Assembly (NCBI RefSeq): GCF_003334785.1
Contig: NZ_QOWV01000008.1
DNA: 64,000 nucleotides
Reading direction: 5' to 3' (one strand)
Source: Escherichia coli
Lineage (GTDB): Bacteria; Pseudomonadota; Gammaproteobacteria; Enterobacterales; Enterobacteriaceae
In this document: piece after piece, positions 1 to 64,000 of the stretch
Layout of the letters: each line of letters starts with the position of its first letter
How positions within the stretch are numbered: position 1 is the first letter of the stretch
Made by a program: the position numbers and the translations under genes
The notes under the pieces: model-generated
Database searches by the model: none
Seen by the model: the letters and a program-made list of their open reading frames with translations, nothing else
What the model was told of the DNA's origin: nothing

Positions 1-24
1 AAAGCGGCGAATATCGATATTTAA
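1..24 (+). CDS. gyrB: DNA gyrase subunit B, 3' end (partial, continues upstream of window)
   Basis: In-frame codons K-A-A-N-I-D-I-stop at window start; position upstream of yidB matches K-12 synteny. Confidence 0.5.
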   Translation, partial: KAANIDI

Positions 25-45
25 TGGCGCTAACCATGCGAGCGT

Positions 46-144
46 GCCTGATGCGCTACGCTTATCAGGCCTACGAAAATCTTGCAATGTATTGAATTTT
101 CATGATTTTGTAGGCCGGATAAGGCGTTCACGCCGCATCCGGCA
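46..144. repeat. REP/BIME-type extragenic palindromic units (two inverted copies)
   Basis: gcctgatgcgctacgcttatcaggcctac and gtaggccggataaggcgttcacgccgcatccggca motifs. Confidence 0.6.
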
Positions 145-156
145 AGAAGCTATAAG

Positions 157-189
157 AAAAGGGCGGAGATCATCTCCGCCCTTTTTATT
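157..189 (+). terminator. Rho-independent terminator downstream of gyrB
   Basis: GC hairpin gggcggag..ctccgccc followed by T-run. Confidence 0.6.
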
Positions 190-263
190 TCTGCAATCCG
201 CAATTATCATCCCGCAAATCTATACTTTTTGGGTCAACACGTAACGCTTTACAGGTGATTATC

Positions 264-662
264 ATGGGGCTTTTTGATGAAGTTGTCGGTGCCTTTCTGA
301 AAGGCGATGCGGGGAAATATCAGGCTATTTTAAGTTGGGTTGAGGAGCAGGGCGGCATTCAGGTGCTGCTGGAAAAACTGCAAAGTGGCGGCTTAGGGGC
401 CATTCTCTCAACCTGGCTGAGTAATCAACAGGGCAATCAATCGGTTAGTGGCGAGCAACTGGAATCGGCGCTCGGCACAAATGCGGTGTCCGATCTCGGG
501 CAAAAACTTGGCGTGGATACCAGTACAGCTTCCATTTTACTGGCAGAACAATTGCCGAAGATTATTGATGCGCTCTCACCGCAAGGTGAAGTGTCACCAC
601 AAGCCAATAACGATCTGCTTTCCGCAGGCATGGAACTGCTGAAAGGGAAACTCTTCCGCTAA
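264..662 (+). CDS. yidB: DUF937 family protein YidB
   Basis: ORF 255..662; ATG at 264 gives the 132-aa MGLFDEVVGAFLKG... product. Confidence 0.85.
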   Translation: MGLFDEVVGAFLKGDAGKYQAILSWVEEQGGIQVLLEKLQSGGLGAILSTWLSNQQGNQSVSGEQLESALGTNAVSDLGQKLGVDTSTASILLAEQLPKIIDALSPQGEVSPQANNDLLSAGMELLKGKLFR

Positions 663-776
663 GCAAAAAGGGAGCACGCAACGCGCGTTGCATCCCCCTT
701 TTCCCTCGGGTGTTGTACTGATTTTTGAGCGGAATCGCGTTAGCATGGGTCAGGAACCAATCTACCTGGGGAACTC

Positions 777-1589
777 ATGGCTATTAAACTCATTGCTATC
801 GATATGGATGGCACCCTTCTGCTGCCCGATCACACCATTTCACCCGCCGTTAAAAATGCGATTGCCGCAGCTCGCGCCCGTGGCGTGAATGTCGTGCTAA
901 CGACGGGTCGCCCGTATGCAGGTGTGCACAACTACCTGAAAGAGCTGCATATGGAACAGCCGGGCGACTACTGCATTACTTATAACGGCGCGCTGGTACA
1001 GAAGGCCGCTGATGGTAGCACCGTGGCGCAAACTGCTCTCAGCTATGACGACTATCGTTTCCTGGAAAAACTCTCTCGCGAAGTCGGTTCTCATTTCCAC
1101 GCCCTGGACCGCACCACGCTGTACACCGCCAACCGTGATATCAGCTACTACACGGTGCATGAATCCTTCGTTGCCACCATTCCGCTGGTGTTCTGCGAAG
1201 CGGAGAAAATGGACCCCAATACCCAGTTCCTGAAAGTGATGATGATTGATGAACCCGCCATCCTCGACCAGGCTATCGCGCGTATTCCGCAGGAAGTGAA
1301 AGAGAAATATACCGTGCTGAAAAGTGCGCCGTACTTCCTCGAAATCCTCGATAAACGCGTTAACAAAGGTACGGGGGTGAAATCACTGGCCGACGTGTTA
1401 GGTATTAAACCGGAAGAAATCATGGCGATTGGCGATCAGGAAAACGATATCGCAATGATTGAATATGCAGGCGTCGGTGTGGCGATGGATAACGCTATTC
1501 CTTCAGTGAAAGAAGTGGCGAACTTTGTCACCAAATCTAACCTTGAAGATGGCGTGGCGTTTGCTATTGAGAAGTATGTGCTGAATTAA
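777..1589 (+). CDS. yidA: HAD-superfamily (Cof-type) sugar phosphatase YidA
   Basis: 270-aa ORF with IAIDMDGTLL HAD motif I and C-terminal GDxxND motif. Confidence 0.9.
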   Translation: MAIKLIAIDMDGTLLLPDHTISPAVKNAIAAARARGVNVVLTTGRPYAGVHNYLKELHMEQPGDYCITYNGALVQKAADGSTVAQTALSYDDYRFLEKLSREVGSHFHALDRTTLYTANRDISYYTVHESFVATIPLVFCEAEKMDPNTQFLKVMMIDEPAILDQAIARIPQEVKEKYTVLKSAPYFLEILDKRVNKGTGVKSLADVLGIKPEEIMAIGDQENDIAMIEYAGVGVAMDNAIPSVKEVANFVTKSNLEDGVAFAIEKYVLN

Positions 1590-1594
1590 TCTGT

Positions 1595-1627
1595 GGGCGG
1601 GCAAACAGCATAAACGCGTTTGCCCGC
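1595..1627. terminator. Bidirectional hairpin between convergent yidA and yidX
   Basis: gggcgggcaaac..gtttgcccgc inverted repeat. Confidence 0.5.
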
Positions 1628-1634
1628 TTACTGA

Positions 1635-2291
1635 TTATTGGTTTACTGCATATACAACCAGAAATTGCAGCGGTGCAGTAATGATGTCCAGCGTAACAGT
1701 CACTGGCAGTAATGCTGCGGAAACACCATCCGGAATGCCTCTGGGTGAATAGTATTCATAAAATCGCACTTTAAATGGATGGTAGAACGCCATCACCTTT
1801 GAGTAATCCATGTTTTTATTTTTCTCATGGATTGTGCCTTTTAGGTTTTCCAGTGACCTGGTACAGTGTTGAACACCACAGGCAAAACCATAATGCGTTG
1901 CCAGTGCCTTTTCTTCTTCGTTATTCCAGTAGTAGTAAAGCGATATTGTGCCGGTAAATTTCTTTTTCCCCGCATTTAAAACAAATCTTGCGTCATCGGC
2001 AACCTGAATATTGTGCCGGTTAAGTGCTGGATCATTGAGCATCTTAACGATGTCATCGGCACCATCAGTGATAAGGTAATCCAGCGATTCCCCTACAAAA
2101 ACATAGCCTTTTGTTCCATTACTATCTTTTGCCTGCGATAGCCCAGTGATGGTGTCTGACTGCGATTGATACTTTCCTGAACTACCCTTTGCGGTATGGG
2201 AAACCAGAGCATACGAGATACAGCCTGAAAGCATCAGCGCCAGTGGGAATAAACCGGCAACCTTAAAAAATCCCTTAAAATTCAACTTCAT
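1635..2291 (-). CDS. yidX: Putative lipoprotein YidX
   Basis: ORF 1635..2408; internal Met MKLNFKGFF... followed by lipobox-like LSGC. Confidence 0.75.
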
Positions 2292-2568
2292 GATTAATCC
2301 TTTAAACGAGTAGCTAAGCCGTTGAAAGCATACTCTTCTTTCCCTCCTGTTTAGCGCCTGATATCCCTTTTCAGATTTCTGCCCGACGCATGTCATTTTT
2401 TTATGCATTGTTCTTTTTGTGATCTAAATTGTAGTACAACAATATAAGTTTGTACTACATTACACGCACGGCAAACGCGAACGTCATCACGCTGGTACTA
2501 CAAAGTTGCCGCGTTATGCATCGATCGGGGTAAAGTAGAGAAGAACATACAGAGCACAAGGACTCTCC

Positions 2569-3258
2569 ATGACTCTCAATAAAACCGATCGCATTGTCAT
2601 TACGCTGGGTAAACAGATCGTTCACGGCAAATACGTGCCAGGCTCGCCGCTTCCGGCTGAGGCGGAACTCTGTGAGGAGTTTGCAACCTCGCGCAACATC
2701 ATCCGTGAGGTGTTCCGTTCGCTGATGGCGAAGCGGCTGATTGAAATGAAACGTTATCGCGGGGCGTTTGTGGCACCGCGTAACCAGTGGAATTACCTCG
2801 ACACTGACGTACTGCAATGGGTGCTGGAAAATGACTACGACCCACGGCTTATCAGTGCCATGAGCGAAGTGCGAAATCTGGTGGAACCGGCGATTGCCCG
2901 TTGGGCAGCAGAGCGCGCGACTTCCAGCGATCTGGCGCAGATTGAATCGGCGCTGAACGAGATGATTGCCAACAATCAGGACCGCGAAGCGTTTAACGAA
3001 GCGGATATTCGCTACCACGAGGCGGTGCTGCAGTCGGTGCATAACCCGGTGTTACAGCAACTTAGCATTGCGATCAGTTCGCTGCAGCGGGCGGTTTTTG
3101 AACGAACCTGGATGGGCGATGAGGCCAACATGCCGCAAACGCTCCAGGAACATAAGGCGCTGTTCGATGCGATACGACATCAGGACGGCGATGCGGCAGA
3201 GCAGGCGGCGCTTACCATGATCGCCAGCTCGACACGAAGGTTAAAGGAAATCACATGA
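2569..3258 (+). CDS. dgoR: GntR-family galactonate operon repressor DgoR
   Basis: 229-aa ORF with N-terminal GntR-type HTH region, immediately upstream of dgoKAD. Confidence 0.9.
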   Translation: MTLNKTDRIVITLGKQIVHGKYVPGSPLPAEAELCEEFATSRNIIREVFRSLMAKRLIEMKRYRGAFVAPRNQWNYLDTDVLQWVLENDYDPRLISAMSEVRNLVEPAIARWAAERATSSDLAQIESALNEMIANNQDREAFNEADIRYHEAVLQSVHNPVLQQLSIAISSLQRAVFERTWMGDEANMPQTLQEHKALFDAIRHQDGDAAEQAALTMIASSTRRLKEIT

Positions 3259-4132
3259 CAGCTCGCTACATCGCAATTGACTGGGGATCGACCAATCTGC
3301 GCGCCTGGCTTTATCAGGGCGACCACTGCCTGGAGAGCAGGCAATCAGAAGCAGGCGTCACGCGCCTGAACGGAAAATCTCCGGCTGCGGTGTTAGCAGA
3401 AGTCACGACCGACTGGCGTGAAGAGAAAACGCCAGTGGTAATGGCAGGAATGGTTGGCAGCAACGTCGGCTGGAAAGTTGCACCGTATTTATCTGTTCCT
3501 GCCTGTTTTTCGTCTATTGGCGAACAATTAACGTCAGTTGGCGACAATATCTGGATTATTCCCGGATTATGTGTCTCTCATGACGATACCACAATGTGAT
3601 GCGCGGCGAAGAAACACAATTGATCGGCGCGCGAGCTCTGGCTCCTTCCTCTCTTTATGTCATGCCCGGAACCCATTGCAAATGGGTGCAGGCCGATAGC
3701 CAGCAAATCAACGATTTTCGCACCGTGATGACCGGTGAATTACATCATTTACTGTTAAATCACTCATTGATTGGCGCAGGTTTGCCGCCGCAGGAAAACT
3801 CTGCCGATGCCTTCACAGCTGGCCTTGAGCGTGGTCTTAATACGCCCGCCATATTGCCGCAGCTTTTTGAAGTTCGCGCCTCGCATGTGCTGGGAACACT
3901 TCCCCGCGAACAGGTCAGCGAATTTCTCTCTGGTTTGTTGATTGGCGCAGAGGTCGCCAGTATGCGCGACTATGTGGCCCATCAACACGCCATCACCCTT
4001 GTCGCCGGAACATCGCTGACCGCGCGCTACCAGCAAGCCTTTCAGGCGATGGGTTGCGACGTGACGGCGGTGGCGGGCGACACGGCATTTCAGGCTGGTA
4101 TAAGGAGCATCGCTCATGCAGTGGCAAACTAA
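3255..4132 (+). pseudogene. dgoK: 2-dehydro-3-deoxygalactonokinase DgoK, split by an apparent 1-nt frameshift near 3588..3599
   Basis: Two adjacent ORFs 3255..3599 (114 aa) and 3596..4132 (178 aa) in different frames; restoring one base gives a single 292-aa reading frame. Confidence 0.7.
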
Positions 4133-4733
4133 ACTCCCGCTGATCGCCATTTTGCGCGGTATTACGCCCGACGAGGCGCTGGCGCATGTTGGCGCGGTGA
4201 TTGACGCCGGGTTCGACGCGGTTGAAATCCCGCTGAATTCCCCACAATGGGAGCAAAGCATTCCCGCCATCGTTGATGCGTACGGCGACAAGGCGTTGAT
4301 TGGCGCAGGTACGGTACTGAAACCTGAACAGGTCGATGCGCTCGCCAGGATGAGCTGTCAGCTCATCGTTACGCCCAATATCCATAGTGAAGTGATCCGC
4401 CGTGCGGTGGGCTACGGCATGACCGTCTGCCCCGGCTGCGCGACGGCGACCGAAGCCTTTACCGCGCTCGAAGCGGGCGCGCAGGCGCTGAAAATATTTC
4501 CGTCATCGGCTTTTGGTCCGCAATACATCAAAGCGTTAAAAGCGGTATTGCCATCGGACATCGCAGTCTTTGCCGTTGGCGGCGTGACGCCAGAAAACCT
4601 GGCGCAGTGGATAGACGCAGGTTGTGCAGGGGCGGGCTTAGGCAGCGATCTCTATCGCGCCGGGCAATCCGTAGAGCGCACCGCGCAGCAGGCAGCAGCA
4701 TTTGTTAAGGCGTATCGAGAGGCAGTGCAATGA
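4116..4733 (+). CDS. dgoA: 2-dehydro-3-deoxy-6-phosphogalactonate aldolase
   Basis: 205-aa ORF overlapping dgoK end and dgoD start; KDPG-aldolase-like. Confidence 0.9.
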
Positions 4734-5878
4734 AAATCACCAAAATTACCACGTATCGTTTACCTCCCCGCTGGATGTTCCTGAAAATTGAAACCGATGA
4801 AGGCGTGGTCGGTTGGGGCGAGCCCGTGATCGAAGGCCGCGCCCGTACGGTGGAAGCGGCAGTTCACGAGCTGGGTGACTATTTGATTGGTCAGGATCCA
4901 TCGCGCATCAATGACTTATGGCAAGTGATGTATCGCGCCGGATTCTATCGCGGCGGTCCGATCCTGATGAGCGCCATCGCCGGGATTGACCAGGCGTTAT
5001 GGGATATCAAAGGTAAAGTGCTGAATGCGCCGGTCTGGCAACTGATGGGCGGCCTGGTTCGCGACAAAATTAAAGCCTACAGTTGGGTTGGCGGCGATCG
5101 TCCGGCGGATGTTATCGACGGCATTAAAACGCTACGCGAAATCGGCTTCGATACCTTCAAACTGAACGGTTGTGAAGAACTGGGGCTAATTGATAACTCC
5201 CGCGCGGTAGATGCGGCGGTTAACACCGTGGCACAAATTCGTGAAGCTTTTGGCAATCAGATTGAGTTTGGTCTTGATTTCCACGGTCGCGTCAGCGCGC
5301 CGATGGCGAAAGTGCTGATTAAAGAACTGGAGCCGTATCGCCCGCTGTTTATTGAGGAGCCGGTGCTGGCGGAACAAGCCGAATACTACCCGAAACTGGC
5401 GGCACAAACGCATATTCCACTGGCGGCGGGTGAACGCATGTTCTCACGCTTCGATTTTAAACGCGTGCTGGAGGCAGGTGGTATTTCGATTCTGCAACCG
5501 GATCTCTCCCACGCGGGCGGTATTACCGAATGCTACAAAATCGCCGGAATGGCAGAAGCCTATGACGTGACCCTTGCGCCGCACTGTCCGCTCGGACCGA
5601 TTGCACTGGCGGCTTGCCTGCATATCGACTTTGTTTCCTATAACGCCGTACTTCAGGAACAAAGTATGGGAATTCATTACAACAAAGGCGCGGAGTTACT
5701 CGACTTTGTGAAAAACAAAGAAGACTTCAGCATGGTCGGCGGCTTCTTTAAACCGTTAACGAAACCGGGCTTAGGCGTGGAAATCGACGAAGCTAAAGTG
5801 ATTGAGTTCAGTAAAAATGCCCCGGACTGGCGTAATCCGCTCTGGCGTCATGAAGATAACAGCGTAGCAGAGTGGTAA
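4730..5878 (+). CDS. dgoD: D-galactonate dehydratase (enolase superfamily)
   Basis: 382-aa [35 protein letters not shown]... Confidence 0.9.
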
Positions 5879-5997
5879 TTCCTGCCACGTAAGCCCCTCA
5901 TCGGGCACTAAAACAGCAATACAAAAATATAACCCTCTGTAAATTACAGGGCATGGTGAGCGGCTTCGCTATGCCCAAAATCTGGAGAAAGCTCGCT

Positions 5998-7290
5998 ATG
6001 GATATTCCCGTTAATGCAGCAAAGCCGGGGCGTCGGCGTTATCTGACGCTGGTGATGATCTTTATTACGGTAGTCATTTGTTATGTCGACCGCGCCAACC
6101 TGGCCGTGGCTTCCGCCCATATTCAGGAAGAGTTCGGCATTACCAAAGCGGAAATGGGCTATGTATTTTCGGCCTTCGCCTGGCTTTATACGCTATGTCA
6201 GATCCCCGGCGGTTGGTTTTTAGATCGCGTAGGTTCTCGCGTGACTTATTTTATTGCGATATTTGGCTGGTCAGTGGCGACTTTATTCCAGGGCTTTGCC
6301 ACGGGCTTAATGTCATTAATTGGTCTGCGCGCGATAACCGGTATTTTCGAAGCGCCTGCTTTCCCGACCAATAACCGGATGGTGACCAGCTGGTTCCCGG
6401 AACATGAACGCGCTTCTGCCGTTGGTTTTTATACGTCTGGTCAGTTTGTCGGTCTGGCGTTTCTGACGCCGCTGCTGATCTGGATTCAGGAGATGTTGAG
6501 CTGGCACTGGGTGTTCATTGTCACTGGTGGTATCGGCATTATCTGGTCGCTGATTTGGTTTAAGGTTTATCAGCCGCCGCGCCTGACCAAAGGTATCAGC
6601 AAAGCTGAACTGGATTACATTCGTGATGGCGGCGGTCTGGTGGATGGTGATGCGCCGGTGAAGAAAGAGGCGCGTCAGCCGTTAACAGCCAAAGACTGGA
6701 AACTGGTGTTCCATCGTAAACTGATCGGCGTTTATCTTGGGCAATTTGCGGTGGCTTCTACACTGTGGTTTTTCTTAACCTGGTTCCCGAACTATTTAAC
6801 CCAGGAAAAAGGAATCACGGCGCTGAAAGCAGGCTTTATGACCACGGTGCCATTCCTCGCGGCGTTTGTCGGCGTCCTGCTCTCTGGCTGGGTAGCGGAT
6901 CTGCTGGTACGTAAGGGCTTTTCACTGGGCTTTGCGCGTAAAACGCCGATTATCTGCGGCTTGCTGATCTCCACCTGCATTATGGGCGCTAACTACACTA
7001 ACGATCCGATGATGATTATGTGCCTGATGGCGCTGGCATTCTTCGGTAACGGTTTTGCTTCGATTACCTGGTCGCTGGTTTCTTCTCTGGCACCGATGCG
7101 CCTGATTGGTTTAACCGGCGGCGTGTTTAACTTCGCCGGTGGTCTGGGCGGCATCACCGTTCCGCTGGTGGTGGGGTACCTGGCGCAGGGTTACGGTTTC
7201 GCACCTGCACTGGTTTATATCTCCGCCGTCGCGTTGATTGGCGCGCTCTCTTATATCCTGCTGGTGGGCGATGTGAAGCGCGTTGGCTAA
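5998..7290 (+). CDS. dgoT: D-galactonate:H+ symporter (MFS)
   Basis: ORF 5953..7290; ATG at 5998 gives 430-aa [18 protein letters not shown]... membrane protein. Confidence 0.85.
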
Positions 7291-8351
7291 TCCTTCAACT
7301 GTGGAATATGTGCCACACCACTGCGCATAATCCACTTTCTTAAAGCCGGTGCGGTCAGGCATCGGCTTTTTACTATCTTGCCGAAGAGTTTTAAACGCAG
7401 TTTGCGGGTGGCGCGCCAGTAAGCGGTATTGAGCTTCTCTGGCTGCTTCAGTAACACCGAACGCAGAATGTCTGTGCTATCCAGCGCATAGCTAATCCCC
7501 TCCAGCGAGCTGGCGCTGATAAATCCCGCCGCTTCACCAATCAGAAAGGCGTTGTCCTTACCGCAGACAAAATCCTGCCAGCGCGAGGGAAACAGCACCG
7601 TGCATTTTTCGCTTTTCACCGTCTTACCAAACTGGAACTGAAAGGCGCTCATTTTCTCTTTCAGCGTCGTGAAACGCGTCTGACCGTCTTTCATTGGATA
7701 GGCACCGCCAAAGATAAAATAACCGTCTTTGCTGATACTCCATGAATAACAGTTAGTTATCGAATTATCAAAGATGCAGGAGTAGAACGGCACCGGATGT
7801 TTCTCCGCGAACCACTGCTGGATAGCGACATATTTACGGATTTGATGATCCGGGTAGAGATGTCGCCGCACCATCGAGTTTGCGCCATCGGCACCGACCA
7901 GATAGCGGGCGGTAATATGTTGCTCCCAGCCGTCTGCACGAAAAATGACATGCCATTTATCATCCTCACGCCAGATTTTTCGGCACAGGCTGTCGTGATA
8001 AACCTCAACGCTGGCGGGGATCAGCGATTTCATCCACAAGTCGAAAGCATGGCGATTAATATTGATATAGCTTCGCTGGTAGTTACGCGTGAGCGATGCG
8101 GCGACGTCGACGGTTTTGACGCTGAAAATCTGCGGATTAGCGATCACATCGACAGGAAGCGTCAGCCCATCGCGAATAAAAGATCGCTGCGCGTCCGGTG
8201 CCAGCAGACCGCCGCAGGGTTTGCTGAAACCTTCAGTACCACACTGGTGCTTTTTATCCAGCGCGATCACCTGCATTTTGCCTGCTAACTTTCGTGCCAA
8301 CGCCGATCCTGCCGGGCCGAGGCCAATAATCGCCACGTCGAAATGTTCCAT
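7287..8351 (-). CDS. cbrA: FAD-dependent oxidoreductase CbrA (colicin E2 tolerance)
   Basis: ORF 7287..8372; internal start [17 protein letters not shown] with GxGxxG FAD-binding motif; 354 aa. Confidence 0.8.
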
Positions 8352-8418
8352 CTTTTCACTCACATTCATCACGATGGCAAAAGACTATTGTCTGAAAGTG
8401 AAGTCCTTGTGAAGTATG

Positions 8419-9666
8419 ATGGCGGGACCCGTTTTGTATCAGGACCGCGCCATGAAACAGATAACCTTTGCTCCCCGTAATCACCTGCTCACCAATACCA
8501 ATACCTGGACGCCCGACAGCCAGTGGCTGGTATTTGACGTGCGTCCTTCTGGCGCGTCGTTTACCGGCGAGACCATTGAGCGTGTGAATATCCATACCGG
8601 CGAGGTCGAGGTTATCTATCGCGCGTCACAGGGCGCACACGTCGGCGTGGTGACCGTTCATCCGAAGTCAGAGAAATATGTTTTCATCCACGGCCCGGAA
8701 AATCCTGATGAAACATGGCATTACGACTTCCATCATCGGCGCGGAGTGATTGTTGAAGGCGGCAAGATGAGTAACCTTGATGCGATGGATATTACCGCGC
8801 CGTATACGCCAGGAGTGCTGCGCGGCGGCAGCCATGTGCATGTCTTTAGCCCGAACGGTGAAAGGGTGAGCTTTACCTATAACGACCATGTAATGCATGA
8901 ACTCGATCCGGCGCTGGATTTGCGAAACGTCGGTGTTGCTGCGCCGTTTGGCCCGGTCAACGTACAAAAGCAGCATCCGCGTGAATACAGCGGTAGCCAC
9001 TGGTGCGTGCTGGTGAGCAAAACCACGCCCACGCCACAGCCTGGCAGTGATGAAATCAATCGTGCTTATGAAGAAGGATGGGTAGGAAATCACGCGCTGG
9101 CATTTATTGGCGACACACTTTCGCCAAAGGGCGAGAAAGTGCCGGAGCTGTTTATCGTTGAGTTACCGCAAGATGAAGCTGGCTGGAAAGCGGCAGGTGA
9201 TGCGCCGTTAAGCGGAACGGAAACAACCCTGCCCGCGCCACCGCGTGGCGTCGTGCAGCGACGTTTAACCTTTACCCACCATCGGGCTTATCCGGGGTTA
9301 GTCAACGTCCCGCGCCACTGGGTGCGCTGTAATCCGCAGGGTACACAAATCGCGTTTTTAATGCGAGATGATAACGGCATTGTGCAACTGTGGCTTATCT
9401 CGCCACAGGGCGGCGAGCCGCGCCAGTTAACCCATAACAAAACGGATATTCAGTCTGCATTTAACTGGCATCCGTCAGGAGAATGGTTGGGCTTTGTGCT
9501 GGATAATCGAATTGCTTGTGCCCATGCGCAAAGCGGCGAGGTTGAGTATTTAACCGAACACCACGCCAATTCACCTTCTGCGGACGCCGTGGTCTTCTCG
9601 CCGGATGGTCAGTGGCTGGCGTGGATGGAAGGCGGCCAGCTGTGGATCACCGAAACTGATCGCTAA
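8419..9666 (+). CDS. yidR: Uncharacterized protein YidR
   Basis: ORF 8416..9666; start codon choice between adjacent Met codons is uncertain. Confidence 0.75.
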   Translation: MAGPVLYQDRAMKQITFAPRNHLLTNTNTWTPDSQWLVFDVRPSGASFTGETIERVNIHTGEVEVIYRASQGAHVGVVTVHPKSEKYVFIHGPENPDETWHYDFHHRRGVIVEGGKMSNLDAMDITAPYTPGVLRGGSHVHVFSPNGERVSFTYNDHVMHELDPALDLRNVGVAAPFGPVNVQKQHPREYSGSHWCVLVSKTTPTPQPGSDEINRAYEEGWVGNHALAFIGDTLSPKGEKVPELFIVELPQDEAGWKAAGDAPLSGTETTLPAPPRGVVQRRLTFTHHRAYPGLVNVPRHWVRCNPQGTQIAFLMRDDNGIVQLWLISPQGGEPRQLTHNKTDIQSAFNWHPSGEWLGFVLDNRIACAHAQSGEVEYLTEHHANSPSADAVVFSPDGQWLAWMEGGQLWITETDR

Positions 9667-9667
9667 A

Positions 9668-10000
9668 TCAGTTATCAGGCATTCTGGCCGGTGGAATAAC
9701 CGCATTGGTGGCTTGCGCGTTGGCTTCGCTTTTTTCAACGCGCGAGCGCACCGAGCTGTCTTTGCGGAACACATCCCACGGCAGTAAAAGCGTGTCCATC
9801 ACAGCGGTAAACGGCATATCGAGAATCGCCAGCGACTTAGTGCCCCAGTTGGTTTCATCGTCGCCAATCATGGTTGCGCTGGCGCGGGTGCCGGGATACG
9901 TTCCTTCTTTCCCTCCGGTATGGGACATCACGCTGGAGCATCCTCCGAGTAATGTCATTCCGCTGCATATCATGAACGCTAACAACACATTTCTTATCAT
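9668..10000 (-). CDS. yidQ: Putative lipoprotein YidQ
   Basis: ORF 9668..10075; internal start MIRNVLLAFMICSGMTLLGGC with lipobox; 110 aa. Confidence 0.7.
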   Translation of the reverse strand: MIRNVLLAFMICSGMTLLGGCSSVMSHTGGKEGTYPGTRASATMIGDDETNWGTKSLAILDMPFTAVMDTLLLPWDVFRKDSSVRSRVEKSEANAQATNAVIPPARMPDN

Positions 10001-10174
10001 AATAAATTCATCTGTTGATCGTGGGTGTTGGCCTGATGAGTTATAGCGATCCCTTGCTGAAAATAACATCATCATTACGTCGCACTGTGGCGGCTATCGC
10101 ACTTTAACGTTTCGTGCTGCCCCCTCAGTCTATGCAATAGACCATAAACTGCAAAAAAAAGTCCGCTGATAAGG

Positions 10175-10204
10175 CTTGAAAAGTTCATTTCCAGACCCAT
10201 TTTT
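10175..10204 (+). promoter_or_regulatory. sigma32 heat-shock promoter of ibpAB
   Basis: -35 cttgaaa and -10 cccatttt with 14-nt spacer, about 100 nt upstream of ibpA. Confidence 0.6.
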
Positions 10205-10305
10205 ACATCGTAGCCGATGAGGACGCGCCTGATGGGTGTTCTGGCTACCTGACCTGTCCATTGTGGAAGGTCTTACATTCTCGCTGATTTCAGGAGCTAT
10301 TGATT

Positions 10306-10719
10306 ATGCGTAACTTTGATTTATCCCCGCTTTACCGTTCTGCTATTGGATTTGACCGTTTGTTTAACCACTTAGAAAACAACCAGAGCCAGAGTAATGG
10401 CGGCTACCCTCCGTATAACGTTGAACTGGTAGACGAAAACCATTACCGCATTGCTATCGCTGTGGCTGGTTTTGCTGAGAGCGAACTGGAAATTACCGCC
10501 CAGGATAATCTGCTGGTGGTGAAAGGTGCTCACGCCGACGAACAAAAAGAGCGCACCTATCTGTACCAGGGCATCGCTGAACGCAACTTTGAACGCAAAT
10601 TCCAGTTAGCTGAGAACATTCATGTTCGTGGTGCTAACCTGGTAAATGGTTTGCTGTATATCGATCTCGAACGCGTGATTCCGGAAGCGAAAAAACCGCG
10701 CCGTATCGAAATCAACTAA
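10306..10719 (+). CDS. ibpA: Small heat shock protein IbpA
   Basis: 137-aa alpha-crystallin-type s[22 protein letters not shown]... Confidence 0.95.
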
Positions 10720-10830
10720 TTCCCTAAGGCCGCCTGGCGCGGCCTGACATCTCCATGCTCGCCGTCAGGGAGCATATGCGAATCTTCGGATTTGCAGGTA
10801 CTTACTCGCTTCTTAGAAGGAGAAATGACT

Positions 10831-11259
10831 ATGCGTAACTTCGATTTATCCCCACTGATGCGTCAATGGATCGGTTTTGACAAACTGGCCAACGCACTGC
10901 AAAACGCCGGTGAAAGCCAGAGCTTCCCGCCGTACAACATTGAGAAAAGCGACGATAACCACTACCGCATTACCCTTGCGCTGGCAGGTTTCCGTCAGGA
11001 AGATTTAGAGATTCAACTGGAAGGTACGCGCCTGAGCGTAAAAGGCACGCCGGAGCAGCCAAAAGAAGAGAAAAAATGGCTGCATCAAGGGCTTATGAAT
11101 CAGCCATTTAGCCTGAGCTTTACGCTGGCTGAAAATATGGAAGTCTCTGGCGCAACCTTCGTAAACGGTTTACTGCATATTGATTTAATTCGTAATGAGC
11201 CTGAACCCATCGCAGCGCAGCGTATCGCTATCAGCGAACGTCCCGCGTTAAATAGCTAA
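10831..11259 (+). CDS. ibpB: Small heat shock protein IbpB
   Basis: 142-aa paralogue [19 protein letters not shown]... directly after ibpA. Confidence 0.95.
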
Positions 11260-11274
11260 CTAGCTATTCTCTTT

Positions 11275-11302
11275 GCCCCGCCATTCTGGTGGGGCTTTTT
11301 TT
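11275..11302 (+). terminator. Rho-independent terminator of ibpAB
   Basis: gccccgcca..tggtggggc hairpin followed by T8. Confidence 0.6.
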
Positions 11303-11454
11303 GTCTTACTTACTCAACAATGCGTTAAATTTCGACTGTTTAAGATATTTCGGCACGTTCTTTCCCGTGATAATGTGCGCTATAAGGCAAATCTGCTTCA
11401 CCGATTCAGCCATAATCCGTAGCAATTAAAATGTTATCTCAAGAGAAATGGACG

Positions 11455-13116
11455 ATGAGTGATATAGCATTAACGGTCAGTATTCTGGCTTTGGTGGCAG
11501 TCGTCGGTTTGTTTATCGGCAACGTCAAATTTCGCGGCATAGGATTAGGTATTGGCGGCGTGCTGTTTGGTGGGATCATCGTCGGCCATTTTGTTTCTCA
11601 GGCGGGGATGACATTAAGTAGCGATATGCTGCATGTTATTCAGGAATTTGGCCTGATCCTGTTCGTTTATACTATCGGGATTCAGGTAGGGCCGGGCTTC
11701 TTTGCCTCATTGCGCGTCTCCGGATTACGCCTCAACCTGTTTGCTGTTCTGATCGTCATCATCGGTGGTCTGGTTACCGCCATCCTGCATAAACTGTTTG
11801 ATATTCCACTGCCGGTAGTGCTGGGGATTTTCTCCGGTGCGGTTACCAATACGCCAGCGCTGGGGGCAGGGCAGCAGATTTTGCGCGACCTGGGTACACC
11901 AATGGAAATGGTCGATCAGATGGGGATGAGTTACGCGATGGCGTATCCATTCGGCATTTGCGGGATTTTGTTCACCATGTGGATGTTGCGGGTTATTTTC
12001 CGCGTCAATGTCGAGACAGAAGCTCAGCAGCACGAGTCTTCACGCACCAATGGCGGCGCGCTGATCAAGACTATCAATATTCGCGTTGAGAACCCTAACC
12101 TGCATGATTTAGCCATTAAAGATGTACCGATTCTCAACGGCGACAAAATTATCTGCTCGCGTCTGAAACGCGAAGAAACCCTAAAAGTTCCTTCGCCAGA
12201 TACCATTATCCAACTGGGCGATTTGCTGCATCTGGTGGGTCAGCCAGCGGATTTACATAATGCGCAACTGGTGATTGGTCAGGAGGTCGATACTTCGCTG
12301 TCCACGAAAGGCACTGATTTGCGCGTCGAGCGTGTGGTGGTCACCAATGAAAACGTGCTCGGAAAACGTATTCGCGACCTGCACTTTAAAGAACGCTATG
12401 ACGTTGTTATCTCGCGCCTGAACCGTGCCGGGGTCGAACTGGTCGCCAGTGGCGATATCAGCCTGCAGTTCGGCGATATCCTCAATCTGGTGGGGCGTCC
12501 GTCCGCAATTGATGCCGTTGCCAATGTGCTGGGGAATGCGCAGCAAAAACTGCAACAGGTTCAGATGCTGCCAGTGTTTATTGGCATCGGGCTAGGCGTA
12601 TTGTTAGGTTCTATTCCCGTCTTTGTGCCAGGATTCCCGGCCGCGTTGAAACTGGGGCTGGCGGGCGGACCGCTGATTATGGCGTTGATCCTCGGGCGTA
12701 TCGGCAGTATCGGCAAGCTGTACTGGTTTATGCCGCCAAGCGCCAACCTCGCGCTGCGGGAGCTGGGGATCGTGCTGTTCCTCTCGGTCGTTGGTCTGAA
12801 ATCTGGTGGGGATTTTGTGAATACCCTGGTCAATGGCGAAGGGCTAAGCTGGATTGGTTATGGTGCCCTGATCACCGCCGTTCCGCTGATTACTGTTGGC
12901 ATTCTGGCGCGGATGTTAGCCAAAATGAATTACCTGACCATGTGCGGGATGCTGGCAGGTTCCATGACCGATCCTCCGGCGCTGGCGTTTGCTAATAATC
13001 TTCATCCAACCAGCGGTGCGGCGGCGCTCTCTTACGCCACTGTCTATCCGTTGGTAATGTTCCTGCGCATTATCACCCCCCAATTACTGGCGGTGCTCTT
13101 CTGGAGTATCGGTTAA
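11455..13116 (+). CDS. yidE: Putative transporter YidE (AAE family, twin TrkA-C domains)
   Basis: ORF 11431..13116; start [14 protein letters not shown]...; 553 aa. Confidence 0.85.
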
Positions 13117-13829
13117 CTCTTTTCCGGGTGGAGTCGCCGTAAATGGTACTCCACCTGGTATTCGCTGGCATTTCTGAACATCACTGAATAATTCAAAAAC
13201 TCCCCGCTCTCGCTATATGACAACGAGGTGATCCGCAGCAGTGGCGTGTGTTCCGCTACCTTCATTTGCCGCGCCAGCAGTCTATCGGCGAGCACTGGCG
13301 TCAGGCTTTCATAATTACCGCCAATCAAAATCCCGCACTCTTGTTCAATATATTCAAACTTCGACCCTTCCAGATGTTGCAGCGAAAGATTACGGAACAG
13401 TTTTACCGGCATATAGCTGTCTTCCAGCATCAGCGGTTTCCCTTCCACAAAACGAACGCGACGGGAGAAGTAGATCTGCTCGTTGATTTGAATCCGTAAC
13501 TGGCTGGCAATGGCCGGAGGCGCAGGCATGATTTCAAAAATCAGCACCTGGCTGGTGACCGTTTTTCCCTGCCGTTTTAACACCTCCACCAGCCCGGTCA
13601 GACTGGCGGTTTGATGCAGTACATCTTTGCGCACCAGGTAAGTGCCACTACCGTGGCGGCGGACCACCAGCCCCCACGCTACCAGCAGGTCAATGGCTTT
13701 ACGGATGGTCATCCGCGATACCGCAAACTCTTCCGCCAGCTTTTTTTCACCGGGAAGAAGGCTGTTTAGCGTGAAATCTGCGGAGTTAAGTCGAATTCTT
13801 AACCGCTCCGCAATGCTTTTGTAGATCAT
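13113..13829 (-). CDS. yidP: GntR/HutC-family transcriptional regulator YidP
   Basis: ORF 13113..13988; internal start [11 protein letters not shown]... with GntR HTH; 238 aa. Confidence 0.8.
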
Positions 13830-14124
13830 CTCTAGATCTCTTTTTTGCCTGCAAGCCCGGGTAATGCGCACACAAGTTCTGCTTAATCGATTGAAAAAAC
13901 ATCTTTTTTTTAAAGATGTGTTCGATGCTGTGTACCTGTGCTCACAGAGGTCTACTTTTTCGCGAAAACGTAGATCTCTACCGCCCAACGAAAAGCATGA
14001 AAGCGATCACGAATCCCATTGGGTCGTCATGTTCTGCCGATCGCATCTTCCTATCCTCGCTCCAGGCCTGCCGCATAACCAATCAGGCTTCCTACTTACA
14101 GAATTGAGAAAAGAGGATGTGGAA

Positions 14125-17445
<3,321 letters not shown>

Positions 17446-17611
17446 TTTAATATCCCTCCGGCGAATTATGCTCACAACCTGAACTTAACAGAAAACAATC
17501 CGTTCAGGGATACGACGTTTGTATTTTAAGAATCTGACTGCCTGACCCGACGCATTTTACCTCTCCCTATATTCATGCGTCCGGGACATAAACATAAATA
17601 AGGGCTATGAG

Positions 17612-19564
17612 ATGAATTCGTTACAAATCTTGAGTTTTGTCGGTTTTACGCTGCTGGTGGCGGTGATCACCTGGTGGAAGGTCCGCAAAACAGATACCGG
17701 ATCGCAACAAGGCTATTTTCTTGCCGGACGTTCACTAAAAGCGCCGGTTATTGCCGCTTCGTTAATGCTAACCAACCTTTCCACGGAACAACTGGTCGGC
17801 CTTTCCGGGCAGGCCTACAAAAGCGGCATGTCGGTGATGGGCTGGGAAGTGACTTCAGCGGTGACGCTGATCTTCCTCGCGCTAATCTTTTTACCGCGCT
17901 ATCTGAAGCGCGGCATTGCCACCATCCCCGATTTTCTGGAGGAACGTTATGATAAAACGACGCGTATTATCATCGACTTCTGCTTCCTAATTGCCACCGG
18001 CGTCTGCTTTCTGCCGATTGTTCTCTACTCCGGCGCGTTGGCGCTCAACAGCCTGTTTCACGTCGGGGAATCGCTACAGATTTCTCACGGTGCGGCTATC
18101 TGGCTACTGGTAATTTTGCTTGGTCTGGCGGGAATTTTGTATGCGGTGATCGGCGGACTGCGCGCAATGGCAGTGGCGGACTCCATCAACGGTATTGGGC
18201 TGGTTATCGGCGGGTTGATGGTGCCGGTATTTGGCCTGATCGCGATGGGCAAGGGCAGCTTTATGCAGGGCATTGAGCAACTCACCACCGTTCACGCCGA
18301 GAAATTAAACTCAATCGGTGGCCCGACCGATCCCTTGCCGATTGGCGCGGCATTTACCGGTTTGATTCTGGTGAACACCTTTTACTGGTGTACAAATCAG
18401 GGCATCGTGCAACGCACGCTGGCGTCAAAAAGCCTGGCGGAAGGGCAAAAGGGGGCGCTGTTAACGGCGGTGCTGAAAATGCTCGACCCGCTGGTACTGG
18501 TGCTGCCAGGGTTGATTGCGTTTCATCTGTATCAGGATTTACCGAAAGCCGACATGGCCTACCCGACGCTGGTCAATAACGTTCTGCCAGTGCCAATGGT
18601 GGGTTTCTTCGGCGCGGTGTTATTTGGTGCGGTGATCAGTACCTTCAACGGCTTTCTGAATAGCGCCAGTACGTTATTCAGTATGGGTATTTACCGTCGC
18701 ATCATTAACCAGAATGCCGAGCCGCAGCAGCTGGTCACCGTCGGGCGCAAATTTGGTTTCTTTATCGCTATCGTTTCGGTGCTGGTCGCGCCGTGGATCG
18801 CCAACGCGCCGCAGGGGCTGTATAGCTGGATGAAACAGCTCAACGGCATTTACAACGTGCCGCTGGTTACCATCATCATTATGGGCTTTTTCTTCCCGCG
18901 CATCCCGGCGCTGGCGGCAAAAGTAGCGATGGGGATTGGCATAATCAGCTACATCACCATCAACTATCTGGTGAAGTTCGACTTCCATTTCCTCTATGTG
19001 CTGGCCTGTACGTTCTGCATCAACGTGGTCGTGATGCTGGTGATCGGTTTTATCAAACCGCGCGCCACGCCGTTCACCTTCAAAGATGCGTTTGCGGTGG
19101 ACATGAAACCGTGGAAAAACGTCAAGATCGCGTCAATTGGCATCCTGTTCGCGATGATTGGCGTCTATGCCGGGCTGGCTGAATTCGGCGGCTACGGTAC
19201 GCGCTGGTTAGCGATGATCAGTTATTTCATTGCCGCCGTAGTGATTGTCTACCTGATTTTTGACAGCTGGCGGCGGAAGGTATTCGCTTTAATTCCGCCT
19301 ACACCTGTTCACCGGTTTGTACGCCTGCACGGGCCGGACTATTTACCGGTATCTACGCTAACCAGTCCGGCCCGTGGACCAACAACGTCGCGCCAGGCAA
19401 AAACATCTCCACTATGGGGCGCTACTTTAAGGATGCCGGCTATCACACCTGTTACATCGGCAAATGGCATCTCGACGGTCATGACTATTTCGGCACTGGC
19501 GAGTGTCCGCCGGAGTGGGACGCTGATTACTGGTTCGATGGGGCGAACTATCTTAGCGAACTGA
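17612..19564 (+). CDS. yidK: SSS-family solute:sodium symporter YidK with aberrant 3' extension into the yidJ region
   Basis: 650-aa ORF; first ~550 aa are a typical SSS membrane protein, the tail is an out-of-frame reading of the sulfatase gene. Confidence 0.7.
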   Translation: MNSLQILSFVGFTLLVAVITWWKVRKTDTGSQQGYFLAGRSLKAPVIAASLMLTNLSTEQLVGLSGQAYKSGMSVMGWEVTSAVTLIFLALIFLPRYLKRGIATIPDFLEERYDKTTRIIIDFCFLIATGVCFLPIVLYSGALALNSLFHVGESLQISHGAAIWLLVILLGLAGILYAVIGGLRAMAVADSINGIGLVIGGLMVPVFGLIAMGKGSFMQGIEQLTTVHAEKLNSIGGPTDPLPIGAAFTGLILVNTFYWCTNQGIVQRTLASKSLAEGQKGALLTAVLKMLDPLVLVLPGLIAFHLYQDLPKADMAYPTLVNNVLPVPMVGFFGAVLFGAVISTFNGFLNSASTLFSMGIYRRIINQNAEPQQLVTVGRKFGFFIAIVSVLVAPWIANAPQGLYSWMKQLNGIYNVPLVTIIIMGFFFPRIPALAAKVAMGIGIISYITINYLVKFDFHFLYVLACTFCINVVVMLVIGFIKPRATPFTFKDAFAVDMKPWKNVKIASIGILFAMIGVYAGLAEFGGYGTRWLAMISYFIAAVVIVYLIFDSWRRKVFALIPPTPVHRFVRLHGPDYLPVSTLTSPARGPTTSRQAKTSPLWGATLRMPAITPVTSANGISTVMTISALASVRRSGTLITGSMGRTILAN

Positions 19565-20658
19565 CGGAAAAAGAGATTAGCCTGTGGCGCAATGGCCTAA
19601 ACAGCGTCGAAGATTTACAGGCGAACCATATCGACGAAACCTTCACCTGGGCGCATCGTATCAGCAATCGGGCGGTGGATTTTCTGCAACAGCCTGCGCG
19701 CGCAGACGAGCCTTTCCTGATGGTGGTTTCGTATGATGAGCCGCATCACCCGTTCACCTGTCCGGTGGAGTATTTAGAGAAATACGCTGATTTTTACTAC
19801 GAGCTGGGCGAGAAAGCACAGGATGACCTGGCTAACAAACCGGAACATCACCGCTTATGGGCGCAGGCGATGCCATCGCCAGTCGGTGATGACGGGCTTT
19901 ATCACCATCCGCTCTATTTTGCCTGTAATGACTTTGTTGATGACCAAATCGGACGGGTCATCAATGCCTTAACGCCAGAGCAACGTGAAAATACGTGGGT
20001 TATTTATACCTCCGATCACGGCGAAATGATGGGCGCACATAAGCTGATCAGTAAAGGGGCGGCGATGTATGACGACATCACCCGCATTCCGCTGATCATC
20101 CGTTCGCCGCAAGGGGAGCGGCGACAGGTCGATACGCCAGTCAGTCATATCGATTTACTGCCGACAATGATGGCGCTGGCAGATATTGAAAAACCAGAGA
20201 TTCTGCCGGGGGAAAATATCCTTGCCGTGAAAGAGCCACGCGGCGTGATGGTGGAATTTAACCGCTACGAGATTGAGCATGACAGCTTTGGCGGTTTTAT
20301 TCCGGTGCGTTGCTGGGTGACGGATGACTTTAAACTGGTACTCAACCTCTTCACCAGTGATGAACTTTACGATCGCCGTAATGACCCAAATGAAATGCAT
20401 AACCTGATCGATGATATCCGTTTTGCAGACGTTCGCAGCAAAATGCATGACGCCTTATTGGATTACATGGACAAAATTCGCGATCCGTTCCGCAGTTACC
20501 AATGGAGTCTGCGTCCGTGGCGTAAAGATGCACGGCCGCGCTGGATGGGGGCGTTTCGTCCACGTCCACAAGATGGCTATTCGCCAGTTGTACGCGACTA
20601 TGACACCGGCCTACCGACACAAGGGGTGAAGGTGGAGGAGAAAAAACAGAAGTTCTGA
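19264..20658 (+). pseudogene. yidJ: Sulfatase YidJ, 5'-truncated (no in-frame start upstream of the CTPAR active-site motif)
   Basis: Sulfatase frame opens right after a TGA at 19261..19263; first ATG is at 19414, downstream of the CxPxR motif. Confidence 0.65.
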
Positions 20659-20665
20659 CGATAAT

Positions 20666-20690
20666 GCCCGCTGATGATCACCCGGCGGGC
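20666..20690. terminator. Hairpin between convergent yidJ and yidI
   Basis: gcccgc..gcgggc inverted repeat. Confidence 0.45.
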
Positions 20691-20704
20691 ATTATTCAGG
20701 CTGC

Positions 20705-21154
20705 TTAAACCAGTGAACCGCCGGTCAGGAAGGAAAAGATAAGGAATATCAGCAAAATGCTGCACACGATGCCGATACCAAAAAGCAAGGTATGGAAAGC
20801 CAGCGTCCCGCCGCCAAAAACCAGCGCGCCGCGAATGCCCCAGCGATTTTCCTTACGCATACCGCCAATAAATGCGCAAAGTAGCGCAGCAATGGCCAGT
20901 GCGATACCGCTTTGATTGAGGATTTTATCGACATCTACGTCCTCTTTTTTCTCCACGGTGGTAATTTTTTCGCCTTTTATTCCGGCGAGAAGACCTCTTT
21001 TAATTTCAGCCGTTTTGTCCGCCACGATGCTTTCAAACGTTGGCGGTGGTGCGGAGAAAGGGCCGAATGAAAAGTGGATAATCCCCATCATTAAAGCGAT
21101 GGCACCGAACAGCATGCCCAATGAACTGATTTTATTTTGAGCTATGATACCCAT
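20705..21154 (-). CDS. yidI: Inner membrane protein YidI
   Basis: ORF 20705..21262; internal start MGIIAQNKISSLG...; 149 aa. Confidence 0.75.
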   Translation of the reverse strand: MGIIAQNKISSLGMLFGAIALMMGIIHFSFGPFSAPPPTFESIVADKTAEIKRGLLAGIKGEKITTVEKKEDVDVDKILNQSGIALAIAALLCAFIGGMRKENRWGIRGALVFGGGTLAFHTLLFGIGIVCSILLIFLIFSFLTGGSLV

Positions 21155-21261
21155 CTGACCTCCTTGTAGCGGATGGCAAAAGCATATCAGGAAACGGGCG
21201 GACGAAATTCTTAAAAAAACCGCTAAAGGTAGAGCGTTAGTGAAATTGCAAAGGAGCAACA

Positions 21262-21609
21262 ATGAAAATTTCCCGCCTCGGAGAAGCGCCTGATTACCGC
21301 TTCTCGCTGGCTAATGAGCGTACTTTTCTGGCGTGGATCCGTACTGCACTAGGATTTCTGGCGGCGGGGGTTGGGCTTGATCAACTTGCGCCAGATTTCG
21401 CCACGCCCGTCATTCGCGAACTGCTGGCGTTGTTGTTGTGTCTGTTTTCCGGCGGGTTAGCGATGTATGGCTACTTGCGCTGGTTACGCAATGAAAAAGC
21501 GATGCGTCTGAAAGAGGACCTGCCCTACACCAACAGCTTATTAATCATTAGCTTAATATTGATGGTCGTGGCGGTGATCGTTATGGGACTGGTGTTGTAT
21601 GCCGGATAG
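21262..21609 (+). CDS. yidH: DUF202 inner membrane protein YidH
   Basis: 115-aa ORF, hydrophobic. Confidence 0.8.
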   Translation: MKISRLGEAPDYRFSLANERTFLAWIRTALGFLAAGVGLDQLAPDFATPVIRELLALLLCLFSGGLAMYGYLRWLRNEKAMRLKEDLPYTNSLLIISLILMVVAVIVMGLVLYAG

Positions 21610-21961
21610 CCGCAAAGCCAGACGCATTGCCGACCCAGGACTGCAGCCGGAGCGCACATCACTGGCGTGGTTTCGTACCATGCTGGGCTACGGCGCGTTG
21701 ATGGCGTTGGCTATCAAACACAACTGGCACCAGGCGGGCATGTTATTCTGGATTTCGATTGGCATTCTCGCCATCGTGGCGCTGATCCTCTGGCACTACA
21801 CCCGTAATCGCAATTTAATGGATGTCACGAATAGCGATTTTTCCCAATTTCACGTAGTCCGTGACAAATTTTTGATCTCCCTCGCGGTGTTATCTCTCGC
21901 AATACTGTTTGCTGTAACGCATATACATCAACTTATCGTATTTATTGAGAGAGTCGCATGA
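21599..21961 (+). CDS. yidG: Inner membrane protein YidG
   Basis: 120-aa ORF overlapping yidH stop. Confidence 0.8.
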   Translation: MPDSRKARRIADPGLQPERTSLAWFRTMLGYGALMALAIKHNWHQAGMLFWISIGILAIVALILWHYTRNRNLMDVTNSDFSQFHVVRDKFLISLAVLSLAILFAVTHIHQLIVFIERVA

Positions 21962-22455
21962 CAGGAAGTCAGGTCATTGATGCTGAAGAGGACAGGCATA
22001 AACTGGTTGTAGAGTACAAGGATGCTCTGCAACCTGCCGATTTTTATCACAATTTCAAACAGCGGGGCATCCGCTCCGTACAGCTCATTCCCTATCTTGA
22101 ATTTGATGACCGGGGCGATCTGACGGCCGCTTCGGTGACAGCAGAGCTGTGGGGGAAATTTTTAATTGCCCTGTTCGAGTGTTGGGTGCGGGCAGATATC
22201 AGTCGTATCTCGATTGAGCTTTTTGACGCCACCTTACAAAAATGGTGTGGCAGCGAAAACCCGCAACCGCGCTGTGACTGCCAGGCGTGCGACTGGCATC
22301 GCCTGTGCCCGCACGCTCGGCAGGAGACGCCAGACAGCGTGCTTTGTGCGGGCTATCAGGCGTTTTATTCTTACTCCGCACCGCATATGCGGGTGATGCG
22401 TGATCTGATAAAGCAGCATCGTTCTCCCATGGAGCTGATGACGATGCTGCGGTGA
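21958..22455 (+). CDS. yidF: Uncharacterized protein YidF
   Basis: 165-aa Cys-rich ORF overlapping yidG stop. Confidence 0.8.
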   Translation: MTGSQVIDAEEDRHKLVVEYKDALQPADFYHNFKQRGIRSVQLIPYLEFDDRGDLTAASVTAELWGKFLIALFECWVRADISRISIELFDATLQKWCGSENPQPRCDCQACDWHRLCPHARQETPDSVLCAGYQAFYSYSAPHMRVMRDLIKQHRSPMELMTMLR

Positions 22456-22462
22456 CGTGCGC

Positions 22463-23647
22463 TTAAACGGGCTGCCCCTGATGCGACATCCGCGTCGCCA
22501 GCGGCAGCCAGCACAGCACGATCAACAATCCCATTAAGGTCATCAACAACCCCAGGCTGCCCTGACCGGTTTGCGGCAACATCGCAGAGAGCGACGCCAG
22601 CACGCCGGAACCAATGTTTTGCAGACCGCCGACCAGCGCGCCAGCCGTGCCCGCCAGGAAGGGGAACGGCTCCATCGCGCCGCTGGTCGCCAGCGGAAAC
22701 AGCATCCCGGCACCGAAAAAGAACAGCGCGGCGGGAACGAGCAGCGTCCAGACATTCATCACGCCAAACCAGTCGGGGATCCACATCAGCAAGCCAGCCA
22801 GCAGGCAGCAGATAACCGACTGCCACATTAACGTGGAGAAGCGTTTATTGGGACGTCCGGCAAACCATGCGCCAAAAAACGCTGCCGGAATCGGCAGAAT
22901 AAACAAAATACTGACCGTCATACTGCTCAGCCCTAACACCGCGCCCATCAGCACGCCGGAGCAGGCTTCAAAGGCGGCAATCCCGGCCAGACCGCCAATC
23001 AGCATCAGCAAATAACAGTTAAAACCGCTGTTACCGAAAAGCGTTTTATAACTGGTAAGCAGGCGCGTGCGCGGTGCATCGACCGGACGCGTTTCCGGCA
23101 TCCAGCGGGCCATACTGAAGGTCACACCAGCACAAAGAACCAACAAAAAGAGATAACAGGCGCGCCAGTTCCACATCGTATCCAGCAGACCGCCGATTAG
23201 CGGTGCGAGCAACGGACTGACGAGAATCCCCATGTTTAACAGGCTGTTAGCATGGCGCAACTGTGTCCGTTCATATAAATCTCGCGGTAAAGTACGCGCC
23301 ATTACGCCGCCAACGCCGGTGCCCATCCCCTGCATCGCGCTGGCGGCAATCAACACCGTCAAACTGGAGGTCGTGACCGCGACCAGCGTTGCCAGCATAA
23401 AAATGGACATTCCGACGAGGATCACCGGTCGGCGGCCCACGCGGTCGGAAATCGGGCCATAAAACAGCTGTGAGACACCGTAAGTCAGCAGATAAGCGCC
23501 CATTACGCTCTGCACCGCCCCTTCACGGACGTTGAGATCGCGCGCCATATCGGCAATAGCTGGAATATAAATGGTTTGCGCCATCTGACCGACGGCCACG
23601 AGTAATACCAACATCAATAACAAATTGACGTTTCTTTGCCTTTTCAT
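22463..23647 (-). CDS. emrD: MFS multidrug efflux transporter EmrD
   Basis: ORF 22463..23653; start MKRQRNVNLLLMLVLL...; 394 aa. Confidence 0.9.
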   Translation of the reverse strand: MKRQRNVNLLLMLVLLVAVGQMAQTIYIPAIADMARDLNVREGAVQSVMGAYLLTYGVSQLFYGPISDRVGRRPVILVGMSIFMLATLVAVTTSSLTVLIAASAMQGMGTGVGGVMARTLPRDLYERTQLRHANSLLNMGILVSPLLAPLIGGLLDTMWNWRACYLFLLVLCAGVTFSMARWMPETRPVDAPRTRLLTSYKTLFGNSGFNCYLLMLIGGLAGIAAFEACSGVLMGAVLGLSSMTVSILFILPIPAAFFGAWFAGRPNKRFSTLMWQSVICCLLAGLLMWIPDWFGVMNVWTLLVPAALFFFGAGMLFPLATSGAMEPFPFLAGTAGALVGGLQNIGSGVLASLSAMLPQTGQGSLGLLMTLMGLLIVLCWLPLATRMSHQGQPV

Positions 23648-23821
23648 TATCACGGATGCTTTTATAAAAATAATTAGAATAAGTCACTACGCATTCCCAT
23701 AAATGCGGGAGAGGAATCTATCACATTGATGAATGTTAGCCAGATATACGCCAGGAATGGGGAATTGTTTAGCGGCAGAATATGTAAACAAAAGCGGCAA
23801 TAAATGTTGCCGGGAGAGATG

Positions 23822-23860
23822 GTAGGGCGGATAAGATGCGTCAGCATCGCATCCGACACC
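23822..23860. repeat. REP-like palindromic unit
   Basis: gtagggcggataagatgcgtcagcatcgcatccgaca motif. Confidence 0.4.
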
Positions 23861-23869
23861 AACCCGCAC

Positions 23870-23906
23870 GCTAAATATAAAAGGGGAGCGGTTTCCCGCT
23901 CCCCTT
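23870..23906 (-). terminator. Rho-independent terminator of tisB
   Basis: ggggagcgg..ccgctcccc hairpin with U-run on the minus strand. Confidence 0.5.
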
Positions 23907-23926
23907 TGGTGCGACTTGAATCTGAA

Positions 23927-24016
23927 TTACTTCAGGTATTTCAGAACAGCATCAAGCAGTTGCAGTGCTGCAACAATGAGTTTGAGGATAAGAATGGCGA
24001 TATCCACCAGGTTCAT
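23927..24016 (-). CDS. tisB: SOS-induced type I toxin TisB (29 aa)
   Basis: Minus-strand ORF encodes MNLVDIAILILKLIVAALQLLDAVLKYLK; below the 60-aa ORF-track cutoff. Confidence 0.9.
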   Translation of the reverse strand: MNLVDIAILILKLIVAALQLLDAVLKYLK

Positions 24017-24250
24017 ACGCGTCTCCTGTGGTTCAGGAGCACTGCCAGCTGACGTACCTTTCCGCTGCCTGTTGCCAGCTGTTGTGCACGCGGTATCTCA
24101 AGGAGAAACGTTGTGCTTGTTGACATAACACAGTGTGCTCACGCGGGGTTAAGGCGCTGACGGCACCACCCGTTTCAGCCAGGACTTAGTGCGCCGGGTA
24201 ACGATGCGGCCCCCGCATAACACATTGCGTACAGTGATATTATAGAAGTT

Positions 24251-24270
24251 TACTGTATAAATAAACAGTA
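24251..24270. promoter_or_regulatory. LexA box (SOS operator) at the tisAB / istR-2 promoters
   Basis: tactgtataaataaacagta matches the CTGT-N8-ACAG consensus. Confidence 0.8.
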
Positions 24271-24366
24271 ATATTTGGACAAAACGCAAACTGTGATCGA
24301 TACTCAACTATGCACTAAATACGTCAAAATTCGTGCCGAAATTGCGCGTTCTGCGCGGAACACGTA

Positions 24367-24452
24367 TACTTTCAGTGTTGACATAATACAGTGTGCTTTG
24401 CGGTTACCAGCCGCAGGCGACTGACGAAACCTCGCTCCGGCGGGGTTTTTTG
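24367..24452 (+). ncRNA. istR: IstR-1 antitoxin sRNA (approximate boundaries)
   Basis: tatact -10 element upstream; body is near-complementary to a copy at 24108..24135 inside the tisAB leader; ends at hairpin plus T6. Confidence 0.45.
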
Positions 24453-24580
24453 TTATCTGCAATTCAGTACAAAACGTGATCAACCCCTCAATTTTCCCTT
24501 GCTGAAAAATTTTCCATTGTCTCCCCTGTAAAGCTGTGCTTGTATAAATATTGTTAAACACAAAACCAACAAGGTCCCCA

Positions 24581-24679
24581 ATGACTACTTCCATGCTCAA
24601 CGCAAAACTACTACCAACTGCGCCATCCGCCGCAGTGGTCGTCGTGCGTGTGGTGGTGGTCGTCGGCAATGCGCCGTAG
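24581..24679 (+). CDS. ivbL: ilvB operon leader peptide
   Basis: 32-aa ORF MTTSMLNAKLLPTAPSAAVVVVRVVVVVGNAP with Val/Leu-rich control codons. Confidence 0.9.
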   Translation: MTTSMLNAKLLPTAPSAAVVVVRVVVVVGNAP

Positions 24680-24702
24680 GGACTGGAACAACACACGATT
24701 CC

Positions 24703-24737
24703 AAAACCCCGCCGGCGCAAACCGGGCGGGGTTTTTC
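24703..24737 (+). terminator. ilvB attenuator terminator
   Basis: ccccgccggcgcaaaccgggcgggg hairpin followed by T5. Confidence 0.75.
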
Positions 24738-24784
24738 GTTTAAGCATCTCCCGGAAAGTCGGCCCAGAAGAAAAGGACTGGAGC

Positions 24785-26473
24785 ATGGCAAGTTCGGGCA
24801 CAACATCGACGCGTAAGCGCTTTACCGGCGCAGAATTTATCGTTCATTTCCTGGAACAGCAGGGCATTAAGATTGTGACAGGCATTCCGGGCGGTTCTAT
24901 CCTGCCTGTTTACGATGCCTTAAGCCAAAGCACGCAAATCCGCCATATTCTGGCCCGTCATGAACAGGGCGCGGGCTTTATCGCTCAGGGAATGGCGCGC
25001 ACCGACGGTAAACCGGCGGTCTGTATGGCCTGTAGCGGACCGGGTGCGACTAACCTGGTGACCGCCATTGCCGATGCGCGGCTGGACTCCATCCCGCTGA
25101 TTTGCATCACTGGTCAGGTTCCCGCCTCGATGATCGGCACCGACGCCTTCCAGGAAGTGGACACCTACGGCATCTCTATCCCCATCACCAAACACAACTA
25201 TCTGGTCAGACATATCGAAGAACTCCCGCAGGTCATGAGCGATGCCTTCCGCATTGCGCAATCAGGCCGCCCAGGCCCGGTGTGGATAGACATTCCTAAG
25301 GATGTGCAAACGGCAGTTTTTGAGATTGAAACACAGCCCGCTATGGCAGAAAAAGCCGCCGCCCCCGCCTTTAGCGAAGAAAGCATTCGTGACGCAGCGG
25401 CGATGATTAACGCTGCCAAACGCCCGGTGCTTTATCTGGGCGGCGGTGTGATCAATGCGCCCGCACGGGTGCGTGAACTGGCGGAGAAAGCGCAACTGCC
25501 TACCACCATGACTTTAATGGCGCTGGGCATGTTGCCAAAAGCGCATCCGTTGTCGCTGGGTATGCTGGGGATGCACGGCGTGCGCAGCACCAACTATATT
25601 TTGCAGGAGGCGGATTTGTTGATAGTGCTCGGTGCGCGTTTTGATGACCGGGCGATTGGCAAAACCGAGCAGTTCTGTCCGAATGCCAAAATCATTCATG
25701 TCGATATCGACCGTGCAGAGCTGGGTAAAATCAAGCAGCCGCACGTGGCGATTCAGGCGGATGTTGATGACGTGCTGGCGCAGTTGATCCCGCTGGTGGA
25801 AGCGCAACCGCGTGCAGAGTGGCACCAGTTGGTAGCGGATTTGCAGCGTGAGTTTCCGTGTCCAATCCCGAAAGCGTGCGATCCGTTAAGCCATTACGGC
25901 CTGATCAACGCCGTTGCCGCCTGTGTCGATGACAATGCAATTATCACCACCGACGTTGGTCAGCATCAGATGTGGACCGCGCAAGCTTATCCGCTCAATC
26001 GCCCACGCCAGTGGCTGACCTCCGGTGGGCTGGGCACGATGGGTTTTGGCCTGCCTGCGGCGATTGGCGCTGCGCTGGCGAACCCGGATCGCAAAGTGTT
26101 GTGTTTCTCCGGCGACGGCAGCCTGATGATGAATATTCAGGAGATGGCGACCGCCAGTGAAAATCAGCTGGATGTCAAAATCATTCTGATGAACAACGAA
26201 GCGCTGGGGCTGGTGCATCAGCAACAGAGTCTGTTCTACGAGCAAGGCGTTTTTGCCGCCACCTATCCGGGCAAAATCAACTTTATGCAGATTGCCGCCG
26301 GATTCGGCCTCGAAACCTGTGATTTGAATAACGAAGCCGATCCGCAGGCTTCATTGCAGGAAATCATCAATCGCCCTGGCCCGGCGCTGATCCATGTGCG
26401 CATTGATGCCGAAGAAAAAGTTTACCCGATGGTGCCGCCAGGTGCGGCGAATACTGAAATGGTGGGGGAATAA
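24785..26473 (+). CDS. ilvB: Acetolactate synthase I large subunit
   Basis: 562-aa ThDP-dependent enzyme. Confidence 0.95.
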   Translation: MASSGTTSTRKRFTGAEFIVHFLEQQGIKIVTGIPGGSILPVYDALSQSTQIRHILARHEQGAGFIAQGMARTDGKPAVCMACSGPGATNLVTAIADARLDSIPLICITGQVPASMIGTDAFQEVDTYGISIPITKHNYLVRHIEELPQVMSDAFRIAQSGRPGPVWIDIPKDVQTAVFEIETQPAMAEKAAAPAFSEESIRDAAAMINAAKRPVLYLGGGVINAPARVRELAEKAQLPTTMTLMALGMLPKAHPLSLGMLGMHGVRSTNYILQEADLLIVLGARFDDRAIGKTEQFCPNAKIIHVDIDRAELGKIKQPHVAIQADVDDVLAQLIPLVEAQPRAEWHQLVADLQREFPCPIPKACDPLSHYGLINAVAACVDDNAIITTDVGQHQMWTAQAYPLNRPRQWLTSGGLGTMGFGLPAAIGAALANPDRKVLCFSGDGSLMMNIQEMATASENQLDVKIILMNNEALGLVHQQQSLFYEQGVFAATYPGKINFMQIAAGFGLETCDLNNEADPQASLQEIINRPGPALIHVRIDAEEKVYPMVPPGAANTEMVGE

Positions 26474-26476
26474 GCC

Positions 26477-26767
26477 ATGCAAAACACAACTCATGACAAC
26501 GTAATTCTGGAGCTCACCGTTCGCAACCATCCGGGCGTAATGACCCACGTTTGTGGCCTTTTTGCCCGCCGCGCTTTTAACGTTGAAGGCATTCTTTGTC
26601 TGCCGATTCAGGACAGCGACAAAAGCCATATCTGGCTACTGGTCAATGACGACCAGCGTCTGGAGCAGATGATAAGCCAAATCGATAAGCTGGAAGATGT
26701 CGTGAAAGTGCAGCGTAATCAGTCCGATCCGACGATGTTTAACAAGATCGCGGTGTTTTTTCAGTAA
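26477..26767 (+). CDS. ilvN: Acetolactate synthase I small (regulatory) subunit
   Basis: 96-aa ACT-domain ORF directly after ilvB. Confidence 0.95.
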
Positions 26768-26842
26768 CCGCTCAAGGCTTGAACAACATCGCGCTTATCG
26801 TTAAGGTAAGCGCGTATTTTTTTTACCCGCCAGGACAAGACC

Positions 26843-27433
26843 ATGATCACCGTTGCCCTTATAGACGATCACCTCATCGTCCGCTCCGGCTTTGCGCAGC
26901 TGCTGGGGCTGGAACCTGATTTGCAGGTAGTTGCCGAGTTTGGTTCGGGGCGCGAGGCGCTGGCGGGGCTGCCGGGGCGCGGTGTGCAGGTGTGTATTTG
27001 CGATATCTCCATGCCCGATATCTCCGGTCTGGAGCTGCTAAGCCAGCTGCCGAAAGGTATGGCGACGATTATGCTCTCCGTTCACGACAGTCCTGCGCTG
27101 GTTGAGCAGGCGCTTAACGCGGGGGCACGCGGCTTTCTTTCCAAACGCTGTAGCCCGGATGAACTCATTGCTGCGGTGCATACGGTTGCCACGGGCGGCT
27201 GTTATCTGACGCCGGATATTGCCATTAAACTGGCATCCGGTCGTCAGGACCCGCTAACCAAACGTGAACGCCAGGTGGCGGAAAAACTGGCGCAAGGAAT
27301 GGCGGTGAAAGAGATTGCCGCCGAACTGGGCTTGTCACCGAAAACGGTACACGTCCATCGCGCCAATCTGATGGAAAAACTGGGCGTCAGTAACGACGTA
27401 GAGCTGGCGCGCCGCATGTTTGATGGCTGGTGA
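26843..27433 (+). CDS. uhpA: Response regulator UhpA (NarL/FixJ family)
   Basis: 196-aa ORF with receiver domain and LuxR-type HTH. Confidence 0.9.
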
Positions 27434-28935
27434 TGAAGACGTTGTTCTCCCGCTTAATTACCGTTATTGCCTGCTTTTTTATCTTCTCTGCCGCATGGTT
27501 TTGCCTGTGGAGTATCAGCCTGCATCTGGTTGAGCGCCCTGATATGGCGGTGCTGTTATTTCCGTTTGGTCTGCGTCTGGGGCTAATGCTGCAATGCCCG
27601 CGCGGATACTGGCCCGTATTGCTGGGCGCGGAGTGGCTGCTGATTTACTGGCTAACGCAGGCGGTCGGTTTAACCCATTTTCCGTTATTGATGATCGGTA
27701 GTTTACTGACGTTACTGCCCGTAGCGCTGATCTCGCGCTATCGCCATCAGCGTGACTGGCGCACCTTGCTGTTACAGGGGGCGGCGTTAACGGCGGCGGC
27801 GTTGTTGCAGTCGCTGCCCTGGCTTTGGCACGGCAAAGAGTCGTGGAATGCGCTGTTGCTGACTTTAACTGGCGGCCTGACGCTGGCCCCGATATGTCTG
27901 GTGTTCTGGCACTATCTCGCCAATAACACCTGGCTGCCGCTCGGTCCGTCACTGGTTTCTCAGCCAATCAACTGGCGCGGGCGACATCTGGTCTGGTACT
28001 TGCTGCTGTTTGTTATCAGTCTCTGGCTCCAGTTGGGATTGCCGGACGAACTGTCGCGCTTTACGCCATTCTGTCTGGCGCTGCCGATTATCGCGCTGGC
28101 CTGGCACTATGGTTGGCAAGGGGCGCTGATTGCGACGTTGATGAACGCCATCGCGCTGATCGCCAGTCAAACCTGGCGCGATCATCCGGTGGATTTATTG
28201 CTCTCGCTGCTGGTGCAAAGTCTGACAGGGTTGTTGCTTGGCGCTGGCATCCAGCGGTTGCGTGAACTTAACCAGTCGCTGCAAAAGGAACTGGCGCGCA
28301 ATCAGCATCTGGCTGAACGGTTGCTGGAAACCGAAGAGAGCGTGCGCCGTGATGTGGCGCGTGAGCTGCATGATGATATCGGTCAGACCATCACTGCTAT
28401 TCGTACTCAGGCGGGCATTGTTCAGCGGCTGGCGGCAGATAACGCCAGCGTGAAGCAGAGCGGGCAGCTCATCGAACAACTATCGCTGGGCGTTTACGAC
28501 GCGGTGCGCCGTTTGTTGGGTCGGTTACGTCCGCGCCAGTTGGATGATCTCACCCTGGAGCAGGCCATCCGCTCACTGATGCGGGAAATGGAGCTGGAAG
28601 GGCGCGGTATTGTCAGCCATCTCGAATGGCGAATCGATGAATCAGCGTTAAGCGAAAACCAGCGCGTGACGCTGTTTCGTGTCTGCCAGGAAGGGCTGAA
28701 CAACATTGTGAAACATGCTGATGCCAGCGCGGTCACCCTGCAAGGCTGGCAGCAGGATGAACGGTTGATGCTGGTTATTGAAGACGATGGCAGCGGTTTG
28801 CCGCCGGGTTCCGGGCAACAAGGTTTTGGCCTCACCGGAATGCGCGAGCGCGTAACGGCGCTGGGTGGCACATTACACATTTCCTGTCTGCACGGCACGC
28901 GTGTCAGCGTTTCTCTACCTCAACGCTATGTCTAA
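27433..28935 (+). CDS. uhpB: Sensor histidine kinase UhpB
   Basis: About 500-aa membrane kinase; start overlaps uhpA stop. Confidence 0.9.
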
Positions 28936-28944
28936 GGTTTGATG

Positions 28945-30264
28945 ATGTTGCCGTTTCTGAAAGCGCCTGCCGATGCGCCATTAATGACTGATAAATATGA
29001 AATTGATGCCCGCTATCGCTACTGGCGTCGGCATATTCTGCTGACCATCTGGCTGGGTTACGCGCTGTTTTACTTCACGCGGAAAAGTTTTAACGCCGCC
29101 GTACCAGAAATCCTTGCTAACGGCGTGCTCAGCCGTAGCGATATCGGCCTGTTAGCGACCCTGTTTTACATTACCTATGGCGTGTCGAAGTTTGTCTCCG
29201 GCATTGTCAGCGATCGCTCAAATGCCCGTTATTTTATGGGGATAGGGCTTATCGCCACGGGCATTATCAACATTCTGTTTGGCTTCTCGACGTCGCTATG
29301 GGCGTTTGCCGTGCTCTGGGTGCTGAACGCCTTTTTCCAGGGCTGGGGTTCACCGGTGTGTGCGCGTCTGTTAACGGCCTGGTATTCACGTACCGAGCGC
29401 GGCGGTTGGTGGGCATTATGGAACACGGCGCATAACGTCGGCGGCGCACTCATTCCCATTGTGATGGCAGCGGCTGCGCTGCATTACGGCTGGCGTGCCG
29501 GGATGATGATTGCTGGTTGTATGGCGATAGTCGTGGGGATTTTTCTCTGCTGGCGGCTACGCGATCGCCCGCAGGCGTTAGGTTTACCGGCGGTCGGTGA
29601 ATGGCGACACGACGCGCTGGAAATTGCTCAACAACAAGAAGGGGCAGGGTTGACGCGTAAAGAGATCCTCACCAAATATGTGTTGCTGAATCCGTATATC
29701 TGGCTGCTTTCGTTTTGCTATGTGCTGGTCTATGTGGTCCGGGCGGCGATCAACGACTGGGGCAATTTGTATATGTCCGAGACACTGGGCGTCGATCTGG
29801 TCACGGCGAATACGGCAGTGACGATGTTTGAACTGGGCGGATTTATCGGTGCGCTGGTAGCCGGTTGGGGCTCGGACAAATTGTTTAACGGCAACCGAGG
29901 GCCGATGAATTTGATTTTCGCCGCCGGAATTTTGCTTTCAGTCGGCTCCCTGTGGCTGATGCCATTTGCCAGCTACGTGATGCAGGCAACCTGCTTCTTC
30001 ACCATTGGTTTTTTTGTCTTTGGCCCACAGATGTTAATCGGTATGGCGGCGGCAGAGTGTTCCCACAAAGAGGCGGCAGGGGCGGCGACGGGGTTTGTCG
30101 GCTTGTTTGCTTATCTGGGGGCGTCGCTTGCTGGTTGGCCGCTGGCGAAAGTACTCGATACCTGGCACTGGAGCGGATTTTTTGTGGTTATCTCTATCGC
30201 CGCCGGGATTTCCGCACTGCTGTTACTGCCCTTTTTGAACGCCCAGACACCGCGCGAAGCGTGA
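28945..30264 (+). CDS. uhpC: Membrane sensor protein UhpC (MFS-like)
   Basis: ORF 28939..30264; start MLPFLKAPADAPLMTDKYE... Confidence 0.85.
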   Translation: MLPFLKAPADAPLMTDKYEIDARYRYWRRHILLTIWLGYALFYFTRKSFNAAVPEILANGVLSRSDIGLLATLFYITYGVSKFVSGIVSDRSNARYFMGIGLIATGIINILFGFSTSLWAFAVLWVLNAFFQGWGSPVCARLLTAWYSRTERGGWWALWNTAHNVGGALIPIVMAAAALHYGWRAGMMIAGCMAIVVGIFLCWRLRDRPQALGLPAVGEWRHDALEIAQQQEGAGLTRKEILTKYVLLNPYIWLLSFCYVLVYVVRAAINDWGNLYMSETLGVDLVTANTAVTMFELGGFIGALVAGWGSDKLFNGNRGPMNLIFAAGILLSVGSLWLMPFASYVMQATCFFTIGFFVFGPQMLIGMAAAECSHKEAAGAATGFVGLFAYLGASLAGWPLAKVLDTWHWSGFFVVISIAAGISALLLLPFLNAQTPREA

Positions 30265-30401
30265 TGCATCTCACCTTTTCACTTCATATCCGGCAAAACT
30301 AAGAAATTTTCCAGGTTTTGCCTGGACGCTATCTCAGGCCTGATTTGCTGCTGATTTTTACAATGCATGCCTCACGCAGGTATTCATTTCAGGAGTAACC
30401 C

Positions 30402-31793
30402 ATGCTGGCTTTCTTAAACCAGGTTCGCAAGCCGACCCTGGACCTTCCGCTCGAAGTGCGGCGCAAAATGTGGTTCAAACCGTTCATGCAATCCTACCTG
30501 GTGGTCTTTATCGGCTACCTGACGATGTACCTGATTCGCAAGAACTTTAACATCGCGCAGAACGATATGATTTCGACCTACGGGTTGAGCATGACGCAGC
30601 TGGGGATGATCGGCCTGGGTTTCTCCATCACTTATGGCGTGGGTAAAACGCTGGTTTCCTACTACGCCGACGGCAAAAACACCAAACAATTCCTGCCGTT
30701 CATGCTGATCCTCTCTGCTATTTGTATGCTGGGCTTCAGTGCCAGTATGGGCAGCGGCTCGGTTAGCCTGTTCCTGATGATTGCCTTCTACGCCTTAAGC
30801 GGCTTTTTCCAGAGTACCGGCGGTTCGTGCAGTTACTCCACCATCACCAAATGGACGCCGCGTCGTAAACGCGGGACATTCCTCGGTTTCTGGAATATTT
30901 CTCACAACCTTGGCGGTGCAGGCGCAGCAGGTGTGGCGCTGTTCGGGGCAAATTACCTGTTCGATGGCCATGTCATCGGCATGTTTATCTTCCCGTCGAT
31001 TATCGCGCTGATTGTCGGTTTTATCGGCCTGCGTTACGGCAGCGACTCCCCGGAATCTTATGGCCTCGGCAAAGCTGAAGAACTGTTCGGCGAGGAGATC
31101 AGCGAAGAGGACAAAGAGACAGAATCTACCGATATGACCAAGTGGCAGATCTTTGTTGAGTATGTGCTGAAAAACAAAGTGATCTGGCTGCTGTGCTTCG
31201 CCAACATTTTCCTCTATGTGGTACGTATTGGTATCGACCAGTGGTCAACCGTATACGCGTTCCAGGAACTGAAACTCTCTAAAGCGGTGGCGATTCAGGG
31301 CTTTACGCTGTTTGAAGCTGGTGCGCTGGTCGGTACGCTGCTGTGGGGCTGGCTCTCTGACCTGGCGAACGGTCGCCGTGGCCTGGTGGCCTGCATCGCG
31401 CTGGCGCTGATTATCGCCACGCTCGGTGTGTATCAACATGCCAGTAACGAATATATCTATCTGGCTTCTCTCTTTGCGTTGGGTTTCCTGGTCTTTGGCC
31501 CGCAATTGTTGATTGGTGTGGCTGCTGTTGGCTTTGTACCTAAAAAAGCGATTGGCGCTGCCGATGGTATTAAAGGCACCTTTGCTTACCTGATTGGTGA
31601 CAGCTTTGCCAAGTTAGGTCTGGGAATGATTGCCGATGGGACGCCGGTATTCGGCCTTACCGGCTGGGCAGGCACCTTCGCCGCGCTGGATATCGCCGCG
31701 ATTGGTTGTATCTGCCTGATGGCGATAGTGGCGGTAATGGAAGAACGCAAAATCCGCCGCGAGAAAAAAATTCAGCAGTTGACAGTGGCATAA
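30402..31793 (+). CDS. uhpT: Hexose-6-phosphate:phosphate antiporter UhpT
   Basis: 463-aa MFS ORF. Confidence 0.95.
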
Positions 31794-31811
31794 ACGTAAC
31801 TGGTGACTTTT

Positions 31812-31837
31812 GCCCGGCATGACGCCGGGCTTTTTTT
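31812..31837. terminator. Bidirectional terminator between uhpT and ade
   Basis: gcccggcatgacgccgggc hairpin followed by T7. Confidence 0.7.
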
Positions 31838-31838
31838 A

Positions 31839-33605
31839 TTATTCCGTGACTTCCAGCGTAGTGAAGGCAAACTTCTCGCCATCAAATAGCCCCTGACTGG
31901 TTAGTTTTAGCGCGGGGATCACTGGCAGAGAAAGAAACGCCATCTGAATAAACGGCTCATCGGGTAACGGACCGCATTCACGGGCGGCGGCTTTCAAGGC
32001 GTCAATTTGTTCCGCCAGCGACTGCGCCGTGTCGGTGCTCATCAGCCCGGCAATGGGTAACGGCAGATGACTTTGTACCTGGCCGTTACGTACCACGCAC
32101 AGCCCGCCGCCATCCTGAATCACCTGATTGACCGCCAGCGCCATCTCTTCGGCACTGCGACCGATCACCACAATATTATGGCTGTCATGGCTGACCGTCG
32201 CAGCCAGCGCACCTTCATTCAGTCCAAAGCCGCCAAGCAAACCACAAGCCGGAGCCAGCCGTTGCCCGTAACGCTCAAGTACGGCAATAAAGCTCACATC
32301 ATCGCGATCAAAACCATTTTCGCTGTAGACGCTGGAGTGGGAGTGCGTAATCAATTCGTTATGGATGACGTCAATGACCCGATAGCGTTTTCCGGGCGTA
32401 AATTGCAGGGCAAAGTCGCTGGCGGAAACTGGCTGGCGGGCAATGGTGTTGCCATATGGCGGAGCGGATTGTGCCAGTCTCGCCGACTCTTCCGCCTGTA
32501 AGGTTTGCGCATCAATCGGCTCGCCTTTCACCAGTACCTGCTGCACCGTGACCTTACGCGCATCGCTCAACAGGACGATATCGGCCTGCTTGCCGGGTGC
32601 CAGTAAGCCGAGGTGATTCAGACCAAAGTGGCGCGCCGTCGACCAGCTGGCGACGCGATATGCCACATGCAGCGGCACATTGTGTTGTTCGATCAGGCGG
32701 CGAATTAAGGCATCGATGTGTCCTTCATGGGCGATCTCCCACGGGTTACGGTCATCGGTACAGAGCATGCATTGCGGGCTGTTAAATTCGTTGATCAACG
32801 GTGCCAGCGCGTTGAGATTGCGGGCAGCGGACCCTTCGCGGATCATCAACGACATGCCGAGTTGTAATTTCCGGCGTCCTTCTTCCAGCTGATAACTTTC
32901 GTGGCAGTTTTCAATACCCGCAGTAATATAGGCGTTAAGTTCTTTACCACCCAAACCCGGGCAGTGACCGTCCAGCGTCAGGTGGCGAAATGCATCCAGT
33001 TTATCGAGCAGCGCATTCTGCCCGCTAATTACGCCAGGGTAGTCCATCATTTCTGCAAGGCCGGTAACCTGCGGATGGTCCCGCCAGGCGAGCATCTGTT
33101 CAAGGGTAAAACTGGCACCGTTAACATCGCAGCCTTCCAGGGCGGGTACGCAAGAGCTGACCTGTAAGTACTGGTTTTGCCTTGCCTGTTCGGCACAGCG
33201 GGCAAACCAGGCGAATCCGGCTTCGCCCATCACGTTGACGATTTCATGAGGGTCGCAAATAACGGTCGTCAGGCCGCGCGGCAGGGTAGCGGTTTCAAAA
33301 GTGACCGGCGTCATCATGCTGGATTCAATATGCAGGTGAGCATCAATAAACCCTGGCACCGCCGTTGCGCCGCGAGCATCAATCCGCTGCAAAGCCGGAG
33401 CATCAGTGTATTCTGCGCCAACACCGGCAATGTAACGTCCTTTAATCACAATTGGGCCGGAAATTTCTCCGCCATTGATCAGGTCGAGAATAGAGACATT
33501 ATCAATAATATAATCGGCAACAGCGTCGCCACGGGAAACGGCTAACAATTCCTGGTATTCAGCCCGGCTAATGTGATGAAATTTATGGTTAATAGAATTA
33601 TTCAT
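31839..33605 (-). CDS. ade: Adenine deaminase
   Basis: 588-aa amidohydrolase-superfamily ORF. Confidence 0.9.
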
Positions 33606-33779
33606 ATTTTTCTCATTTTGATTTTATCAATTTGATTATTATTTATCATAAAGAAACGTCGCGAGATTATTAAAGAATATCCATTAATGTGCAATTGAAA
33701 TGTGATAATTATCACTGAACCGTTGTTGTCATTTGTTTTACAAAAGCAAGGGATTAAATCTCCTCCAATGGACAAAAAA

Positions 33780-35114
33780 ATGAATAATGACAATACCGAT
33801 TACGTGAGTAATGAATCAGGGACGCTTTCGCGATTATTTAAACTACCTCAGCATGGGACCACCGTCCGCACAGAATTGATTGCGGGGATGACCACTTTTT
33901 TAACCATGGTGTACATCGTTTTTGTGAACCCGCAAATCCTCGGCGCGGCACAAATGGACCCGAAAGTGGTGTTTGTTACCACCTGTTTGATTGCCGGTAT
34001 CGGCAGTATTGCGATGGGGATATTTGCTAACTTACCCGTGGCGCTGGCTCCGGCAATGGGGCTGAACGCCTTCTTTGCCTTCGTGGTCGTGGGGGCGATG
34101 GGCATCTCCTGGCAGACCGGGATGGGCGCAATATTCTGGGGCGCAGTTGGACTATTTTTGCTCACGCTGTTTCGTATCCGGTACTGGATGATCTCCAACA
34201 TTCCCTTAAGTTTACGTATTGGTATCACCAGCGGAATTGGATTATTTATCGCCTTAATGGGATTAAAAAATACTGGCGTTATTGTCGCCAATAAAGACAC
34301 GCTGGTGATGATTGGCGATTTAAGTTCTCACGGCGTGTTGTTAGGTATTTTAGGGTTTTTTATTATAACCGTGTTGTCATCACGTCATTTTCATGCCGCG
34401 GTGCTGGTTTCTATTGTGGTGACGTCTTGCTGTGGATTATTTTTCGGTGATGTTCATTTTAGCGGCGTCTATTCCATTCCGCCTGATATTAGCGGCGTCA
34501 TTGGTGAAGTAGATTTGAGCGGCGCGTTAACACTTGAACTCGCCGGTATCATTTTCTCCTTTATGCTGATCAACCTATTTGATTCATCAGGAACATTAAT
34601 TGGTGTAACTGATAAAGCGGGCTTAATAGATGGTAACGGTAAATTCCCCAATATGAATAAGGCGCTGTATGTTGATAGCGTCAGTTCGGTGGCGGGTGCG
34701 TTTATCGGCACCTCGTCTGTTACTGCCTATATTGAAAGTACTTCTGGTGTGGCAGTCGGTGGCCGCACGGGGCTGACTGCGGTTGTGGTTGGCGTTATGT
34801 TCCTGTTGGTTATGTTCTTCTCACCGCTGGTGGCGATAGTTCCTCCTTACGCAACCGCCGGAGCGTTAATCTTTGTTGGCGTGCTGATGACTTCGAGCCT
34901 GGCGCGCGTTAACTGGGATGATTTTACCGAATCGGTGCCTGCGTTTATTACCACGGTGATGATGCCCTTTACTTTCTCGATCACCGAAGGGATTGCACTC
35001 GGCTTTATGTCGTACTGCATCATGAAAGTATGCACCGGGCGCTGGCGCGATCTGAACCTGTGTGTGGTGGTGGTCGCAGCTCTGTTTGCACTGAAGATTA
35101 TTCTGGTGGATTAG
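33780..35114 (+). CDS. adeQ: Adenine permease AdeQ (NCS2 family)
   Basis: ORF 33702..35114; start MNNDNTDYVSNESG...; 444 aa. Confidence 0.85.
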   Translation: MNNDNTDYVSNESGTLSRLFKLPQHGTTVRTELIAGMTTFLTMVYIVFVNPQILGAAQMDPKVVFVTTCLIAGIGSIAMGIFANLPVALAPAMGLNAFFAFVVVGAMGISWQTGMGAIFWGAVGLFLLTLFRIRYWMISNIPLSLRIGITSGIGLFIALMGLKNTGVIVANKDTLVMIGDLSSHGVLLGILGFFIITVLSSRHFHAAVLVSIVVTSCCGLFFGDVHFSGVYSIPPDISGVIGEVDLSGALTLELAGIIFSFMLINLFDSSGTLIGVTDKAGLIDGNGKFPNMNKALYVDSVSSVAGAFIGTSSVTAYIESTSGVAVGGRTGLTAVVVGVMFLLVMFFSPLVAIVPPYATAGALIFVGVLMTSSLARVNWDDFTESVPAFITTVMMPFTFSITEGIALGFMSYCIMKVCTGRWRDLNLCVVVVAALFALKIILVD

Positions 35115-35166
35115 TAACTGGCGAGGGTTTCCAGATATCATGAGTTCTGATTACGCAGGAGAACTC

Positions 35167-35619
35167 ATGATCTGGATAATGCTCGCCACGCTGGCGGTAG
35201 TGTTTGTGGTTGGTTTTCGGGTGCTGACATCCGGGGCCAGAAAAGCGATTCGCCGTCTCAGCGATCGGCTGAACATCGATGTCGTACCCGTGGAGTCGAT
35301 GGTCGATCAAATGGGAAAGTCAGCTGGTGACGAATTTTTACGTTATTTGCATCGTCCGGATGAGTCGCACCTGCAAAACGCCGCGCAGGTGTTGCTCATC
35401 TGGCAAATTGTCATTGTCGATGGTAGCGAACAGAACCTGCTGCAATGGCATCGGATTTTACAAAAAGCTCGCCTCGCCGCGCCGATTACCGACGCTCAGG
35501 TCAGGCTGGCGCTAGGTTTTCTGCGCGAAACCGAACCTGAAATGCAGGATATTAATGCTTTTCAGATGCGCTATAACGCGTTCTTTCAGCCTGCCGAGGG
35601 CGTTCACTGGTTGCATTGA
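35167..35619 (+). CDS. yicN: DUF1198 protein YicN
   Basis: ORF 35140..35619; probable start MIWIMLATLAV... Confidence 0.7.
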   Translation: MIWIMLATLAVVFVVGFRVLTSGARKAIRRLSDRLNIDVVPVESMVDQMGKSAGDEFLRYLHRPDESHLQNAAQVLLIWQIVIVDGSEQNLLQWHRILQKARLAAPITDAQVRLALGFLRETEPEMQDINAFQMRYNAFFQPAEGVHWLH

Positions 35620-35639
35620 AACCGTTTCGTCTTATCAGC

Positions 35640-35700
35640 CTACAGACCGCGCCTGACCTGTCGGGTGGATAAGACGTTCACGCCGCATCCGGTAATCTTT
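35640..35700. repeat. REP-like palindromic unit
   Basis: ggataagacgttcacgccgcatccgg motif. Confidence 0.4.
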
Positions 35701-35829
35701 GCCCTGTTCCGTTTCGATCTTAACTCCAGCTCAAGCAACACCGTAAAAGTTGCAAAAACGTTAAATGCGTCACACATTTCAATGTTAAAGTGGTCGGCTT
35801 TTCCCCTGAAACATGCCACGGGTAACACC

Positions 35830-37020
35830 ATGAGTGAATTTATTGCCGAAAACCGCGGCGCGGATGCCATCACCCGACCGAACTGGTCAGCCGTTTTCTC
35901 GGTGGCGTTTTGTGTCGCCTGTCTGATTATCGTTGAGTTTTTGCCCGTCAGTTTGTTGACGCCAATGGCCCAGGATTTAGGCATTTCGGAAGGGGTTGCC
36001 GGGCAATCGGTGACCGTGACCGCCTTTGTGGCAATGTTTGCCAGTTTGTTTATTACCCAGACAATTCAGGCTACTGACCGCCGCTACGTTGTTATTTTGT
36101 TTGCCGTTTTGCTGACGCTCTCCTGCTTGCTGGTTTCCTTTGCTAACTCATTCAGTTTGCTTTTAATCGGTCGTGCCTGTCTGGGGCTGGCGCTGGGCGG
36201 GTTCTGGGCGATGTCGGCGTCGCTGACCATGCGTCTGGTGCCGCCGCGTACGGTGCCGAAGGCGCTGTCGGTGATCTTCGGCGCGGTTTCTATTGCGCTG
36301 GTGATTGCCGCGCCGTTGGGCAGTTTTTTAGGCGAGCTTATCGGTTGGCGCAATGTCTTTAATGCGGCGGCGGTGATGGGCGTGCTGTGTATTTTCTGGA
36401 TTATCAAATCATTGCCTTCACTGCCAGGCGAACCCTCGCATCAGAAACAAAATACTTTCCGCTTATTACAACGTCCGGGTGTGATGGCAGGGATGATCGC
36501 CATCTTCATGTCTTTCGCCGGGCAGTTTGCTTTCTTCACGTATATTCGCCCGGTGTATATGAACCTGGCGGGATTCGGCGTGGATGGCTTAACGCTGGTG
36601 CTGTTGAGTTTTGGTATCGCCAGCTTTATTGGTACGTCGCTTTCGTCGTTCATTCTTAAACGTTCGGTAAAACTGGCCTTAGCAGGCGCGCCGTTAATAC
36701 TGGCTGTGAGTGCGTTGGTACTGACGTTGTGGGGAAGCGATAAAATCGTTGCTACCGGCGTGGCGATTATCTGGGGGCTAACTTTTGCATTGGTTCCCGT
36801 CGGCTGGTCAACGTGGATCACCCGCTCGCTGGCCGATCAGGCAGAAAAAGCCGGGTCTATTCAGGTGGCGGTTATTCAGCTTGCTAATACCTGTGGCGCG
36901 GCAATCGGCGGTTATGCGCTGGATAATATTGGTCTGACTTCGCCGTTGATGTTGTCCGGCACATTGATGTTGCTGACTGCATTGTTGGTTACTGCAAAGG
37001 TGAAAATGAAGAAATCCTGA
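35830..37020 (+). CDS. nepI: Purine ribonucleoside efflux pump NepI (MFS)
   Basis: ORF 35665..37020; ATG at 35830 ([14 protein letters not shown]...); 396 aa. Confidence 0.85.
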
Positions 37021-37060
37021 TATCAGGTAAAGAAGCGTTGGTCAGTAGTTGTTGCTGTTC

Positions 37061-37354
37061 TTACATATCCGGGCATTCTACCTTACCCAACGCTTCCCAA
37101 TAATTGCTCTGATTATTACGTTCCATCGCCACGATGGCCTCGCGTATATGTTGTTTATTGTTTTCATCTGACAACATTAACTTTTCCCACGCTTCATCTG
37201 ATAATGACGCCTGTGGCGTGCAAATTTTACGTAAATCTTGTAATACCGTGGTTTTCTCTTTTGCGGACTGCAGTGAGCTAAAAGGCGACTCGGCGTATAC
37301 GATGCCTGGCATAGCGAAAAAAGTGAAAATAAGCAGTAGTGTCGTTGGTTTCAT
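37061..37354 (-). CDS. yicS: Uncharacterized secreted protein YicS
   Basis: 97-aa ORF with N-terminal signal peptide. Confidence 0.75.
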   Translation of the reverse strand: MKPTTLLLIFTFFAMPGIVYAESPFSSLQSAKEKTTVLQDLRKICTPQASLSDEAWEKLMLSDENNKQHIREAIVAMERNNQSNYWEALGKVECPDM

Positions 37355-37575
37355 GGATTCAACCTTTTACAAATGTGTATCGAATGAAGCATAAGTGTAG
37401 TTTGCTTTCATCGCTCTCATCATGCTGTACGAAACGCGCTTGCGTGGTCAGTAAGAAGTGCCAGACTTTATATTCCACTTTTATTCCTTTTTATTCTTAT
37501 CGATAGCGTTTCGTTTTTTAAACCGCAGCGACCTTACCGCTATAGTCAGGTAATCATTAATAAAAGGATAAAAAA

Positions 37576-38394
37576 ATGAAACTGACAACACATCATCTAC
37601 GGACAGGGGCCGCATTATTGCTGGCCGGAATTCTGCTGGCAGGTTGCGACCAGAGTAGCAGCGATGCAAAACACATTAAAGTTGGCGTTATAAATGGCGC
37701 AGAACAAGATGTCGCGGAAGTCGCTAAAAAGGTGGCAAAAGAGAAATATGGCCTCGATGTTGAACTGGTAGGATTTAGCGGTTCGTTGCTACCGAACGAT
37801 GCGACAAATCATGGCGAACTTGATGCGAATGTCTTCCAGCATCGACCCTTTCTTGAACAAGATAATCAGGCGCATGGTTATAAACTGGTAGCGGTGGGAA
37901 ATACGTTTGTCTTCCCTATGGCGGGTTATTCCAAAAAAATCAAAACCGTGGCGCAAATAAAAGAAGGCGCGACAGTGGCGATCCCCAACGACCCGACCAA
38001 CCTTGGTCGCGCACTTTTACTGTTGCAAAAAGAGAAGCTAATTACTCTGAAAGAGGGAAAAGGGTTATTACCTACCGCGCTGGATATAACCGATAATCCT
38101 CGTCATTTGCAGATTATGGAACTCGAGGGGGCGCAGCTCCCGCGCGTACTGGATGATCCCAAAGTTGATGTAGCGATTATCAGCACCACTTACATTCAGC
38201 AGACCGGGCTTTCTCCGGTGCACGACAGCGTATTTATTGAAGATAAGAATTCGCCGTATGTGAATATTTTGGTGGCACGGGAAGATAATAAGAATGCAGA
38301 AAACGTGAAGGAATTTCTGCAATCTTATCAATCACCCGAAGTCGCTAAAGCGGCAGAAACCATTTTTAACGGTGGCGCGGTGCCTGGCTGGTAA
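37576..38394 (+). CDS. nlpA: Lipoprotein 28 (methionine-binding-protein-like)
   Basis: 272-aa ORF with lipobox LAGC. Confidence 0.9.
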   Translation: MKLTTHHLRTGAALLLAGILLAGCDQSSSDAKHIKVGVINGAEQDVAEVAKKVAKEKYGLDVELVGFSGSLLPNDATNHGELDANVFQHRPFLEQDNQAHGYKLVAVGNTFVFPMAGYSKKIKTVAQIKEGATVAIPNDPTNLGRALLLLQKEKLITLKEGKGLLPTALDITDNPRHLQIMELEGAQLPRVLDDPKVDVAIISTTYIQQTGLSPVHDSVFIEDKNSPYVNILVAREDNKNAENVKEFLQSYQSPEVAKAAETIFNGGAVPGW

Positions 38395-38397
38395 TTC

Positions 38398-39321
38398 TCA
38401 CTTATGCCGCGCCGGACGATTTATTTTTCTGGCGCGGCGACGGGAATCCATTGAAATCAAAATCACCGATGACAGAATCAGCAGCGTTCCCAGCCAGTCC
38501 GGTAATGTGAACGTGATCCCCAGCAACAGCAAAGAGAGTAGCGCGCTACTTAATGGTTCTGCACAGCTCAAAATGCTGGCTTTTGGACCGCCAATTAATT
38601 GTGCTCCTTTCAGGTACAGACTAAATGTCAGGGACGTACCAATGACCACCAAATAAAAAAACGCCAGAATCAAACTGCCGTTAACGACAAAGTTTGTTCC
38701 TTGTCTGGCATAAAAAGGCAACAGAATCAGACCGCCAATCAGCATACTCCAGCCGACGACTGGTAACGTGCCATAGCGGGCAATTAGCGTTGAGGGATAG
38801 GTGGTATAGAATGCAGCAGCAAATGCCGAGGCAATGCCCCAGAACAACGCGGCAGGAGAGATCGATAATGACGTCGGATTACCGTGTGTCACCAATAAAA
38901 AAGTCCCGACCAGCGATGTCAAAATAGCGCAGAAAACCAGAATGCCCGGGCGCGATTTACGCACCAGTGAGAACCAGGCGACGATAATCGTCGGTGAGAG
39001 GAATTGCAGCACCGTTGCCGTGGCTGCGTTCGATTTTTCGATGGTTAGCAAAAAAGTGAGCTGTACAGTTAGCGCGCCAACCACGGAAAAAATCAGCAGG
39101 CTAATGGCATCTTTATGATTGTTAATAATAGAAAAGATTTTATCGCCATGAACAAATGACAGCGTCAGTAGAATCAAACCGGCGAATATCAAACGCGTCA
39201 TAGTCAAAAACTGCGACGACATCTGGCTTTGCTCCATGATGTATTGCGCGCAGACCCCTGAACTTCCCCACAACACGGCGGCAATCAGAACGTTCAGCAT
39301 CCCCTTTCTGGTGGAACCCAT
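38398..39321 (-). CDS. yicL: EamA/DMT-family transporter YicL
   Basis: 307-aa polytopic membrane ORF. Confidence 0.8.
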
Positions 39322-39431
39322 TTTTCCCTCTGCATACTGTTTTGTCGTTTATGTATGCAGGCATGATAGCAAAAATGGCGAGGATGGCTCTGTTTGCGCC
39401 ACGCCGATTTTTCTTAGCCCAGACTGGTGAG

Positions 39432-40616
39432 CTAAATATCTTTAATAAACAGCAGGCAAATCATCGCAATACCCAACATCCCTATCGCCAGCCAGAACAA
39501 CGCATGGTAGCTCCAGATTTCAACCATAATTCCGTCAACAGAGCCGGCGATAATCCAGCCGACGCGTGAAGTATTTGCATATAACGTTGTCGCAGAGCCT
39601 ATTTTTTCAGGCATCAAGTCCTGAAAATAAAGCATGCCGATACCACAGAGAATACCAAGGAAGATGGCATTAAGAATTTGCAATTCCAGCTCAACCGCCG
39701 GAGTCGTCGCCATGAGTACGCTGGCGTAAAAACACATTCCACTCACGATAGCAATGAGCATTAATAGTCGCTTGCCAATACGTTTCATGTAATAGCCTGC
39801 GATTAACATCATCGGAATTTCCAGACCGGCAGCGATACCAATCATTTCTCCAGCCAGTTTATCGGTTAGATGCAGTTCATCAATAATAAATAGCGGCATA
39901 TTTATCATGTAGAGATTATTCGCCGCCCACATCATTGAACAGACCACAAAAAGTAGCCGCGTATCCCGCTTCCTGTGGGTGGAGGGTAAAATTTCTACGG
40001 GTTGGGTAACGACAGGAATATTTCTTTGTATTGATGGCAAAAACAACCAGACTATCAGTCCGCAAACAACAAATGCGATGGCAGCGGTGAGATACATCAC
40101 TTTAAAACTAAATCCCATTGCCAGTTCATAAGCGAGCGGTGGCCCGATAACCCAGGCAAGCGAGATCTGAGCACGTAAAAATGTACTGAACATGACCGTC
40201 TCACGGCCTGTTCTGTCGGCGTGTTCACGGGCGAGGGCGAACATTTGCGGGTTTGCGGTGGAAGCAAAACTACTCAGAAGTACGCCCGTTGAGAGGAGAA
40301 TGAAGTAGTTGCGATTCCACGCAAAAAGCGTGCAGGCCAGCACTCCAAATAAGCAACATAGCAGAATCAGTAATTTACGGTCGCCTTGTTTATCGGAGTG
40401 CCTTGCCAGAAATTGACTGACCAGAATTCCCATAATAGCGCTACCGGTGAAGAAAAAACCTACCATTATAGGACGGGCTTTCAGTTCATCTGCGAGGAAT
40501 ATACTTAGGGTAGGAGTCTGAAGAGCGCCCGCAATACCCGTCAGAAAGGCGACAAGTAAAAATGCCGCGGCAGTGAGATCAAGTATTTTTGATGGAGTGG
40601 TAGCCGTTTTTTGCAT
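39432..40616 (-). CDS. setC: Sugar efflux transporter SetC (MFS)
   Basis: 394-aa MFS ORF. Confidence 0.85.
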   Translation of the reverse strand: MQKTATTPSKILDLTAAAFLLVAFLTGIAGALQTPTLSIFLADELKARPIMVGFFFTGSAIMGILVSQFLARHSDKQGDRKLLILLCCLFGVLACTLFAWNRNYFILLSTGVLLSSFASTANPQMFALAREHADRTGRETVMFSTFLRAQISLAWVIGPPLAYELAMGFSFKVMYLTAAIAFVVCGLIVWLFLPSIQRNIPVVTQPVEILPSTHRKRDTRLLFVVCSMMWAANNLYMINMPLFIIDELHLTDKLAGEMIGIAAGLEIPMMLIAGYYMKRIGKRLLMLIAIVSGMCFYASVLMATTPAVELELQILNAIFLGILCGIGMLYFQDLMPEKIGSATTLYANTSRVGWIIAGSVDGIMVEIWSYHALFWLAIGMLGIAMICLLFIKDI

Positions 40617-41249
40617 TCTTCTGAATCACCGGGCGAAAAAATATAACTGAGTTACAAATAAGTACCAGTCGAATGAGTATTGTATTAAGAATTTTTGAGT
40701 ATCGCTGATACAACCAGAAAGCAATGCTAGCGCAATATTATAGGGCCAGCAATTGAGATTATTAGTAAAAGCATGTTAAGAATTAATTACCGAATTTATA
40801 TATTAATTATAGTAAGGCAATGAGCTATTTTTGATAGTAAAAATAAAACAAGTTGATTTGATATATTAAATGAACAAATTAATCTTGATGGCAGTCTGAT
40901 TATTGGTGAAGTTTATAGTCAGTTTTTTTCGCCAGCGGTTAAAGAAATAGAATAGTCGTATAAAAAAGGGTGTTCTGGGGCGAGTAAAACAACATCTTCA
41001 CCTTAATGGCGATACAGTTGGCTGAGAGTCAGCAGGGGGGCAAATCACCTGCAAATAAACACGGCGCATACTGGCGTGAATATCGCGGATGCGTTCGAGG
41101 ACAGAAGAACCGACAGGCGGATTCTTCAGCCGCTCATCGTCCATCACAAAACCTTAGACCAGGTATTCCTGAAGCCGATTGAATATTGAGCAGTAGAAAA
41201 TATCTGGATTGACAGTATTACAAGGGGTTGGAGAACGTCAGGAGAGGCA

Positions 41250-41273
41250 TTTTGGCGGAAGATCACAGGAGTC
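41250..41273. repeat. Distal att repeat: 24-bp direct copy of the selC 3' end
   Basis: ttttggcggaagatcacaggagtc is identical to 53075..53098. Confidence 0.7.
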
Positions 41274-41401
41274 AAAATTGACATATAACAATTTGATTCC
41301 AATCGTTTATATTTATCAGCTCTAATTCATTTATACACATCCTTATACACATAATATCTGTCGATTAATTTTTACACGTATCTTCACGCACGTTAACTCA
41401 G

Positions 41402-41695
41402 GAAAAAAATTTTTTTTCGAAAGAACTGTTCACACTGTTCACCTTTCTGTTTTCTCCTTTTATTTCAGTTTGATAGGTGGTGAATAATGGGTGAAGGGTG
41501 AACATTCGATTCTTCACCTCCGGCATTCTGCCGGTGTGACTTGTGCAGGGGATTAATCCTCCGCACTGAAATCACACAGGGAGAAAAAAGTTTTTTTGAT
41601 TTGATTGTTCATCTTTCGTTTTTCTCTTTTAATTTCAGTGTGATAACGGGTGAATATACGGTGAAGGGTGAACAGTGGATTGTTCACTTTCGGGG
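41402..41695. repeat. crr-like region: two imperfect ~120-bp direct repeats with TGTTCAC motifs
   Basis: Units at about 41402..41522 and 41579..41695 share tgttcac / gggtgaa / ggtgaagggtgaaca blocks. Confidence 0.6.
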
Positions 41696-41703
41696 AATTC
41701 AGG

Positions 41704-41731
41704 GATAAAAAAAGACCGGCAGATGCCGGTC
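41704..41731 (-). terminator. Rho-independent terminator after alpha
   Basis: gaccggcagatgccggtc hairpin with U-run on the minus strand. Confidence 0.6.
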
Positions 41732-41738
41732 AGATGAG

Positions 41739-44072
41739 TCAGGCTGTTGCAGGGTCGTCACATTTCGGCAGCCAGTCGCCGTAGCTTTCCTCTTTCAGCG
41801 TCAGGTTGGTCTGTATCCCCTGTTTGGTATGGCGCTTCTCGTAATTCAGTCCGTATTCCTTCAGCATCACCGGCAGCCCCAGCCCGAACATTTTCAGACT
41901 GAGTACATTCCGGTAGCCGTTTGCCTCCATGTAGGCCAGATAGGCGTGATAGAGGTATTTACGGTAATTACGCGGGATGATACTGGCGTTCCCCATATAC
42001 ATGCCGCTGGTCTGCGGCAGGGTTTCCAGATAGCCGATAAAATCAAACGTCGGGTCGGCATCCCGTTTGATGTTCAGTGCCTCGTCTGAGTTCTGCTGGG
42101 ACTGAAGCAGTGACCGGGCGAGCATCGGGTCGCTGAACTTCTGCATCAGGTAACGCACGATGACCGCCAGCTCGCGGGTGATTTTGTCCTTAAGCTGCGG
42201 GTCGCGCTCCTGCGGGGCTATCTGTTCCGGGAAGTGAATAATCACCCGCCGGCGTGACACGCCGCCGCTGCGGTCGGTGAAGCGCATCGGGTTATTGTTC
42301 ACGGCCAGAATCACCGCCGGGATGTGCGTGGAGTACGCATCCCGGTATTTCGGGTCAACGGACACCGCATCGCCGCCGGTGATGGCCTTGAGTCCGGCAC
42401 CGTCGCCGCTCCATTTTTCCTGGTCCGGCAGGCGTATCAGTGAGAAGCCAGTTAACGCGGCACGTTCACGCGGGGATTCCAGCGTCTCGATGGTGGCCGA
42501 CGTGGCGTTATCCTCACCGGCCAGCAGGGTGGCTATTTCGGCCATGATACTTTTGCCGCTGCCGCCGGGACCGGTCACCTCCAGAAAGAGCTGCCAGTCG
42601 TAGCGGTTTGCCAGCACCATAAACAGTGCGGCCAGAATCACGTCGCGTTTTTCCGCACGGCCACCGGCGGCACGGTCAAGCCAGCGCCAGAATGCGGGGG
42701 CGTGGGTTTCCAGCGTTTCACCTTCCACCGGCGGGGTGAAATCCACATCGCACAGGGCGCGCATCCAGTGTGACGGACTGTGCGGGTGGAACGTGCCGTT
42801 CTGCGTGTCGAGCACGCCGTTACGAAAGCCAATCAGGCGGCGGGAGGGGGCTTCCTGCTGCGGAATAATCAGCTTCAGGGTGTCCACCACGGAGGCCACC
42901 TTCCCGGAGGAGAACGGCGCGCGCAGACGCTGAAACAGCCCGGCCACATCCCGGGCAAAGTCCTGTGGTGGCAGCACCTTCCAGACACCATTTTCATAGC
43001 GGGACAGAAGCTGGCCGTTGGCATCGACCGCGAGCGCCTCGCCGTAATGCTCATAGATACGCATGGCCTTTTCGCTGGTACTCATGGCGGAAAACTCCGC
43101 TTCGCTCATGGTGTCGAACGGGCTTTCAGCCGGTGGCCGGATGGCATCATAAATGGCCTTACGGGTGGTTTCCCCGCCGTACTGCGTGAAGGCATCATTC
43201 CAGTCACCGAAGACCGGCGGCAGGGCAACAACGCCCTCACACGCATCTGCGGCTGCGGCGGCTTTTTTCTGGCCGTCACCGCTGAGGTCACGGTCTGCGG
43301 CAAGGACAATCTGACAGGCCGGATGCTTCTGCCGGGCAAGGCTGGCCAGAGAAAGGAGGTTCACGGAAGAAAGCGCCACCATCACCGTTTCACCGGTCAG
43401 GTGATGTACGGTAAGTGCGGTCGCGTATCCCTCCGCTATCCACAGACGTTTTCCGGCCTGATTCTGTCCTTCAAGGGTGTGACAGGTGCCCCTGACCTGT
43501 CCGCCTTTCAGGGTGCGCTTACGGCCGTCAGCACTGATTAACTGAAGGTTAACCAGTTCGCCGCTGTCGTCATACAGTGGCACCACAAGGTCACCGGCGC
43601 GCCAGCTCACGCCACCGGCTCTGTGTGTGCCGGTCAGCATCCGGCATTCCCGGCCGGGAAAGCCCTTGCGGGTCAGGTAGGCGTTACCGGTTCCGGGACG
43701 GGTTTTCGCCATCAGGGTTTGTGCCAGTGCGGCGGCGTTCTTCCGGGCGGCTTCTGTTTCAGCACCGGCGGCGGCCGTCACTGCCGGGTCAGCCGGGGGC
43801 AGGCAGCCGGTCACGGCAGCCACCTTTGCGGCCGCGTCGGACGGGGAAACACCAAACACCTTTTCAACCAGTTTCAGGCCGTCACCGGCACCACACTGAT
43901 TGCAGTACCAGGTGCCGCGCCCCTCCCTGTCATCAAAACGGAAACGGTCACTTCCGCCACAGACCGGACAGGGCTGATGACGGTTTTTCAGCACCTGAAT
44001 CCCCAGCGACGGGAGAATACGCGGCCAGTGGCCGAGCGCATGGCTGACGGTGGCGGTTACGTTCATTTTCAT
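41739..44072 (-). CDS. P4 alpha-type primase-helicase
   Basis: 777-aa ORF; N-terminal zinc-ribbon CPVCGG..CNQCG, Walker A GPGGSGKS. Confidence 0.9.
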   Translation of the reverse strand: MKMNVTATVSHALGHWPRILPSLGIQVLKNRHQPCPVCGGSDRFRFDDREGRGTWYCNQCGAGDGLKLVEKVFGVSPSDAAAKVAAVTGCLPPADPAVTAAAGAETEAARKNAAALAQTLMAKTRPGTGNAYLTRKGFPGRECRMLTGTHRAGGVSWRAGDLVVPLYDDSGELVNLQLISADGRKRTLKGGQVRGTCHTLEGQNQAGKRLWIAEGYATALTVHHLTGETVMVALSSVNLLSLASLARQKHPACQIVLAADRDLSGDGQKKAAAAADACEGVVALPPVFGDWNDAFTQYGGETTRKAIYDAIRPPAESPFDTMSEAEFSAMSTSEKAMRIYEHYGEALAVDANGQLLSRYENGVWKVLPPQDFARDVAGLFQRLRAPFSSGKVASVVDTLKLIIPQQEAPSRRLIGFRNGVLDTQNGTFHPHSPSHWMRALCDVDFTPPVEGETLETHAPAFWRWLDRAAGGRAEKRDVILAALFMVLANRYDWQLFLEVTGPGGSGKSIMAEIATLLAGEDNATSATIETLESPRERAALTGFSLIRLPDQEKWSGDGAGLKAITGGDAVSVDPKYRDAYSTHIPAVILAVNNNPMRFTDRSGGVSRRRVIIHFPEQIAPQERDPQLKDKITRELAVIVRYLMQKFSDPMLARSLLQSQQNSDEALNIKRDADPTFDFIGYLETLPQTSGMYMGNASIIPRNYRKYLYHAYLAYMEANGYRNVLSLKMFGLGLPVMLKEYGLNYEKRHTKQGIQTNLTLKEESYGDWLPKCDDPATA

Positions 44073-44086
44073 GGTGTTGTTCTCCT

Positions 44087-44407
44087 TCAGTGCAGTACCG
44101 GCGCTTTTATGTGACGGGCACAGAGTTCATCCATCACAACCAGCCCGAGAAAGGACAGCGACGGCGCGGCCTTCAGGGGGCCGGATTCCATTAAATCTTC
44201 CAGCAGGGCACAGGCTATCTGACGCCCTTTTTCCTCACCGTGCTGGCGCAGATAAAAGCCTTCCAGCTCAGCGGCGATGGCCGCCTCCAGTGACTCAAGG
44301 GTGAGATGCGGGTAGCGGTGCTGACGTTCGCACACGGTCAGCCAGGCACAGGCGACAGCGCGACGGTAAAGGGCAGCGCGTAAGACGGGCGGTAAGGGGG
44401 TTTTCAT
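44087..44407 (-). CDS. Hypothetical protein, P4 left-operon position (orf106-like)
   Basis: 106-aa ORF immediately upstream of alpha, same strand. Confidence 0.5.
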
Positions 44408-44542
44408 TTGTTTTCCTCCCTGTGACAGATGACTGCATTCCGTGCCGGTTGCATTAACTGATAAGGCATATCTGCGTCTCCTGAAGACGTGCGTATCCCT
44501 GCGCGAATACGCACATTTAATTTTTCGGGTGTCGTTTTTTAA

Positions 44543-44998
44543 TTACAGATAATTGCGGTAACTGTTATCCGGGGTGATTTCCGGGTCAGGCTCCGTGCGG
44601 GGAATTTCCCGCCATTCCCGCGCCACCGGTGCCGCCCGGCTGACCGGAACAGGGTCCTGCGGGTAAATATCCAGATATTTCTCCCGCCATTTCTGTAATT
44701 CCGGGTCTCCGGCCATTTCTTTCAGTACCGCATGCCGGTTTACGGGGCTGCGTTTAAACAGGTCAGGACGGTCACAGGTAAATTCCCGCAGAAAACGCCC
44801 CAGCGGGATGTCTGTGGTGCGCCCGTCGGCGATGATACGCACAAGGATACTGAATTTACGGCGGTACGGGTTCCAGACAATTTCCGGGCAGCGGTACGGC
44901 ATTTCCCACGGAATACCGTCTTCCAGAATGCCGACCACGGCCACATCGGGAAAACCGGCAGAACGGTAAATCTCACCGGGCTGGGGAAAATCAAACAT
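44543..44998 (-). CDS. Hypothetical protein, P4 left-operon position (orf151-like)
   Basis: 151-aa ORF co-oriented with alpha. Confidence 0.5.
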   Translation of the reverse strand: MFDFPQPGEIYRSAGFPDVAVVGILEDGIPWEMPYRCPEIVWNPYRRKFSILVRIIADGRTTDIPLGRFLREFTCDRPDLFKRSPVNRHAVLKEMAGDPELQKWREKYLDIYPQDPVPVSRAAPVAREWREIPRTEPDPEITPDNSYRNYL

Positions 44999-45857
44999 GC
45001 GTCCTGTCTCCCCGGTCTTTCTGCTGGGCGAGAAAATCGCGGCACAGGCCTTTGGCTTTCAGCTCATTCAGCACAAAATCAATATCTTCATTCAGGTAAC
45101 TGAAAATATGCGGAATGTAGAGCTGATGCAGGCCGGAGAGTTCACGGTGAATCAAATCACCCCCAACAAACTGGGATACGGCGCTGGCGCGGTTGAGCTT
45201 ATGGTAAGCCTCAATGCTGAGGTGTTCACGGGCGTCATGACGCGCTGAGACGGTCTGAGGGGCTTTTTTATTACGCACGGGACACCTCCACCACCGGCAG
45301 ACGGGCAGCAAGGGAGAGCACATAGTCACGGACAAGGGAACGGCGGGCGCTGCGTTCATCACCGGCGACGGTGCGAAGCATACAGATACGGGGATGACGG
45401 TCTGTGCGACGGACAGCCGCAAACACAAAGACAAATTCAGGGTGTGAGGGGGTAAGGGTTGTAGCCATGATGGCAGCCTCCTGTGAATAGCAAATAACGC
45501 TATCGCCGGAGTTCTCACGCTCGATGGCGATAGCCCAGACGGGGGTGAGAATACCGGCTTCACAGGATACCGGCCAGCCCGGAGGCTGCCCCGCCTGAGC
45601 TACCATTGACTCAGAGGCATAACATGCGATTGCGAACAGGATCATACCTGCACGGCAAACCACACGCCACACCATAATCTGGTGCTCTGTGGCGTTGATT
45701 GCGACACAAAAAAAGACGCATGGCGCGTCATATGTCGCCTGTGAATTGCTCGGGTTCTCACGCCCGGCTGCCGATTTTGCGGCAGCGGAAAAACTATATC
45801 CGCAAATGCCGGAAAAAGGCAAGCCAGAAAAAGGGAGTTTTTGCAGAGCGGGCATCA

Positions 45858-46124
45858 TCATGCGTCGTACCCCCGTTTGCGTCCGGCAATGCGTCCGGCC
45901 ATCCATGCGGTGACTTCAGAGTGCAGCCAGGCCACATTTTTACCGCCAAGACTCACCTGCGGCGGAAATTCCCCCTTACGGATGAGTTCGTAGATGGTCG
46001 AGCGTGACAGGCCGCACAGGTGCATCACTTCCGGAAGACGTAAAAAACGCTCCTGTGTGATGTCCGGCAGCGGCATCAGTGGCGTCACAGGGGCGGGAGA
46101 CGGGGAAGAAAAAACAGCTTGCAT
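45858..46124 (-). CDS. AlpA/Vis-family small DNA-binding regulator
   Basis: 88-aa ORF with HTH-like [16 protein letters not shown]. Confidence 0.65.
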
Positions 46125-46403
46125 CGGGCTACCTCGTTAATGTCCATACAGCACCGGATAAGTCCGTCCGGCTTCAGGTAGCGCTTTATTTTGTGAATAT
46201 TTTCAGCAGACGCAACAGGGGGGATTTGTTCCGGCAGCCTTACAATGCTTGTGTATTTTTTGTTCATCTCCACTTAAAGTCATTTAAAGCCACTTAAAGC
46301 AATTCGTAATTTTTATAGTGAAATACAAATCGTTTTTTCTTATTCATTCCCGGCGAATTAATAAAAACAAACAGTAATAAACAGCACAAAAAGCCCATCA
46401 ACG

Positions 46404-46508
46404 GGTGAACAGTGGTGAACAGACGGTGAACAGTCATTACTGCGATTGTTCACCCTTTAACTTACTGTATTACTTATCTTTTTTCTTATGGTGAACAGAG
46501 GTGAACAG
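46404..46508. repeat. ori-like iteron cluster (GGTGAACAG octamer copies)
   Basis: Five direct copies of ggtgaacag plus one inverted ttgttcacc within about 105 bp, between divergent vis and sid. Confidence 0.6.
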
Positions 46509-46676
46509 TAAAATATAAAAAAACAAACAGTAAGCCGGTTTTTCCTACGACCTTTTCCTGGCTTGCCGGTGTGAGGATGAGTCTCCTGTGTCAGGGCTGG
46601 CACATCTGCAATGCGTCGTGTTGTTGTCCGGTGTACGTCACAATTTTCTTAACCTGAAGTGACGAGGAGCCGGAAA

Positions 46677-47411
46677 ATGTCTGACAACACCATCCCTGAA
46701 TATCTGCAACCCGCACTGGCACAACTGGAAAAGGCCAGAGCCGCCCACCTTGAGAACGCCCGACTGATGGATGAGACCGTCACGGCCATTGAACGGGCAG
46801 AGCAGGAAAAAAATGCGCTGGCGCAGGCCGACGGAAATGACGCTGATGACTGGCGCACAGCCTTTCGTGCAGCCGGTGGTGTCCTGAGCGACGAGCTGAA
46901 ACAGCGCCACATTGAGCGCGTGGCACGCCGGGAGCTGGTACAGGAATATGACAATCTGGCCGTGGTGCTGAATTTTGAACGTGAACGCCTGAAAGGGGCG
47001 TGTGACAGCACGGCTACCGCCTACCGGAAGGCACATCATCACCTTCTGAGTCTGTATGCAGAGCATGAGCTGGAACACGCCCTGAATGAAACCTGTGAGG
47101 CGCTTGTCCGGGCAATGCATCTGAGCATTCTGGTACAGGAAAATCCGATCGCCAACACCACCGGCCATCAGGGCTACGTCGCACCCGATAAGGCTGTCAT
47201 GCAGCAGGTGAAATCATCGCTGGAACAGAAAATTAAACAGATGCAAATCAGCCTCAGCGGCGAGCCGGTTCTCCGGCTGACCGGACTGTCAGCGGCAACA
47301 CTTCCGCACATGGATTATGAGGTGGCAGGCACACCGGCACAGCGCAAGGTGTGGCAGGACAAAATAGACCAGCAGGGAGCAGAGCTTAAGGCCAGAGGAC
47401 TGCTGTCATGA
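46677..47411 (+). CDS. P4 Sid-like capsid size-determination scaffold
   Basis: ORF 46659..47411; ATG at 46677 preceded by gaggag RBS; 244 aa, coiled-coil-rich. Confidence 0.8.
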   Translation: MSDNTIPEYLQPALAQLEKARAAHLENARLMDETVTAIERAEQEKNALAQADGNDADDWRTAFRAAGGVLSDELKQRHIERVARRELVQEYDNLAVVLNFERERLKGACDSTATAYRKAHHHLLSLYAEHELEHALNETCEALVRAMHLSILVQENPIANTTGHQGYVAPDKAVMQQVKSSLEQKIKQMQISLSGEPVLRLTGLSAATLPHMDYEVAGTPAQRKVWQDKIDQQGAELKARGLLS

Positions 47412-47908
47412 TTTACTGCCCGTCGTGTGGACATGTTGCTCACACCCGCCGCGCACATTTTATGGACGATGGCACCAAGATAATGATTGCACAGTGCCGG
47501 AATATTTATTGCTCTGCGACATTTGAAGCGAGTGAAAGCTTTTTCTCTGACAGTAAAGATTCAGGAATGGAATACATTTCAGGCAAACAGAGATACCGCG
47601 ATTCACTGACGTCAGCCTCCGGTAGCATGAAGCGCCCGAAAAGAATGCTTGTTACCGGATATTGTTGTCGGAGATGTAAAGGCCTTGCACTGTCAAGAAC
47701 ATCGCGGCGTCTGTCTCAGGAAGTCACCGAGCGTTTTTATGTGTGCACGGATCCGGGCTGTGGTCTGGTGTTTAAAACGCTTCAGACCATCAACCGCTTC
47801 ATTGTCCGCCCGGTCACGCCGGACGAACTGGCAGAAAGCCTGCATGAAAAACAGGAACTGCCGCCAGTACGCTTAAAAACACAATCATATTCGCTGCGTC
47901 TGGAATGA
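47408..47908 (+). CDS. P4 Delta-like late transactivator (tandem Ogr-type zinc finger)
   Basis: 166-aa ORF with two CxxC..CxxC blocks (CPSCGH..CRNIYC and CRRCKG..CTDPGC). Confidence 0.8.
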   Translation: MIYCPSCGHVAHTRRAHFMDDGTKIMIAQCRNIYCSATFEASESFFSDSKDSGMEYISGKQRYRDSLTSASGSMKRPKRMLVTGYCCRRCKGLALSRTSRRLSQEVTERFYVCTDPGCGLVFKTLQTINRFIVRPVTPDELAESLHEKQELPPVRLKTQSYSLRLE

Positions 47909-47981
47909 GGGCTGCCGGTTAACACCGGCCGTCGCCGCACACCGTATTTTTATTCTTCAGCATGATGAGAAAGAGATAACG

Positions 47982-48554
47982 ATGGAAAGCACAGCCTTAC
48001 AGCAGGCCTTTGACACCTGTCAGAATAACAAAGCAGCATGGCTGCAACGCAAAAATGAGCTGGCTGCGGCCGAACAGGAATATCTGCGGCTTCTGTCAGG
48101 AGAAGGCAGAAACGTCAGTCGCCTGGACGAATTACGCAATATTATCGAAGTCAGAAAATGGCAGGTGAATCAGGCCGCCGGTCGTTATATTCGTTCGCAT
48201 GAAGCCGTTCAGCACATCAGCATCCGCGACCGGCTGAATGATTTTATGCAGCAGCACGGCACAGCACTGGCGGCGGCACTGGCACCGGAGCTGATGGGCT
48301 ACAGTGAGCTGACGGCCATTGCCCGAAACTGTGCCATACAGCGTGCCACAGATGCCCTGCGTGAAGCCCTTCTGTCCTGGCTTGCGAAGGGTGAAAAAAT
48401 TAATTATTCCGCACAGGATAGCGACATTTTAACGGCCATTGGATTCAGACCTGACGCGGCTTCGGTGGATGACAGCCGTGAAAAATTCACCCCTGCGCAG
48501 AACATGATTTTTTCGCGTAAAAGTGCGCAACTGGCATCACGTCAGTCTGTGTAA
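47982..48554 (+). CDS. P4 Psu-like polarity suppression / capsid decoration protein
   Basis: 190-aa ORF following delta. Confidence 0.8.
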   Translation: MESTALQQAFDTCQNNKAAWLQRKNELAAAEQEYLRLLSGEGRNVSRLDELRNIIEVRKWQVNQAAGRYIRSHEAVQHISIRDRLNDFMQQHGTALAAALAPELMGYSELTAIARNCAIQRATDALREALLSWLAKGEKINYSAQDSDILTAIGFRPDAASVDDSREKFTPAQNMIFSRKSAQLASRQSV

Positions 48555-48718
48555 AATTCCCCGAAAATCCGCCCGTTTTTACTGAAAAAAGCCATGCATC
48601 GATAAGGTGCATGGCTTTGCATGCGTTTTCCTGCCTCATTTTCTGCAGATCGCGCCACGCCCGGCGTGGCCTGAGCGTGTCAGCGCAACTGCATTAAAAC
48701 CATCCCACAAAGCGGGCG

Positions 48719-48737
48719 GGCGAGGCGGGGAAAGCAC
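48719..48737. other. cos site (P2/P4-type 19-nt cohesive end sequence)
   Basis: ggcgaggcggggaaagcac. Confidence 0.6.
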
Positions 48738-48979
48738 TGCGCGCTTACTTAGATGCGTGAATTTATTTATATCACTGAAGTATATCCCTAAGCTCATTTC
48801 TCAAAGGGCCTATGGTTGCACAAGGTTGTACCATGGCATTCAAAACTTTTTAAACCAAGAATGACAATTTCATTATTAGGCCGGAATAGTTACTAATTTT
48901 AGTATAGGTTGCGATTGTTTAACGCATTTTTTATTATGATGCAGATTTTATTATTACTAATGGGGTGCAAAAAACACGT

Positions 48980-50269
48980 ATGAAAAAAAATGTTGGTAAC
49001 CGCAATAAAAATTCTGATGTGCTTATTCTTAAAGGTATGTTGAACAATTTAAAAGATGGTTTAAATAATTTTGAATTATTGCTTAAATTGCAGTTTAAAA
49101 TATTGGTGTGCGTGATGAGATGTGAGCGGAAAATTAAGTTTCTTAAAAAGAATAATGCTCATTTAAGGTCGGTGTTAAAAAAATCAAGACTTCCAAAAGA
49201 AAAATCTCTGGCAGTAAAAGAAAAAATTAAATACAATTCTGAAGTAATTACTGCTGAAAAATTCAAGATATATACGTATAAAATGTTTGGCGATGCTGTT
49301 GCATTTTTATACATCGATAAATATACAATTAAACAGTTATACTACAATGTACATAATTACAATGTTAAAGAAACGTCGGGGGATTTGAGCGGTAAGTCTG
49401 GATTGCGAGAGGAATGGGAATGCGTAAAACTTGCATGTGATAATAAAGTTCCAGCTCTGTTGCATGATATTACAATGAGTATAAGGCATGGAGATGTATC
49501 ACTTTTAGGTAAAGATGAGCCATTTATTATTGAGATGAAATCAAGCTCAAATACAAATAAGAGAGTTGAGCGGCAAAAATCTAACCTTGAAAAATTAGGA
49601 AGTTTCATAGCAAAAGACGAAGCTGAAAATTTTCGAGGGATTCCATTGTTAATCAGGAAAAATTTGTTAACTGAAGAGGAATCATATTCTCAGGTTTTAA
49701 ATGAGTGTCTTAATGATTGTCGCAGCAAAGGAATGGCTTTGGTTGAAGCTGAAAAAGGATTTTATATCTGCGCAGTTAGAGAAGGGAATATGGCTTCTAT
49801 GCTAGAAAATATAGATTTTGATGAAAAAAAAGAAGTTTTTCCTGTATTTCTCAATCAATATAAAAATAATGGGGAGTGGCTACCATTAACACCATTTACA
49901 CTATTAATTAACGATCCTTACGATCTCCATGATTTTATCGAAGGGGAATTAACAATAGCTTGTTTTTTAATGCTCGATGAATACAAAAAAATTGCTATAG
50001 AACTAGGCTATGAATTAGTTTTTGTTTCTAATGATGAATATAGTATCTTGTTAAAAAGAATTGGTGAAGATATTATATTTGGTGTTTCCTGGCAAATGTT
50101 GTTAAGAGTTCCATTAGAGATGATGTCCATGTCATGGTTGATAAAAGAAAGTATTAATATATATAGTAACTCCCTAGAAAATAGCACCCATAATGATGAA
50201 TTAAATCAGGGGCAGGGAAATACTAAAAATTCATTATTCGAAAAATACAAGAATTTATTTTCTTACTAA
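48980..50269 (+). CDS. Hypothetical protein in satellite variable region; PD-(D/E)xK-like signature
   Basis: ORF 48965..50269 (GTG) or ATG at 48980; AT-rich; motif HGDVSLLGKDEPFIIEMK. Confidence 0.6.
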   Translation: MKKNVGNRNKNSDVLILKGMLNNLKDGLNNFELLLKLQFKILVCVMRCERKIKFLKKNNAHLRSVLKKSRLPKEKSLAVKEKIKYNSEVITAEKFKIYTYKMFGDAVAFLYIDKYTIKQLYYNVHNYNVKETSGDLSGKSGLREEWECVKLACDNKVPALLHDITMSIRHGDVSLLGKDEPFIIEMKSSSNTNKRVERQKSNLEKLGSFIAKDEAENFRGIPLLIRKNLLTEEESYSQVLNECLNDCRSKGMALVEAEKGFYICAVREGNMASMLENIDFDEKKEVFPVFLNQYKNNGEWLPLTPFTLLINDPYDLHDFIEGELTIACFLMLDEYKKIAIELGYELVFVSNDEYSILLKRIGEDIIFGVSWQMLLRVPLEMMSMSWLIKESINIYSNSLENSTHNDELNQGQGNTKNSLFEKYKNLFSY

Positions 50270-50301
50270 TTAAGCATTGTAATTATATTTGATTTTTTCT
50301 A

Positions 50302-50335
50302 CAGGCTTGGACGGAATCATATAGCTCCAAGCCTG
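50302..50335. terminator. Hairpin between the two convergent cargo ORFs
   Basis: Perfect 10-bp stem caggcttgga..tccaagcctg with 14-nt loop. Confidence 0.45.
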
Positions 50336-50370
50336 TTGTGTCGGTATCAAAAAGAAAGTGATATTATTGT

Positions 50371-51744
50371 TTATCTAATATATTTTGTTACTTCCATATT
50401 ATCTTCATCGTCAAAAGAGTACTCAACCATCATACGACTATTTTTACCTGACTTAATATCTTGAAGCCAAGCTGAGGCAACCCTAGGGTCTAAATGCTGT
50501 TTTCTACTCAGCTCATTATTTTTTAGCCTATCAAGCCTTATTGCTCTTTGAAGAGTTTTATCGATGTAGTCTTCCAAATCAATGGACAACCTCCTTTTTG
50601 GATATAAATATTGGTATTCATCACACAATAGTACTCCTGGTAATTTAATTTCGCGTAGGTCGAAAGAATACCAACTATAGTTTTTAGACTCATTAGCTAA
50701 TTCCGAAACTAGATGAGCCCCATTTTGTTGTAAGAGAGATATTTTGTGATCGATGCTAATGTCAGATATTTCTCTTAAAGACTCAAAATGCATGTTTTCG
50801 TAGATAGTATTTAATAAAATACTCTCCATGTAAGAGTAAAAATCAGTACCATCGATGATAATATTAGTTTCATTGTAGACTGCAAGAGACATAAGATATA
50901 TGAAGAAAACTGCGGGAGTACTATTACCTCTGTTTATATCAAGTCTAAGGGAGTTGACATAATCAGGCGGAGAGTTTGAGAAAATTTCTCTTATTAACCA
51001 GTCTGGAATAGTGGTTCTTGTTAGAATGTCAGCGTTCAAACTTGAACGACATAAAAAAATACACATCTTTAATTTTAATTTTATTGAAAATGATGGGAAT
51101 AAATGATCGATGAAAGATAAAATACATGTATACTCTGCTAAGTCTGTTTGTTGCAACTTTTCTTTTATTTCATTTTCAAGCATTTTTAATTTAAAAAAAT
51201 CATTCCTTTTTTCTAATATTTCCCAATGAAATAATTGCTCCTGAGCGTACGCATGCCCCTCTAAAATAGCTAGCATGCTTAAAGGAATGTTTAGGATTTC
51301 TTGATAATTATTAACATACCCAAAGAAATGGACTCTGATATACACACCCATATCGTCATCATATTGTAATGATGCTTTAATATTTTTATAATTTAATTTA
51401 TTAGTGCTGTTGTTTTTGAAGTGATAATGTAAAGTAATTTCAGTATCATCAACTAATAAATTATCAAAAGCCTCCTTTGTTTCATATTTAAAATAGTTAT
51501 ATAGCCGACATGAATAATTTAACCCCCAGTGAGTTGTAGAACAATCAAGTAAATGGATTGTTTCATGGAGATATGTTTTATAAAATTCAATTTCGCTATC
51601 ATCAAAATCATATATGCTTTTACTGTCTATGATATTTTGTGCTTGCGGTAAACTTATATTTAATTCATCGTTTGAAATCTCAATTAAATGTGATGAAAAA
51701 TCATAAGAACCCAATGTTTTGCTGTTAAATATACATCCGCTCAT
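50371..51744 (-). CDS. Hypothetical protein with HEXXH zinc-metallopeptidase motif, translationally coupled to int
   Basis: 457-aa AT-rich ORF; YLHETIHLLD at residues 58..67; start overlaps int stop as ATGA; agggga RBS. Confidence 0.65.
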   Translation of the reverse strand: MSGCIFNSKTLGSYDFSSHLIEISNDELNISLPQAQNIIDSKSIYDFDDSEIEFYKTYLHETIHLLDCSTTHWGLNYSCRLYNYFKYETKEAFDNLLVDDTEITLHYHFKNNSTNKLNYKNIKASLQYDDDMGVYIRVHFFGYVNNYQEILNIPLSMLAILEGHAYAQEQLFHWEILEKRNDFFKLKMLENEIKEKLQQTDLAEYTCILSFIDHLFPSFSIKLKLKMCIFLCRSSLNADILTRTTIPDWLIREIFSNSPPDYVNSLRLDINRGNSTPAVFFIYLMSLAVYNETNIIIDGTDFYSYMESILLNTIYENMHFESLREISDISIDHKISLLQQNGAHLVSELANESKNYSWYSFDLREIKLPGVLLCDEYQYLYPKRRLSIDLEDYIDKTLQRAIRLDRLKNNELSRKQHLDPRVASAWLQDIKSGKNSRMMVEYSFDDEDNMEVTKYIR

Positions 51745-52916
51745 AGCAAATCCCCTAAAAGATAATCAGAGTACCATTGAATCATCGTTTTCCTTTGAGA
51801 AAAATATTGTGCGTGATTATAGGTTCCTCGGATATTGTTCTTATCAACATGTGCTAATTGCATTTCAATCCAGGTACTATCAAATCCCTGTTCATGTAGG
51901 ATTGTTGACATTGTATGTCTAAAACCGTGACCTGTAGCACGTCCTTTGTAACCAAGTAACTCAATCACTTGTGAAACACTTTCTTTTGAAATTGGTTTGC
52001 TACGATTGTTCCTGCCAATAAAAATATAGGGATAATGGCCGGTGATAGGCTTTAGCTGTTTAAAGAGGTCTACCACCTGAGTAGACAAAGGTACAATATG
52101 TGGTCTGCGCATTTTCATACGTTCCGCTGGTATCTCCCATATACCTTTTTCGAGGTCTACTTCTTCCCACGTAGCAAAGCGCATCTCCTGCGTTCTTACA
52201 CCAGTCAGCATGACTATCTTCGTAGCATTTTTGGTGATGATGCTACCGGTATAAGCTTCGAGATCCCGAATAAAATGAGGCAATTCTTCGGCAGATAGAA
52301 ATGGATGATGTTTTTGCTTAGGAACGGCCAGAGCGATGGCTAAATCAGGCGCAGGATTGTATTCAGCGCGGCCAGTTATGATTGCGTAGCGATAAACCTC
52401 ACCGCACCTCTGACGTACCTTACGTGTTTTCTCTAGTGCTCCACGCTTCTCTATTCGTCGCAACACTTCAAGAAGTTCTAAGGGTTTGATTTCACTAATA
52501 GGACGTTTACCAATGAACGGGAAAACATCTTGCTCAAATGTTTTAATAATTTCTTCGCGGTAGGCAAGTGTCCAGCGATCGGCTTTATTTGAGTGCCACT
52601 CACGACATATAGCCTCGAATGAGTTTTCTGTTGAGAGCTGCTGTGCCAGCTTTTGGGCTTTACGTTCTTCCACTGGGTCTATGCCGTTTGCAACCTGCTT
52701 CCGAGCTGTATCGCGTTTCTCACGTGCTTCAGCTAGGCTCACAAGGTCGTAGCTACCAAATGACATTAACCGCGCTTTTCCGGCAAAGCGGAAACGGAAA
52801 CGCCAGCCCTTCGAGCCATCGGGATTGATAAGCAATGACAGGCCCTGCCCGTCGTTCAATGTGTATGGCTTGTCTTGGGGCTTTGCTCGTTTGATTTGTA
52901 TATCTGTAAGTGCCAT
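51741..52916 (-). CDS. int: P4-type tyrosine integrase
   Basis: 391-aa ORF with C-terminal catalytic-type residues (GHGFRHT.., ..NHAQY); adjacent to tRNA 3' end. Confidence 0.9.
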   Translation of the reverse strand: MALTDIQIKRAKPQDKPYTLNDGQGLSLLINPDGSKGWRFRFRFAGKARLMSFGSYDLVSLAEAREKRDTARKQVANGIDPVEERKAQKLAQQLSTENSFEAICREWHSNKADRWTLAYREEIIKTFEQDVFPFIGKRPISEIKPLELLEVLRRIEKRGALEKTRKVRQRCGEVYRYAIITGRAEYNPAPDLAIALAVPKQKHHPFLSAEELPHFIRDLEAYTGSIITKNATKIVMLTGVRTQEMRFATWEEVDLEKGIWEIPAERMKMRRPHIVPLSTQVVDLFKQLKPITGHYPYIFIGRNNRSKPISKESVSQVIELLGYKGRATGHGFRHTMSTILHEQGFDSTWIEMQLAHVDKNNIRGTYNHAQYFSQRKTMIQWYSDYLLGDLL

Positions 52917-53077
52917 GTGTATAAGCCAAAAATATGTATAAAAAATCTATACACATCACTATACATATTTTTCATGGATTCAGGGAGATCTTGTCGGACG
53001 GTTACGGATGAGTGATTTACTATATGTTTTGAAAATAAAGGATTTTTAGACTCTCTCGGATGGTGACGGAAGAATTT

Positions 53078-53172
53078 TGGCGGAAGATCACAGGAGTCGA
53101 ACCTGCCCGGGACCGCTGGCGGCCCCAACTGGATTTGAAGTCCAGCCGCCTCACCGGAGACGACGATCTTCC
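53078..53172 (-). tRNA. selC: tRNA-Sec (selenocysteine)
   Basis: Minus strand reads GGAAGATCGTCGTCTCCGGTGAGGCGGCTGGACTTCAAATCCAGTTGGGGCCGCCAGCGGTCCCGGGCAGGTTCGACTCCTGTGATCTTCCGCCA. Confidence 0.85.
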
Positions 53173-53464
53173 GCGCCTCGATTGCTACATGGAGGCGGGG
53201 CGCATTATAGCTACTTCCTTGAGTTTCTACATCCCCCAGATCAGTTTTTTCCGCCTAATACACGCAGCGTATTATCACGAAAGCATTATAGTTCATATAA
53301 AATCCATATTTTACAATGATATATGAGCGGAATTAACGCTACCACGATCACATAAAACAAGAATCATAAATTAATAACCAGATATCGGAATATTCGCTCT
53401 CACAGGGATGGTTTACAAAATGCGTTATCGGTCTCAGCACCCCTATAGCATCAAGGAAAAGTAG

Positions 53465-54847
53465 ATGAAGAGTGAAGTGTTGTCCGTTAAAGAGAAAATT
53501 GGTTATGGCATGGGAGACGCCGCCAGCCACATTATTTTCGATAACGTAATGTTATATATGATGTTCTTTTATACCGATATTTTTGGCATTCCTGCCGGAT
53601 TTGTCGGAACCATGTTTTTGGTCGCTCGTGCACTGGATGCGATTTCCGATCCTTGCATGGGGTTGTTGGCCGATCGAACGCGCTCTCGCTGGGGTAAATT
53701 TCGTCCGTGGGTACTGTTTGGCGCACTGCCATTTGGGATCGTCTGTGTACTGGCCTATAGCACGCCAGATCTCAGTATGAACGGAAAAATGATTTATGCA
53801 GCAATTACTTACACCCTACTTACCTTACTTTATACCGTCGTCAATATCCCTTACTGCGCATTGGGTGGTGTAATCACCAATGACCCGACTCAGCGTATCT
53901 CGCTGCAATCCTGGCGTTTTGTGCTGGCGACCGCGGGAGGCATGCTTTCTACGGTTCTGATGATGCCACTGGTTAATTTAATTGGTGGTGATAATAAACC
54001 ACTCGGTTTCCAGGGTGGTATCGCGGTCCTTTCCGTGGTGGCATTCATGATGCTGGCATTCTGTTTCTTCACCACTAAAGAACGCGTTGAAGCACCACCT
54101 ACAACGACGTCTATGCGGGAAGATTTACGTGATATCTGGCAAAACGACCAGTGGCGGATTGTCGGTTTACTAACCATTTTCAATATCCTGGCGGTGTGCG
54201 TACGCGGTGGAGCGATGATGTATTACGTCACATGGATTTTGGGTACGCCGGAAGTGTTTGTCGCTTTTCTCACCACTTATTGCGTGGGTAACCTGATTGG
54301 TTCCGCTCTGGCAAAACCGCTGACCGACTGGAAATGTAAAGTCACTATTTTCTGGTGGACGAACGCCCTGCTGGCAGTGATTAGCCTCGCGATGTTCTTT
54401 GTTCCCATGCAGGCCAGCATCACTATGTTTGTCTTCATCTTCGTGATTGGTGTGTTGCATCAACTGGTGACACCTATCCAGTGGGTAATGATGTCCGATA
54501 CCGTCGACTACGGCGAGTGGTGCAATGGTAAACGCCTGACCGGGATCAGTTTTGCTGGCACGCTGTTTGTGCTCAAACTGGGGTTGGCCTTCGGCGGCGC
54601 TCTTATCGGCTGGATGCTGGCTTATGGCGGATATGATGCGGCAGAAAAAGCGCAGAACAGCGCCACGATTAGCATCATTATTGCGCTATTCACGATTGTT
54701 CCGGCGATCTGTTATTTGCTGAGCGCGATTATCGCTAAACGCTACTACTCACTCACGACGCACAATCTGAAAACCGTTATGGAACAGCTGGCCCAGGGCA
54801 AACGCCGTTGCCAGCAACAATTCACCTCTCAAGAAGTGCAGAACTAA
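53465..54847 (+). CDS. yicJ: GPH-family glycoside/cation symporter YicJ
   Basis: 460-aa polytopic membrane ORF. Confidence 0.85.
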   Translation: MKSEVLSVKEKIGYGMGDAASHIIFDNVMLYMMFFYTDIFGIPAGFVGTMFLVARALDAISDPCMGLLADRTRSRWGKFRPWVLFGALPFGIVCVLAYSTPDLSMNGKMIYAAITYTLLTLLYTVVNIPYCALGGVITNDPTQRISLQSWRFVLATAGGMLSTVLMMPLVNLIGGDNKPLGFQGGIAVLSVVAFMMLAFCFFTTKERVEAPPTTTSMREDLRDIWQNDQWRIVGLLTIFNILAVCVRGGAMMYYVTWILGTPEVFVAFLTTYCVGNLIGSALAKPLTDWKCKVTIFWWTNALLAVISLAMFFVPMQASITMFVFIFVIGVLHQLVTPIQWVMMSDTVDYGEWCNGKRLTGISFAGTLFVLKLGLAFGGALIGWMLAYGGYDAAEKAQNSATISIIIALFTIVPAICYLLSAIIAKRYYSLTTHNLKTVMEQLAQGKRRCQQQFTSQEVQN

Positions 54848-54856
54848 GGAACGGCA

Positions 54857-57175
54857 ATGAAAATTAGCGATGGAAACTGGTTGATTCAACCTGGCCTCAA
54901 TTTGATTCACCCGCTTCAGGTGTTCGAGGTTGAACAGCAGGGTAATGAAATGGTGGTCTATGCTGCCCCCCGTGATGTGCGTGAACGTACCTGGCAGCTT
55001 GATACGCCTTTATTTACGCTGCGCTTTTTCTCCCCACAGGAAGGTATTGTCGGTGTACGGATTGAGCATTTTCAGGGGGCGCTGAATAACGGTCCTCATT
55101 ACCCACTCAATATTTTGCAGGACGTGAAGGTCACAATCGAAAACACAGAGCGTTATGCTGAGTTTAAAAGTGGCAACTTAAGTGCGCGTGTCAGCAAAGG
55201 TGAGTTCTGGTCACTGGATTTTCTGCGCAACGGCGAACGTATTACCGGTAGTCAGGTGAAAAATAATGGCTACGTGCAGGACACGAATAATCAACGAAAT
55301 TATATGTTTGAGCGGCTGGATCTTGGCGTTGGCGAAACAGTTTATGGTCTGGGAGAGCGCTTCACTGCCCTGGTGCGCAATGGTCAAACGGTAGAGACCT
55401 GGAACCGGGACGGCGGCACAAGTACTGAACAGGCGTATAAAAATATCCCGTTCTACATGACTAACCGTGGTTATGGGGTACTGGTCAATCATCCCCAATG
55501 CGTCTCTTTTGAAGTGGGATCGGAGAAAGTCTCCAAAGTGCAGTTCAGCGTTGAGAGTGAATATCTCGAATACTTTGTTATCGACGGTCCGACGCCGAAA
55601 GCGGTACTTGATCGTTATACCCGCTTTACTGGTCGTCCGGCGCTGCCGCCCGCGTGGTCCTTCGGTCTGTGGCTAACCACTTCATTTACCACCAACTACG
55701 ACGAGGCGACAGTAAACAGCTTTATCGATGGTATGGCGGAACGCAATCTGCCACTGCATGTTTTCCACTTTGACTGTTTCTGGATGAAAGCCTTCCAGTG
55801 GTGCGATTTTGAGTGGGACCCGCTGACTTTCCCGGACCCGGAAGGGATGATCCGCCGCCTGAAAGCGAAAGGGCTGAAAATCTGCGTCTGGATTAACCCC
55901 TATATCGGGCAAAAATCCCCCGTCTTTAAAGAGTTACAAGAGAAAGGCTATTTACTCAAACGCCCGGACGGTTCGCTGTGGCAGTGGGATAAATGGCAGC
56001 CAGGTCTGGCGATTTATGACTTTACCAATCCGGATGCCTGCACATGGTACGCCGACAAACTGAAAGGTCTGGTCGCGATGGGCGTTGATTGCTTTAAGAC
56101 CGACTTTGGCGAACGTATCCCAACCGATGTTCAGTGGTTTGACGGTTCCGATCCGCAGAAAATGCATAACCATTATGCGTACATCTACAACGAACTGGTG
56201 TGGAACGTGCTCAAGGACACCGTTGGTGAGGAAGAAGCCGTCTTGTTTGCCCGCTTGGCCTCCGTTGGTGCGCAGAAATTCCCGGTACACTGGGGTGGTG
56301 ACTGTTACGCTAACTACGAATCAATGGCGGAAAGCCTGCGCGGTGGTTTGTCTATTGGCCTTTCAGGTTTTGGCTTCTGGAGCCACGATATCGGCGGCTT
56401 TGAAAATACCGCTCCGGCACACGTTTACAAACGCTGGTGCGCGTTTGGTTTGCTCTCCAGCCATAGCCGTTTACATGGCAGCAAATCTTATCGTGTGCCG
56501 TGGGCCTACGATGATGAGTCCTGTGATGTGGTGCGCTTCTTCACGCAACTGAAATGCCGCATGATGCCGTATCTGTATCGTGAAGCTGCGCGTGCAAACA
56601 CGCGGGGTACGCCGATGATGCGGGCCATGATGATGGAGTTCCCGGACGATCCGGCTTGTGATTACCTTGACCGTCAATACATGTTAGGCGACAACGTGAT
56701 GGTTGCGCCGGTGTTCACTGAAGCGGGCGATGTGCAGTTCTACCTGCCGGAAGGTCGCTGGACACACCTGTGGCACAACGATGAACTCGACGGTAGTCGC
56801 TGGCATAAACAGCAGCACAGCTTCCTGAGTCTGCCCGTTTATGTGCGTGATAACACTCTACTGGCGCTGGGCAACAACGATCAACGTCCCGATTACGCGT
56901 GGCACGAAGGCACGGCATTCCACCTCTTTAATCAGCAAGACGGGCATGAAGCCGTCTGTGAAGTGCCCGCTGCTGACGGTTCGGTGATCTTTACTCTAAA
57001 AGCAACACGTACTGGTAACACGATTACTGTGATTGGTGCGGGCGAGGCGAGGAACTGGACACTGTGCTTGCGCAATGTTGTGAAAGTAAATGGTCTGCAA
57101 GGCGGTTCGCAGGCTGAAAGTGAGCAGGGGCTGGTGGTGAAGCCTCAAGGGAATGCGCTGACAATTACGTTGTAA
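54857..57175 (+). CDS. yicI: GH31 alpha-xylosidase YicI
   Basis: 772-aa ORF. Confidence 0.9.
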
Positions 57176-57191
57176 TCTATTGATGGAATGC

Positions 57192-57214
57192 CGGGTACGT
57201 CTGAGTCGTACCCG
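57192..57214. terminator. Hairpin between convergent yicI and yicH
   Basis: cgggtacg..cgtacccg inverted repeat. Confidence 0.5.
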
Positions 57215-57227
57215 ACGAGATTGATGT

Positions 57228-58937
57228 TTACTGCACCGGCTCCGTCGATGTAACTTCACCGCTGGAAACGACGCCCGCATTCATGGTTTGAGTCACTTGC
57301 TGCTTTGCGGCGTTCACGGCATGCAATTGCCCGCTAACCGTAGGTTTCAGCGGGGCATTGGCCTGAATATCTCCACTGGCGGTAAGCTGAATATTGCCGT
57401 CGCCAGTCAACGGTAATTCAGGCCATCCCCATTGTTGCAAAATATTCACCGGCACACCGCGTCCATTCAGGCTGATATGGGTCTGACGTTGTGGCGTTTG
57501 TGAAACACTGGCGGTGGCTTCCAGAATGCCTTTTTCAGTAAATGCACTCAGTTCGCTGATATTCACCGTGCTGCTGTTGGCGGTCAGCGCCAGCGACGGG
57601 CGACGAACATCAACACGATTGAATGTCGCGGCGGCGGCATTCAGATTCGCCGAGCCACTCCAGACGCCCCATTTATGATCGGTAACCAGCGTCAGGTTGG
57701 CACCGTAACCATCGAGCGTGGTGAGCTGCCACGGGAAGTCAGGGTCGATATCAATGATCAGATTGCGGCTGGCGCTAAATCTCTTCAGTTGCAGGCTGTT
57801 TAACCAACCGGGTGTCGTTTCCATCCACAACTGTTGCCAGTTTTTCGGCAAGGTATATTCCAGCCCGGCAATTGCCGCATCATCAAGGATCAACGTTTTC
57901 CCGTCACGCAGCCAGTTCCCTGACGTTCTGACCATACCCCCTTCCCAGCGGCTGGTGAACTGGCGCAGCGCTACGCCCTGCGGGGAAAATTCCGCGTTTA
58001 TAATCGGGTCAAATAAATGCAGCGAACCATAAATGAACTCGCTAGCGTTCATCGACAGTTTGCCTTCTTGTGTCTGCCAGTCATCTTTACTGAAGGTCAT
58101 GTTGCGCAAGCTGAGATCGAGGTCGGTCACCGCCCAGTCCGGACCTTGCAAACGAGCATCGATCACTTCCAGGCGACCAATCTGCAACGACGGGACAGAG
58201 CGTAATGGCGCAAAGAAGTCGGTTAGCGATTTTTCGCTTTGTAGACGGATATCCGCCATGCGCAGGTTTTCCACTTGCCAGCTGCCGTCGGCGTTACGCT
58301 GCGCGTTTCCGGTTAATGTCCCGCGCGCGATGTCGGCACCCAGGTTAGTCAGCGTAACGCGATCGTTATCAATACTGCCTTCAATCAGTACATTGGTGGC
58401 AGGAACATCATTGAGCGAAAGCGATCCGGCACTAAACTGAATCTGCGCCTTCGTACCCAGCACTTTACCGGCTTCTGGTGACCACGGAACCACGCCGCCA
58501 TTTACCCGCTGCGCGCTCAGTTTCCATTCGCTATTCGGGCTATTAAACGCCATATCACGCAGTTGCAGACGATCGGCTTTGAACGGTAGCGGCGCGGTCT
58601 GGTCGGTGAGATTCAGCGTCCCGTTTTCCAGCAGGATGGTATCGACATGGCGTGGTTCGGTCAGTTGCCGACTACTTAGCGCAATGTCGACACTTTTGGC
58701 CACCAGGGTCGCGGGCTGGCCATCACGACCAAACGTGACATTCTCCAGCACGATATGAGATGGCGCGGAAAAACGGTGATCCATCGCCCCGAAGGCCAGA
58801 TGATAGTCGCTATTCTCGGAAACCCATGCGCTGATATGTTCTGCTCCCCAGCGGGTTTGCAGAAGAAAATAGAGGCCAGCGATCACCACTAACAGAGCGA
58901 TGAGAATGTAGAGAAGCAGCTTCCCAATAAATTTCAT
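57228..58937 (-). CDS. yicH: AsmA-family protein YicH
   Basis: ORF 57228..58961; start MKFIGKLLLYILIALLVV... (signal anchor). Confidence 0.8.
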   Translation of the reverse strand: MKFIGKLLLYILIALLVVIAGLYFLLQTRWGAEHISAWVSENSDYHLAFGAMDHRFSAPSHIVLENVTFGRDGQPATLVAKSVDIALSSRQLTEPRHVDTILLENGTLNLTDQTAPLPFKADRLQLRDMAFNSPNSEWKLSAQRVNGGVVPWSPEAGKVLGTKAQIQFSAGSLSLNDVPATNVLIEGSIDNDRVTLTNLGADIARGTLTGNAQRNADGSWQVENLRMADIRLQSEKSLTDFFAPLRSVPSLQIGRLEVIDARLQGPDWAVTDLDLSLRNMTFSKDDWQTQEGKLSMNASEFIYGSLHLFDPIINAEFSPQGVALRQFTSRWEGGMVRTSGNWLRDGKTLILDDAAIAGLEYTLPKNWQQLWMETTPGWLNSLQLKRFSASRNLIIDIDPDFPWQLTTLDGYGANLTLVTDHKWGVWSGSANLNAAAATFNRVDVRRPSLALTANSSTVNISELSAFTEKGILEATASVSQTPQRQTHISLNGRGVPVNILQQWGWPELPLTGDGNIQLTASGDIQANAPLKPTVSGQLHAVNAAKQQVTQTMNAGVVSSGEVTSTEPVQ

Positions 58938-59057
58938 GGTCTTCCATCCCGTGAAATGCACATAAGGGAGTTATGCACGATTTACGCGCAATCCTCAAGG
59001 CGGGAATGGTGAAAGAGGTGAGACTGCGGCGGTAATTATCTTACCGCCGCCAGTGAA

Positions 59058-60449
59058 TTACTGTTTTTCTGGTGGGAAAATCAGATTCAGCACGATGGCA
59101 GTAATACCGCCCGCGGCGATCCCGGAGGAGAGCAGGTTTTTCAGCCATTCAGGGGCAAACTGCAAAATCAGCGGCTGCTGAGACACGCCCAGACCAACCG
59201 CCAGCGACAGCGCGATAATCAGAATCGCCCGACGGTTCAGCGGCTCACGAGAAACGATACGCACACCGGAGGCGGCGATGGTGCCAAACATTACAAGCGT
59301 TGCGCCGCCCAGAACCGGTTCTGGAATGTGTTGTACAAAACCGCTCACTGCCGGGAACAGACCCAGCACGATCAACATCAGCGCGACGACAAAACCGACA
59401 TAGCGGCTGGCAACACCAGTCAACTGGATCACTCCGTTGTTTTGCCCGAAGCAGGAGTTCGGGAAGGTGTTAAACACCGCCGAAACAAACGAGTTCAGGC
59501 CGTTTGCCAGCACGCCACCTTTCAGGCGTTTCATGTACAGCGGACCGGACACTGGCTGTTCGGAAACGTCAGAGGTCGCCGTGATATCGCCAATGGTTTC
59601 CAGCGAAGTGATCATAAAGACCAGCATCAGCGGCAGCAGCAGACTCCATTCAATGCCAAGACCGTAATAGAGCGGCGTTGGCACCATAATCAGTTCTTGC
59701 GTCATCGGTTCGTTGCTTTCTGGCAACATGCCCATAAACCACGCCAGCGCATATCCGGCCGCCATCGCAATCACCAGTGAGGCCACGCGTAAGTAAGGGT
59801 TACGTTGACGGTTAAGCAGGATAATTAAGGCTAAGACCACGCCTGCCAGCAGCAGATTTTTCGGTGCGCCGAAGGTGTTATCGCTCATGGCTGCGTAACC
59901 GCCGCCAATGGACGTTAACCCAACCTGAATTAGCGACAGGCCGATAATCATCACCACAACGCCAGAAACCAGCGGCGTAATAATGCGGCGCGCCAGATGC
60001 AGAACGCGGGAGATCACCATCTCGGTGCAACTTGCCAGCATCAACGTGCCGAACAAAGCCGCCATCATGGTAGGAACATCAGCACCACCGGTTTTCAGCG
60101 CGGTACCGCCCATAATCAGCGGGGCAACAAAGTTGAAGCTGGTGCCCTGAATAGACAACAGCCCGGAGCCAACCGGACCCCAGGCCTTAATTTGAATAAT
60201 CGATGCCACACCGGAGGCAAACAGCGACATACTAATAATGTGTTGCGTGTCTTGTGCCGGTAAACCCAGCGCCTGGCAGATTAATAGCGCTGGCGTGATC
60301 ACCGCAACGAACATCGCCAGCAGATGCTGACAGGCGGCAAACAGGGTTTGAGGAAGCGGCGGACGATCTTCAAGACGGTAAATCAGTTCGCTGTTTTGAG
60401 TCTGCGCAACCGGTTGCGCATTTTCTGACTCGAGGGTGGAAACAGACAT
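59058..60449 (-). CDS. xanP: Xanthine permease XanP (NCS2 family)
   Basis: ORF 59058..60458; start [10 protein letters not shown]... Confidence 0.85.
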
Positions 60450-60728
60450 CGAAAACAATCCCGTGGTAGCAAAGCGGGCATTTTAGCTGACCGAAAGAGA
60501 AAAGCAAACGTTTGCCACATCCTCATCTAAATATTTAAATGAGATAAATGCACTTTTTTATATAACTTTTGGTATTTTTCTGCTTAAAATCCATGCCATT
60601 TGTTCATTAACAGCTGAGAATTTGACCCAGGAAAGCATAACTCGATACCCGTCATAGTTCATGAAGTTGCCACTGCGCGATGAAGTATGACGAGTATGAA
60701 AGAGTGATGCGGATACAAAGGAGTAACT

Positions 60729-61934
60729 ATGTTTCATCTCGATACTTTAGCAACGCTTGTTGCCGCAACGCTGACGTTGCTGCTCGGGCGTAAGTTGGTC
60801 CATTCCGTCTCCTTTTTGAAGAAATACACCATACCGGAACCTGTTGCGGGTGGTTTGTTGGTGGCGCTGGCGCTACTAGTACTGAAAAAAAGCATGGGCT
60901 GGGAAGTCAACTTTGATATGTCCCTGCGCGATCCGTTAATGCTGGCTTTCTTCGCCACCATTGGCCTGAACGCCAACATTGCCAGTTTGCGTGCCGGTGG
61001 GCGTGTGGTTGGCATCTTCTTGATTGTGGTTGTTGGTCTGTTGGTGATGCAAAATGCCATTGGCATTGGTATGGCTAGCCTGTTAGGGCTTGATCCGCTG
61101 ATGGGGCTGTTGGCCGGTTCTATTACGCTTTCCGGCGGTCACGGTACGGGCGCTGCGTGGAGTAAATTGTTCATTGAACGTTATGGCTTCACCAATGCGA
61201 CGGAAGTGGCGATGGCCTGTGCAACGTTCGGTCTGGTGCTGGGCGGCTTGATTGGCGGTCCGGTGGCGCGCTATCTGGTGAAACACTCCACCACGCCGAA
61301 CGGTATTCCGGATGACCAGGAAGTCCCGACGGCGTTTGAAAAGCCGGATGTGGGCCGCATGATCACCTCGTTGGTGCTGATTGAAACTATCGCGCTGATT
61401 GCTATCTGCCTGACGGTGGGGAAAATTGTTGCGCAACTTTTGGCTGGCACTGCTTTTGAACTGCCGACCTTCGTCTGTGTACTGTTTGTTGGCGTGATTC
61501 TGAGCAACGGTCTGTCAATAATGGGCTTTTACCGCGTCTTTGAGCGTGCGGTATCCGTGCTGGGTAACGTAAGCTTGTCGTTGTTCCTGGCGATGGCGTT
61601 GATGGGGCTGAAACTGTGGGAGCTGGCTTCGCTGGCGCTGCCGATGCTGGCGATTCTGGTGGTACAGACCATCTTCATGGCGTTGTATGCCATCTTCGTT
61701 ACCTGGCGCATGATGGGCAAAAACTACGATGCGGCAGTGCTGGCTGCGGGTCACTGTGGTTTTGGCCTCGGTGCAACGCCAACGGCAATCGCCAACATGC
61801 AGGCGATCACTGAACGCTTTGGCCCGTCGCACATGGCGTTTTTGGTGGTGCCGATGGTCGGTGCGTTCTTTATCGATATCGTCAATGCGCTGGTAATTAA
61901 GTTGTATTTGATGTTGCCGATTTTTGCCGGTTAA
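60729..61934 (+). CDS. gltS: Sodium/glutamate symporter GltS
   Basis: 401-aa polytopic membrane ORF. Confidence 0.9.
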   Translation: MFHLDTLATLVAATLTLLLGRKLVHSVSFLKKYTIPEPVAGGLLVALALLVLKKSMGWEVNFDMSLRDPLMLAFFATIGLNANIASLRAGGRVVGIFLIVVVGLLVMQNAIGIGMASLLGLDPLMGLLAGSITLSGGHGTGAAWSKLFIERYGFTNATEVAMACATFGLVLGGLIGGPVARYLVKHSTTPNGIPDDQEVPTAFEKPDVGRMITSLVLIETIALIAICLTVGKIVAQLLAGTAFELPTFVCVLFVGVILSNGLSIMGFYRVFERAVSVLGNVSLSLFLAMALMGLKLWELASLALPMLAILVVQTIFMALYAIFVTWRMMGKNYDAAVLAAGHCGFGLGATPTAIANMQAITERFGPSHMAFLVVPMVGAFFIDIVNALVIKLYLMLPIFAG

Positions 61935-61974
61935 CCGATGAAGCGGCGGTAGAAGTGCCGCCGCAACAAAGACA

Positions 61975-62090
61975 AATGCCTGATACGCTTCGCTTATCAA
62001 GCCTGCGTATTGATTCATAATTTATTGAATTTGTAGGGTGAATCGCATCCGGCAGGAAGGTAGGGTAACCTGAAATGGCGGTCTTCTCAC
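61975..62090. repeat. REP/BIME-type palindromic units
   Basis: gcctgatacgcttcgcttatcaagcctgc and gtagggtgaatcgcatccggcag motifs. Confidence 0.4.
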
Positions 62091-62099
62091 TGCCGCCTT

Positions 62100-64000
62100 T
62101 TACGCATTCGAGTAACGTTCTGTCTCCGGCATCCAGCGTTCTATCAAGGCTTTTGCCTGTTGTGGGTAACGTTCGTGAATATGTCGCGCCAGGCGCTGAA
62201 CTTCCGGGATCATCGCCTGATCGCGCAGTAAATCCGCCACTTTAAATTCAGCATTACCCGTCTGACGCGTGCCTAACAATTCGCCAGGGCCGCGAATCTC
62301 CAGATCTTTTTGCGCAATCACAAAACCGTCGTTACTGTCGCGCAGCACTTGCAGGCGAATTTGCGCCGTTTTAGAAAGCGGCGTTTTGTAGAGCAGCACG
62401 CAGTGAGAAGCCACCGCGCCACGACCTACGCGCCCGCGCAGCTGGTGTAACTGCGCCAGACCCAGACGCTCAGGGTTTTCGATAATCATCAGGCTGGCGT
62501 TAGGCACATCAACACCGACTTCAATAACGGTAGTGGCAACCAGCAGATGTAGCTCACCTTGTTTAAACGACGCCATCACCGCCTGTTTCTCGGCTGGTTT
62601 CATCCGCCCGTGTACCAGGCCAACATTCAATTCTGGTAGCGCCAGTTTCAACTCTTCCCAGGTAGCTTCCGCCGCCTGCGCTTCCAGTAACTCTGACTCT
62701 TCAATCAACGTACAAACCCAGTACGCCTGACGACCTTCAGTTATGCAGGCGTGGCGCACGCGGTCAATGATGTCGGTACGGCGGGTATCAGGAATAGCGA
62801 CCGTAGTCACTGGCGTGCGGCCTGGCGGCAGCTCATCTATCACCGAGGTATCGAGATCGGCATACGCCGTCATTGCCAGCGTGCGGGGGATCGGCGTGGC
62901 GGTCATGATCAACTGATGCGGATGGAAGCCCTGCTGCTGGCCTTTCTCCCACAATGCCAGACGCTGATGCACGCCAAAACGATGCTGTTCGTCGATAATC
63001 ACCAGCGCCAGGCCGTTAAACTGCACCTGTTCCTGGAAGATGGCGTGTGTACCGACAATCATCTGCACCTGACCGCTGGCGATGGCTTCCTGCTGAGACA
63101 GTCGCGCTTTGCCTTTCTGCTTACCGGCGAGCCAGCCCACTTTGATACCGAGCGGTGCAAACCAGTTGCGGAAGTTATTGGCGTGCTGCTCGGCGAGTAA
63201 TTCGGTTGGTGCCATCAGTGCCACCTGTTTGCCGTGGGCAATCGCACGCAGCGCGGCGAGGGCGGCGACCAGCGTTTTACCGGAACCTACATCGCCCTGT
63301 ACCAGGCGCATCATCGGCACATCCAGCGCCATATCATGCTCGATCTCCGCCACTACGCGTGCCTGTGCGCCCGTTGGCTTGAACGGTAAGGCGGCGAGGA
63401 GTTTATTTTTCAGCGTGTCATTGGCGCTCAGCGGCTGGGCATGAAAACGCTGTGCTCCGGCACGTAAGGCTAACATGCTGAGGTTGTGCGCCAGCAGTTC
63501 TTCCAGAATCAGACGACGTTGCGCCGGATGCTGCCCGGTTTCCAGATCGCTAAGCTGTAGCGTCGGTGGCGGGCGGTGCAAAGTGCGCAACGCTTCCGGT
63601 AGCGTCATCATTCCTTGTGACAGTTCCGGCGGCAGGAGTTCTTCAATGGCGCAGGTGTCGAGCAGATCCAGCGCCTGGTCGGTTAATTTACGCAGCGTGG
63701 CCTGCTTTACGCCTTCCGTTGTTGGATAAACCGGCGTGAGCGTTTCCTGTAATTCTGGCGTGCTGAGATCGCCCTGCACGCGGTATTCCGGGTGGATCAT
63801 CTCCGCACCATATTTACCGCGCTTTGCTTCGCCATAAGCCAGTACACGGCGGCCCGTCGCCAGGCTATTTTTCATTGCCGCGCTGAAATTGAAAAAGCGC
63901 ATGGTGAGGATGCCGGAACCGTCGCTGATCTGGCAGGTCATCATCCGCCGACCGCCGAAGGAGATATTGCAGTTCAGCACTTCGCCTTCCACCGTGGCAT
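62100..64000 (-). CDS. recG: ATP-dependent DNA helicase RecG (N-terminus beyond window end)
   Basis: Open frame from stop at 62100 to window end; DEQH box and helicase motifs (GDVGSGKT). Confidence 0.9.
   Translation of the reverse strand, partial: ATVEGEVLNCNISFGGRRMMTCQISDGSGILTMRFFNFSAAMKNSLATGRRVLAYGEAKRGKYGAEMIHPEYRVQGDLSTPELQETLTPVYPTTEGVKQATLRKLTDQALDLLDTCAIEELLPPELSQGMMTLPEALRTLHRPPPTLQLSDLETGQHPAQRRLILEELLAHNLSMLALRAGAQRFHAQPLSANDTLKNKLLAALPFKPTGAQARVVAEIEHDMALDVPMMRLVQGDVGSGKTLVAALAALRAIAHGKQVALMAPTELLAEQHANNFRNWFAPLGIKVGWLAGKQKGKARLSQQEAIASGQVQMIVGTHAIFQEQVQFNGLALVIIDEQHRFGVHQRLALWEKGQQQGFHPHQLIMTATPIPRTLAMTAYADLDTSVIDELPPGRTPVTTVAIPDTRRTDIIDRVRHACITEGRQAYWVCTLIEESELLEAQAAEATWEELKLALPELNVGLVHGRMKPAEKQAVMASFKQGELHLLVATTVIEVGVDVPNASLMIIENPERLGLAQLHQLRGRVGRGAVASHCVLLYKTPLSKTAQIRLQVLRDSNDGFVIAQKDLEIRGPGELLGTRQTGNAEFKVADLLRDQAMIPEVQRLARHIHERYPQQAKALIERWMPETERYSNA

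What the first reader, a model, noticed from the sequence alone, without database searches (positions are those of the whole stretch)
46..144. REP/BIME palindromic units at several intergenic sites
Similar REP units recur after gyrB (46..144), near 23822..23860, 35640..35700 and 61975..62090; routine E. coli intergenic repeats.
Basis: seen in the sequence. Interest (0 to 1): 0.1.

Follow-up and report, generated by a model that had tools for sequence, protein, structure and literature searches.

The report
Ordinary E. coli REP/BIME intergenic repeats
The four sites are genuine copies of the well-known E. coli REP/BIME palindromic repeats (one intact IHF-site-bearing BIME-1 after gyrB, one intact single unit, two decayed relics), so the finding is correct and ordinary.

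Summary
Confirmed and routine. The window is an E. coli chromosome segment running from gyrB to recG. An edit-distance scan against published REP consensus sequences finds significant units only at the four named sites; random windows give none at the same thresholds.

- **Site 1 (45-144):** a textbook BIME-1. It has a z1 unit (30/30 to the published sequence), a 35-nt L linker with an IHF-like box, and a y unit (34/34 to consensus). It lies between the gyrB stop codon and a terminator hairpin.
- **Site 2 (23822-23858):** one intact solitary 37-nt unit.
- **Site 3:** a 16-nt z2 fragment, a 16-nt linker and a y unit whose GTAG head and hairpin are mutated.
- **Site 4 (61977-62054):** a decayed BIME-1.

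All four loci are polymorphic among 5,426 complete E. coli genomes. The BIME or REP is absent or replaced in some genomes, or a gene cassette abuts it. In 161 genomes IS621 sits exactly in the site-1 z1 unit, at its natural target ATCAGGCCTAC. All of this matches published REP/BIME behaviour.

Nothing here is new. The most interesting by-product lies outside the finding: a P4-like satellite at selC carrying two uncharacterised low-GC cargo genes.

The parts
45..74 (-). Site 1, z1-type REP unit. The REP orientation (GTAG head) is on the minus strand, so the plus strand reads the iREP TGCCTGATGCGCTACGCTTATCAGGCCTAC.
   Evidence: Positions 46-75 are 30/30 identical to the published REP query GCCTGATGCGCTACGCTTATCAGGCCTACG. 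The scan gives 0 edits. z1 is the 29-nt class. As ssDNA it folds into a hairpin of -8.6 kcal/mol, z -3.9, with an AA bulge.
64..74 (+). Natural IS621 (bridge-RNA recombinase) target ATCAGGCCTAC inside the z1 unit; unoccupied in this window.
   Evidence: This is the only exact occurrence in the window. The target sequence is given in PMC11208160. Strain 12089 carries IS621 inserted at ATCAGGC-CT|...|CT-ACGAAAA. The junction is found in 161 of 5,426 genomes.
75..109 (.). Site 1, 35-nt L linker of the BIME-1, with an IHF-like box ATTCAATACATTG at 85-97 on the minus strand.
   Evidence: The box matches WATCAANNNNTTR at 12 of 13 positions. Rfam ES036 (RF02751) matches 67-109(-) at 44.8 bits, above its gathering score of 37.6. 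A 57-nt linker-centred query finds a median of 24 places per genome. Literature: the BIME-1 L linker frequently carries an IHF site.
110..144 (+). Site 1, y-type REP unit GTAGGCCGGATAAGGCGTTCACGCCGCATCCGGCA.
   Evidence: 34/34 match to the published consensus. y is the 35-nt class. As ssDNA it folds into a hairpin of -12.2 kcal/mol, z -4.4, with the AA/GC internal loop.
161..190 (+). Context, not part of the BIME: GC-rich hairpin GGGCGGAGATCATCTCCGCCC followed by T5ATTT, the probable gyrB terminator. The BIME therefore lies in the gyrB 3' UTR.
   Evidence: Read directly from the sequence. The simple terminator scan missed it. The hairpin is conserved in genomes that lack the BIME.
23822..23858 (+). 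Site 2, solitary 37-nt REP unit GTAGGGCGGATAAGATGCGTCAGCATCGCATCCGACA. It lies 18 nt after the ysdE stop codon and beyond the tisB terminator on the opposite strand.
   Evidence: 7 edits from z2 and 8 from y; no random hit at <=7. Hairpin of -9.7 kcal/mol, z -4.0, with GTAG and the AA/GC loop intact. ysdE and tisB positions. tisB terminator at 23907-23880(-).
35628..35643 (-). Site 3, 16-nt fragment of a z2-type unit (plus strand CGTCTTATCAGCCTAC). It starts 8 nt after the yicN stop codon.
   Evidence: It matches the 3' end of the z2 iREP ...GCGTCTTATCAGGCCTAC with one deletion. On its own it is not significant (9-11 edits). It is credited only because it has the right orientation and spacing relative to the adjacent y unit.
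35644..35659 (.). Site 3, 16-nt short linker AGACCGCGCCTGACCT.
   Evidence: Read directly from the sequence.
35660..35694 (+). Site 3, decayed y-type unit GTCGGGTGGATAAGACGTTCACGCCGCATCCGGTA.
   Evidence: 5 edits from the y consensus. The head is GTCG rather than GTAG and the hairpin is lost (-2.8 kcal/mol, z +0.9). The allele in strain WP3-W18 keeps GTAG and GGCG and still folds.
61977..62006 (-). Site 4, decayed z1-type unit (plus strand TGCCTGATACGCTTCGCTTATCAAGCCTGC).
   Evidence: 4 mismatches to the published z1 sequence. The head is GCAG rather than GTAG. Weak hairpin of -5.5 kcal/mol, z -2.5.
62007..62032 (.). Site 4, shortened L-type linker (26 nt) with an IHF-like box ATTCAATAAATTA at 62018-62030 on the minus strand.
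   Evidence: 12/13 match to the IHF consensus, with the mismatch at the same position as at site 1. 14 nt are identical to the Rfam ES036 consensus core, but below threshold.
62033..62054 (+). Site 4, remnant of a y unit, GTAGGGTGAATCGCATCCGGCA, with a ~13-nt internal deletion.
   Evidence: Alignment to site 1. No hairpin (z -0.2). K-12 carries 3 more nucleotides here.
61945..62076 (.). Site 4, the 132-nt segment that carries the BIME relic. It is bounded by the direct repeat GGCGGT (61945-61950 and 62077-82) and is missing as a block in ATCC 25922-type genomes.
   Evidence: Pairwise alignment and coordinates.

Best explanation
All four sites are members of the E. coli REP (palindromic unit) / BIME family of short, non-coding dispersed repeats.

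**Site 1** is an intact BIME-1. A z1 unit and a y unit face each other head to head across the conserved L linker, which carries an IHF-type box. **Site 2** is one intact solitary unit. **Sites 3 and 4** are mutationally decayed copies: a truncated y/z2 pair and a degraded BIME-1.

How they work, with the basis for each step:
1. *Origin (established knowledge).* REPs are thought to be non-autonomous elements spread on single-stranded DNA by the REP-associated Y1 transposase TnpA-REP/RAYT. That enzyme needs the GTAG head and the bulged stem. By this criterion only the site-1 y and z1 units and the site-2 unit are still competent substrates (inferred from sequence and predicted folds).
2. *DNA level (inferred, not shown here).* The site-1 L linker most likely binds IHF, as described for BIME-1 (also called RIP or RIB) elements at the 3' ends of transcription units.
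3. *RNA level (inferred from anatomy).* Site 1 lies between the gyrB stop codon and the terminator hairpin, so it is transcribed into the gyrB 3' UTR. There its stem-loops would impede 3'-to-5' exonucleases, which is the classical REP mRNA-stabilising role.
4. *IS target (shown here by comparison of genomes).* The z1 head contains the natural IS621 target, and IS621 occupies exactly that position in 161 genomes.
5. *Polymorphism (shown here).* The loci are presence/absence and junction polymorphisms in the species.
For: - **Consensus matches and chance control:**
- **Unit classes and lengths:**
- **BIME-1 definition:** y plus z1, long L linker with an IHF site, single copy.
- **Hairpins with GTAG and bulge:** intact at 110-144, 45-74 and 23822-23858, and lost at 35660-35694 and 62033-62054.
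- **Whole BIME-1 fold as RNA:** z -3.9 and -4.3 on the two strands.
- **IHF-like boxes:**
- **Linker recognised by an Rfam family above its gathering score:**
- **Dispersed copies:** 40 or more places per genome for the 400-nt query (capped), and a median of 24 places for the linker query, including in genomes that lack the gyrB copy.
- **Extragenic positions:**
- **Near-identity of the orthologous K-12 intergenic regions:** identical at sites 1-3; K-12 carries 3 more nt at site 4.
- **IS621 occupancy:**
- **Allelic variation at all four loci:**. This agrees with published statements that BIME-1 elements are present or absent among isolates and are enriched in strain-specific loops.
- **Density is ordinary:** 7 units or remnants in 64 kb, against roughly 584-600 REPs in the 4.64-Mb K-12 genome.
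Against: Nothing argues against membership. The functional steps are not demonstrated here: there are no IHF-binding, transcript-end or TnpA-REP data for these copies.

- The IHF boxes have one mismatch to WATCAANNNNTTR, and such 1-mismatch matches occur about 1.1 times per kb in the window. The box alone is therefore weak evidence.
- Sites 3 and 4 no longer fold, so any hairpin-dependent role is doubtful there.
- The site-1 BIME is absent from about 13% of genomes, so whatever it does is dispensable.
- The RefSeq K-12 feature table supplied by the tools lists no REP features to cross-check against.
Confidence: 0.96

Rival explanations
1. Site 1 encodes a discrete small RNA: ES036/CssrF on the minus strand at 67-109, or a naRNA4-like RNA on the plus strand.
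For: Rfam ES036 matches 67-109(-) at 44.8 bits, above its gathering score of 37.6. naRNA4 matches 113-187(+) at 47.1 bits.
Against: - The ES036 model is 43 nt long and coincides with the BIME-1 L linker plus the z1 head.
- That linker occurs at a median of 24 places per genome, so the Rfam family describes the repeat rather than a locus-specific gene.
- No sigma-70-like promoter was found in 1-300 on either strand.
- The naRNA4 hit is below its gathering score of 59.5, and its second hairpin is really the gyrB terminator.
- A literature search for ES036 returned nothing relevant.
Confidence: 0.05
2. The hairpins are simply Rho-independent terminators of the upstream genes, not members of a repeat family.
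For: All sites lie just downstream of genes. The units are GC-rich stem-loops.
Against: - None of the REP stems is followed by a T-run.
- Separate hairpin-plus-T-tract structures sit next to sites 1, 2 and 4 (161-190; 23907-23880 on the minus strand; about 62077-62099).
- The sequences match a dispersed family consensus perfectly or nearly so.
- The terminator hairpin persists in genomes that lack the BIME.
Confidence: 0.02
3. Chance palindromes that only resemble REPs.
For: Short degenerate patterns give many spurious hits. For example, 13 matches were found against 5.9 expected for CTTATCMGGCCTAC at 3 mismatches.
Against: Full-length matches at 0-7 edits never occurred in 30 composition-matched random windows. 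The same sequences recur tens of times per genome.
Confidence: 0.005

Closest known systems
BIME-1 (also described as RIP / RIB: REP pair with an IHF-binding L linker), E. coli
   Same: At site 1, one y unit and one z1 unit lie in inverse, head-to-head orientation. They are separated by a 35-nt conserved linker with an IHF-type box. The element is single-copy and sits at the 3' end of a transcription unit. It shows presence/absence polymorphism among strains.
   Different: Nothing at site 1 differs from the description. Site 4 is a degraded copy: the z1 head is mutated, the linker is 9 nt shorter and the y unit has an internal deletion.
BIME-2 (tandem y/z2 pairs with short S linkers; strong gyrase sites)
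   Same: Site 3 combines a z2-type fragment and a y unit across a short 16-nt linker.
   Different: It is a single pair rather than a tandem array. The z2 unit is cut down to 16 nt, and the y unit has lost its GTAG head and its hairpin. It is therefore not a functional BIME-2.
Solitary REP / palindromic unit
   Same: Site 2 is a lone 37-nt unit with a GTAG head and an AA/GC bulge. It sits in a 3' region between convergent genes. The literature counts 84 of 584 K-12 REPs as single occurrences.
   Different: Its sequence is intermediate between classes. It has the z2 length and loop, but a y-like G/C at the pair that normally distinguishes the classes. Two stem positions are changed on both sides, so pairing is kept.
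IS621 / IS110-family bridge-RNA recombinase target sites in REPs
   Same: The exact natural 11-nt target ATCAGGCCTAC lies in the site-1 z1 unit. IS621 is inserted there, with the CT core duplicated, in 161 genomes.
   Different: The window's copy is unoccupied. The site-4 z1 unit has two mismatches to the target (ATCAAGCCTGC).
Rfam RF02751 ES036 (CssrF) and RF02564 naRNA4 (CssrE)
   Same: ES036 matches the site-1 linker above its gathering score.
   Different: The match reflects the repeat family itself. No evidence was obtained here for a discrete transcript. The naRNA4 matches are below threshold.

Membership tests
E. coli REP / palindromic unit (y, z1, z2) | Sequence match to the published unit consensus | tested here: met
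   Edits from the published sequences: 110-143, 0; 46-74, 0; 61978-62006, 4; 35660-35692, 5; 23822-23857, 7. Random windows gave no hits at those thresholds.
E. coli REP / palindromic unit (y, z1, z2) | Conserved GTAG tetranucleotide 5' of the palindrome | tested here: met
   GTAG is present at 110-113, at 71-74 on the minus strand, at 23822-23825 and at 62033-62036. It is mutated to GTCG at 35660 and to GCAG in the site-4 z1 unit, which are the decayed copies.
E. coli REP / palindromic unit (y, z1, z2) | Imperfect palindrome of 29-37 nt that forms a stem-loop with a mid-stem bulge (AA/GC) | tested here: met
   ssDNA folds: y -12.2 kcal/mol (z -4.4), z1 -8.6 (z -3.9), site-2 unit -9.7 (z -4.0), all with the AA bulge. 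The structure is lost at the site-3 y unit (z +0.9) and the site-4 y remnant (z -0.2).
E. coli REP / palindromic unit (y, z1, z2) | Extragenic location | tested here: met
   All units lie between annotated genes: gyrB/yidB, ysdE/tisB, yicN/nepI and gltS/recG.
E. coli REP / palindromic unit (y, z1, z2) | High copy number, dispersed through the genome | tested here: met
   The 400-nt site-1 query matches a median of 40 places per genome.
BIME-1 | One y unit and one z1 unit in inverse orientation, as a single copy | tested here: met
   At site 1, z1 (45-74, minus strand) and y (110-144, plus strand) lie head to head, with no tandem repetition. Site 4 has the same layout but is degraded.
BIME-1 | Conserved long L linker carrying an IHF consensus | tested here: met
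   The linker is 35 nt. The box ATTCAATACATTG matches WATCAANNNNTTR at 12 of 13 positions. The linker is a dispersed family with a median of 24 places per genome and matches Rfam ES036.
BIME-1 | IHF actually binds the linker | not testable with these tools
   This needs EMSA, footprinting or ChIP. No paper in the library names this locus.
BIME-2 | y and z2 units with a short S linker, in tandem multiple copies | tested here: not met
   Site 3 has a single pair. The z2 unit is reduced to 16 nt, and the repeat finder shows no tandem array.
BIME-2 | Preferential DNA gyrase binding and cleavage | not testable with these tools
   This is known only from experiments on other loci.
TnpA-REP (RAYT) substrate | Single-stranded REP with GTAG and an unpaired bulge, which the enzyme needs for binding and cleavage in vitro | tested here: inconclusive
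   The sequence requirements are met by three units and failed by the site-3 and site-4 y units. Cleavage itself was not tested, and no tnpA-REP gene lies in this window (gene content).
IS621 natural target | 11-nt target ATCAGGCCTAC with a CT core | tested here: met
   Exact match at 64-74. Occupied alleles exist in other genomes.
Rfam ES036 sRNA | Score above the family's gathering threshold | tested here: met
   44.8 bits against a threshold of 37.6 at 67-109(-). Whether a discrete RNA is made here cannot be tested with these tools.

The most novel reading that the evidence does not exclude
All four REP loci in this window coincide with boundaries of population-level indels:
- A RelE/HTH toxin-antitoxin cassette is inserted directly after the site-3 y tail.
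- The REP, tisB and istR block begins 6 nt before the site-2 REP.
- A 132-nt BIME-bearing block at site 4 is flanked by a 6-nt direct repeat inside a terminator hairpin.
- At site 1 a different sequence replaces the BIME.

The most novel reading not excluded is that REPs act as preferred landing or joining sites for small gene cassettes through a REP-directed recombination activity (TnpA-REP or IS110-type), rather than merely marking mutable intergenic DNA.
Probability: 0.08. Interest if true: 0.4.

Novelty: already known. Interest (0 to 1): 0.07.

Why it matters
For the scan, this result closes the finding. The sites are ordinary REP/BIME repeats and need no further attention as unknown features.

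Three points have some practical value:
- The site-1 BIME-1 is a clean example that lies in the gyrB 3' UTR and contains an unoccupied natural IS621 bridge-recombinase target.
- The Rfam 'sRNA' family ES036 is in effect the BIME-1 linker, so hits to it should be read as repeat hits.
- REP positions are good predictors of where E. coli genomes differ from one another, which helps when interpreting neighbouring variable segments in this window.

Tried and rejected
- **Wrong unit names at first.** I initially called the CCGGAT-type unit 'Z' and the CCTGAT-type unit 'Y'. Published lengths (y 35 nt, z1 29 nt, z2 37 nt), the RAYT-flanking sequences and the REP queries showed the opposite. All names in this report use the corrected scheme.
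- **No curated REP features available.** The RefSeq K-12 feature tables returned by the tool contain no repeat_region or REP features, so the curated REP numbers could not be cited.
- **Primary sources missing.** The original BIME and RIB papers are not held in the library, and the supplements of PMC3333891 are not held either.
- **Technical failures.** A fuzzy-regex scan timed out and was replaced by a Sellers edit-distance scan. Short degenerate patterns with mismatches were too noisy to be useful.
- **Terminator scan gaps.** The simple terminator scan missed the hairpins next to sites 1 and 4. Those were read directly from the sequence.
- **Unproductive literature searches.** The search for ES036 returned only grant numbers. 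The search for IHF at gyrB-yidB found nothing.
- **Window source.** Strain 300709 is not the source of the window, because its selC island differs.
- **Side study of the two island cargo genes.**
  - No hits in PADLOC, NCBIfam or Pfam or in PDB sequences.
  - The model of the 457-aa protein was too poor to search with (pLDDT 49).
  - Fold searches with the 434-aa model (pLDDT 74) returned only coiled-coil matches.

Full report
**What the window is.** The first 24 bases encode the C-terminus and stop codon of gyrB. yidB follows on the same strand. The gene order is that of E. coli K-12 from about 3.878 Mb down to recG at 3.827 Mb, read as the reverse complement. The exception is a ~12-kb island next to tRNA-Sec. 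At the four sites the K-12 intergenic sequences are identical to the window, apart from 3 nt at site 4.

**Checking the observation.** I read the four sites and then scanned both strands of the whole window by edit distance against independently published REP sequences. These were the consensus GCCGGATGCGGCGTGAACGCCTTATCCGGCCTAC, quoted in PMC12306157, and the REP queries used in PMC11208160.

| Position (strand) | Best match | Edits |
|---|---|---|
| 110-143 (-) | y | 0 |
| 46-74 (+) | z1 | 0 (46-75 is 30/30 to the published string) |
| 61978-62006 (+) | z1 | 4 |
| 35660-35692 (-) | y | 5 |
| 23822-23857 (-) | z2 | 7 |

Thirty composition-matched random windows gave no hit at <=7 edits for the y and z2 queries, and 0.03 hits per window at <=5 edits for z1. 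All other hits, at 9-11 edits, are at chance frequency and lie in coding sequence.

Seven units or remnants in 64 kb is the ordinary density. The literature counts roughly 584-600 REPs in K-12.

**Naming.** Published descriptions give y as 35 nt, z1 as 29 nt and z2 as 37 nt. They give y as GTAGGacgGATAAGgCGttCACGcCGCATCcGGCA and z2 as GTAGGcatGATAAGaCGcgcCAgCGtCGCATCaGGCA. BIME-1 is one y unit plus one z1 unit separated by a long, conserved L linker that often carries an IHF site, and it occurs as a single copy. BIME-2 is y plus z2 with short linkers, in tandem arrays.

**Site 1 (45-144).**
- On the plus strand there is a z1 unit in iREP orientation (45-74), a 35-nt linker (75-109), and a y unit in REP orientation (110-144). 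The two GTAG heads face the linker. This is the canonical BIME-1.
- Both units fold as single-stranded DNA into the expected bulged hairpins: -12.2 kcal/mol (z -4.4) and -8.6 kcal/mol (z -3.9). The whole element folds well as RNA on either strand (z -3.9 and -4.3).
- The linker has the IHF-like box ATTCAATACATTG, which matches WATCAANNNNTTR at 12 of 13 positions.
- The linker matches Rfam ES036 above its gathering score: 44.8 bits against 37.6. A 57-nt linker-centred query finds a median of 24 places per genome, and every one of the 5,426 genomes has a place covering at least 80% of it. ES036 is therefore in effect a model of the BIME-1 linker.
- The BIME begins 21 nt after the gyrB stop codon. 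It is followed by the hairpin GGGCGGAGATCATCTCCGCCC and then T5ATTT at 161-190. By inference it is transcribed as part of the gyrB 3' UTR.

**Site 2 (23822-23858).** This is a solitary 37-nt unit with GTAG and the AA/GC internal loop intact (-9.7 kcal/mol, z -4.0). It has the z2 length. Relative to z2, two stem pairs are changed on both sides, so pairing is kept (read). It lies 18 nt after the stop codon of the small gene ysdE. On the other strand it lies beyond the tisB terminator at 23907-23880.

**Site 3 (35628-35694).**
- It consists of a 16-nt fragment of a z2 unit, a 16-nt linker, and a y unit with 5 edits from consensus.
- The y head is GTCG and a G-to-A change breaks the upper stem, so the hairpin is gone (z +0.9).
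- Another strain keeps GTAG and the stem.
- It is a relic of a y/z2 pair, not a BIME-2 array.

**Site 4 (61977-62054).**
- It is a decayed BIME-1. The z1 unit has 4 mismatches and a GCAG head. The linker is shortened to 26 nt but keeps the IHF-like box ATTCAATAAATTA. The y unit has lost about 13 internal nucleotides and no longer folds.

**Behaviour in the species.** Searches of 5,426 complete E. coli genomes show that every one of the four loci is polymorphic exactly at the repeat.

- **Site 1.**
  - 4,693 genomes have the BIME allele.
  - About 13% (for example U14A and CLSC36) have an unrelated 38-nt stretch between TAATGGC and the conserved terminator.
  - In 161 genomes a 1,279-bp IS621 is inserted at ATCAGGC-CT-AC within the z1 unit. 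This is the natural IS621 bridge-RNA target. The window holds that 11-mer once, at 64-74.
- **Site 2.**
  - In about a fifth of genomes the 647-nt block 23816-24462 (REP, tisB and istR) is replaced by 114 nt that hold a decayed REP.
  - In 1,499 genomes the REP itself is replaced by a 171-nt palindromic element that is itself dispersed, with a median of 11 places per genome.
- **Site 3.** In about a third of genomes an 839-nt segment carrying a RelE/ParE-HTH toxin-antitoxin pair replaces 35695-35735, beginning immediately after the y tail at 35694.
- **Site 4.**
  - The BIME relic lies in a 132-nt block bounded by the 6-nt repeat GGCGGT. Genomes such as ATCC 25922 lack the block, and there a single terminator-like hairpin remains.
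  - In roughly another third of genomes an 867-nt hypothetical gene fills the gltS-recG gap.
  - The proportions for sites 2-4 are estimates from evenly spaced rows of the hit lists, not exact counts.
- **Comparison with the literature.** This pattern matches published statements that BIME-1 elements are present or absent among isolates and are concentrated in strain-specific loops.

**Mechanism.**
- *Shown here:* family membership, architecture, which copies keep the GTAG-plus-bulge structure, placement in 3' regions, IS621 targeting, and polymorphism.
- *From established knowledge:*
  - TnpA-REP binds single-stranded REPs through GTAG and the bulge and cleaves at CT sites nearby.
  - The BIME-1 linker binds IHF.
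  - BIME-2 rather than BIME-1 is the strong gyrase site.
  - REPs are linked to mRNA stabilisation, transcription attenuation and translational effects.
- *Inferred for this window:*
  - Site 1 binds IHF and shapes the gyrB 3' UTR.
  - Sites 3 and 4 are inert relics.
  - At site 3 the z2 fragment can pair with the y unit's 5' arm in RNA, starting 8 nt after the yicN stop codon. I did not pursue this further.

**Rivals.** A discrete sRNA gene (the ES036 or naRNA4 hits), plain terminators, and chance palindromes were each considered. All are unlikely, for the reasons listed under rival explanations.

**Verdict.** The feature is already known, and interest is low.

**By-products outside the finding.**
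- The window carries a P4-like satellite at selC. Its variable region holds two AT-rich genes with no Pfam, NCBIfam or PADLOC match. The cassette is present in only 10 of 5,426 E. coli genomes.
- That region deserves its own look.

Noticed in passing
window 41244-53101: A P4-like satellite prophage is integrated at the 3' end of tRNA-Sec (selC, 53078-53172, minus strand). It is bounded by 33-nt att-like direct repeats at 41244-41276 and 53069-53101 (91% identical). It contains an integrase (51741-52916, minus strand), a P4-family primase (41739-44072, minus strand), a 190-aa ORF (47982-48554) at the position of the polarity-suppression (psu) gene annotated in strain 300709's related island (its homology was not tested and it has no NCBIfam hit), and Rfam C4 antisense RNA and isrK hits at 45523-45799. 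K-12 has no island here.
   Followed up: partly
window 48965-50269 (+) and 50371-51744 (-): Two cargo genes lie between the psu-position ORF (47982-48554) and the integrase gene of the satellite, in DNA of 30-32% GC. Neither has a Pfam, NCBIfam, PADLOC or PDB-sequence match. The cassette is present in only 10 of 5,426 E. coli genomes.

The 434-aa protein equals PHROG 14906 (unknown function). A homologue sits between the replication gene gpA and the portal gene of a P2-like prophage in Serratia. Its model (pLDDT 74) shows a long N-terminal coiled-coil hairpin and an alpha/beta domain with an invariant D...ExK pattern (D177, E190, K192). That pattern hints at a PD-(D/E)xK nuclease, on sequence evidence only.

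The 457-aa protein has invariant HExxH (residues 60-64) and EGHAYAQE motifs. Its homologues occur among acetyltransferase and ParE/Phd toxin-antitoxin genes on a Vibrio parahaemolyticus contig (possibly an integron cassette array; attC and intI were not checked) and next to a Tn7-like transposon in Idiomarina.

These may be anti-phage genes; this was not tested.
   Followed up: partly
window 41436-41523 and 41606-41693: Two 88-nt direct repeats (81% identical, 170 nt apart) are rich in TGTTCACC/GGTGAACA motifs. They lie just beyond the primase gene at the island edge. From memory they resemble the P4 cis-replication-region (crr) iterons; I did not test this.
   Followed up: no
window 23816-24462 (tisB at about 23927-24016 on the minus strand; istR at 24322-24451): The tisB/istR type I toxin-antitoxin locus, together with the site-2 REP, is a 647-nt presence/absence block. 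In roughly a fifth of complete E. coli genomes it is replaced by 114 nt, so that ysdE is followed directly by ivbL.
   Followed up: partly
L008 562-732 (the allele of window 23821-23852 in strain MBT-5 and about 1,499 genomes): A 171-nt element replaces the REP at this locus. It has long inverted arms, CCCTCTCCCCAAAGGGGCGAGGGG and CCCCTCGCCCCTTTGGGGAGAGGG. It is itself a dispersed repeat (median 11 places per genome). I did not determine its family name, and there is no Rfam match.
   Followed up: partly
L006 4346-5184 (inserted relative to window 35695-35735): In about a third of E. coli genomes a RelE/ParE-family toxin gene and an HTH antitoxin gene lie between yicN and nepI. The insertion starts at the base after the y REP tail.
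   Followed up: partly
L009 1640-2506 (the allele of window 61935-62115 in O157:H7 and about a third of genomes): An 867-nt gene for a 288-aa hypothetical protein fills the whole gltS-recG gap and overlaps the recG 3' end by 16 nt. The last ~14 nt of the gene are still recognisable next to recG in the window.
   Followed up: no
window 67-109 (-): The Rfam family ES036 (CssrF), listed as an sRNA gene, is in practice a model of the BIME-1 L linker plus the REP head. Hits to it, and sub-threshold hits to naRNA4, mark repeats rather than locus-specific RNA genes.
   Followed up: yes
window 10240-10312 (+): A ROSE_2 RNA-thermometer match (100 bits) lies in the leader of ibpA. ibpA and ibpB share a 58-nt repeat around their start codons, at 10274-10331 and 10799-10856.
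   Followed up: no

Follow-up and report, generated by a model that had tools for sequence, protein, structure and literature searches.

The dgoK gene of Escherichia coli K-12 (b3693; WP_000127091.1) lies in the dgoRKADT operon and encodes a 2-dehydro-3-deoxygalactonokinase of one 292-aa chain. Deletion of dgoK in strain BW25113 abolishes D-galactonate catabolism (PMC12076931). D-galactonate is the effector of DgoR, and the loss of dgoA is toxic through the build-up of the phosphorylated intermediate (PMC12288454). The 2-oxo-3-deoxygalactonate kinase of Klebsiella pneumoniae (PDB entry 3R1X) is also a single chain.

Organization of the dgo locus

The window (the whole stretch of 64,000 nucleotides of E. 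coli DNA analysed here, from contig NZ_QOWV01000008.1) has the same operon order as K-12, with the same flanking genes and the same overlaps of dgoR with dgoK and of dgoK with dgoA, and dgoK occupies its expected place in a dgoR-dgoK-dgoA-dgoD-dgoT operon. The two differ in dgoK itself: where K-12 encodes one 292-aa protein, the window has ORFs of 114 and 178 aa and lacks one A of codon 112. The features of the operon are as follows.

2569..3258, + strand: dgoR, repressor gene, intact; its stop overlaps the dgoK start (WP_000174305.1, identical to K-12 in the relatives)
3255..4132, + strand: dgoK pseudogene (2-dehydro-3-deoxygalactonokinase), 878 bp against 879 bp when intact
3255..3599, + strand: ORF1, 114 aa from an ATG start; residues 1-111 of native DgoK followed by Thr-Thr-Met and a stop
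3588..3588, + strand: site of the 1-bp deletion in codon 112; one A in place of the AA of intact alleles (GATAACC to GATACC)
3596..4132, + strand: ORF2, 178 aa from GTG or 177 aa from the ATG at 3599; native residues 115/116-292, without a Shine-Dalgarno sequence
3597..3599, + strand: premature TGA, three codons past the deletion, overlapping the GTG at 3596-3598 and the ATG at 3599-3601 (ATGTGATG)
4116..4733, + strand: dgoA (aldolase), intact, with its own strong Shine-Dalgarno sequence AAGGAG (-8.5 kcal/mol)
4730..5878, + strand: dgoD (galactonate dehydratase), intact
5953..7290, + strand: dgoT (galactonate transporter), intact

Complete copies of dgoR, dgoA, dgoD and dgoT are found both in the window and in every genome that carries the same deletion. 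Over the first 8.1 kb the window differs from K-12 only at positions 535 and 2260, at the deletion and at 4353, and the dgo promoter and operator are therefore those of K-12. A promoter scan of 2300..7400 found nothing, and terminator-like matches in the same interval did not exceed the shuffled expectation and are uninformative on polarity.

The single-base deletion in dgoK

Positions 3255..4132 of the window were aligned with the dgoK gene of K-12 strain RP437 (879 bp, 292 aa). The alignment contains a single gap and no substitutions, with all 878 aligned bases identical, in agreement with the single-base frameshift proposed in a preliminary description of this DNA. The sequence GACGATAACCAC of K-12 becomes GACGAT-ACCAC in the window. 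The lost A is one of the two that open codon 112 (AAC, Asn), the surviving A is position 3588, and the site is an AA dinucleotide rather than a homopolymer run. The preliminary description had placed the missing base at 'gacgatacc-acaatg', which is 3 nt too far downstream; the true gap lies between GAT and ACC. A base added at the former position restores the frame equally well, but the alleles differ at the latter. Putting the A back at 3588 yields the 292-aa K-12 DgoK protein, and the repaired gene overlaps dgoA (ATG at 4116) by 17 nt, as it does in K-12; the earlier expectation that one added nucleotide would restore a 292-aa frame overlapping dgoA was thus borne out.

The single uninterrupted frame of ~290 aa that is characteristic of DgoK is broken at codon 112. 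ORF1 and ORF2 lie in different frames, exactly at the coordinates and in the form first reported. Their products each match Pfam family PF05035 (DGOK), and their juxtaposition is therefore not due to chance. The two-ORF structure, which might also have been that of the reference gene, is absent from K-12, where dgoK is one uninterrupted 879-bp ORF. The intact orthologues examined have AA at the site and the Klebsiella and Sinorhizobium homologues are continuous through the segment, which makes the single A the derived state.

The stop/start overlap ATGTGATG spans 3594-3601. The best anti-Shine-Dalgarno duplex within 20 nt upstream of 3596 or 3599 has an energy of +0.3 kcal/mol, as against -5.6 kcal/mol at the genuine start of dgoK, -8.5 at dgoA, -5.8 at dgoD and -5.1 at dgoR. 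This confirms the earlier remark that the second ORF, which begins with GTG, lacks a ribosome-binding site of its own. Judged from the sequence of the deletion allele, full-length 292-aa DgoK is predicted not to be made from it.

Conservation and structural model of DgoK

The repaired protein belongs to the DGOK family by homology: it matches PF05035 over residues 9-286 (E = 3.7e-96) and PDB entry 3R1X end to end (E = 7.5e-162). In an alignment of 85 homologues the segments D9-W10-G11, G104, R117-G118-E119-E120 and P138-G139-T140-H141 are invariant, V115 and M116 are nearly so, and positions 105-114 are variable. ORF1 lacks 61% of DgoK, including the motifs of the second domain. ORF2 comprises 178 of the 292 residues, among them R117-G118-E119-E120 and P138-G139-T140-H141.

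An AlphaFold2 model was calculated from the 85-sequence alignment (pLDDT 97); a single-sequence run was discarded at pLDDT 33. In the model the break falls at the turn of a β-hairpin formed by strands 104-109 and 112-116, directly before a helix at residues 119-129. By the general architecture of the ASKHA (acetate and sugar kinase/Hsc70/actin) fold, this helix probably links to the second domain; the placement of the DgoK domains is based on the model together with that general architecture.

Distribution and inheritance of the deletion allele

An exact-match census of the 60-nt deletion junction returned five of the 5,426 complete RefSeq E. coli genomes, that is five of the 4,182 genomes that match the region. 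In the other ~4,180 the region is present without the junction, and those examined have AA. The five carriers are LR-64-2 (NZ_AP027595.1; human faeces, Ecuador), JKHS016 (hospital wastewater, Japan), AST198 (human, Japan), 364_BP0073 (urine, Cambodia) and E423 (cloacal swab, China). The deletion allele is 100% identical across the carriers, and PGAP labels dgoK 'frameshifted' in all five.

A second marker lies 1.3 kb upstream of the deletion.

2260..2260, - strand: SNP in yidX, lineage marker; A in the window, G in K-12 and the closest non-carriers

Searched for as an exact 60-mer among the complete genomes, 2260A was found in these five alone. Both 2260A and the deletion are also present in a gut-metagenome scaffold from ENA (L003) and in another draft assembly (L005). 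The perfect co-segregation with the yidX SNP, which is unlike the behaviour of a recurrent artefact, indicates that the deletion arose once and was inherited clonally. The exact 114-aa product of ORF1 was found in 457 contigs and in 764 indexed blocks of NCBI, ENA and Logan assemblies, and its sources include the older Illumina drafts HVH 209 and 2-011-08_S3_C2 and a 90-kb human-gut metagenome scaffold; the exact 177-aa product of ORF2 was found in 667 contigs.

A SNP matrix was compiled over the 41.3-kb shared flank, with ML35, Z1323PEC0012, BA92 and FORC 064 as the closest non-carriers. All three of 2260A, the deletion and 27199C are present in the window and the carriers and absent from these four genomes. 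The carriers have 1-5 private SNPs each over the 41 kb, in a star-like pattern, and pairs of carriers differ by 2-8 SNPs per 41 kb. The window is identical to none of the five; from its best match, LR-64-2, it differs by SNPs at 24747 and 25666 and by an additional 11.8-kb island at selC. On these markers the window genome is very probably a further member of a small lineage found today over a wide geographical range. Rough short-term substitution rates for E. coli, applied to the 2-8 SNPs per 41 kb, suggest that the lineage is between some decades and a few centuries old. Divergence within it is too small for any relaxation of selection on dgoK to show, the allele being identical in all carriers.

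Some carriers have further differences. AST198 has a dgoR missense change at the equivalent of window position 3014 (A to T; WP_464288114.1) and an ISShdy1 insertion in yidE. The L003 scaffold, in which the deletion is present, otherwise matches the window but has 11 clustered SNPs in dgoD (equivalent to window positions 5284..5542), which look like either a short recombination patch or a chimera of the metagenome assembly.

Interpretation of the broken reading frame

The locus is very probably a genuine inherited loss-of-function allele of dgoK, an ordinary pseudogene that arose once and has since been passed on clonally. Single-base indels are a common assembly artefact, and a true genome with AA at the site would have an intact dgoK. 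Such an error is highly improbable here: the site is a dinucleotide, the identical deletion occurs in five complete genomes that come from different countries and were sequenced in different laboratories, and it is seen again in Illumina-era drafts, Logan assemblies and a metagenome scaffold. Perfect co-occurrence with an unrelated SNP 1.3 kb away is, moreover, not to be expected of a recurrent error. The preliminary description had left the choice between a real inactivating mutation and a homopolymer-type sequencing error; with the allele and its linked SNP in five genomes the former stands, whereas the change from AA to A does not involve a homopolymer at all. A break in the reading frame could also be bridged by programmed +1 ribosomal frameshifting or by transcriptional slippage, restoring full-length DgoK, but beyond the two overlapping frames nothing points to it. 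A +1 shift would have to take place within ~15 nt (3584-3596), between the TGA at 3581-3583 and that at 3597-3599. This stretch, CGATACCACAATG, contains no slippery heptamer, no prfB-like CUU-UGA with an upstream Shine-Dalgarno sequence and no A/T run, and recoding was rejected for want of a motif. The two-frame arrangement is, in addition, found in only five of ~4,180 genomes rather than being conserved, and we regard the probability of recoding as close to negligible.

The remaining explanation is that dgoK has become a functional split gene, in which ribosomes terminate at the TGA at 3597-3599 and re-initiate at the ATG at 3599 or the GTG at 3596, so that fragments of 114 and 177 aa form an active two-chain ASKHA kinase. 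The overlap of stop and start in ATGTGATG (UGAUG) is a geometry that permits termination-reinitiation. Only the native residues N112-N114 are lost, from a variable hairpin-turn stretch before the conserved VMRGEETQ and helix 119-129; every invariant residue is kept on one fragment or the other, and the other genes of the operon are intact in every carrier. The restart codon, however, has no Shine-Dalgarno sequence (+0.3 kcal/mol, compared with -5 to -8.5 kcal/mol at genuine starts), and in the AlphaFold2 model the hairpin strand 112-116 would be disrupted and the invariant R117-E120 left at a free N-terminus. The 84 aligned homologues, which range down to 33% identity, are without exception single polypeptides, and a search of other taxa for a conserved split DgoK returned only short metagenome contigs, one of them broken elsewhere. 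An intact operon would be expected in any case in such a young lineage. Weak re-initiation may give rise to some C-terminal fragment, to judge from the overlapping codons, but a functional split kinase is unlikely, and we give it only a few chances in a hundred. Were it to exist, the lineage would keep some D-galactonate catabolism in spite of the 'pseudogene' label.

Predicted mechanism and phenotype

Under the preferred reading, that of an inherited null allele, one A of the AA in codon 112 was lost once on a K-12-like haplotype, shifting the frame into a TGA three codons later, and the mutation was then inherited clonally. D-galactonate would still be sensed by DgoR, imported by DgoT and dehydrated by DgoD, all of which are intact, but the resulting 2-dehydro-3-deoxy-D-galactonate would not be phosphorylated and the unphosphorylated intermediate would accumulate. 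The ~520 nt of dgoK that would go untranslated may also lower the expression of dgoA, dgoD and dgoT through (Rho-dependent) polarity. Taken together with the literature on the loss of dgoK and dgoA, the intact dgoR, dgoT and dgoD lead us to expect induction, uptake and dehydration without growth; carriers are thus expected to be unable to use D-galactonate as a carbon source and not to grow on it.

Possible further losses of dgoK and neighbouring features

dgoK has no megablast match in 405 of the 5,426 complete E. coli genomes, and several other shortened DgoK products recur in public assemblies, among them products of 118 aa (40 contigs), 165 aa (40 contigs) and 121 aa (35 contigs). In a more distant enterobacterial metagenome contig (L017) the gene is split at approximately residue 140. 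dgoK may thus have been lost or have decayed independently on several occasions, although some of these products could simply come from genes truncated by the end of a contig.

Two neighbouring stretches of the window, 15741..16555 and 17612..20658, contain other pseudogenes. One is a frameshifted, glvG-like glycosyl hydrolase gene of family 4, and the others are yidK and yidJ, which are annotated as partial and mutually overlapping. These pseudogenes are also present in non-carriers such as ML35 and BA92 and are hence older than the dgoK deletion. At position 24747 the window has a T where nine of the nine relatives compared have C. This private SNP lies ~10 nt downstream of the T-run that ends the ivbL/ilvB attenuator terminator, 38 nt ahead of the start of ilvB, and may be either a genuine mutation of this genome or an error of sequencing.

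The additional island at selC is a P4-like satellite prophage with the following features.

41273..53074: P4-like satellite prophage, 11.8 kb, at selC
41739..44072: primase
47408..47908: delta/ogr-like regulator
47982..48554: Psu
48965..50269: ORF between psu and int; matches only phrog_14906 (unknown function)
50371..51744: ORF between psu and int; no match in PHROGs, NCBIfam or PADLOC
51741..52916: integrase
53078..53172, - strand: tRNA-Sec (selC)

The interval between psu and int in P4-like elements is a site of anti-phage systems. An island covering at least 80% of the 41273..53074 stretch was found in 10 of the 5,426 complete genomes. The island is absent from the carriers LR-64-2, JKHS016, AST198 and 364_BP0073 and from the non-carrier ML35, whereas E423 has a P4-like element at this position.

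Comparison with known systems

The five carriers whose dgoK is labelled 'frameshifted' by PGAP have the same allele and the same yidX SNP as the window. The kind of event is already known, the allele is already marked in RefSeq and no new mechanism is involved. The lineage-wide distribution of the deletion comes from the database census made here; a literature search turned up no account of the specific allele, which the accessible text of PMC12288454 does not name either. On its own the finding matters little, and it is mildly interesting for ecology. The deletion of one A in dgoK and yidX 2260A together provide a two-marker signature of the lineage, and a D-galactonate-negative phenotype would be predicted for a sublineage that can be recognized in this way.

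In the mouse gut the use of D-galactonate is under selection, and dgoR knock-outs are favoured there time and again (PMC9509342; PMC12288454); these knock-outs are subject to negative frequency-dependent selection (PMC9509342). Since D-galactonate use is selected in this setting, a circulating lineage that is predicted to be kinase-null would offer a ready contrast for colonization experiments.

Compared with the K. pneumoniae kinase, in which the DDNHNVMRGEETQ segment struck by the deletion is identical, the window differs in continuity: 3R1X is one chain, whereas the chain of the window is interrupted between residues 111 and 115. PMC12288454, citing the strain panel of Galardini 2017, mentions natural isolates in which structural dgo genes are pseudogenized and dgoR is intact. 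The window resembles these isolates in having a structural gene of the operon inactivated while dgoR is intact.

Follow-up and report, generated by a model that had tools for sequence, protein, structure and literature searches.

The ibpAB control region of Escherichia coli: a sigma-32 promoter and a ROSE-like thermometer leader

The DNA analysed here, called the window throughout, is a stretch of 64,000 nucleotides from an Escherichia coli genome (contig NZ_QOWV01000008.1). The part under study is the ibpAB control region, which lies between the divergently oriented genes yidQ (upstream) and ibpA. The two genes of the operon and their terminator, downstream of which yidE is found, are placed as follows.

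10306 to 10719, plus strand: ibpA coding sequence, 137 aa, with its ATG at 10306
10831 to 11259, plus strand: ibpB coding sequence, 142 aa, second gene of the operon
11275 to 11295, plus strand: ibpAB intrinsic terminator, a 9-bp GC-rich stem followed by TTTTTTT

An earlier note on this DNA, made from the letters of the sequence, had named the downstream gene ibpA and had proposed alignment to K-12 as a check. RefSeq annotation gives the same gene name, and the segment from 9828 to 11428 is identical to that of K-12 MG1655, with 0 differences over 1601 bases. Of 5426 complete E. coli genomes, 5420 carry the 1.4-kb ibpAB locus, in one copy each, and RefSeq annotates it there with ibpA, ibpB and a ROSE feature; ibpA itself is annotated as a small heat shock chaperone. 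The IbpA protein encoded here carries Arg93 and a C-terminal IEI motif. The region is almost certainly the native control region of the ibpAB small-heat-shock operon, composed of a sigma-32 promoter and a ROSE thermometer leader, and no finding speaks against this identification. Both the promoter and the leader of ibpA have been described before, and in this genome they are real, intact and ordinary.

The promoter is made up of the elements given below, the last of which is a putative start site derived from the geometry of the dnaK P1 promoter.

10153 to 10160, plus strand: run of eight A, at -57 to -50 relative to the +1, which from its sequence may be an UP-element-like tract
10175 to 10181, plus strand: sigma-32 -35 element CTTGAAA, a consensus match that is conserved and unique in the window
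10195 to 10203, plus strand: sigma-32 -10 element ACCCATTTT (consensus CCCCATNT; dnaK P1 CCCCATTTA)
10210, plus strand: putative +1 (G), K-12 coordinate 3867518, placed to within about 3 nt on either side

The motif reported in the earlier note, CTTGAAA followed after 14 nt by the -10 motif CCCATTTT, is present exactly as written, at 10175-10181 and 10196-10203; the 14-nt spacer AGTTCATTTCCAGA occupies 10182-10195. In the scaffold used for the structure of the sigma-32 open complex, dnaK P1 has CTTGAA at -35 to -30, then 14 nt, then CCCCATTTA at -15 to -7, with its +1 six nt past the -10 9-mer (PMC10216364). The ibpA promoter fits this geometry without any shift (CTTGAA at 10175-10180, 14 nt, ACCCATTTT at 10195-10203). 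Its -10 9-mer is identical to that of dnaK P1 at 7 of 9 positions, the first base being A and not C and the last T and not A, and its C-rich form, CCCATTT, recurs in dnaK P1 and in other sigma-32 promoters. Going by sequence, both elements, the CTTGAAA -35 box and the C-rich -10 box at the right distance from it, are those of a sigma-32 promoter.

For comparison we assembled 80 ibpA loci from different Enterobacteriaceae species and aligned their leaders with MAFFT. The -35 box reads CTTGAAA in 77 of the 80 species and CTTGATA in the other 3, and the spacer is 14 nt long in 79 of them. Within the -10 box, A10199 and T10202 are found in all 80 species and C10196-C10198 in 66-72, while the positions flanking the boxes vary freely. 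The sigma-32 assignment made in the earlier note thus stands on consensus boxes, dnaK P1 geometry and conservation. Among the same orthologues the AAAGTC that flanks the run of A is partly conserved as well (T10162, for example, in 70 of 80).

With G10210 as the +1, the leader runs from 10210 to 10305 and is 96 nt long, in keeping with the length of about 100 nt claimed earlier. A '96-nt ROSE-like RNAT' is quoted for ibpA in a review (PMC6096418). The span of 10170-10305 given for promoter and leader together was right at its end, which is the last base before the ATG at 10306, and wrong at its start, which falls 5 nt upstream of the -35 box at 10175. The 5' end of the first leader hairpin bears on the start site too. 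In 36 of 80 orthologues, which form the largest group, the lower stem of this hairpin starts 6-7 nt after the -10 box, and it occurs there in compensatory variants (GUAGCC/GGCUAC, GUGUCC/GGGCAC, GUAACC/GGUUAC and CAGAGCC/GGUUCUG). Since the lower stem covaries, its bases should be transcribed, G10210 included. Taken together, the dnaK P1 geometry, the covariation of the lower stem and the quoted length of 96 nt lead us to infer a +1 at or very near G10210. One published detail points to a slightly different number. Thermosensing was lost on deletion of a residue named 'G71' (PMC2896394, citing Waldminghaus 2005), which is probably the bulged G10283 of the third hairpin; this equation would put the +1 at 10213 and not at 10210.

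Could the promoter match be a chance occurrence or a sigma-70 site, with the real transcription coming from elsewhere upstream? A match to a consensus is by itself no proof of function, and the 5' end used here is a deduced one. Still, the pattern CTTGAAA-N13-15-CCCATNT has 1 match on both strands of the 64-kb window against 0.01 expected from dinucleotide shuffles, and the boxes and their spacing are nearly invariant in 80 species amid variable flanks. A consensus scan of 9900-11500 found no sigma-70-like promoter. Transcription from farther upstream is opposed by the divergent orientation of yidQ and by the covariation of hairpin I, which begins 6-7 nt after the -10 box. Because the match is both unique and conserved, we exclude a chance or sigma-70 promoter, a reading that we hold to be very improbable, and keep the sigma-32 promoter as the source of the leader.

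The leader is predicted to fold into three hairpins, the last of which contains the Shine-Dalgarno (SD) sequence. Its features are these.

10210 to 10248, plus strand: hairpin I, stable, -18.5 kcal/mol at 37 °C
10251 to 10272, plus strand: hairpin II, stable, -9.0 kcal/mol at 37 °C, with bulged G10256 and the core CCUGUCC/GGAAGG
10280 to 10296, plus strand: hairpin III, the thermolabile SD hairpin CUC[G]CUG-AUUU-CAGGAG, -4.1 kcal/mol at 37 °C
10281 to 10285, plus strand: ROSE signature U(U/C)GCU, here UCGCU, with bulged G10283; pairs with AGGAG
10292 to 10296, plus strand: Shine-Dalgarno sequence AGGAG, 9 nt before the ATG
10240 to 10312, plus strand: match to Rfam ROSE_2 (RF01832), covering hairpins II and III and the start codon

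For 10207-10308 the minimum free energy (MFE) structure and the centroid structure are the same, namely the three hairpins, at -34.4 kcal/mol. The z-score of the leader against shuffled sequences is modest (-2.0). The structured leader claimed earlier is thus borne out, and the published SL1-SL3 model of the leader matches the three predicted hairpins. Hairpin I ends in an apical module with a bulged G10227 and with C10228-C10229 paired with G10234-G10235. G10283 is unpaired in every fold. The ibpA start codon lies outside the MFE pairs, with a probability of being unpaired of 0.40-0.97 per base at 37 °C. Folding the leader together with 30 nt of coding sequence slightly alters the pairs around the SD in the MFE structure at 25-30 °C, and the SD is still paired. 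A published title on the ibpA thermometer speaks of 'stable and unstable elements', a wording that fits the energies of hairpins I and II as against hairpin III.

The earlier note described the ibpA leader as a ROSE-type RNA thermometer without folding it, and this identification is confirmed by several lines of evidence. The Rfam model ROSE_2 scores 100.4 bits, with a gathering score of 65 and E = 3e-23, over its full length (1-73 of 73), and it adds two outer pairs to hairpin III, which then reaches 10276-10302. The RefSeq ROSE feature has the same coordinates as the Rfam match, 10240-10312. The family is defined by a U(U/C)GCU motif, a bulged G and imperfect pairing with the SD (PMC3669281, PMC11342760), all of which are seen here in the pairing of UCGCU with AGGAG. 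Its members have two to four hairpins in the 5' UTR, with the SD in the 3'-proximal one and the AUG free, and typically precede the gene of a small heat-shock protein. By family score, motif, bulged G, an SD located in the third hairpin and a small heat-shock protein gene downstream, the leader belongs to the ROSE-like thermometers.

A long and structured leader might in principle be some other RNA element, such as an attenuator, a riboswitch, a small RNA or a gene for a leader peptide, and the list of open reading frames does mechanically start the ibpA frame at a TTG at 10300. That TTG, however, lacks conservation and stands at 3 nt from the SD, against 9 nt for the ATG. The leader has no terminator-like site, and ROSE_2 is the sole Rfam family at or above threshold in it on either strand; ROSE_3 reaches only 20.8 bits. 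An attenuator, a small RNA and an antisense element were rejected on these grounds, and we give other RNA elements as a class a negligible probability beside the ROSE-like thermometer.

The alignment of the 80 loci was used to ask which parts of the fold are kept. RNAalifold applied to the MAFFT alignment recovered upper hairpin I and hairpin III; indels in the alignment kept it from finding hairpin II and the lower stem of hairpin I. Explicit counting of pairs and folding of each sequence by itself were used in its place. The 23 proposed pairs are paired in 95.2% of cells, against 33-54% in controls in which the 3' partners were slid by 1-3 columns. Both partners changed in 9 pairs, which amounts to 119 cells; in the slid controls the number of such cells was 5-26. 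The SD-occluding hairpin, on which the earlier note had made its reading depend, forms in the present sequence and in 79 of 80 orthologues folded singly, and the three top-level hairpins form in 65-67 of the 80. The distance from the SD to the ATG is 7-10 nt in 80/80 orthologues and 9 nt in 51. In a set of 20 diverse orthologues, all of which retain hairpins II and III, 11 pass the ROSE_2 threshold, and the curated model is therefore narrower than the real distribution of the element.

The three hairpins differ in how they are conserved. In the upper stem of hairpin I, 7 of 9 pairs have both-side changes over the 80 species while the G-CC/GG apex is invariant. Hairpin II has compensatory change in two basal pairs only (AU 34, GC 34, GU 11). 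All 6 pairs of hairpin III are kept in 78-79 of 79 distinct sequences. Its UCGCU/AGGAG is essentially invariant in the 80 species, the exceptions being a single T at C10282 and a single T at G10293. No covariation was found in hairpin III among the 79 distinct sequences, as is to be expected of an invariant sequence, and support for its pairing therefore comes from conservation, the Rfam model and published probing only. Per-site entropy is 0.81 bits at four-fold synonymous sites of ibpA and 0.8-1.0 bits in the arms of hairpin I; it is 0.04 bits in the hairpin II core CCUGUCC and 0.046 bits in hairpin III. By the alignment, sequence and not shape alone is under constraint in the core of hairpin II and in the G-CC/GG apex of hairpin I, a point that is only mildly new.

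These patterns bear on the role of the first two hairpins. It could be argued that hairpins I and II are mere 5' stabilisers that protect the mRNA from decay and that hairpin III alone is regulatory. Hairpin I starts at the putative +1, is very stable at -18.5 kcal/mol and is preserved in shape although its sequence changes at the neutral rate, and the literature discusses stabilisation by the 5' hairpins of ROSE elements (PMC3669281). The core of hairpin II, on the other hand, is conserved in sequence as well as in shape, and published mutants of SL1 and SL2 alter translation and repression by IbpA. We consider a purely stabilising function of both hairpins quite unlikely.

Folding at 30 versus 42 °C had been proposed in the earlier note as a check on the thermometer. 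A computed loosening was seen; it is gradual, involves no structural switch, and does not set ibpA apart from 41 other genes. In folds of the full leader the SD has a mean probability of being unpaired of 0.084 at 25 °C and of 0.20 at 42 °C, a 2.4-fold increase, and opening the ribosome-binding site (RBS) costs 9.3 kcal/mol at the lower temperature and 5.6 kcal/mol at the higher. The MFE structure retains hairpin III up to 50 °C. The comparison of opening energies covered 43 K-12 genes of this chromosomal region. In the 41 other genes that served as control, the opening energy at 25 °C is 11.4 +/- 4.1, the ibpA value of 9.3 being lower, and the drop from 25 to 42 °C is 3.2 +/- 1.1, against 3.6 for ibpA, which is within one standard deviation. 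With both level and slope of ibpA being ordinary, we rejected two-temperature folding as a decisive test; by itself it neither validates nor rejects a thermometer, and the same verdict on folding has been given before (PMC2896394). Because folding does not single out the ibpA RBS, the case for thermosensing rests on published reporter, toeprinting and probing work with this sequence and related ones. The E. coli ibpA thermometer gives 4-fold induction between 25 and 42 °C (PMC3669281), and thermometers with the ROSE signature have been shown to act independently of IbpA, in 30S toeprinting as well as in heterologous reporters (PMC3669281, PMC11342760).

Deletion of the bulged G was also modeled. 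Removal of G10283 in silico turns hairpin III into a perfect 6-bp stem, changes its energy from -4.1 to -7.9 kcal/mol and lowers the probability of an unpaired SD at 42 °C about 20-fold, from 0.20 to 0.01. This modeled effect agrees with the published loss of thermosensing on deletion of 'G71'.

A mechanism that is consistent with these features can be outlined as follows. RNA polymerase carrying sigma-32 would bind CTTGAAA and ACCCATTTT and initiate at or near G10210 (sigma-32 dependence being taken from the literature), so that ibpA mRNA would appear chiefly when heat or protein-folding stress raises the level of sigma-32. The nascent leader would fold into the heat-stable hairpins I and II and the weak hairpin III. 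In hairpin III, UCGCU with its bulged G10283 would pair imperfectly with AGGAG and mask the SD, leaving the AUG largely open. Warming would fray this hairpin in a zipper-like manner and admit the 30S subunit, thermal induction again being known from the literature. Finally, oligomers of IbpA are reported to bind the leader and would repress translation until they are titrated away by aggregates. Control would thus be exerted on at least two levels, transcription and translation, with a third, feedback, reported in the literature.

The feedback has been studied with a sequence that is identical to the present one. For this K-12 sequence it was shown that IbpA binds to the 5' UTR of its own mRNA and that, in a purified system, translation is repressed; mutation of any of SL1-SL3 relieves the repression. 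Self-repression requires R93 and the IXI motif of the protein (PMC10474464, PMC10410725). What it requires is present here: R93, IEI and three intact predicted stem-loops.

Is the leader then mainly an operator for IbpA, that is, a sensor of aggregation, with melting in a secondary role? This explanation fits the data and overlaps the main one. It draws on the published binding, repression and SL1-SL3 mutant effects and on published induction at 30-37 °C when aggregates accumulate. The frozen hairpin II core and hairpin I apex speak for it as well (0.04 bits, against 0.81 bits at neutral sites), since thermodynamics alone needs no such freezing, and so does the computed melting, whose slope does not exceed that of ordinary genes. 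Against it, the ROSE signature is that of thermometers shown to work in reporters and toeprinting without IbpA, the E. coli element has its published 4-fold thermal induction, and IbpA is not known to have an RNA determinant. A candidate, the bulged-G motif considered below, is absent from rpoH mRNA. An operator function as the chief role is a possibility that deserves attention, though we lean away from it and retain a thermometer with reported IbpA feedback as our reading of the leader.

The hairpin II core raises a related question. A simple stabilising role does not account for the sequence constraint on this core and on the apex of hairpin I. The frozen core might mark a sequence-specific contact for IbpA oligomers in self-repression or a tertiary contact that positions hairpin III, so that hairpin II would be more than a passive stabiliser; we put forward this suggestion, drawn from conservation, with a good deal of doubt.

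The untranslated RNA of ibpAB (207 nt) contains 4 hairpins with a bulged G in the arrangement C[G]C opposite GG, whereas 0.087 would be expected from the density of such hairpins in the window. Two of them belong to the ibpA leader (the hairpin I apex and hairpin III); the other two lie between the genes, one a conserved hairpin at 10757-10773 and one the SD hairpin of ibpB at 10805-10822. The motif was defined post hoc, after these hairpins had been seen, and it is absent from rpoH mRNA, the third reported target of IbpA. For both reasons it was rejected as a general recognition motif for IbpA, and that it is an IbpA recognition module at all has a low probability. The enrichment is more simply explained by a duplication that copied the leader together with the gene and was followed by divergence, although in pairwise alignment the leaders of ibpA and ibpB are similar mainly around CUCGCU and the start codon.

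The leader of the second gene is described by one further feature.

10720 to 10830, plus strand: ibpA-ibpB intergenic leader, with a second ROSE-like SD hairpin, CUC[G]CUUC-UUA-GAAGGAG, at 10805-10822 (predicted fold)

This hairpin is conserved in 75 of the 81 sequences examined, and a thermometer of ibpB has been described in the literature (PMC6096418). A sigma-54 promoter for ibpB was looked for and found no support. The closest match, TGGTAAATGGTTTGCT at 10640-10655, differs by 3 mismatches, and sigma-54-like matches are no commoner than in shuffles (209 observed, 228 expected).

In the ibpA control region, sigma-32 transcription, an RNA thermometer and chaperone feedback combine in a textbook case of layered stress control. 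The identification itself brings no new biology, and its exact coordinates are now fixed. The sequence constraint on hairpin II offers a concrete place to seek a determinant of IbpA binding.

Several known systems may be compared with the leader. The rpoH mRNA is likewise controlled in translation by a structure that opens with heat and is also reported to be repressed by IbpA. In the rpoH thermometer, however, the 5' region pairs with coding sequence around the start codon, and there is no ROSE hairpin. The ROSE1 element of an alpha-proteobacterium follows the same logic as the ibpA leader, with a 3' hairpin in which U(U/C)GCU and a bulged G are imperfectly paired with the SD of a small heat-shock gene, and it likewise has stabilising hairpins ahead of the SD hairpin; ROSE1 has four hairpins, whereas the enterobacterial element has three and a separate Rfam model. 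The ibpA thermometers of Pseudomonas (PMC3669281) share with it the gene, the motif, the SD in the 3'-proximal hairpin, the unpaired AUG and a stable G+C-rich 5' hairpin that is unaffected by heat. Their leaders are 61-62 nt long with two hairpins, whereas that of E. coli has 96 nt and three, the extra hairpin II being conserved in sequence. With the ROSE-like thermometer of E. coli ibpA (RF01832; Waldminghaus et al. 2005, 2009) the present leader is one and the same element, and nothing differs but the numbering of 'G71'.

The family to which the ibpA leader belongs is under-called by the curated ROSE_2 model, the Rfam covariance model of the ROSE-type RNA thermometer. When 20 diverse Enterobacteriaceae ibpA leaders were scored with this Rfam model, nine fell below its gathering score (loci L013, L031, L036, L046, L049, L050, L052, L061 and L071), and in the alignment hairpins II and III are conserved in all nine.

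The position of the bulged G of hairpin III, G10283, depends on the transcription start that is assumed. It is +74 if +1 is G10210, the start that gives the UTR length of 96 nt quoted in a review (PMC6096418). The published name of the deletion that abolishes thermosensing in the ibpA leader is G71, which, if it denotes this bulged G, would place +1 at 10213 instead of 10210, a numbering discrepancy spanning 10210-10213.

A run of eight A residues (10153-10160) occupies -57 to -50 relative to the inferred +1, the position expected for a distal UP-element subsite, and the adjoining AAAGTC is partially conserved across genera. Within the ibpA coding region and upstream of ibpB, TGGTAAATGGTTTGCT (10640-10655) resembles a sigma-54 promoter, with three mismatches to the consensus and correct spacing of GG and GC; shuffled sequences yield matches this good at least as often. 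A sigma-54 promoter for ibpB has reportedly been described.

Compared with K-12, the window carries an apparent deletion of ~144 bp at 19260-19274 (K-12 coordinates 3858310-3858454), in or near yidJ/yidK, and an insertion of ~11.8 kb at 41277-53073, adjoining tRNA-Sec (selC). The insertion is a P4-like satellite prophage, and the features of this region are as follows.

41742-44072, P4-family primase
45274-45906, Icd-like protein
48965-50266, plus strand, large ORF of 434 aa
50374-51744, minus strand, large ORF of 457 aa
51744-52916, integrase
53078-53172, minus strand, tRNA-Sec (selC)

Neither large ORF has a match in NCBIfam or PADLOC. In P4-like satellites, defence cargo often sits where these two ORFs are placed. 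Identity to K-12 is 99.97% before the island and 98.9% after it (53074-61394, 92 mismatches in 8.3 kb), and this fall across the island suggests a recombination boundary there.

Three further hairpins were found between the ibpA and ibpB coding regions. Immediately 3' of the ibpA stop codon is a G+C-rich hairpin, GGCCGC...GCGGCC (10727-10745), which has no U-run and is kept in most orthologues; it does not qualify as a canonical terminator, and a role in processing or stability is possible. The second, at 10757-10773 (GCUC[G]CC-GUCA-GGGAGC), is strongly conserved and is followed by no start codon. It may be the remnant of a duplicated leader. The third is the ibpB Shine-Dalgarno (SD) hairpin at 10805-10822 (CUC[G]CUUC-UUA-GAAGGAG); the ibpB leader is already regarded in the literature as a thermometer. 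Despite its conservation in 75 of the 81 sequences examined, this hairpin was called by no ROSE model in the Rfam search. It shares the ROSE signature UCGCU with hairpin III of ibpA, its own bulged G being G10808, and the hairpin at 10757-10773 is similar to both in its bulged-G form, with an SD-like 3' arm (GGGAG).

Follow-up and report, generated by a model that had tools for sequence, protein, structure and literature searches.

A 159-bp deletion at the yidK-yidJ boundary of Escherichia coli with one copy of an 8-bp direct repeat at its junction

The yidK-yidJ operon of Escherichia coli, which in its K-12 type encodes an SSS-family symporter and a cytoplasmic S1 formylglycine sulfatase, has a shortened form in the stretch of 64,000 nucleotides analysed here (the window). 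Exactly 159 bp over the yidK stop and the yidJ start are absent. We are all but certain that this is a real, heritable chromosomal deletion between two copies of the octamer CTGGCGGC, and that the probable loss of function is ordinary gene decay. The short allele is an already catalogued, lineage-restricted and ordinary pseudogenising deletion, and it probably represents the loss of a dispensable, uncharacterised operon for uptake and desulfation. The features of the locus in the window are the following.

16552..17445, minus strand: yidL, the divergent AraC-type regulator of the locus, intact (ML35 annotation, L003 338-1231 with an offset of +16214, and a complete ORF read in the window)
17612..19564, plus strand: yidK-derived ORF of 650 aa (translation)
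17612..19273, plus strand: native part of yidK, codons 1-554 of 571, with all hydrophobic TM-like segments (comparison with SLK172 YidK and hydropathy scan)
19267..19274, no strand: deletion junction, where one copy of the 8-bp direct repeat CTGGCGGC is left (alignment to SLK172)
19267..20658, plus strand: yidJ remnant, codons 35-497 and stop of the S1 sulfatase gene (sequence and SLK172 alignment; labelled 'incomplete; missing N-terminus' by PGAP in ML35)
19274..19564, plus strand: non-native tail of 96 codons and stop, yidJ DNA in the wrong frame (translation and SLK172 comparison)
19318..19332, plus strand: CTPAR (C-x-P-x-R) formylglycine motif, native YidJ residues 52-56 (read from the sequence)
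19414..20658, plus strand: longest yidJ-frame ORF with a canonical start, 414 aa, from native Met83 (ORF reading)
20705..21154, minus strand: yidI, convergent with yidJ (ORF reading and ML35 annotation)

A global gapped alignment of window positions 17000-21500 with the intact allele of SLK172 (L002) gave two blocks, separated by one gap of exactly 159 bp, with four SNPs in all. An earlier note on this DNA had proposed a deletion of about 170 bp, starting from protein lengths of 571 and 497 aa. The lengths were right, as they are those of intact YidK and YidJ in SLK172, and so was the deletion, but not its size. The aligned junction is not identical to K-12-type sequence, from which the 159-bp gap separates it. 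In SLK172, CTGGCGGC is found at 3068-3075 and again at 3227-3234, and the window lacks the 159 bp from 3068 to 3226. The junction falls between window positions 19266 and 19267, and owing to the repeat it can be placed anywhere from there to between 19274 and 19275. One copy of CTGGCGGC is left at this point, no inserted or foreign bases are present, and the alignment is free of gaps on both sides. A matching junction was recovered with MLI104K2 as second reference. The difference was also seen on the scale of the species: with positions 18700-19900 as megablast query, the locus was matched in 5,116 of 5,426 complete E. coli genomes, and all 39 of the 39 sampled full-length matches came in two pieces. 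These spanned 1,359-1,361 bp for a query of 1,201 bp, so that about 159 bp are missing from the window.

The left copy of CTGGCGGC lies near the 3' end of yidK, the right one at yidJ codons 35-37. The deletion took from yidK the last 17 codons (HRHDPAVTFTPDGKDSL) and the stop, from the boundary the 4-bp ATGA overlap, the GGGAAGGA ribosome-binding region and the yidJ ATG, and from yidJ codons 1-34 (MKRPNFLFVMTDTQATNMVGCYSGKPLNTQNIDS). The yidK 3' end and the first 30 or so yidJ codons had indeed been suspected to be missing. The intergenic region that had been listed with them, however, does not exist in SLK172, where the intact genes overlap by ATGA.

The sequence around the junction gives indications of how the segment was lost. 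Only two 8-mers are repeated in the 500 bp examined, and one of them is CTGGCGGC, its copies standing exactly at the ends of the deletion; if the breakpoint were random, junctional microhomology of 8 bp or more would be expected with a probability of about 1e-4. Since the ancestral allele has two 8-bp repeats of which one copy was kept, the junction has the appearance of a scar left by a slipped-mispairing deletion between short direct repeats. The mechanism would be slipped-strand or short-homology recombination between the CTGGCGGC copies. Deletions between short direct repeats by RecA-independent slipped-strand mispairing are known from E. coli, the classic case being the lacI deletion hotspots. 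As in deletions of that type, identical 8-bp repeats flank the lost segment of yidKJ, one copy stays, foreign DNA is absent and the length, of the order of 10^2 bp, is typical. The yidKJ case differs from them in that we infer the mechanism from the scar, and in that a palindrome or hairpin between the repeats was not found. When the intact 187-nt region was folded as single-stranded DNA, no hairpin united the repeats and the fold was no better than those of shuffled sequences (z = +0.37); structure-assisted slippage was dropped on this ground. Rfam and promoter/terminator scans of the neighbourhood brought up nothing relevant at the junction, the istR RNA being the only match. As a separate observation, the left repeat taken together with the preceding G (window 19266..19273 and intact alleles) reads GCTGGCGG and has a single mismatch to the Chi octamer, which is GCTGGTGG. 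We do not claim a functional link of this likeness to the deletion.

It might be objected that the real chromosome contains the 159 bp and that the assembler dropped or collapsed them. Such errors occur at this very locus. In the record of MLI104K2 (L001, NZ_CP116925.1), a 'complete genome' in RefSeq, the 159-bp segment has its second half, at about 3160-3227, smeared into homopolymers (...CCCCGGCCCCAAAAATGGGGGGGGGGTTAGGGGGAAACCCCCGAAAAAAAAAAAAAA...). The segment measures 160 bp there, and yidJ is annotated as frameshifted in consequence. This looks like a consensus or polishing artefact of the record rather than biology. MLI104K2 had looked like the nearest 'intact' relative, with an insert of 160 bp; as this insert is normal sequence garbled by homopolymers, SLK172 was taken as reference instead. 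For the window, however, an assembly or sequencing error has next to no probability. A junction probe matched 45 of the 5,426 complete E. coli genomes in one piece and with 100% identity. It comprised 46 bp centred on the junction, and each half, even counting the octamer common to both, falls short of the 28-bp megablast seed, so that neither half seeds alone. These 45 genomes were produced independently, by many laboratories and on many platforms. The exact 650-aa product was moreover found on at least 1,000 public contigs and the exact 414-aa ORF on 798. A repeat of 8 bp is far too short for assembly collapse, and up to the breakpoint the flanks agree cleanly with those of intact genomes, with 1-4 SNPs. 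On the evidence of these genomes and contigs, an artefact is excluded as a general explanation.

The carriers include ML35, NCTC9087, NCTC9100, O157:H16 98-3133, O2:H16 BA92 and a set of Korean chicken isolates. Their sources range from old collection strains to recent isolates from humans, chicken, swine, dog, crow and vegetables (cucumber, lettuce). Over 17000-21500, ML35 and the window do not differ; of yidL, this range includes no more than the promoter-proximal 446 bp. The allele has already been recognised by annotation. In all five carrier records inspected (ML35, O157:H16 98-3133, Z1323CEC0003, IAL7250 and P377), RefSeq/PGAP treats the two genes as partial pseudogenes, with the label 'incomplete; missing C-terminus' for yidK and 'incomplete; missing N-terminus' for yidJ. 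The ML35 annotations C1I23_RS00115 and C1I23_RS25890, both 'incomplete; partial in the middle of a contig', describe the same allele as that of the window, and we saw no difference between them and it. GenBank and UniRef carry the 650-aa ORF under the ordinary name 'solute:sodium symporter family transporter'. The 650-aa 'symporter' and the 414-aa 'sulfatase-like' ORFs, which automatic gene calling has placed in these databases under normal product names, are to be read as products of a pseudogenised locus, not as natural length variants or a fusion. In a full-text literature search for the two genes, no paper described the allele or a defined function of the operon; yidK is only named among variable 'extended-core' genes (PMC12595684).

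The yidK-derived ORF runs over 650 aa from 17612 to 19564, as the earlier note had stated, in place of the 571 aa of the K-12-type protein. Residues 1-554 are kept, the 17 C-terminal residues are lost and 96 out-of-frame residues are gained. The two reading frames differ (17612 mod 3 = 2 for yidK, 19414 mod 3 = 1 for yidJ) and 159 is divisible by 3; yidK consequently reads out of frame through yidJ DNA for 96 codons. Alignment to the intact alleles thereby bore out the proposed read-through of yidK into a 5'-truncated yidJ. Ribosomes translating yidK would run into the yidJ DNA out of frame and continue for these 96 codons up to the TAA at 19562..19564. The term fusion, which had also been used, holds for one ORF spanning both genes but not for an in-frame YidK-YidJ protein, the frames being 2 and 1. 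We likewise rejected a bifunctional in-frame product, as the frames differ and the tail is without sulfatase sequence. The last 100 or so residues had been described as a low-complexity, out-of-frame translation. Out of frame they are, with 96 aa, but they are compositionally biased rather than truly of low complexity. The tail contains 14 T, 10 P, 10 S and 9 R, has a net charge of +10 and shows no TM-like segment, with a maximum Kyte-Doolittle mean of 1.24 in a 19-residue window. By hydropathy scan, the last TM-like segment of YidK covers residues 530-554 and is retained, and the 17 lost residues form a hydrophilic tail. The native C-terminus and stop codon are absent, in line with the PGAP label 'missing C-terminus'. 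The chimera would comprise the whole membrane domain with a foreign basic tail; its activity is uncertain, and it might still transport.

The yidJ of the window differs from the K-12-type gene by the absence of residues 1-34 and of the start signal. The remnant has neither ribosome-binding site nor start codon. Its frame contains a TGA at 19261..19263, followed by QLAAEGIRFNSAYTCSPVCTPAR, and the first ATG, GTG or TTG after it is the ATG at 19414. This confirmed the earlier reading of the stop and of an ATG located beyond CTPAR, and added that GTG and TTG are missing from the interval as well. The CTPAR motif is still encoded, but upstream of this first usable start. The 414-aa ORF beginning there is devoid of both the metal-binding N-terminus and CTPAR, and no Shine-Dalgarno-like sequence was seen upstream of 19414. 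A TTG or CTG start for a shortened YidJ, which had been thought of, did not hold up: the frame offers no TTG ahead of 19414, and no Shine-Dalgarno sequence precedes the CTG at 19267. This CTG and an ATT at 19282 are the only non-canonical starts upstream of CTPAR. The ATT has a GGAAGG merely 1 nt upstream, and two ATC codons, at 19351 and 19405, are situated downstream of CTPAR. None of these CTG, ATT and ATC codons has a plausible Shine-Dalgarno sequence with suitable spacing, and any product made from them would be without Asp12, so they were discarded as alternative starts.

Asp12 ends a conserved N-terminal beta-strand (native FVMTD12) that is part of the deleted residues 1-34. Sulfatase homologues in the PDB align to YidJ from residue 2, and the conserved motif of PN, hydrophobic strand and Asp lies within these 34 residues. 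In S1 sulfatases the N-terminal Asp, Asp12 in YidJ, is a ligand of the catalytic metal. We infer that the YidJ sulfatase is probably not made and would be inactive if it were. In one carrier, P377 (L008), an A to T change at window position 19414 converts the ATG of the residual ORF to TTG. This fits an absence of constraint on the remnant.

Judged by distribution and coding content, the ancestral allele is the long one: more than 5,000 genomes, in every identity band, have it, and the conserved N-terminus of the sulfatase fold is complete in it, and the short allele is restricted to one flanking haplotype. Over a 21-kb flank, 1-3 SNPs distinguish each of four carriers and three intact genomes from the window, and no SNP separates the four carriers from the three intact genomes. 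This places the deletion on a very common haplotype. A single origin, with the allele fixed in a minority lineage of E. coli, seems the simpler reading. Alternatively, the 8-bp repeats may predispose to slippage, and the 159-bp deletion may have arisen several times. The diverse serotypes of the carriers (O157:H16, O2:H16, NCTC collection strains) would be in line with such a recurrent hotspot, as would the presence of the repeats in the intact alleles examined and the failure of 21-kb-flank SNPs to part carriers from intact genomes, of which BR1220 shows one difference from the window. We nevertheless regard recurrence as unlikely. The carriers examined all have one flanking haplotype in common, on which each shows only 2 private or partly shared SNPs beyond 24747, and carriers dominate the best 21-kb matches, whereas none was seen among the haplotypes of 95-99% identity, which make up most genomes. 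The missing hairpin between the repeats (z = +0.37) speaks against a hotspot, too. The allele may serve as a marker for the E. coli subgroup that includes ML35. The one position at which intact BR1220 differs is 24747, where the window has T and seven of the seven compared genomes (four carriers, three intact) have C. This T is a private or sub-lineage SNP and a possible marker of the source strain within the carrier group.

Could the short allele be functional and selected, either as a working and perhaps altered YidK chimera or as an adaptive loss of the operon? Several observations would agree with this. All TM-like segments of YidK are kept and only the hydrophilic 17-aa tail is swapped, the allele persists from collection strains of the mid-20th century to recent isolates from many hosts, and the 650-aa ORF is conserved exactly on its contigs, at least 1,000 in number. 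A neutral deletion in a successful clone predicts equal persistence, however, and the tail is out-of-frame sulfatase DNA, not a recognisable domain. The substitution in P377 falls in the tail region, which hence gives no sign of constraint. The locus also decays independently elsewhere. In LR-46 (L004, NZ_AP027537.1), a separate 1-bp deletion at about 805, in yidJ codon 33, turns GATAGT into GTAGT. This frameshift, just upstream of the right-hand CTGGCGGC, inactivates yidJ by a second route in an otherwise intact allele. H30 and H40 have split or partial copies of yidKJ, and the megablast search with 18700-19900 gave no match to the locus in 310 of the 5,426 complete genomes. On this balance we hold a functional, selected allele to be very improbable. 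We give equally little credit to non-neutral readings in their wider form, in which the loss of YidK and YidJ was selected in a commensal or environmental lineage, the tailed chimera is altered and selected, or the CTGGCGGC pair acts as a recurrent on-to-off switch of the operon. The allele is one more piece of evidence for a dispensable and repeatedly decaying yidKJ operon, and its significance beyond annotation hygiene is small.

Apart from the missing segment, the locus resembles the K-12-type operon, with the same order yidL / yidK-yidJ / yidI-yidH-yidG-yidF and flanks that are 1-4 SNPs from intact alleles. As yidI is convergent and no gene on the same strand follows yidJ, the deletion is without polar effect on other genes. 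Further along, yidF (21958..22455, plus strand), annotated as 'radical SAM protein', has a length of 165 aa here as well as in every genome compared. Anaerobic sulfatase-maturating enzymes have about 370-410 aa, and YidF may be merely the C-terminal fragment of a maturase. If this reading is true, the yidJ system was already partly degraded species-wide. A gene for a family 4 glycosyl hydrolase (about 15742..16555, plus strand), presumably the glvG of K-12, lies upstream of yidL; all related genomes inspected, with and without the deletion, have it annotated as a frameshifted pseudogene. The istR match in the Rfam scan corresponds to a full-length copy of this Hfq-binding antitoxin RNA (24322..24451, plus strand; RF01400, 150 bits), which adjoins tisB as expected for this region of E. 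coli.

Follow-up and report, generated by a model that had tools for sequence, protein, structure and literature searches.

The tisB/istR-1 toxin-antitoxin locus of an Escherichia coli contig: K-12 sequence form and conservation of its RNA-pairing segment among Enterobacteriaceae

The tisB/istR-1 system is among the best-characterised type I toxin-antitoxin systems and a model case for ribosome standby, tying DNA damage to membrane depolarisation and to antibiotic-tolerant persister cells. Several other E. coli systems, namely dinQ/agrB, zorO/orzO and shoB/ohsC, likewise combine a small hydrophobic membrane toxin with a divergently encoded sRNA (PMC4147584). In these systems, too, the toxin mRNA has a long 5' UTR, and the sRNA pairs with a short part of it at a distance from the ribosome binding site (RBS); dinQ is in addition controlled by LexA (PMC4147584). 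The type I system hok/sok, found on plasmid R1 and on the chromosome, resembles tisB in that its toxin mRNA is structured and undergoes processing, with control by an antisense RNA and cleavage by RNase III (PMC4147584).

The mechanism of tisB control has been described in the literature for a sequence identical to the one studied here (PMC6690012, PMC4147584, PMC2577331, PMC11264685). According to this model, LexA bound at 24251-24270 would overlap the tisAB promoter and silence tisAB until DNA damage occurs. Induction would then yield a 359-nt tisAB RNA from the minus strand, the primary form of which is reported to be untranslatable because the tisB RBS is buried in structure. Loss of the first 41 nt would give the +42 RNA and expose a single-stranded standby site on which 30S subunits and protein S1 can load. 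IstR-1, transcribed constitutively from its own promoter on the plus strand, would pair with the standby site through its 5' end, which would both stop ribosome loading and create an RNase III substrate, and cleavage would leave the inert +106 RNA. Once tisAB RNA is in excess of IstR-1, the 29-aa TisB would enter the inner membrane, collapse the proton-motive force and the ATP level, and thus favour drug-tolerant persister cells. The longer, SOS-induced transcript IstR-2 contains IstR-1 and is reported not to repress tisB. For the locus described below, SOS induction, processing to +42, the IstR-1-dependent RNase III cut that yields +106 and the toxicity of TisB are carried over from experiments on the identical K-12 sequence and would be expected to hold.

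Here we describe a copy of this locus in the window, by which we mean the whole 64,000-nucleotide stretch of E. coli DNA that was analysed, and document its sequence identity, the positions of its elements (Table 1), its toxin and sRNA families, its 22-23-bp RNA complementarity and the conservation of that complementarity across genera with compensatory changes. A sequence-only reading of the window had placed a tisB/istR locus at 23870-24455, had called it known biology and had named non-identity to the K-12 istR-tisAB locus as one outcome that would speak against it. On alignment, 586 of 586 bases of this interval proved identical (100%) to K-12 MG1655, C600, J53 and others, and tisB is annotated beneath the match in those chromosomes; together with the family models and the mapped K-12 features, this identity bears out the assignment to known biology. 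The interval also turned out to hold the complete unit, bounded by the tisAB terminator (23880-23907) on one side and by the IstR terminator, ending at 24451, on the other. Over a longer distance, reverse-complementing NC_000913.3 3852000-3855500 reproduces 22069-25569 except for one base at 24747, which falls in the ilvB leader and thus outside the tisB/istR locus, and the flanking genes emrD, ysdE, ivbL and ilvB are the same as in K-12. We conclude that the locus is almost certainly the chromosomal tisB/istR-1 (tisAB-istR) type I toxin-antitoxin locus in its E. coli K-12 sequence form, situated between emrD and ivbL-ilvB.

Table 1. Features of the tisB/istR-1 locus and its flanks, in window coordinates
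Feature	Position	Strand	Basis
emrD	23647..22463	-	K-12 annotation mapped
ysdE	23729..23803	+	K-12 annotation mapped
tisAB primary transcript (+1 RNA, ~359 nt)	23874..24232	-	start inferred from -10; T-run end ~23874
tisAB intrinsic terminator	23880..23907	-	12-bp perfect G+C-rich stem, 4-nt loop, then T-run
tisB coding sequence, 29 aa + stop	24016..23927	-	ORF list, NCBIfam, K-12 annotation
tisA ORF, 37 aa	24013..24126	-	ORF list
tisB Shine-Dalgarno AGGAGA	24022..24027	-	sequence match; published RBS (PMC11264685)
IstR-1 target / ribosome standby site in tisAB RNA (copy 1)	24118..24140	-	repeat search; PMC2577331
+42 tisAB RNA 5' part, structured element beside standby site	24141..24191	-	alignment
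Primary-transcript 5' 41 nt, removed to give active +42 RNA	24192..24232	-	PMC6690012, PMC2577331
tisAB promoter -10 TATAAT	24239..24244	-	sequence match; published -10 (PMC11264685)
LexA operator (SOS box)	24251..24270	.	consensus scan
IstR-2 promoter TGGACA, 17-nt spacer, GATACT	24276..24304	+	promoter scan; published elements (PMC11264685)
IstR-2 sRNA, 140 nt	24312..24451	+	K-12 annotation mapped
IstR-1 promoter TTGCGC (24342-24347), 17-nt spacer, TATACT (24365-24370)	24342..24370	+	published elements (PMC11264685)
IstR pairing segment (copy 2)	24376..24398	+	repeat search; IstR-1 5' end from 24379 on
IstR-1 antitoxin sRNA, 73 nt as annotated	24379..24451	+	K-12 annotation mapped
IstR intrinsic terminator	24426..24451	+	10-bp stem, then T-run; scan gives 24426..24449
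ivbL	24581..24679	+	K-12 annotation mapped

The tisB/istR-1 locus is already known in full detail, and finding it again has little discovery value. It does offer a lesson for annotation: a 60-aa ORF filter misses a 29-aa toxin gene, two overlapping sRNAs and an operator, and PGAP-style annotation gives tisB only, without istR. The presence of an intact K-12-type (N2) copy is also relevant to studies of the persistence phenotype of the strain. Around the locus, YsdE had no match in NCBIfam, and Rfam matches to STnc310, P6 and naRNA4 were dismissed, being below threshold and coinciding with the REP element and the terminator of the ivbL attenuator. We saw no data contradicting the tisB/istR-1 identity.

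The TisB ORF (MNLVDIAILILKLIVAALQLLDAVLKYLK) had been described in the sequence-only reading as a 29-aa frame hidden from a 60-aa ORF track, and it was indeed found at 24016..23927 (-), appearing only when the ORF threshold was lowered to 20 aa. It matched two NCBIfam equivalog models at full length (1-29), NF011340 with 69.6 bits (cutoff 53) and TIGR04459 with 59.9 bits (cutoff 38), and is annotated as WP_001054909 / YP_001165331. At position 2 the window TisB has N, the variant of the K-12 lineage, where S occurs in 85% of E. coli (PMC11264685), E. coli E69 being an example. Within the 29-aa ORF, the core LILKLIVAxLQLL(D/E)AVLK is kept in 18 loci of other genera among the matches listed, and the GGAG core of the tisB Shine-Dalgarno sequence is conserved in most aligned loci.

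From the tisAB -10 element at 24244..24239, transcription would start at about 24232, which would place +42 at 24191 and +106 at 24127, in agreement with the literature and with the published tisAB RNA length of 359 nt (PMC2577331). The putative +42 end falls inside the published cleavage region and the putative +106 end inside the IstR duplex. The -10 element is retained as (T/G)TATAAT or (T/G)TATACT in the alignment, and the tisAB terminator is conserved in 19/19 aligned loci among the matches listed. No block of the locus, the coding sequence included, is as conserved as the leader segment at 24141-24191 (19 loci, among the matches listed), which corresponds to the 5' stem-loop required for standby according to Romilly 2019 (PMC6690012). 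A 20-nt uxaA-antisense segment (24188-24207) overlaps the 3' end of the removed 41 nt and extends into this +42 block. RNAalifold detected no covariation or compensatory pairs in the tisAB leader because the +42 block is invariant, and the published stem-loop is thereby neither supported nor refuted. In the predicted folds of the +1, +42 and +106 RNAs the tisB RBS is mostly paired (unpaired probability ~0.2), in line with the published sequestered RBS. The 5' end of the predicted +1 fold pairs with 24148..24128, part of the IstR target, and the predicted accessibility of the target rises modestly from +1 to +42 (unpaired probability 0.38 to 0.48). These single-sequence folds are compatible with the published model and add no weight to it.

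Upstream of tisAB lies the LexA operator (TACTGTATAAATAAACAGTA). Allowing up to 3 mismatches to TACTG(TA)5CAGTA, no other site was found in the 64-kb window and none in 100 shuffles; the bare CTGT-N8-ACAG core, of which 0.55 are expected per window, is not significant alone. The box had been reported as perfect at 24251..24270. This position is exact and the word holds for the CTGT-N8-ACAG core and for the TACTGT/ACAGTA arms, but not for the A/T-rich centre, where two mismatches reduce the agreement with the idealised palindrome to 18/20. Counted from the inferred start, the box spans approximately -38 to -19 of the tisAB promoter, and it ends 5 nt before the IstR-2 -35 element. A published 24-bp 'tisB operator' that was bound by LexA in SPR and EPR assays (PMC3159453) is an exact match at 24249-24272. 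Among the matches listed, the CTG and CAG of the box are invariant in 19/19 loci.

The IstR gene (+) lies divergent from tisB (-) and was recognised by the Rfam model RF01400 at 24322-24451 (+) with 150.1 bits (gathering score 45, E = 1.5e-32, model positions 1-130). The IstR-1 promoter sits inside the IstR-2 transcription unit and is conserved as TTGC plus CGTATA(C/G)TT in 19/19 loci among the matches listed. Published reporter constructs locate to the same region, with the PistR2 block matching 24250-24311 and the PistR1 block 24317-24379, both exactly (PMC13159721). The IstR-2 promoter falls inside the PistR2 block and has the right position for IstR-2. IstR-1 is predicted to form two stem-loops behind an unpaired 5' tail, the terminator being the second stem-loop.

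The repeat TTGACATAA(C/T)ACAGTGTGCT is present in exactly two copies, both on the plus strand, at 24120-24139 and 24378-24397; no further copies with at most 3 mismatches were found on either strand of the 64-kb window, and 0 of 100 shuffles reached two matches. The sequence-only reading had the strand right but had put the copies at about 24108 and about 24373, which is 12 and 5 nt too low. It had also assigned one copy to the tisAB leader and the other to the divergent sRNA, and this proved correct, copy 1 being the published istR repeat and copy 2 the 5' end of IstR-1. Extended to full length, the repeat measures 22 nt (24118-24139 and 24376-24397, 21/22 identical), and the published 22-nt istR repeat of tisAB RNA, AGCACACTGTGTTATGTCAACA, is an exact match to 24118-24139 (-) (PMC2577331). 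Since tisAB is encoded on the minus strand and IstR on the plus strand, this direct repeat on the plus strand gives antisense complementarity: IstR 24376-24398 (+) and tisAB 24118-24140 (-) form 23 bp, comprising 21 Watson-Crick and 2 G·U pairs, of which 20 bp lie within annotated IstR-1, and the C/T difference between the copies amounts to one G·U wobble in the RNA duplex. Downstream of the target, the tisB Shine-Dalgarno sequence follows after 91 nt and the AUG after 102 nt, distances that agree with the published standby site approximately 100 nt upstream of the tisB RBS (PMC6690012).

Two further leads on pairing were set aside. A third partial copy of the repeat, CATAACACATTG at 24216-24227, was rejected as a second IstR site, as it would form only ~9 bp and is retained nowhere but in E. 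coli and some Citrobacter among the aligned loci. RNAduplex applied to the whole RNAs over-extended the interaction (-73.5 kcal/mol, with shuffles reaching -71) and ignores intramolecular structure, and we do not regard its output as evidence.

We also compared the locus across Enterobacteriaceae. Species-representative genomes were scanned with a DNA pattern built on the two IstR stem-loops only, so that pairing was not assumed. This G+C-rich pattern gave ~100 chance matches in high-G+C genomes, which were removed by requiring an upstream TisB-like ORF or LexA box, and at least 19 enterobacterial loci were kept, one of them incomplete and the sample of genera likewise incomplete. The loci among the matches listed came from Citrobacter (6), from Kosakonia, Enterobacter, Superficieibacter and Siccibacter (2 each), and from Phytobacter, Pluralibacter, Lelliottia, an Enterobacteriaceae MAG and E. 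coli E69 (1 each). Each of the 18 full loci among these matches encodes a 29-aa TisB in the aligned frame and contains the two copies of the repeat at a spacing of ~236-257 nt, and the promoters are also kept in the 18 related loci listed. A CTGT-N8-ACAG box is present in every full locus among them except that of Lelliottia, which has one core change. Elements conserved in the alignment comprise the tisAB terminator, the tisB ORF, the RBS, the target segment, the LexA CTG/CAG and the IstR pairing segment, and the IstR target (copy 1) is conserved in 19/19 loci among the matches listed. The IstR terminator belonged to the retrieval pattern, and its invariance in the alignment carries no weight alone.

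In the alignment, 95.7% of the cells of the intermolecular 23-bp duplex are paired, compared with 22-49% in slid registers (12 distinct rows). Two duplex positions show compensatory changes from A-U to G-C, and the covariation score of the duplex, which rests on two columns only, exceeded that of all 500 shuffles. Approximately half of the differences between the copies are of one kind, with T in IstR and C in copy 1, giving G·U wobbles. Departures from pairing are an A·C mismatch that recurs close to the 5' end of IstR-1 in eight other loci among the matches listed, a single A·C mismatch in Citrobacter sp. Awk 4 and, in a Pluralibacter MAG, a G·G mismatch inside the duplex. We additionally observed that IstR keeps its 5' TTGAC in the eight loci, among those listed, despite the A·C mismatch with the target. 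At the sequence level, the comparison lends modest, independent support to selection on pairing, with the qualification that concerted evolution of direct repeats could mimic covariation.

The repeats might be explained without RNA pairing, as a relic of local duplication or as a segment maintained by gene conversion. The copies are direct repeats 258 nt apart, which recombination can homogenise, and most duplex columns never vary. Nevertheless, no repeat relationship exists outside the 22-23 nt, and both copies are conserved across ~10 genera among the matches listed while their flanks diverge. The T/C kind of inter-copy difference, about half of the total, keeps a G·U pair, and pairing, RNase III cleavage and rescue from toxicity have been shown experimentally (PMC4147584, PMC6690012), leaving this explanation with a probability close to negligible. 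It could also be argued that the LexA-linked long form, IstR-2, is the relevant antitoxin, induced together with the toxin, and that IstR-1 is a processing product or minor species. IstR-2 holds the entire 22-23-nt pairing segment (24376-24398), and its promoter adjoins the LexA box and is conserved between genera. In contrast, IstR-1 has a conserved promoter of its own (TTGCGC-17-TATACT), while the IstR-2-specific 5' part (24312-24375) is the least conserved stretch of the locus between genera and carries an 11-nt E. coli-specific insertion. IstR-2 has been reported to be made during SOS only and not to repress tisB, with IstR-1 alone of the two sRNAs reported as antitoxin (PMC11264685), and IstR-1 has been reported to be sufficient (PMC4147584). 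The predicted IstR-2 fold counts weakly in the same direction, since no more than the two leading bases of the 23-nt pairing segment are closed in a helix. We consider a primary role for IstR-2 highly improbable and retain IstR-1 as the antitoxin.

A different objection concerns the point at which IstR-1 acts on tisAB RNA. If tisA encoded a real leader peptide to which tisB is coupled as hok is to mok, IstR would block translation of tisA rather than standby. The arrangement in E. coli seems to allow for this, with copy 1 lying in the tisA ORF and the IstR target spanning its start codon (24126..24124), with the tisA stop overlapping the tisB start (ATGA, 24016..24013) and with the 37-aa ORF kept in >99% of E. 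coli loci (PMC11264685). Among the matches listed, however, the codon aligned to the tisA start is ACG in 13/19 loci and the overlapping stop is absent in 11 of the 19, and a 33-nt insertion that only E. coli and Citrobacter sp. Awk 4 possess accounts for much of the N-terminal half of tisA. The frame is lost through a frameshift even in E. coli E69, whereas TisB, the IstR target and the RBS are conserved in all of these listed loci. TisA had no match in NCBIfam, experimental evidence for its translation is not reported (PMC11264685), and binding at the standby site has been shown directly (PMC6690012, PMC11264685). Of the translated, conserved upstream ORF overlapping the toxin start that marks hok/sok-like coupling, what we found was the overlap in E. 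coli. The lack of conservation of the ORF argues against coupling of the mok/hok type, which we regard as very unlikely here; tisA is an open frame in E. coli but, judged from the aligned loci, probably no gene.

In addition, the locus is not present in all E. coli. A match to the locus was found in 4,359 of 5,426 complete E. coli genomes and the flanks in 5,425, and in ~20% of complete genomes other sequence replaces 23816-24462, a segment that takes in the REP element, tisAB, the LexA box and istR. In the one locus-less genome examined, that of a urinary isolate, ~114 nt of unrelated sequence lie between conserved flanks. This presence/absence polymorphism of tisB/istR is itself already published, with 82% full match, 3% interrupted and 15% none (PMC11264685). 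It is an unlikely, speculative idea that the module is a discrete exchangeable cassette and that the IstR 5' TTGAC hints at a constraint beyond pairing; if true, cassette exchange or the TTGAC constraint could hide undescribed biology of gain and loss or of IstR-1 biogenesis.

The closest counterpart of the locus is that of K-12 MG1655 (tisAB-istR, formerly ysdAB; b4618/b4616), from which it shows no difference inside the locus, the two having in common their promoters, LexA operator, pairing segment, terminators and the N2 variant of TisB. The host genome is nevertheless not K-12, as it has an extra ~11.8 kb between tisB and selC that is partly P4-like. The loci of other Enterobacteriaceae have the same 29-aa TisB, Shine-Dalgarno sequence, standby/target segment, invariant +42 block and LexA box, as well as the same divergent IstR promoters and IstR stem-loops. 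They differ in being without the 33-nt tisA insertion, the tisA start codon and 11 nt of the IstR-2-specific part, in carrying mostly G-C at one duplex position that is A-U in E. coli, and in a TisB N-terminus of MGG or MGE compared with MNL or MSL. The toxins and sRNAs of dinQ/agrB, zorO/orzO and shoB/ohsC are unrelated in sequence to tisB/istR and are likened to them by description, and the standby-site mechanism has been demonstrated only for tisB and not for these three systems. The hok/sok system works differently: translation of hok is coupled to that of mok, a genuine leader ORF, and Sok, which overlaps its target in cis, prevents mok from being translated. Unlike Sok, IstR is encoded apart from its target and pairs with it through a short repeat, and unlike mok, the upstream ORF tisA is unconserved.

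The toxin-antitoxin module tisB/istR is present or absent as an entire unit together with the adjoining REP element. In strain 82.0311 (urine) the flanks are conserved and about 114 nt of unrelated sequence occupies the place of the unit, which is missing from ~20% of complete E. coli genomes. The frequency of module presence/absence was previously reported (PMC11264685); the junctions of the unit were mapped in this analysis.

Within the module, we examined the 22-23-nt segment that occurs both as the IstR target in tisAB RNA and as the pairing segment of IstR. In 8 of the 18 other enterobacterial loci aligned with that of the window, including those of Kosakonia, Phytobacter, Superficieibacter and Siccibacter, an A·C mismatch recurs at 24381 / 24123 (duplex position 6, alignment A2), 3 nt from the 5' end of IstR-1, with TTGAC kept in IstR and TTGGC in the target copy. 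The tisAB leader has, in its 5'-most 41 nt, a third copy of the repeat core that is partial, CATAACACATTG (11/12), and in the predicted fold of the primary (+1) transcript the 5' end carrying it forms base pairs with a portion of the IstR target. According to the locus alignment, this copy is retained in E. coli and in some of the Citrobacter loci, but not in the others. The same alignment showed that the tisA ORF, upstream of tisB, is not conserved beyond E. coli: its start codon becomes ACG in 13 of the 19 loci and the overlapping stop is gone in 11, and an insertion of 33 nt (11 codons) in tisA is found, besides E. coli, only in Citrobacter sp. Awk 4.

Features of the tisB/istR region and its surroundings (window coordinates)
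Feature	Position	Strand	Remark
ysdE	23729-23803	+	24-aa ORF, annotated in K-12
Presence/absence unit	23816-24462		
REP element	23816-23870		
naRNA4 match	23826-23858		Rfam, sub-threshold
dinD-antisense segment	23947-23962	-	16 nt
tisA ORF	24013-24126	-	
tisA insertion	~24085-24117		
uxaA-antisense segment	24188-24207	-	20 nt
Third partial repeat copy	24216-24227	+	
ivbL leader peptide and downstream hairpin	24581-24742	+	
G+C-rich hairpin	~24704-24742		
P4-like stretch	43000-48500		
C4 antisense RNA, isrK, c4-a1b1 matches	45523-45799	-	Rfam
selC (tRNA-Sec)	53078-53172	-	

On one side of the module, ysdE, for which an NCBIfam search returned no match, is followed by one REP element, already mentioned in PMC2577331, that carries the naRNA4 match. 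On the other, the Val- and Leu-rich ivbL leader peptide, MTTSMLNAKLLPTAPSAAVVVVRVVVVVGNAP, is followed 3' by a G+C-rich hairpin upstream of ilvB, presumably the ivbL attenuator terminator, and this hairpin accounts for sub-threshold STnc310 and P6 matches. Comparison with MG1655 over 3.5 kb revealed a sole difference, T in the window versus C at 24747, in the stretch that separates the ilvB start from the ivbL attenuator terminator.

The window comes from a non-K-12 strain. Here tisB and selC lie 29 kb apart, about 11.8 kb more than the ~17 kb that separate them in MG1655. Genes in this extra DNA include a P4-like satellite prophage set (primase-helicase, Icd-like, Psu and Ogr/Delta), and the P4-like stretch, with its three Rfam matches, shares 100% identity with E. 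coli A1 (NZ_CP029328). Elsewhere in the window we observed an ES036/CssrF sRNA match (44.8 bits, 67-109, - strand) and a ROSE_2 RNA thermometer match (100 bits, 10240-10312, + strand), the latter being, in K-12, the element found upstream of the heat-shock gene ibpA.

Finally, tisAB RNA has been described as containing segments antisense to uxaA and dinD (PMC2577331). Both segments are unchanged from the published sequence; the window does not contain their targets.

Follow-up and report, generated by a model that had tools for sequence, protein, structure and literature searches.

The leader attenuator of the ilvB operon of Escherichia coli K-12 is a textbook case, studied since the early 1980s, annotated in RefSeq and already used as a biosensor of valine and leucine. 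Work on it is said to go back to Friden and Freundlich and to Hauser and Hatfield in the years 1982 to 1985, and polymerase pausing at the ilvB attenuator was reportedly studied by Hauser et al. in 1985 (cited in PMC11347164). The leader, ivbL, has been characterized as a transcriptional attenuator responsive to valine and leucine (PMC11187965; PMC9299463; PMC11347164; PMC6449708), and both the mechanism of ilvBN attenuation and the dose response to valine and leucine have been described (PMC11187965). An ivbL-gfp fusion was repressed by feeding of valine and leucine and not by that of six other amino acids, within a modest attenuation range of approximately 32–58% reduction (PMC11187965), and a translational ivbL fusion was expressed (PMC9299463). 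Attenuation of ilvBN by valine and leucine only is unlike that of ilvGMEDA (PMC6449708), whose leader ilvL (ilvLXGMEDA) shares with ivbL a leader peptide, alternative hairpins, an intrinsic terminator and the pathway, and is also a GcvB target (PMC9299463). However, ilvL responds to isoleucine, leucine and valine (PMC6449708), whereas ivbL has no isoleucine codon and responds to valine and leucine only, and the two sequences are unrelated. For the uORF/three-hairpin attenuator of Corynebacterium glutamicum ilvBNC, a Val/Leu/Ile-rich leader peptide, alternative hairpins and, downstream of these, an ilvB homologue have been described (PMC11857589; PMC10272879). This bacterium belongs to a different phylum, its operon includes ilvC and there is no sequence similarity to ivbL, the principle alone being analogous. 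In leuL (leuABCD), trpL, hisL and thrL, as in ivbL, ribosome stalling at tandem cognate codons chooses between antiterminator and terminator, although their regulatory codons and sequences differ from those of ivbL; several such leaders have Rfam families. Like ivbL, leuL uses the rare leucine codon CUA as its sensor.

In this study, we report the comparison of these systems with a locus of E. coli lying in a stretch of 64 kb, referred to as the window. With near certainty, the element is the ivbL leader and ribosome-mediated transcription attenuator of ilvBN, identical to that of K-12. Positions 24300–24746, which include the promoter region, 5′UTR, ORF, antiterminator and terminator, were 100% identical to K-12 MG1655, and both DNA and protein of ivbL were those of the RefSeq 'ilvB operon leader peptide IvbL' of that strain (WP_001300753.1). 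The 32-aa leader ORF upstream of ilvB proposed in the preliminary description is therefore K-12 IvbL, and alignment to K-12 ivbL gave base-for-base identity of ORF and hairpin, with no disrupting divergence. The ivbL attenuator is already known and no part of its anatomy departs here from the known element. The case serves as a positive control, in which a regulatory ORF of less than 60 aa and its terminator were correctly read from the sequence alone. A query of 351 bases found the region in 5,419 of 5,426 complete E. coli genomes, the matched features being annotated as ivbL and ilvB. The gene ivbL lies 105 nt upstream of ilvB, and the gene order matches that of K-12 (emrD, tisB/istR, ivbL, ilvB, ilvN, uhpA). 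The neighbouring features are the following.

23927–24016, minus strand: tisB toxin ORF MNLVDIAILILKLIVAALQLLDAVLKYLK, directly upstream of the ilvB promoter together with istR.
24322–24451, plus strand: istR antitoxin sRNA (Rfam RF01400, 150 bits, full length).
24785–26473, plus strand: ilvB, acetohydroxyacid synthase I, 562 aa.
26477–26767, plus strand: ilvN, acetohydroxyacid synthase I, 96 aa.

Element and neighbours are those of the K-12 ivbL-ilvBN attenuator, with a single change from C in K-12 to T at position 24747, which is the only difference over 24300–24800 and also over 22000–28000. A candidate substitution in IlvB (ILMNN instead of ILLNN) was rejected, since 24747 is the sole difference in the latter interval. 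On the plus strand of 24556–24741, no leader family (Leu, His, Thr, Trp and others) was matched in Rfam at an E value of 1 or below. No curated Rfam model of the ivbL leader was found, and the lack of a match therefore does not count against the mechanism.

The leader ORF and the elements that accompany it are listed below.

24556–24580, plus strand: 5′UTR of ivbL, with a CA-rich stretch and the Shine-Dalgarno sequence AAGG at 24571–24574, 6 nt before the ATG.
24581–24679, plus strand: ivbL leader peptide ORF, with ATG at 24581, TAG at 24677–24679, and 32 codons plus the stop.
24608–24613, plus strand: leucine-sensing codons 10–11, a tandem of the rare codon CUA.
24635–24664, plus strand: regulatory valine run VVVV R VVVVV, codons 19–28 (five GUG, four GUC and one CGU for arginine).

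The translation of 24581–24679 is MTTSMLNAKLLPTAPSAAVVVVRVVVVVGNAP, with nine valine, three leucine and no isoleucine residues. The peptide had been described as rich in both valine and leucine; this holds for valine, but not for leucine, with just three residues, of which the tandem CUA CUA constitutes the conserved pair. Owing to an in-frame TTG at 24551, the ORF listing extends the leader to 42 aa. From either start (32 or 42 aa) the ORF stays below 60 aa, in agreement with its reported absence from the track of ORFs of at least that length. When windows of 10 codons with at least nine valines were sought in the six frames of the 64 kb, the run of the leader was the sole instance, against approximately 5 × 10−6 expected. 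At the level of the sequence, a biosynthetic operon is preceded by a short leader ORF that carries a Shine-Dalgarno sequence of its own, as is expected of an attenuator.

Upstream of the leader, two promoter elements were recognized.

24475–24490, plus strand: candidate cAMP-CRP site of the ilvB promoter, CGTGATCAACCCCTCA.
24540–24549, plus strand: conserved TTGTATAAAT, probable extended −10 of the ivbL-ilvBN promoter, from upstream alignments.

The ilvB promoter is reportedly CRP-dependent, according to literature of the 1980s. The candidate site has three mismatches to TGTGA-N6-TCACA, a level at which the number of matches in the 64-kb window is that of chance (214 found, 212 expected), and the support for the site therefore comes solely from the conservation of the aligned upstream regions. 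Of 27 such sequences, at least 85% retain the left half GTGATC (24476–24481), and the CRP-type site was near-perfect in several species, the right half being degenerate in E. coli. In the alignments of Enterobacterales upstream regions, the block TGTG-TTGTATAAAT (24535–24549) was nearly invariant and the TTG at 24517–24519 was invariant. Transcription probably starts near 24555–24557, approximately 25 nt before the ATG of the leader, from which a terminated leader of approximately 180–185 nt is predicted. The terminator of istR (24426–24449) ends approximately 100 nt before this putative start.

The leader ORF is followed by a terminator.

24703–24741, plus strand: intrinsic terminator (the attenuator), with the stem-loop at 24703–24735 and the U-run at 24732–24736 and 24739–24741.

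The stem-loop has the sequence AAAACCCCGCCGG-CGCAAA-CC(G)GGCGGGGUUUU and begins 23 bases past the ivbL stop codon. It consists of a 5′ arm (24703–24715), a loop (24716–24721) and a 3′ arm (24722–24735) with one bulged G, and it is G+C-rich, with a ΔG of −21.1 kcal/mol, then TTTTT CG TTT at 24732–24741. The distance from the terminator to the start of ilvB (24785) is 44 nt. Tied with others, it was the strongest hairpin before any run of five T on either strand of the window. The strong terminator hairpin reported upstream of ilvB is thus present, and the limits given in the preliminary description to leader and attenuator (24581–24740) end within 1 nt of the last T. A simple consensus terminator scan did not detect the attenuator hairpin, nor did a consensus promoter scan detect the ivbL-ilvBN promoter. 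The bulged G likely explains the former result, given that without the bulge the stem shortens to 7 bp and the loop grows to 11 nt, beyond the limits of the scan. Both misses are probably due to such limits (a bulged stem and a weak −35) and do not mean that terminator or promoter is absent.

Folding of the leader RNA gave three further structures, all of them predicted in silico.

24573–24684, plus strand: protector structure of the untranslated leader, from the minimum free energy (MFE) fold of the full leader.
24670–24719, plus strand: antiterminator, ΔG −21.9 kcal/mol.
24684–24703, plus strand: inner hairpin with the CA-rich loop GGAACAACACACGAUUCC, inside the antiterminator.

The MFE fold of the full leader of 191 nt had an energy of −72.4 kcal/mol (z = −3.15), and none of 200 dinucleotide shuffles was as good. 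In this fold, calculated with no ribosome, the start of the ORF (24581–24589 and onward) pairs with the valine run (24655–24663 and inward), a small hairpin forms at 24664–24676 and a closing stem joins GGUCCC (24573–24578) to GGGACU (24679–24684). The end of the ORF, which provides the 5′ strand of the antiterminator, is thereby tied up and the terminator is intact. In the antiterminator, UGCGCCG (24670–24676) pairs with CGGCGCA (24713–24719) and GGG (24679–24681) with CCC (24708–24710), and the inner hairpin is enclosed. Antiterminator and terminator are mutually exclusive, as the former shares 24703–24719 with the 5′ arm of the latter. The 5′ strand of the antiterminator coincides with the end of the ORF (its final two and one-third sense codons and the stop), and for this reason a ribosome finishing the peptide blocks it.

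The dependence on ribosome position was followed by folding the nascent transcript up to 24721, just before the 3′ arm of the terminator emerges, with the footprint of the ribosome (A-site plus 14 nt) masked. With the A-site at codon 26 or earlier, that is, at the leucine codons or at any valine codon up to the eighth, the antiterminator formed with −21.0 to −21.9 kcal/mol; when the upstream RNA was also left unmasked, total energies were lower than those of the antiterminator alone. At codon 27 the antiterminator was lost and the nascent RNA had −11.4 kcal/mol, followed by −7.3 kcal/mol at codon 28 and −0.4 kcal/mol at the stop codon. An antiterminator is thus predicted at 24670–24719 whose formation depends on the position of the ribosome as attenuation requires, and the classical attenuation put forward in the preliminary description is supported by these folds together with the identity to K-12. 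Equilibrium folding of the masked full leader was rejected as a test of the switch, the terminator being retained at almost every stall and flipped only with the A-site at codons 25–26. As the terminator wins at equilibrium for most stalls, which is to be expected of so stable a hairpin, the switch must, like that of other attenuators, be kinetic and operate during transcription. When the truncated transcript was folded with no ribosome, the antiterminator was also the lowest-energy fold, and termination without translation would therefore need a protector that forms first and persists.

According to the model that we favour, a ribosome would move along the 32 codons of the leader as RNA polymerase transcribes the approximately 60 nt behind it. 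When charged tRNA-Val (24635–24664) or tRNA-Leu (24608–24613) is scarce, the ribosome would stall inside the ORF, leaving its end (24670–24681) free to pair with 24708–24719 once this has been made, in an antiterminator of approximately −22 kcal/mol. The 5′ arm of the terminator would then be taken up and the polymerase would read through into ilvBN. When both valine and leucine are plentiful, the ribosome would reach the last codons or the TAG (24677–24679), its footprint would cover 24670–24691 and the antiterminator would be blocked, so that the terminator (24703–24735) with its U-run could form and transcription would stop near 24736–24741. If there is no translation, the protector would tie up the segment 24670–24681 and termination would also be favoured. 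The model would rest on a kinetic, co-transcriptional order of folding, an order that we infer, and the in vivo response of the ilvBN attenuator to valine and leucine is taken from the literature.

Orthologous leaders were sought by scanning one genome per species with a degenerate pattern of the valine run (four GTN, CGN and five GTN). The pattern alone retrieved 27 loci of Enterobacterales, among unrelated chance matches of high G+C content. The genera with the leader include Escherichia, Citrobacter, Enterobacter, Klebsiella, Kluyvera, Leclercia and Cedecea, and further Serratia, Yersinia, Pectobacterium, Dickeya, Brenneria and Morganella. At all 27 loci the run lay inside a short ORF with its stop codon 104–167 nt upstream of an ilvB homologue, whose product had 64–98% amino-acid identity. 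ATG was the start codon of the leader, except in Dickeya, Pectobacterium, Brenneria and Morganella, in which it was GTG. The C-terminal half of the peptide, AAVVVVRVVVVVG(N/S/I/K)(A/T)P, was conserved and the N-terminal half poorly so. The CUA CUA pair was found in 28 of 28 leaders, from Escherichia to Morganella, though the residues flanking it vary. The valine run was equally conserved (28/28) and, across genera, hardly varied even in the third position of its codons. In the DNA, the nearly invariant parts were this run, the end of the ORF, GCGCCGUA(G/A), the GGG and the terminator, AACCCCGCCGGCG...CCG(G/A)GCGGGGUUU. These comparative results could help to annotate ivbL in other Enterobacterales.

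The terminator was present in all 28 leaders, and in every one of them the predicted antiterminator had −21 to −29 kcal/mol when the ribosome stalled at valine, vs. 0 to −3.4 kcal/mol when it stood at the stop codon. Of the 13 pairs of the terminator, 10 never varied among 26 distinct sequences, with 94% of cells paired. Of the 10 outer pairs of the antiterminator (the 7-bp helix plus GGG:CCC), 7 never varied. Covariation is uninformative for both, because these helices almost never vary, and their invariance could reflect other constraints. Only the inner hairpin (24684–24703) showed compensatory changes, with three pairs changed on both sides. Fourfold-degenerate sites were identical to those of E. 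coli in 88% of cases in the leader (337/383, counted over its last 16 codons) vs. 55% in ilvB of the same genomes (3292/5986), the species not being independent of one another. This contrast within genomes, more informative than covariation, shows selection on the RNA or on the codons themselves and lends the alternative helices indirect support.

A second layer of regulation has been reported for this transcript. A site for the R1 region of the small RNA GcvB lies in the 5′UTR of ivbL, 'proximal to the AUG' (PMC11347164; PMC9299463). The ivbL-ilvB spacer is also bound, GcvB (R1 region) having been ligated to 5′UTR and spacer, and R1-dependent repression by GcvB was seen with translational fusions of both ivbL and ilvB, that of ivbL being described as weak (PMC9299463). 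The spacer contains RNase E cleavage sites, and the decay is opposed by GcvB, which stabilizes the transcript (PMC11347164). In the present sequence, CA-rich stretches occur at 24556–24570 and 24689–24697. Duplexes were calculated with a GcvB sequence of 199 bits in Rfam. The best R1 duplex fell in the loop of the inner hairpin (24684–24700, −19.6 kcal/mol), and that with the 5′UTR (24556–24580, −16.9 kcal/mol) was among the top five positions. Neither was better than those of shuffled leaders, so that these energies are consistent with the published sites and do not constitute independent evidence. The inner hairpin is likely the GcvB R1 site of the spacer.

It seems doubtful to us that the terminated leader acts in trans as a GcvB sponge or decoy, or that the change C24747T has a regulatory effect. 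The former was considered because of the excess of fourfold-site conservation in the leader over ilvB, the presence of two CA-rich motifs of GcvB type and the place of the leader among the RNAs ligated most frequently to GcvB; a terminated leader of approximately 180 nt could in such a case link sufficiency of valine and leucine to the wider amino-acid regulon. With regard to the latter, T24747 is located in the 44 nt that separate the terminator from ilvB, 6 nt after the final T of the tail and outside the helices of the attenuator. The 70-mer with this T (24715–24784) had no exact match in any of the 5,419 complete E. coli genomes carrying the region, and the aligned position is variable among genera. 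In the predicted fold of the ilvB 5′UTR the base is unpaired, with −17.7 kcal/mol for both alleles. It lies where RNase E sites were reported. An effect of the change on cleavage by RNase E or on translation of ilvB is conceivable; most likely, the change is neutral or a sequencing error.

It is very unlikely that the element is mainly post-transcriptional, with GcvB pairing and RNase E decay setting the output of ilvBN and attenuation having a minor part. GcvB-ivbL chimeras are abundant in RIL-seq/CLASH data and the ivbL and ilvB fusions are repressed through R1 (PMC9299463), the spacer contains RNase E sites with GcvB-dependent stabilization (PMC11347164), CA-rich sequences are present at both places indicated above and the gfp fusion is attenuated over a modest range, as mentioned. 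However, such a layer is compatible with attenuation, and GcvB is regarded in those papers as an addition to it. The repression of ivbL by GcvB is weak and the R1 duplexes do not exceed those of shuffled leaders. It should also be considered that conservation within the leader is lowest in the CA-rich loop, while the valine run, the antiterminator and the terminator are nearly invariant. The notion that ivbL is a gene in its own right for a small protein, or an ORF arisen by chance, followed by a mere (or bidirectional) terminator with no sensing, is effectively refuted: an A-run and a T-run do flank the hairpin, making it terminator-like on both strands, and the minus strand gave sub-threshold, terminator-like Rfam matches (STnc310, 25 bits; 3′ end of P6, 22 bits), which were rejected as lying far below their gathering thresholds, but no minus-strand gene ends at this hairpin, the N-terminal half of the peptide is poorly conserved whereas codons and RNA are highly so, and the ORF is always immediately upstream of ilvB, with a valine run expected by chance at only about 5 × 10−6. 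Ribosome-mediated attenuation of ilvBN thus remains the reading that we adopt.

Some observations were made elsewhere in the window. To the left of the selC island (1–41273) the identity to K-12 was 99.97–99.98%, with 10 differences in 41 kb. A deletion of one base with respect to K-12 at 3588 splits dgoK into ORFs 3255–3599 and 3596–4132, and represents either a frameshifted pseudogene or a sequencing error. Approximately 143 bp of the yidK/yidJ junction of K-12 are missing at about 19260–19274; the frame of yidK is extended to 650 aa (17612–19564) and yidJ is left with an ORF of 414 aa from an internal ATG. A P4-like satellite prophage of 11.8 kb (41274–53073) is found at the selC tRNA gene (tRNA-Sec, 53078–53172, minus strand), flanked by the repeat TTGGCGGAAGATCACA at 41252 and 53077. 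Its genes include those of an integrase, a primase-helicase, Psu, an Icd-like protein and ogr/Delta. Two 'hypothetical' genes lie between psu and the integrase gene (48980–50269, plus strand, 429 aa; 50371–51744, minus strand, 457 aa), an interval that is the usual site of anti-phage cargo in P4-like elements. PADLOC defence models gave no match to these two cargo genes. Among the 5,426 complete E. coli genomes, only 10 carry 80% or more of the satellite prophage. On the right-hand side of the island (53074–64000) the identity to K-12 was 98.8%, with 127 differences in 10.9 kb, and the mosaic boundary in K-12 identity coincides with the selC island.
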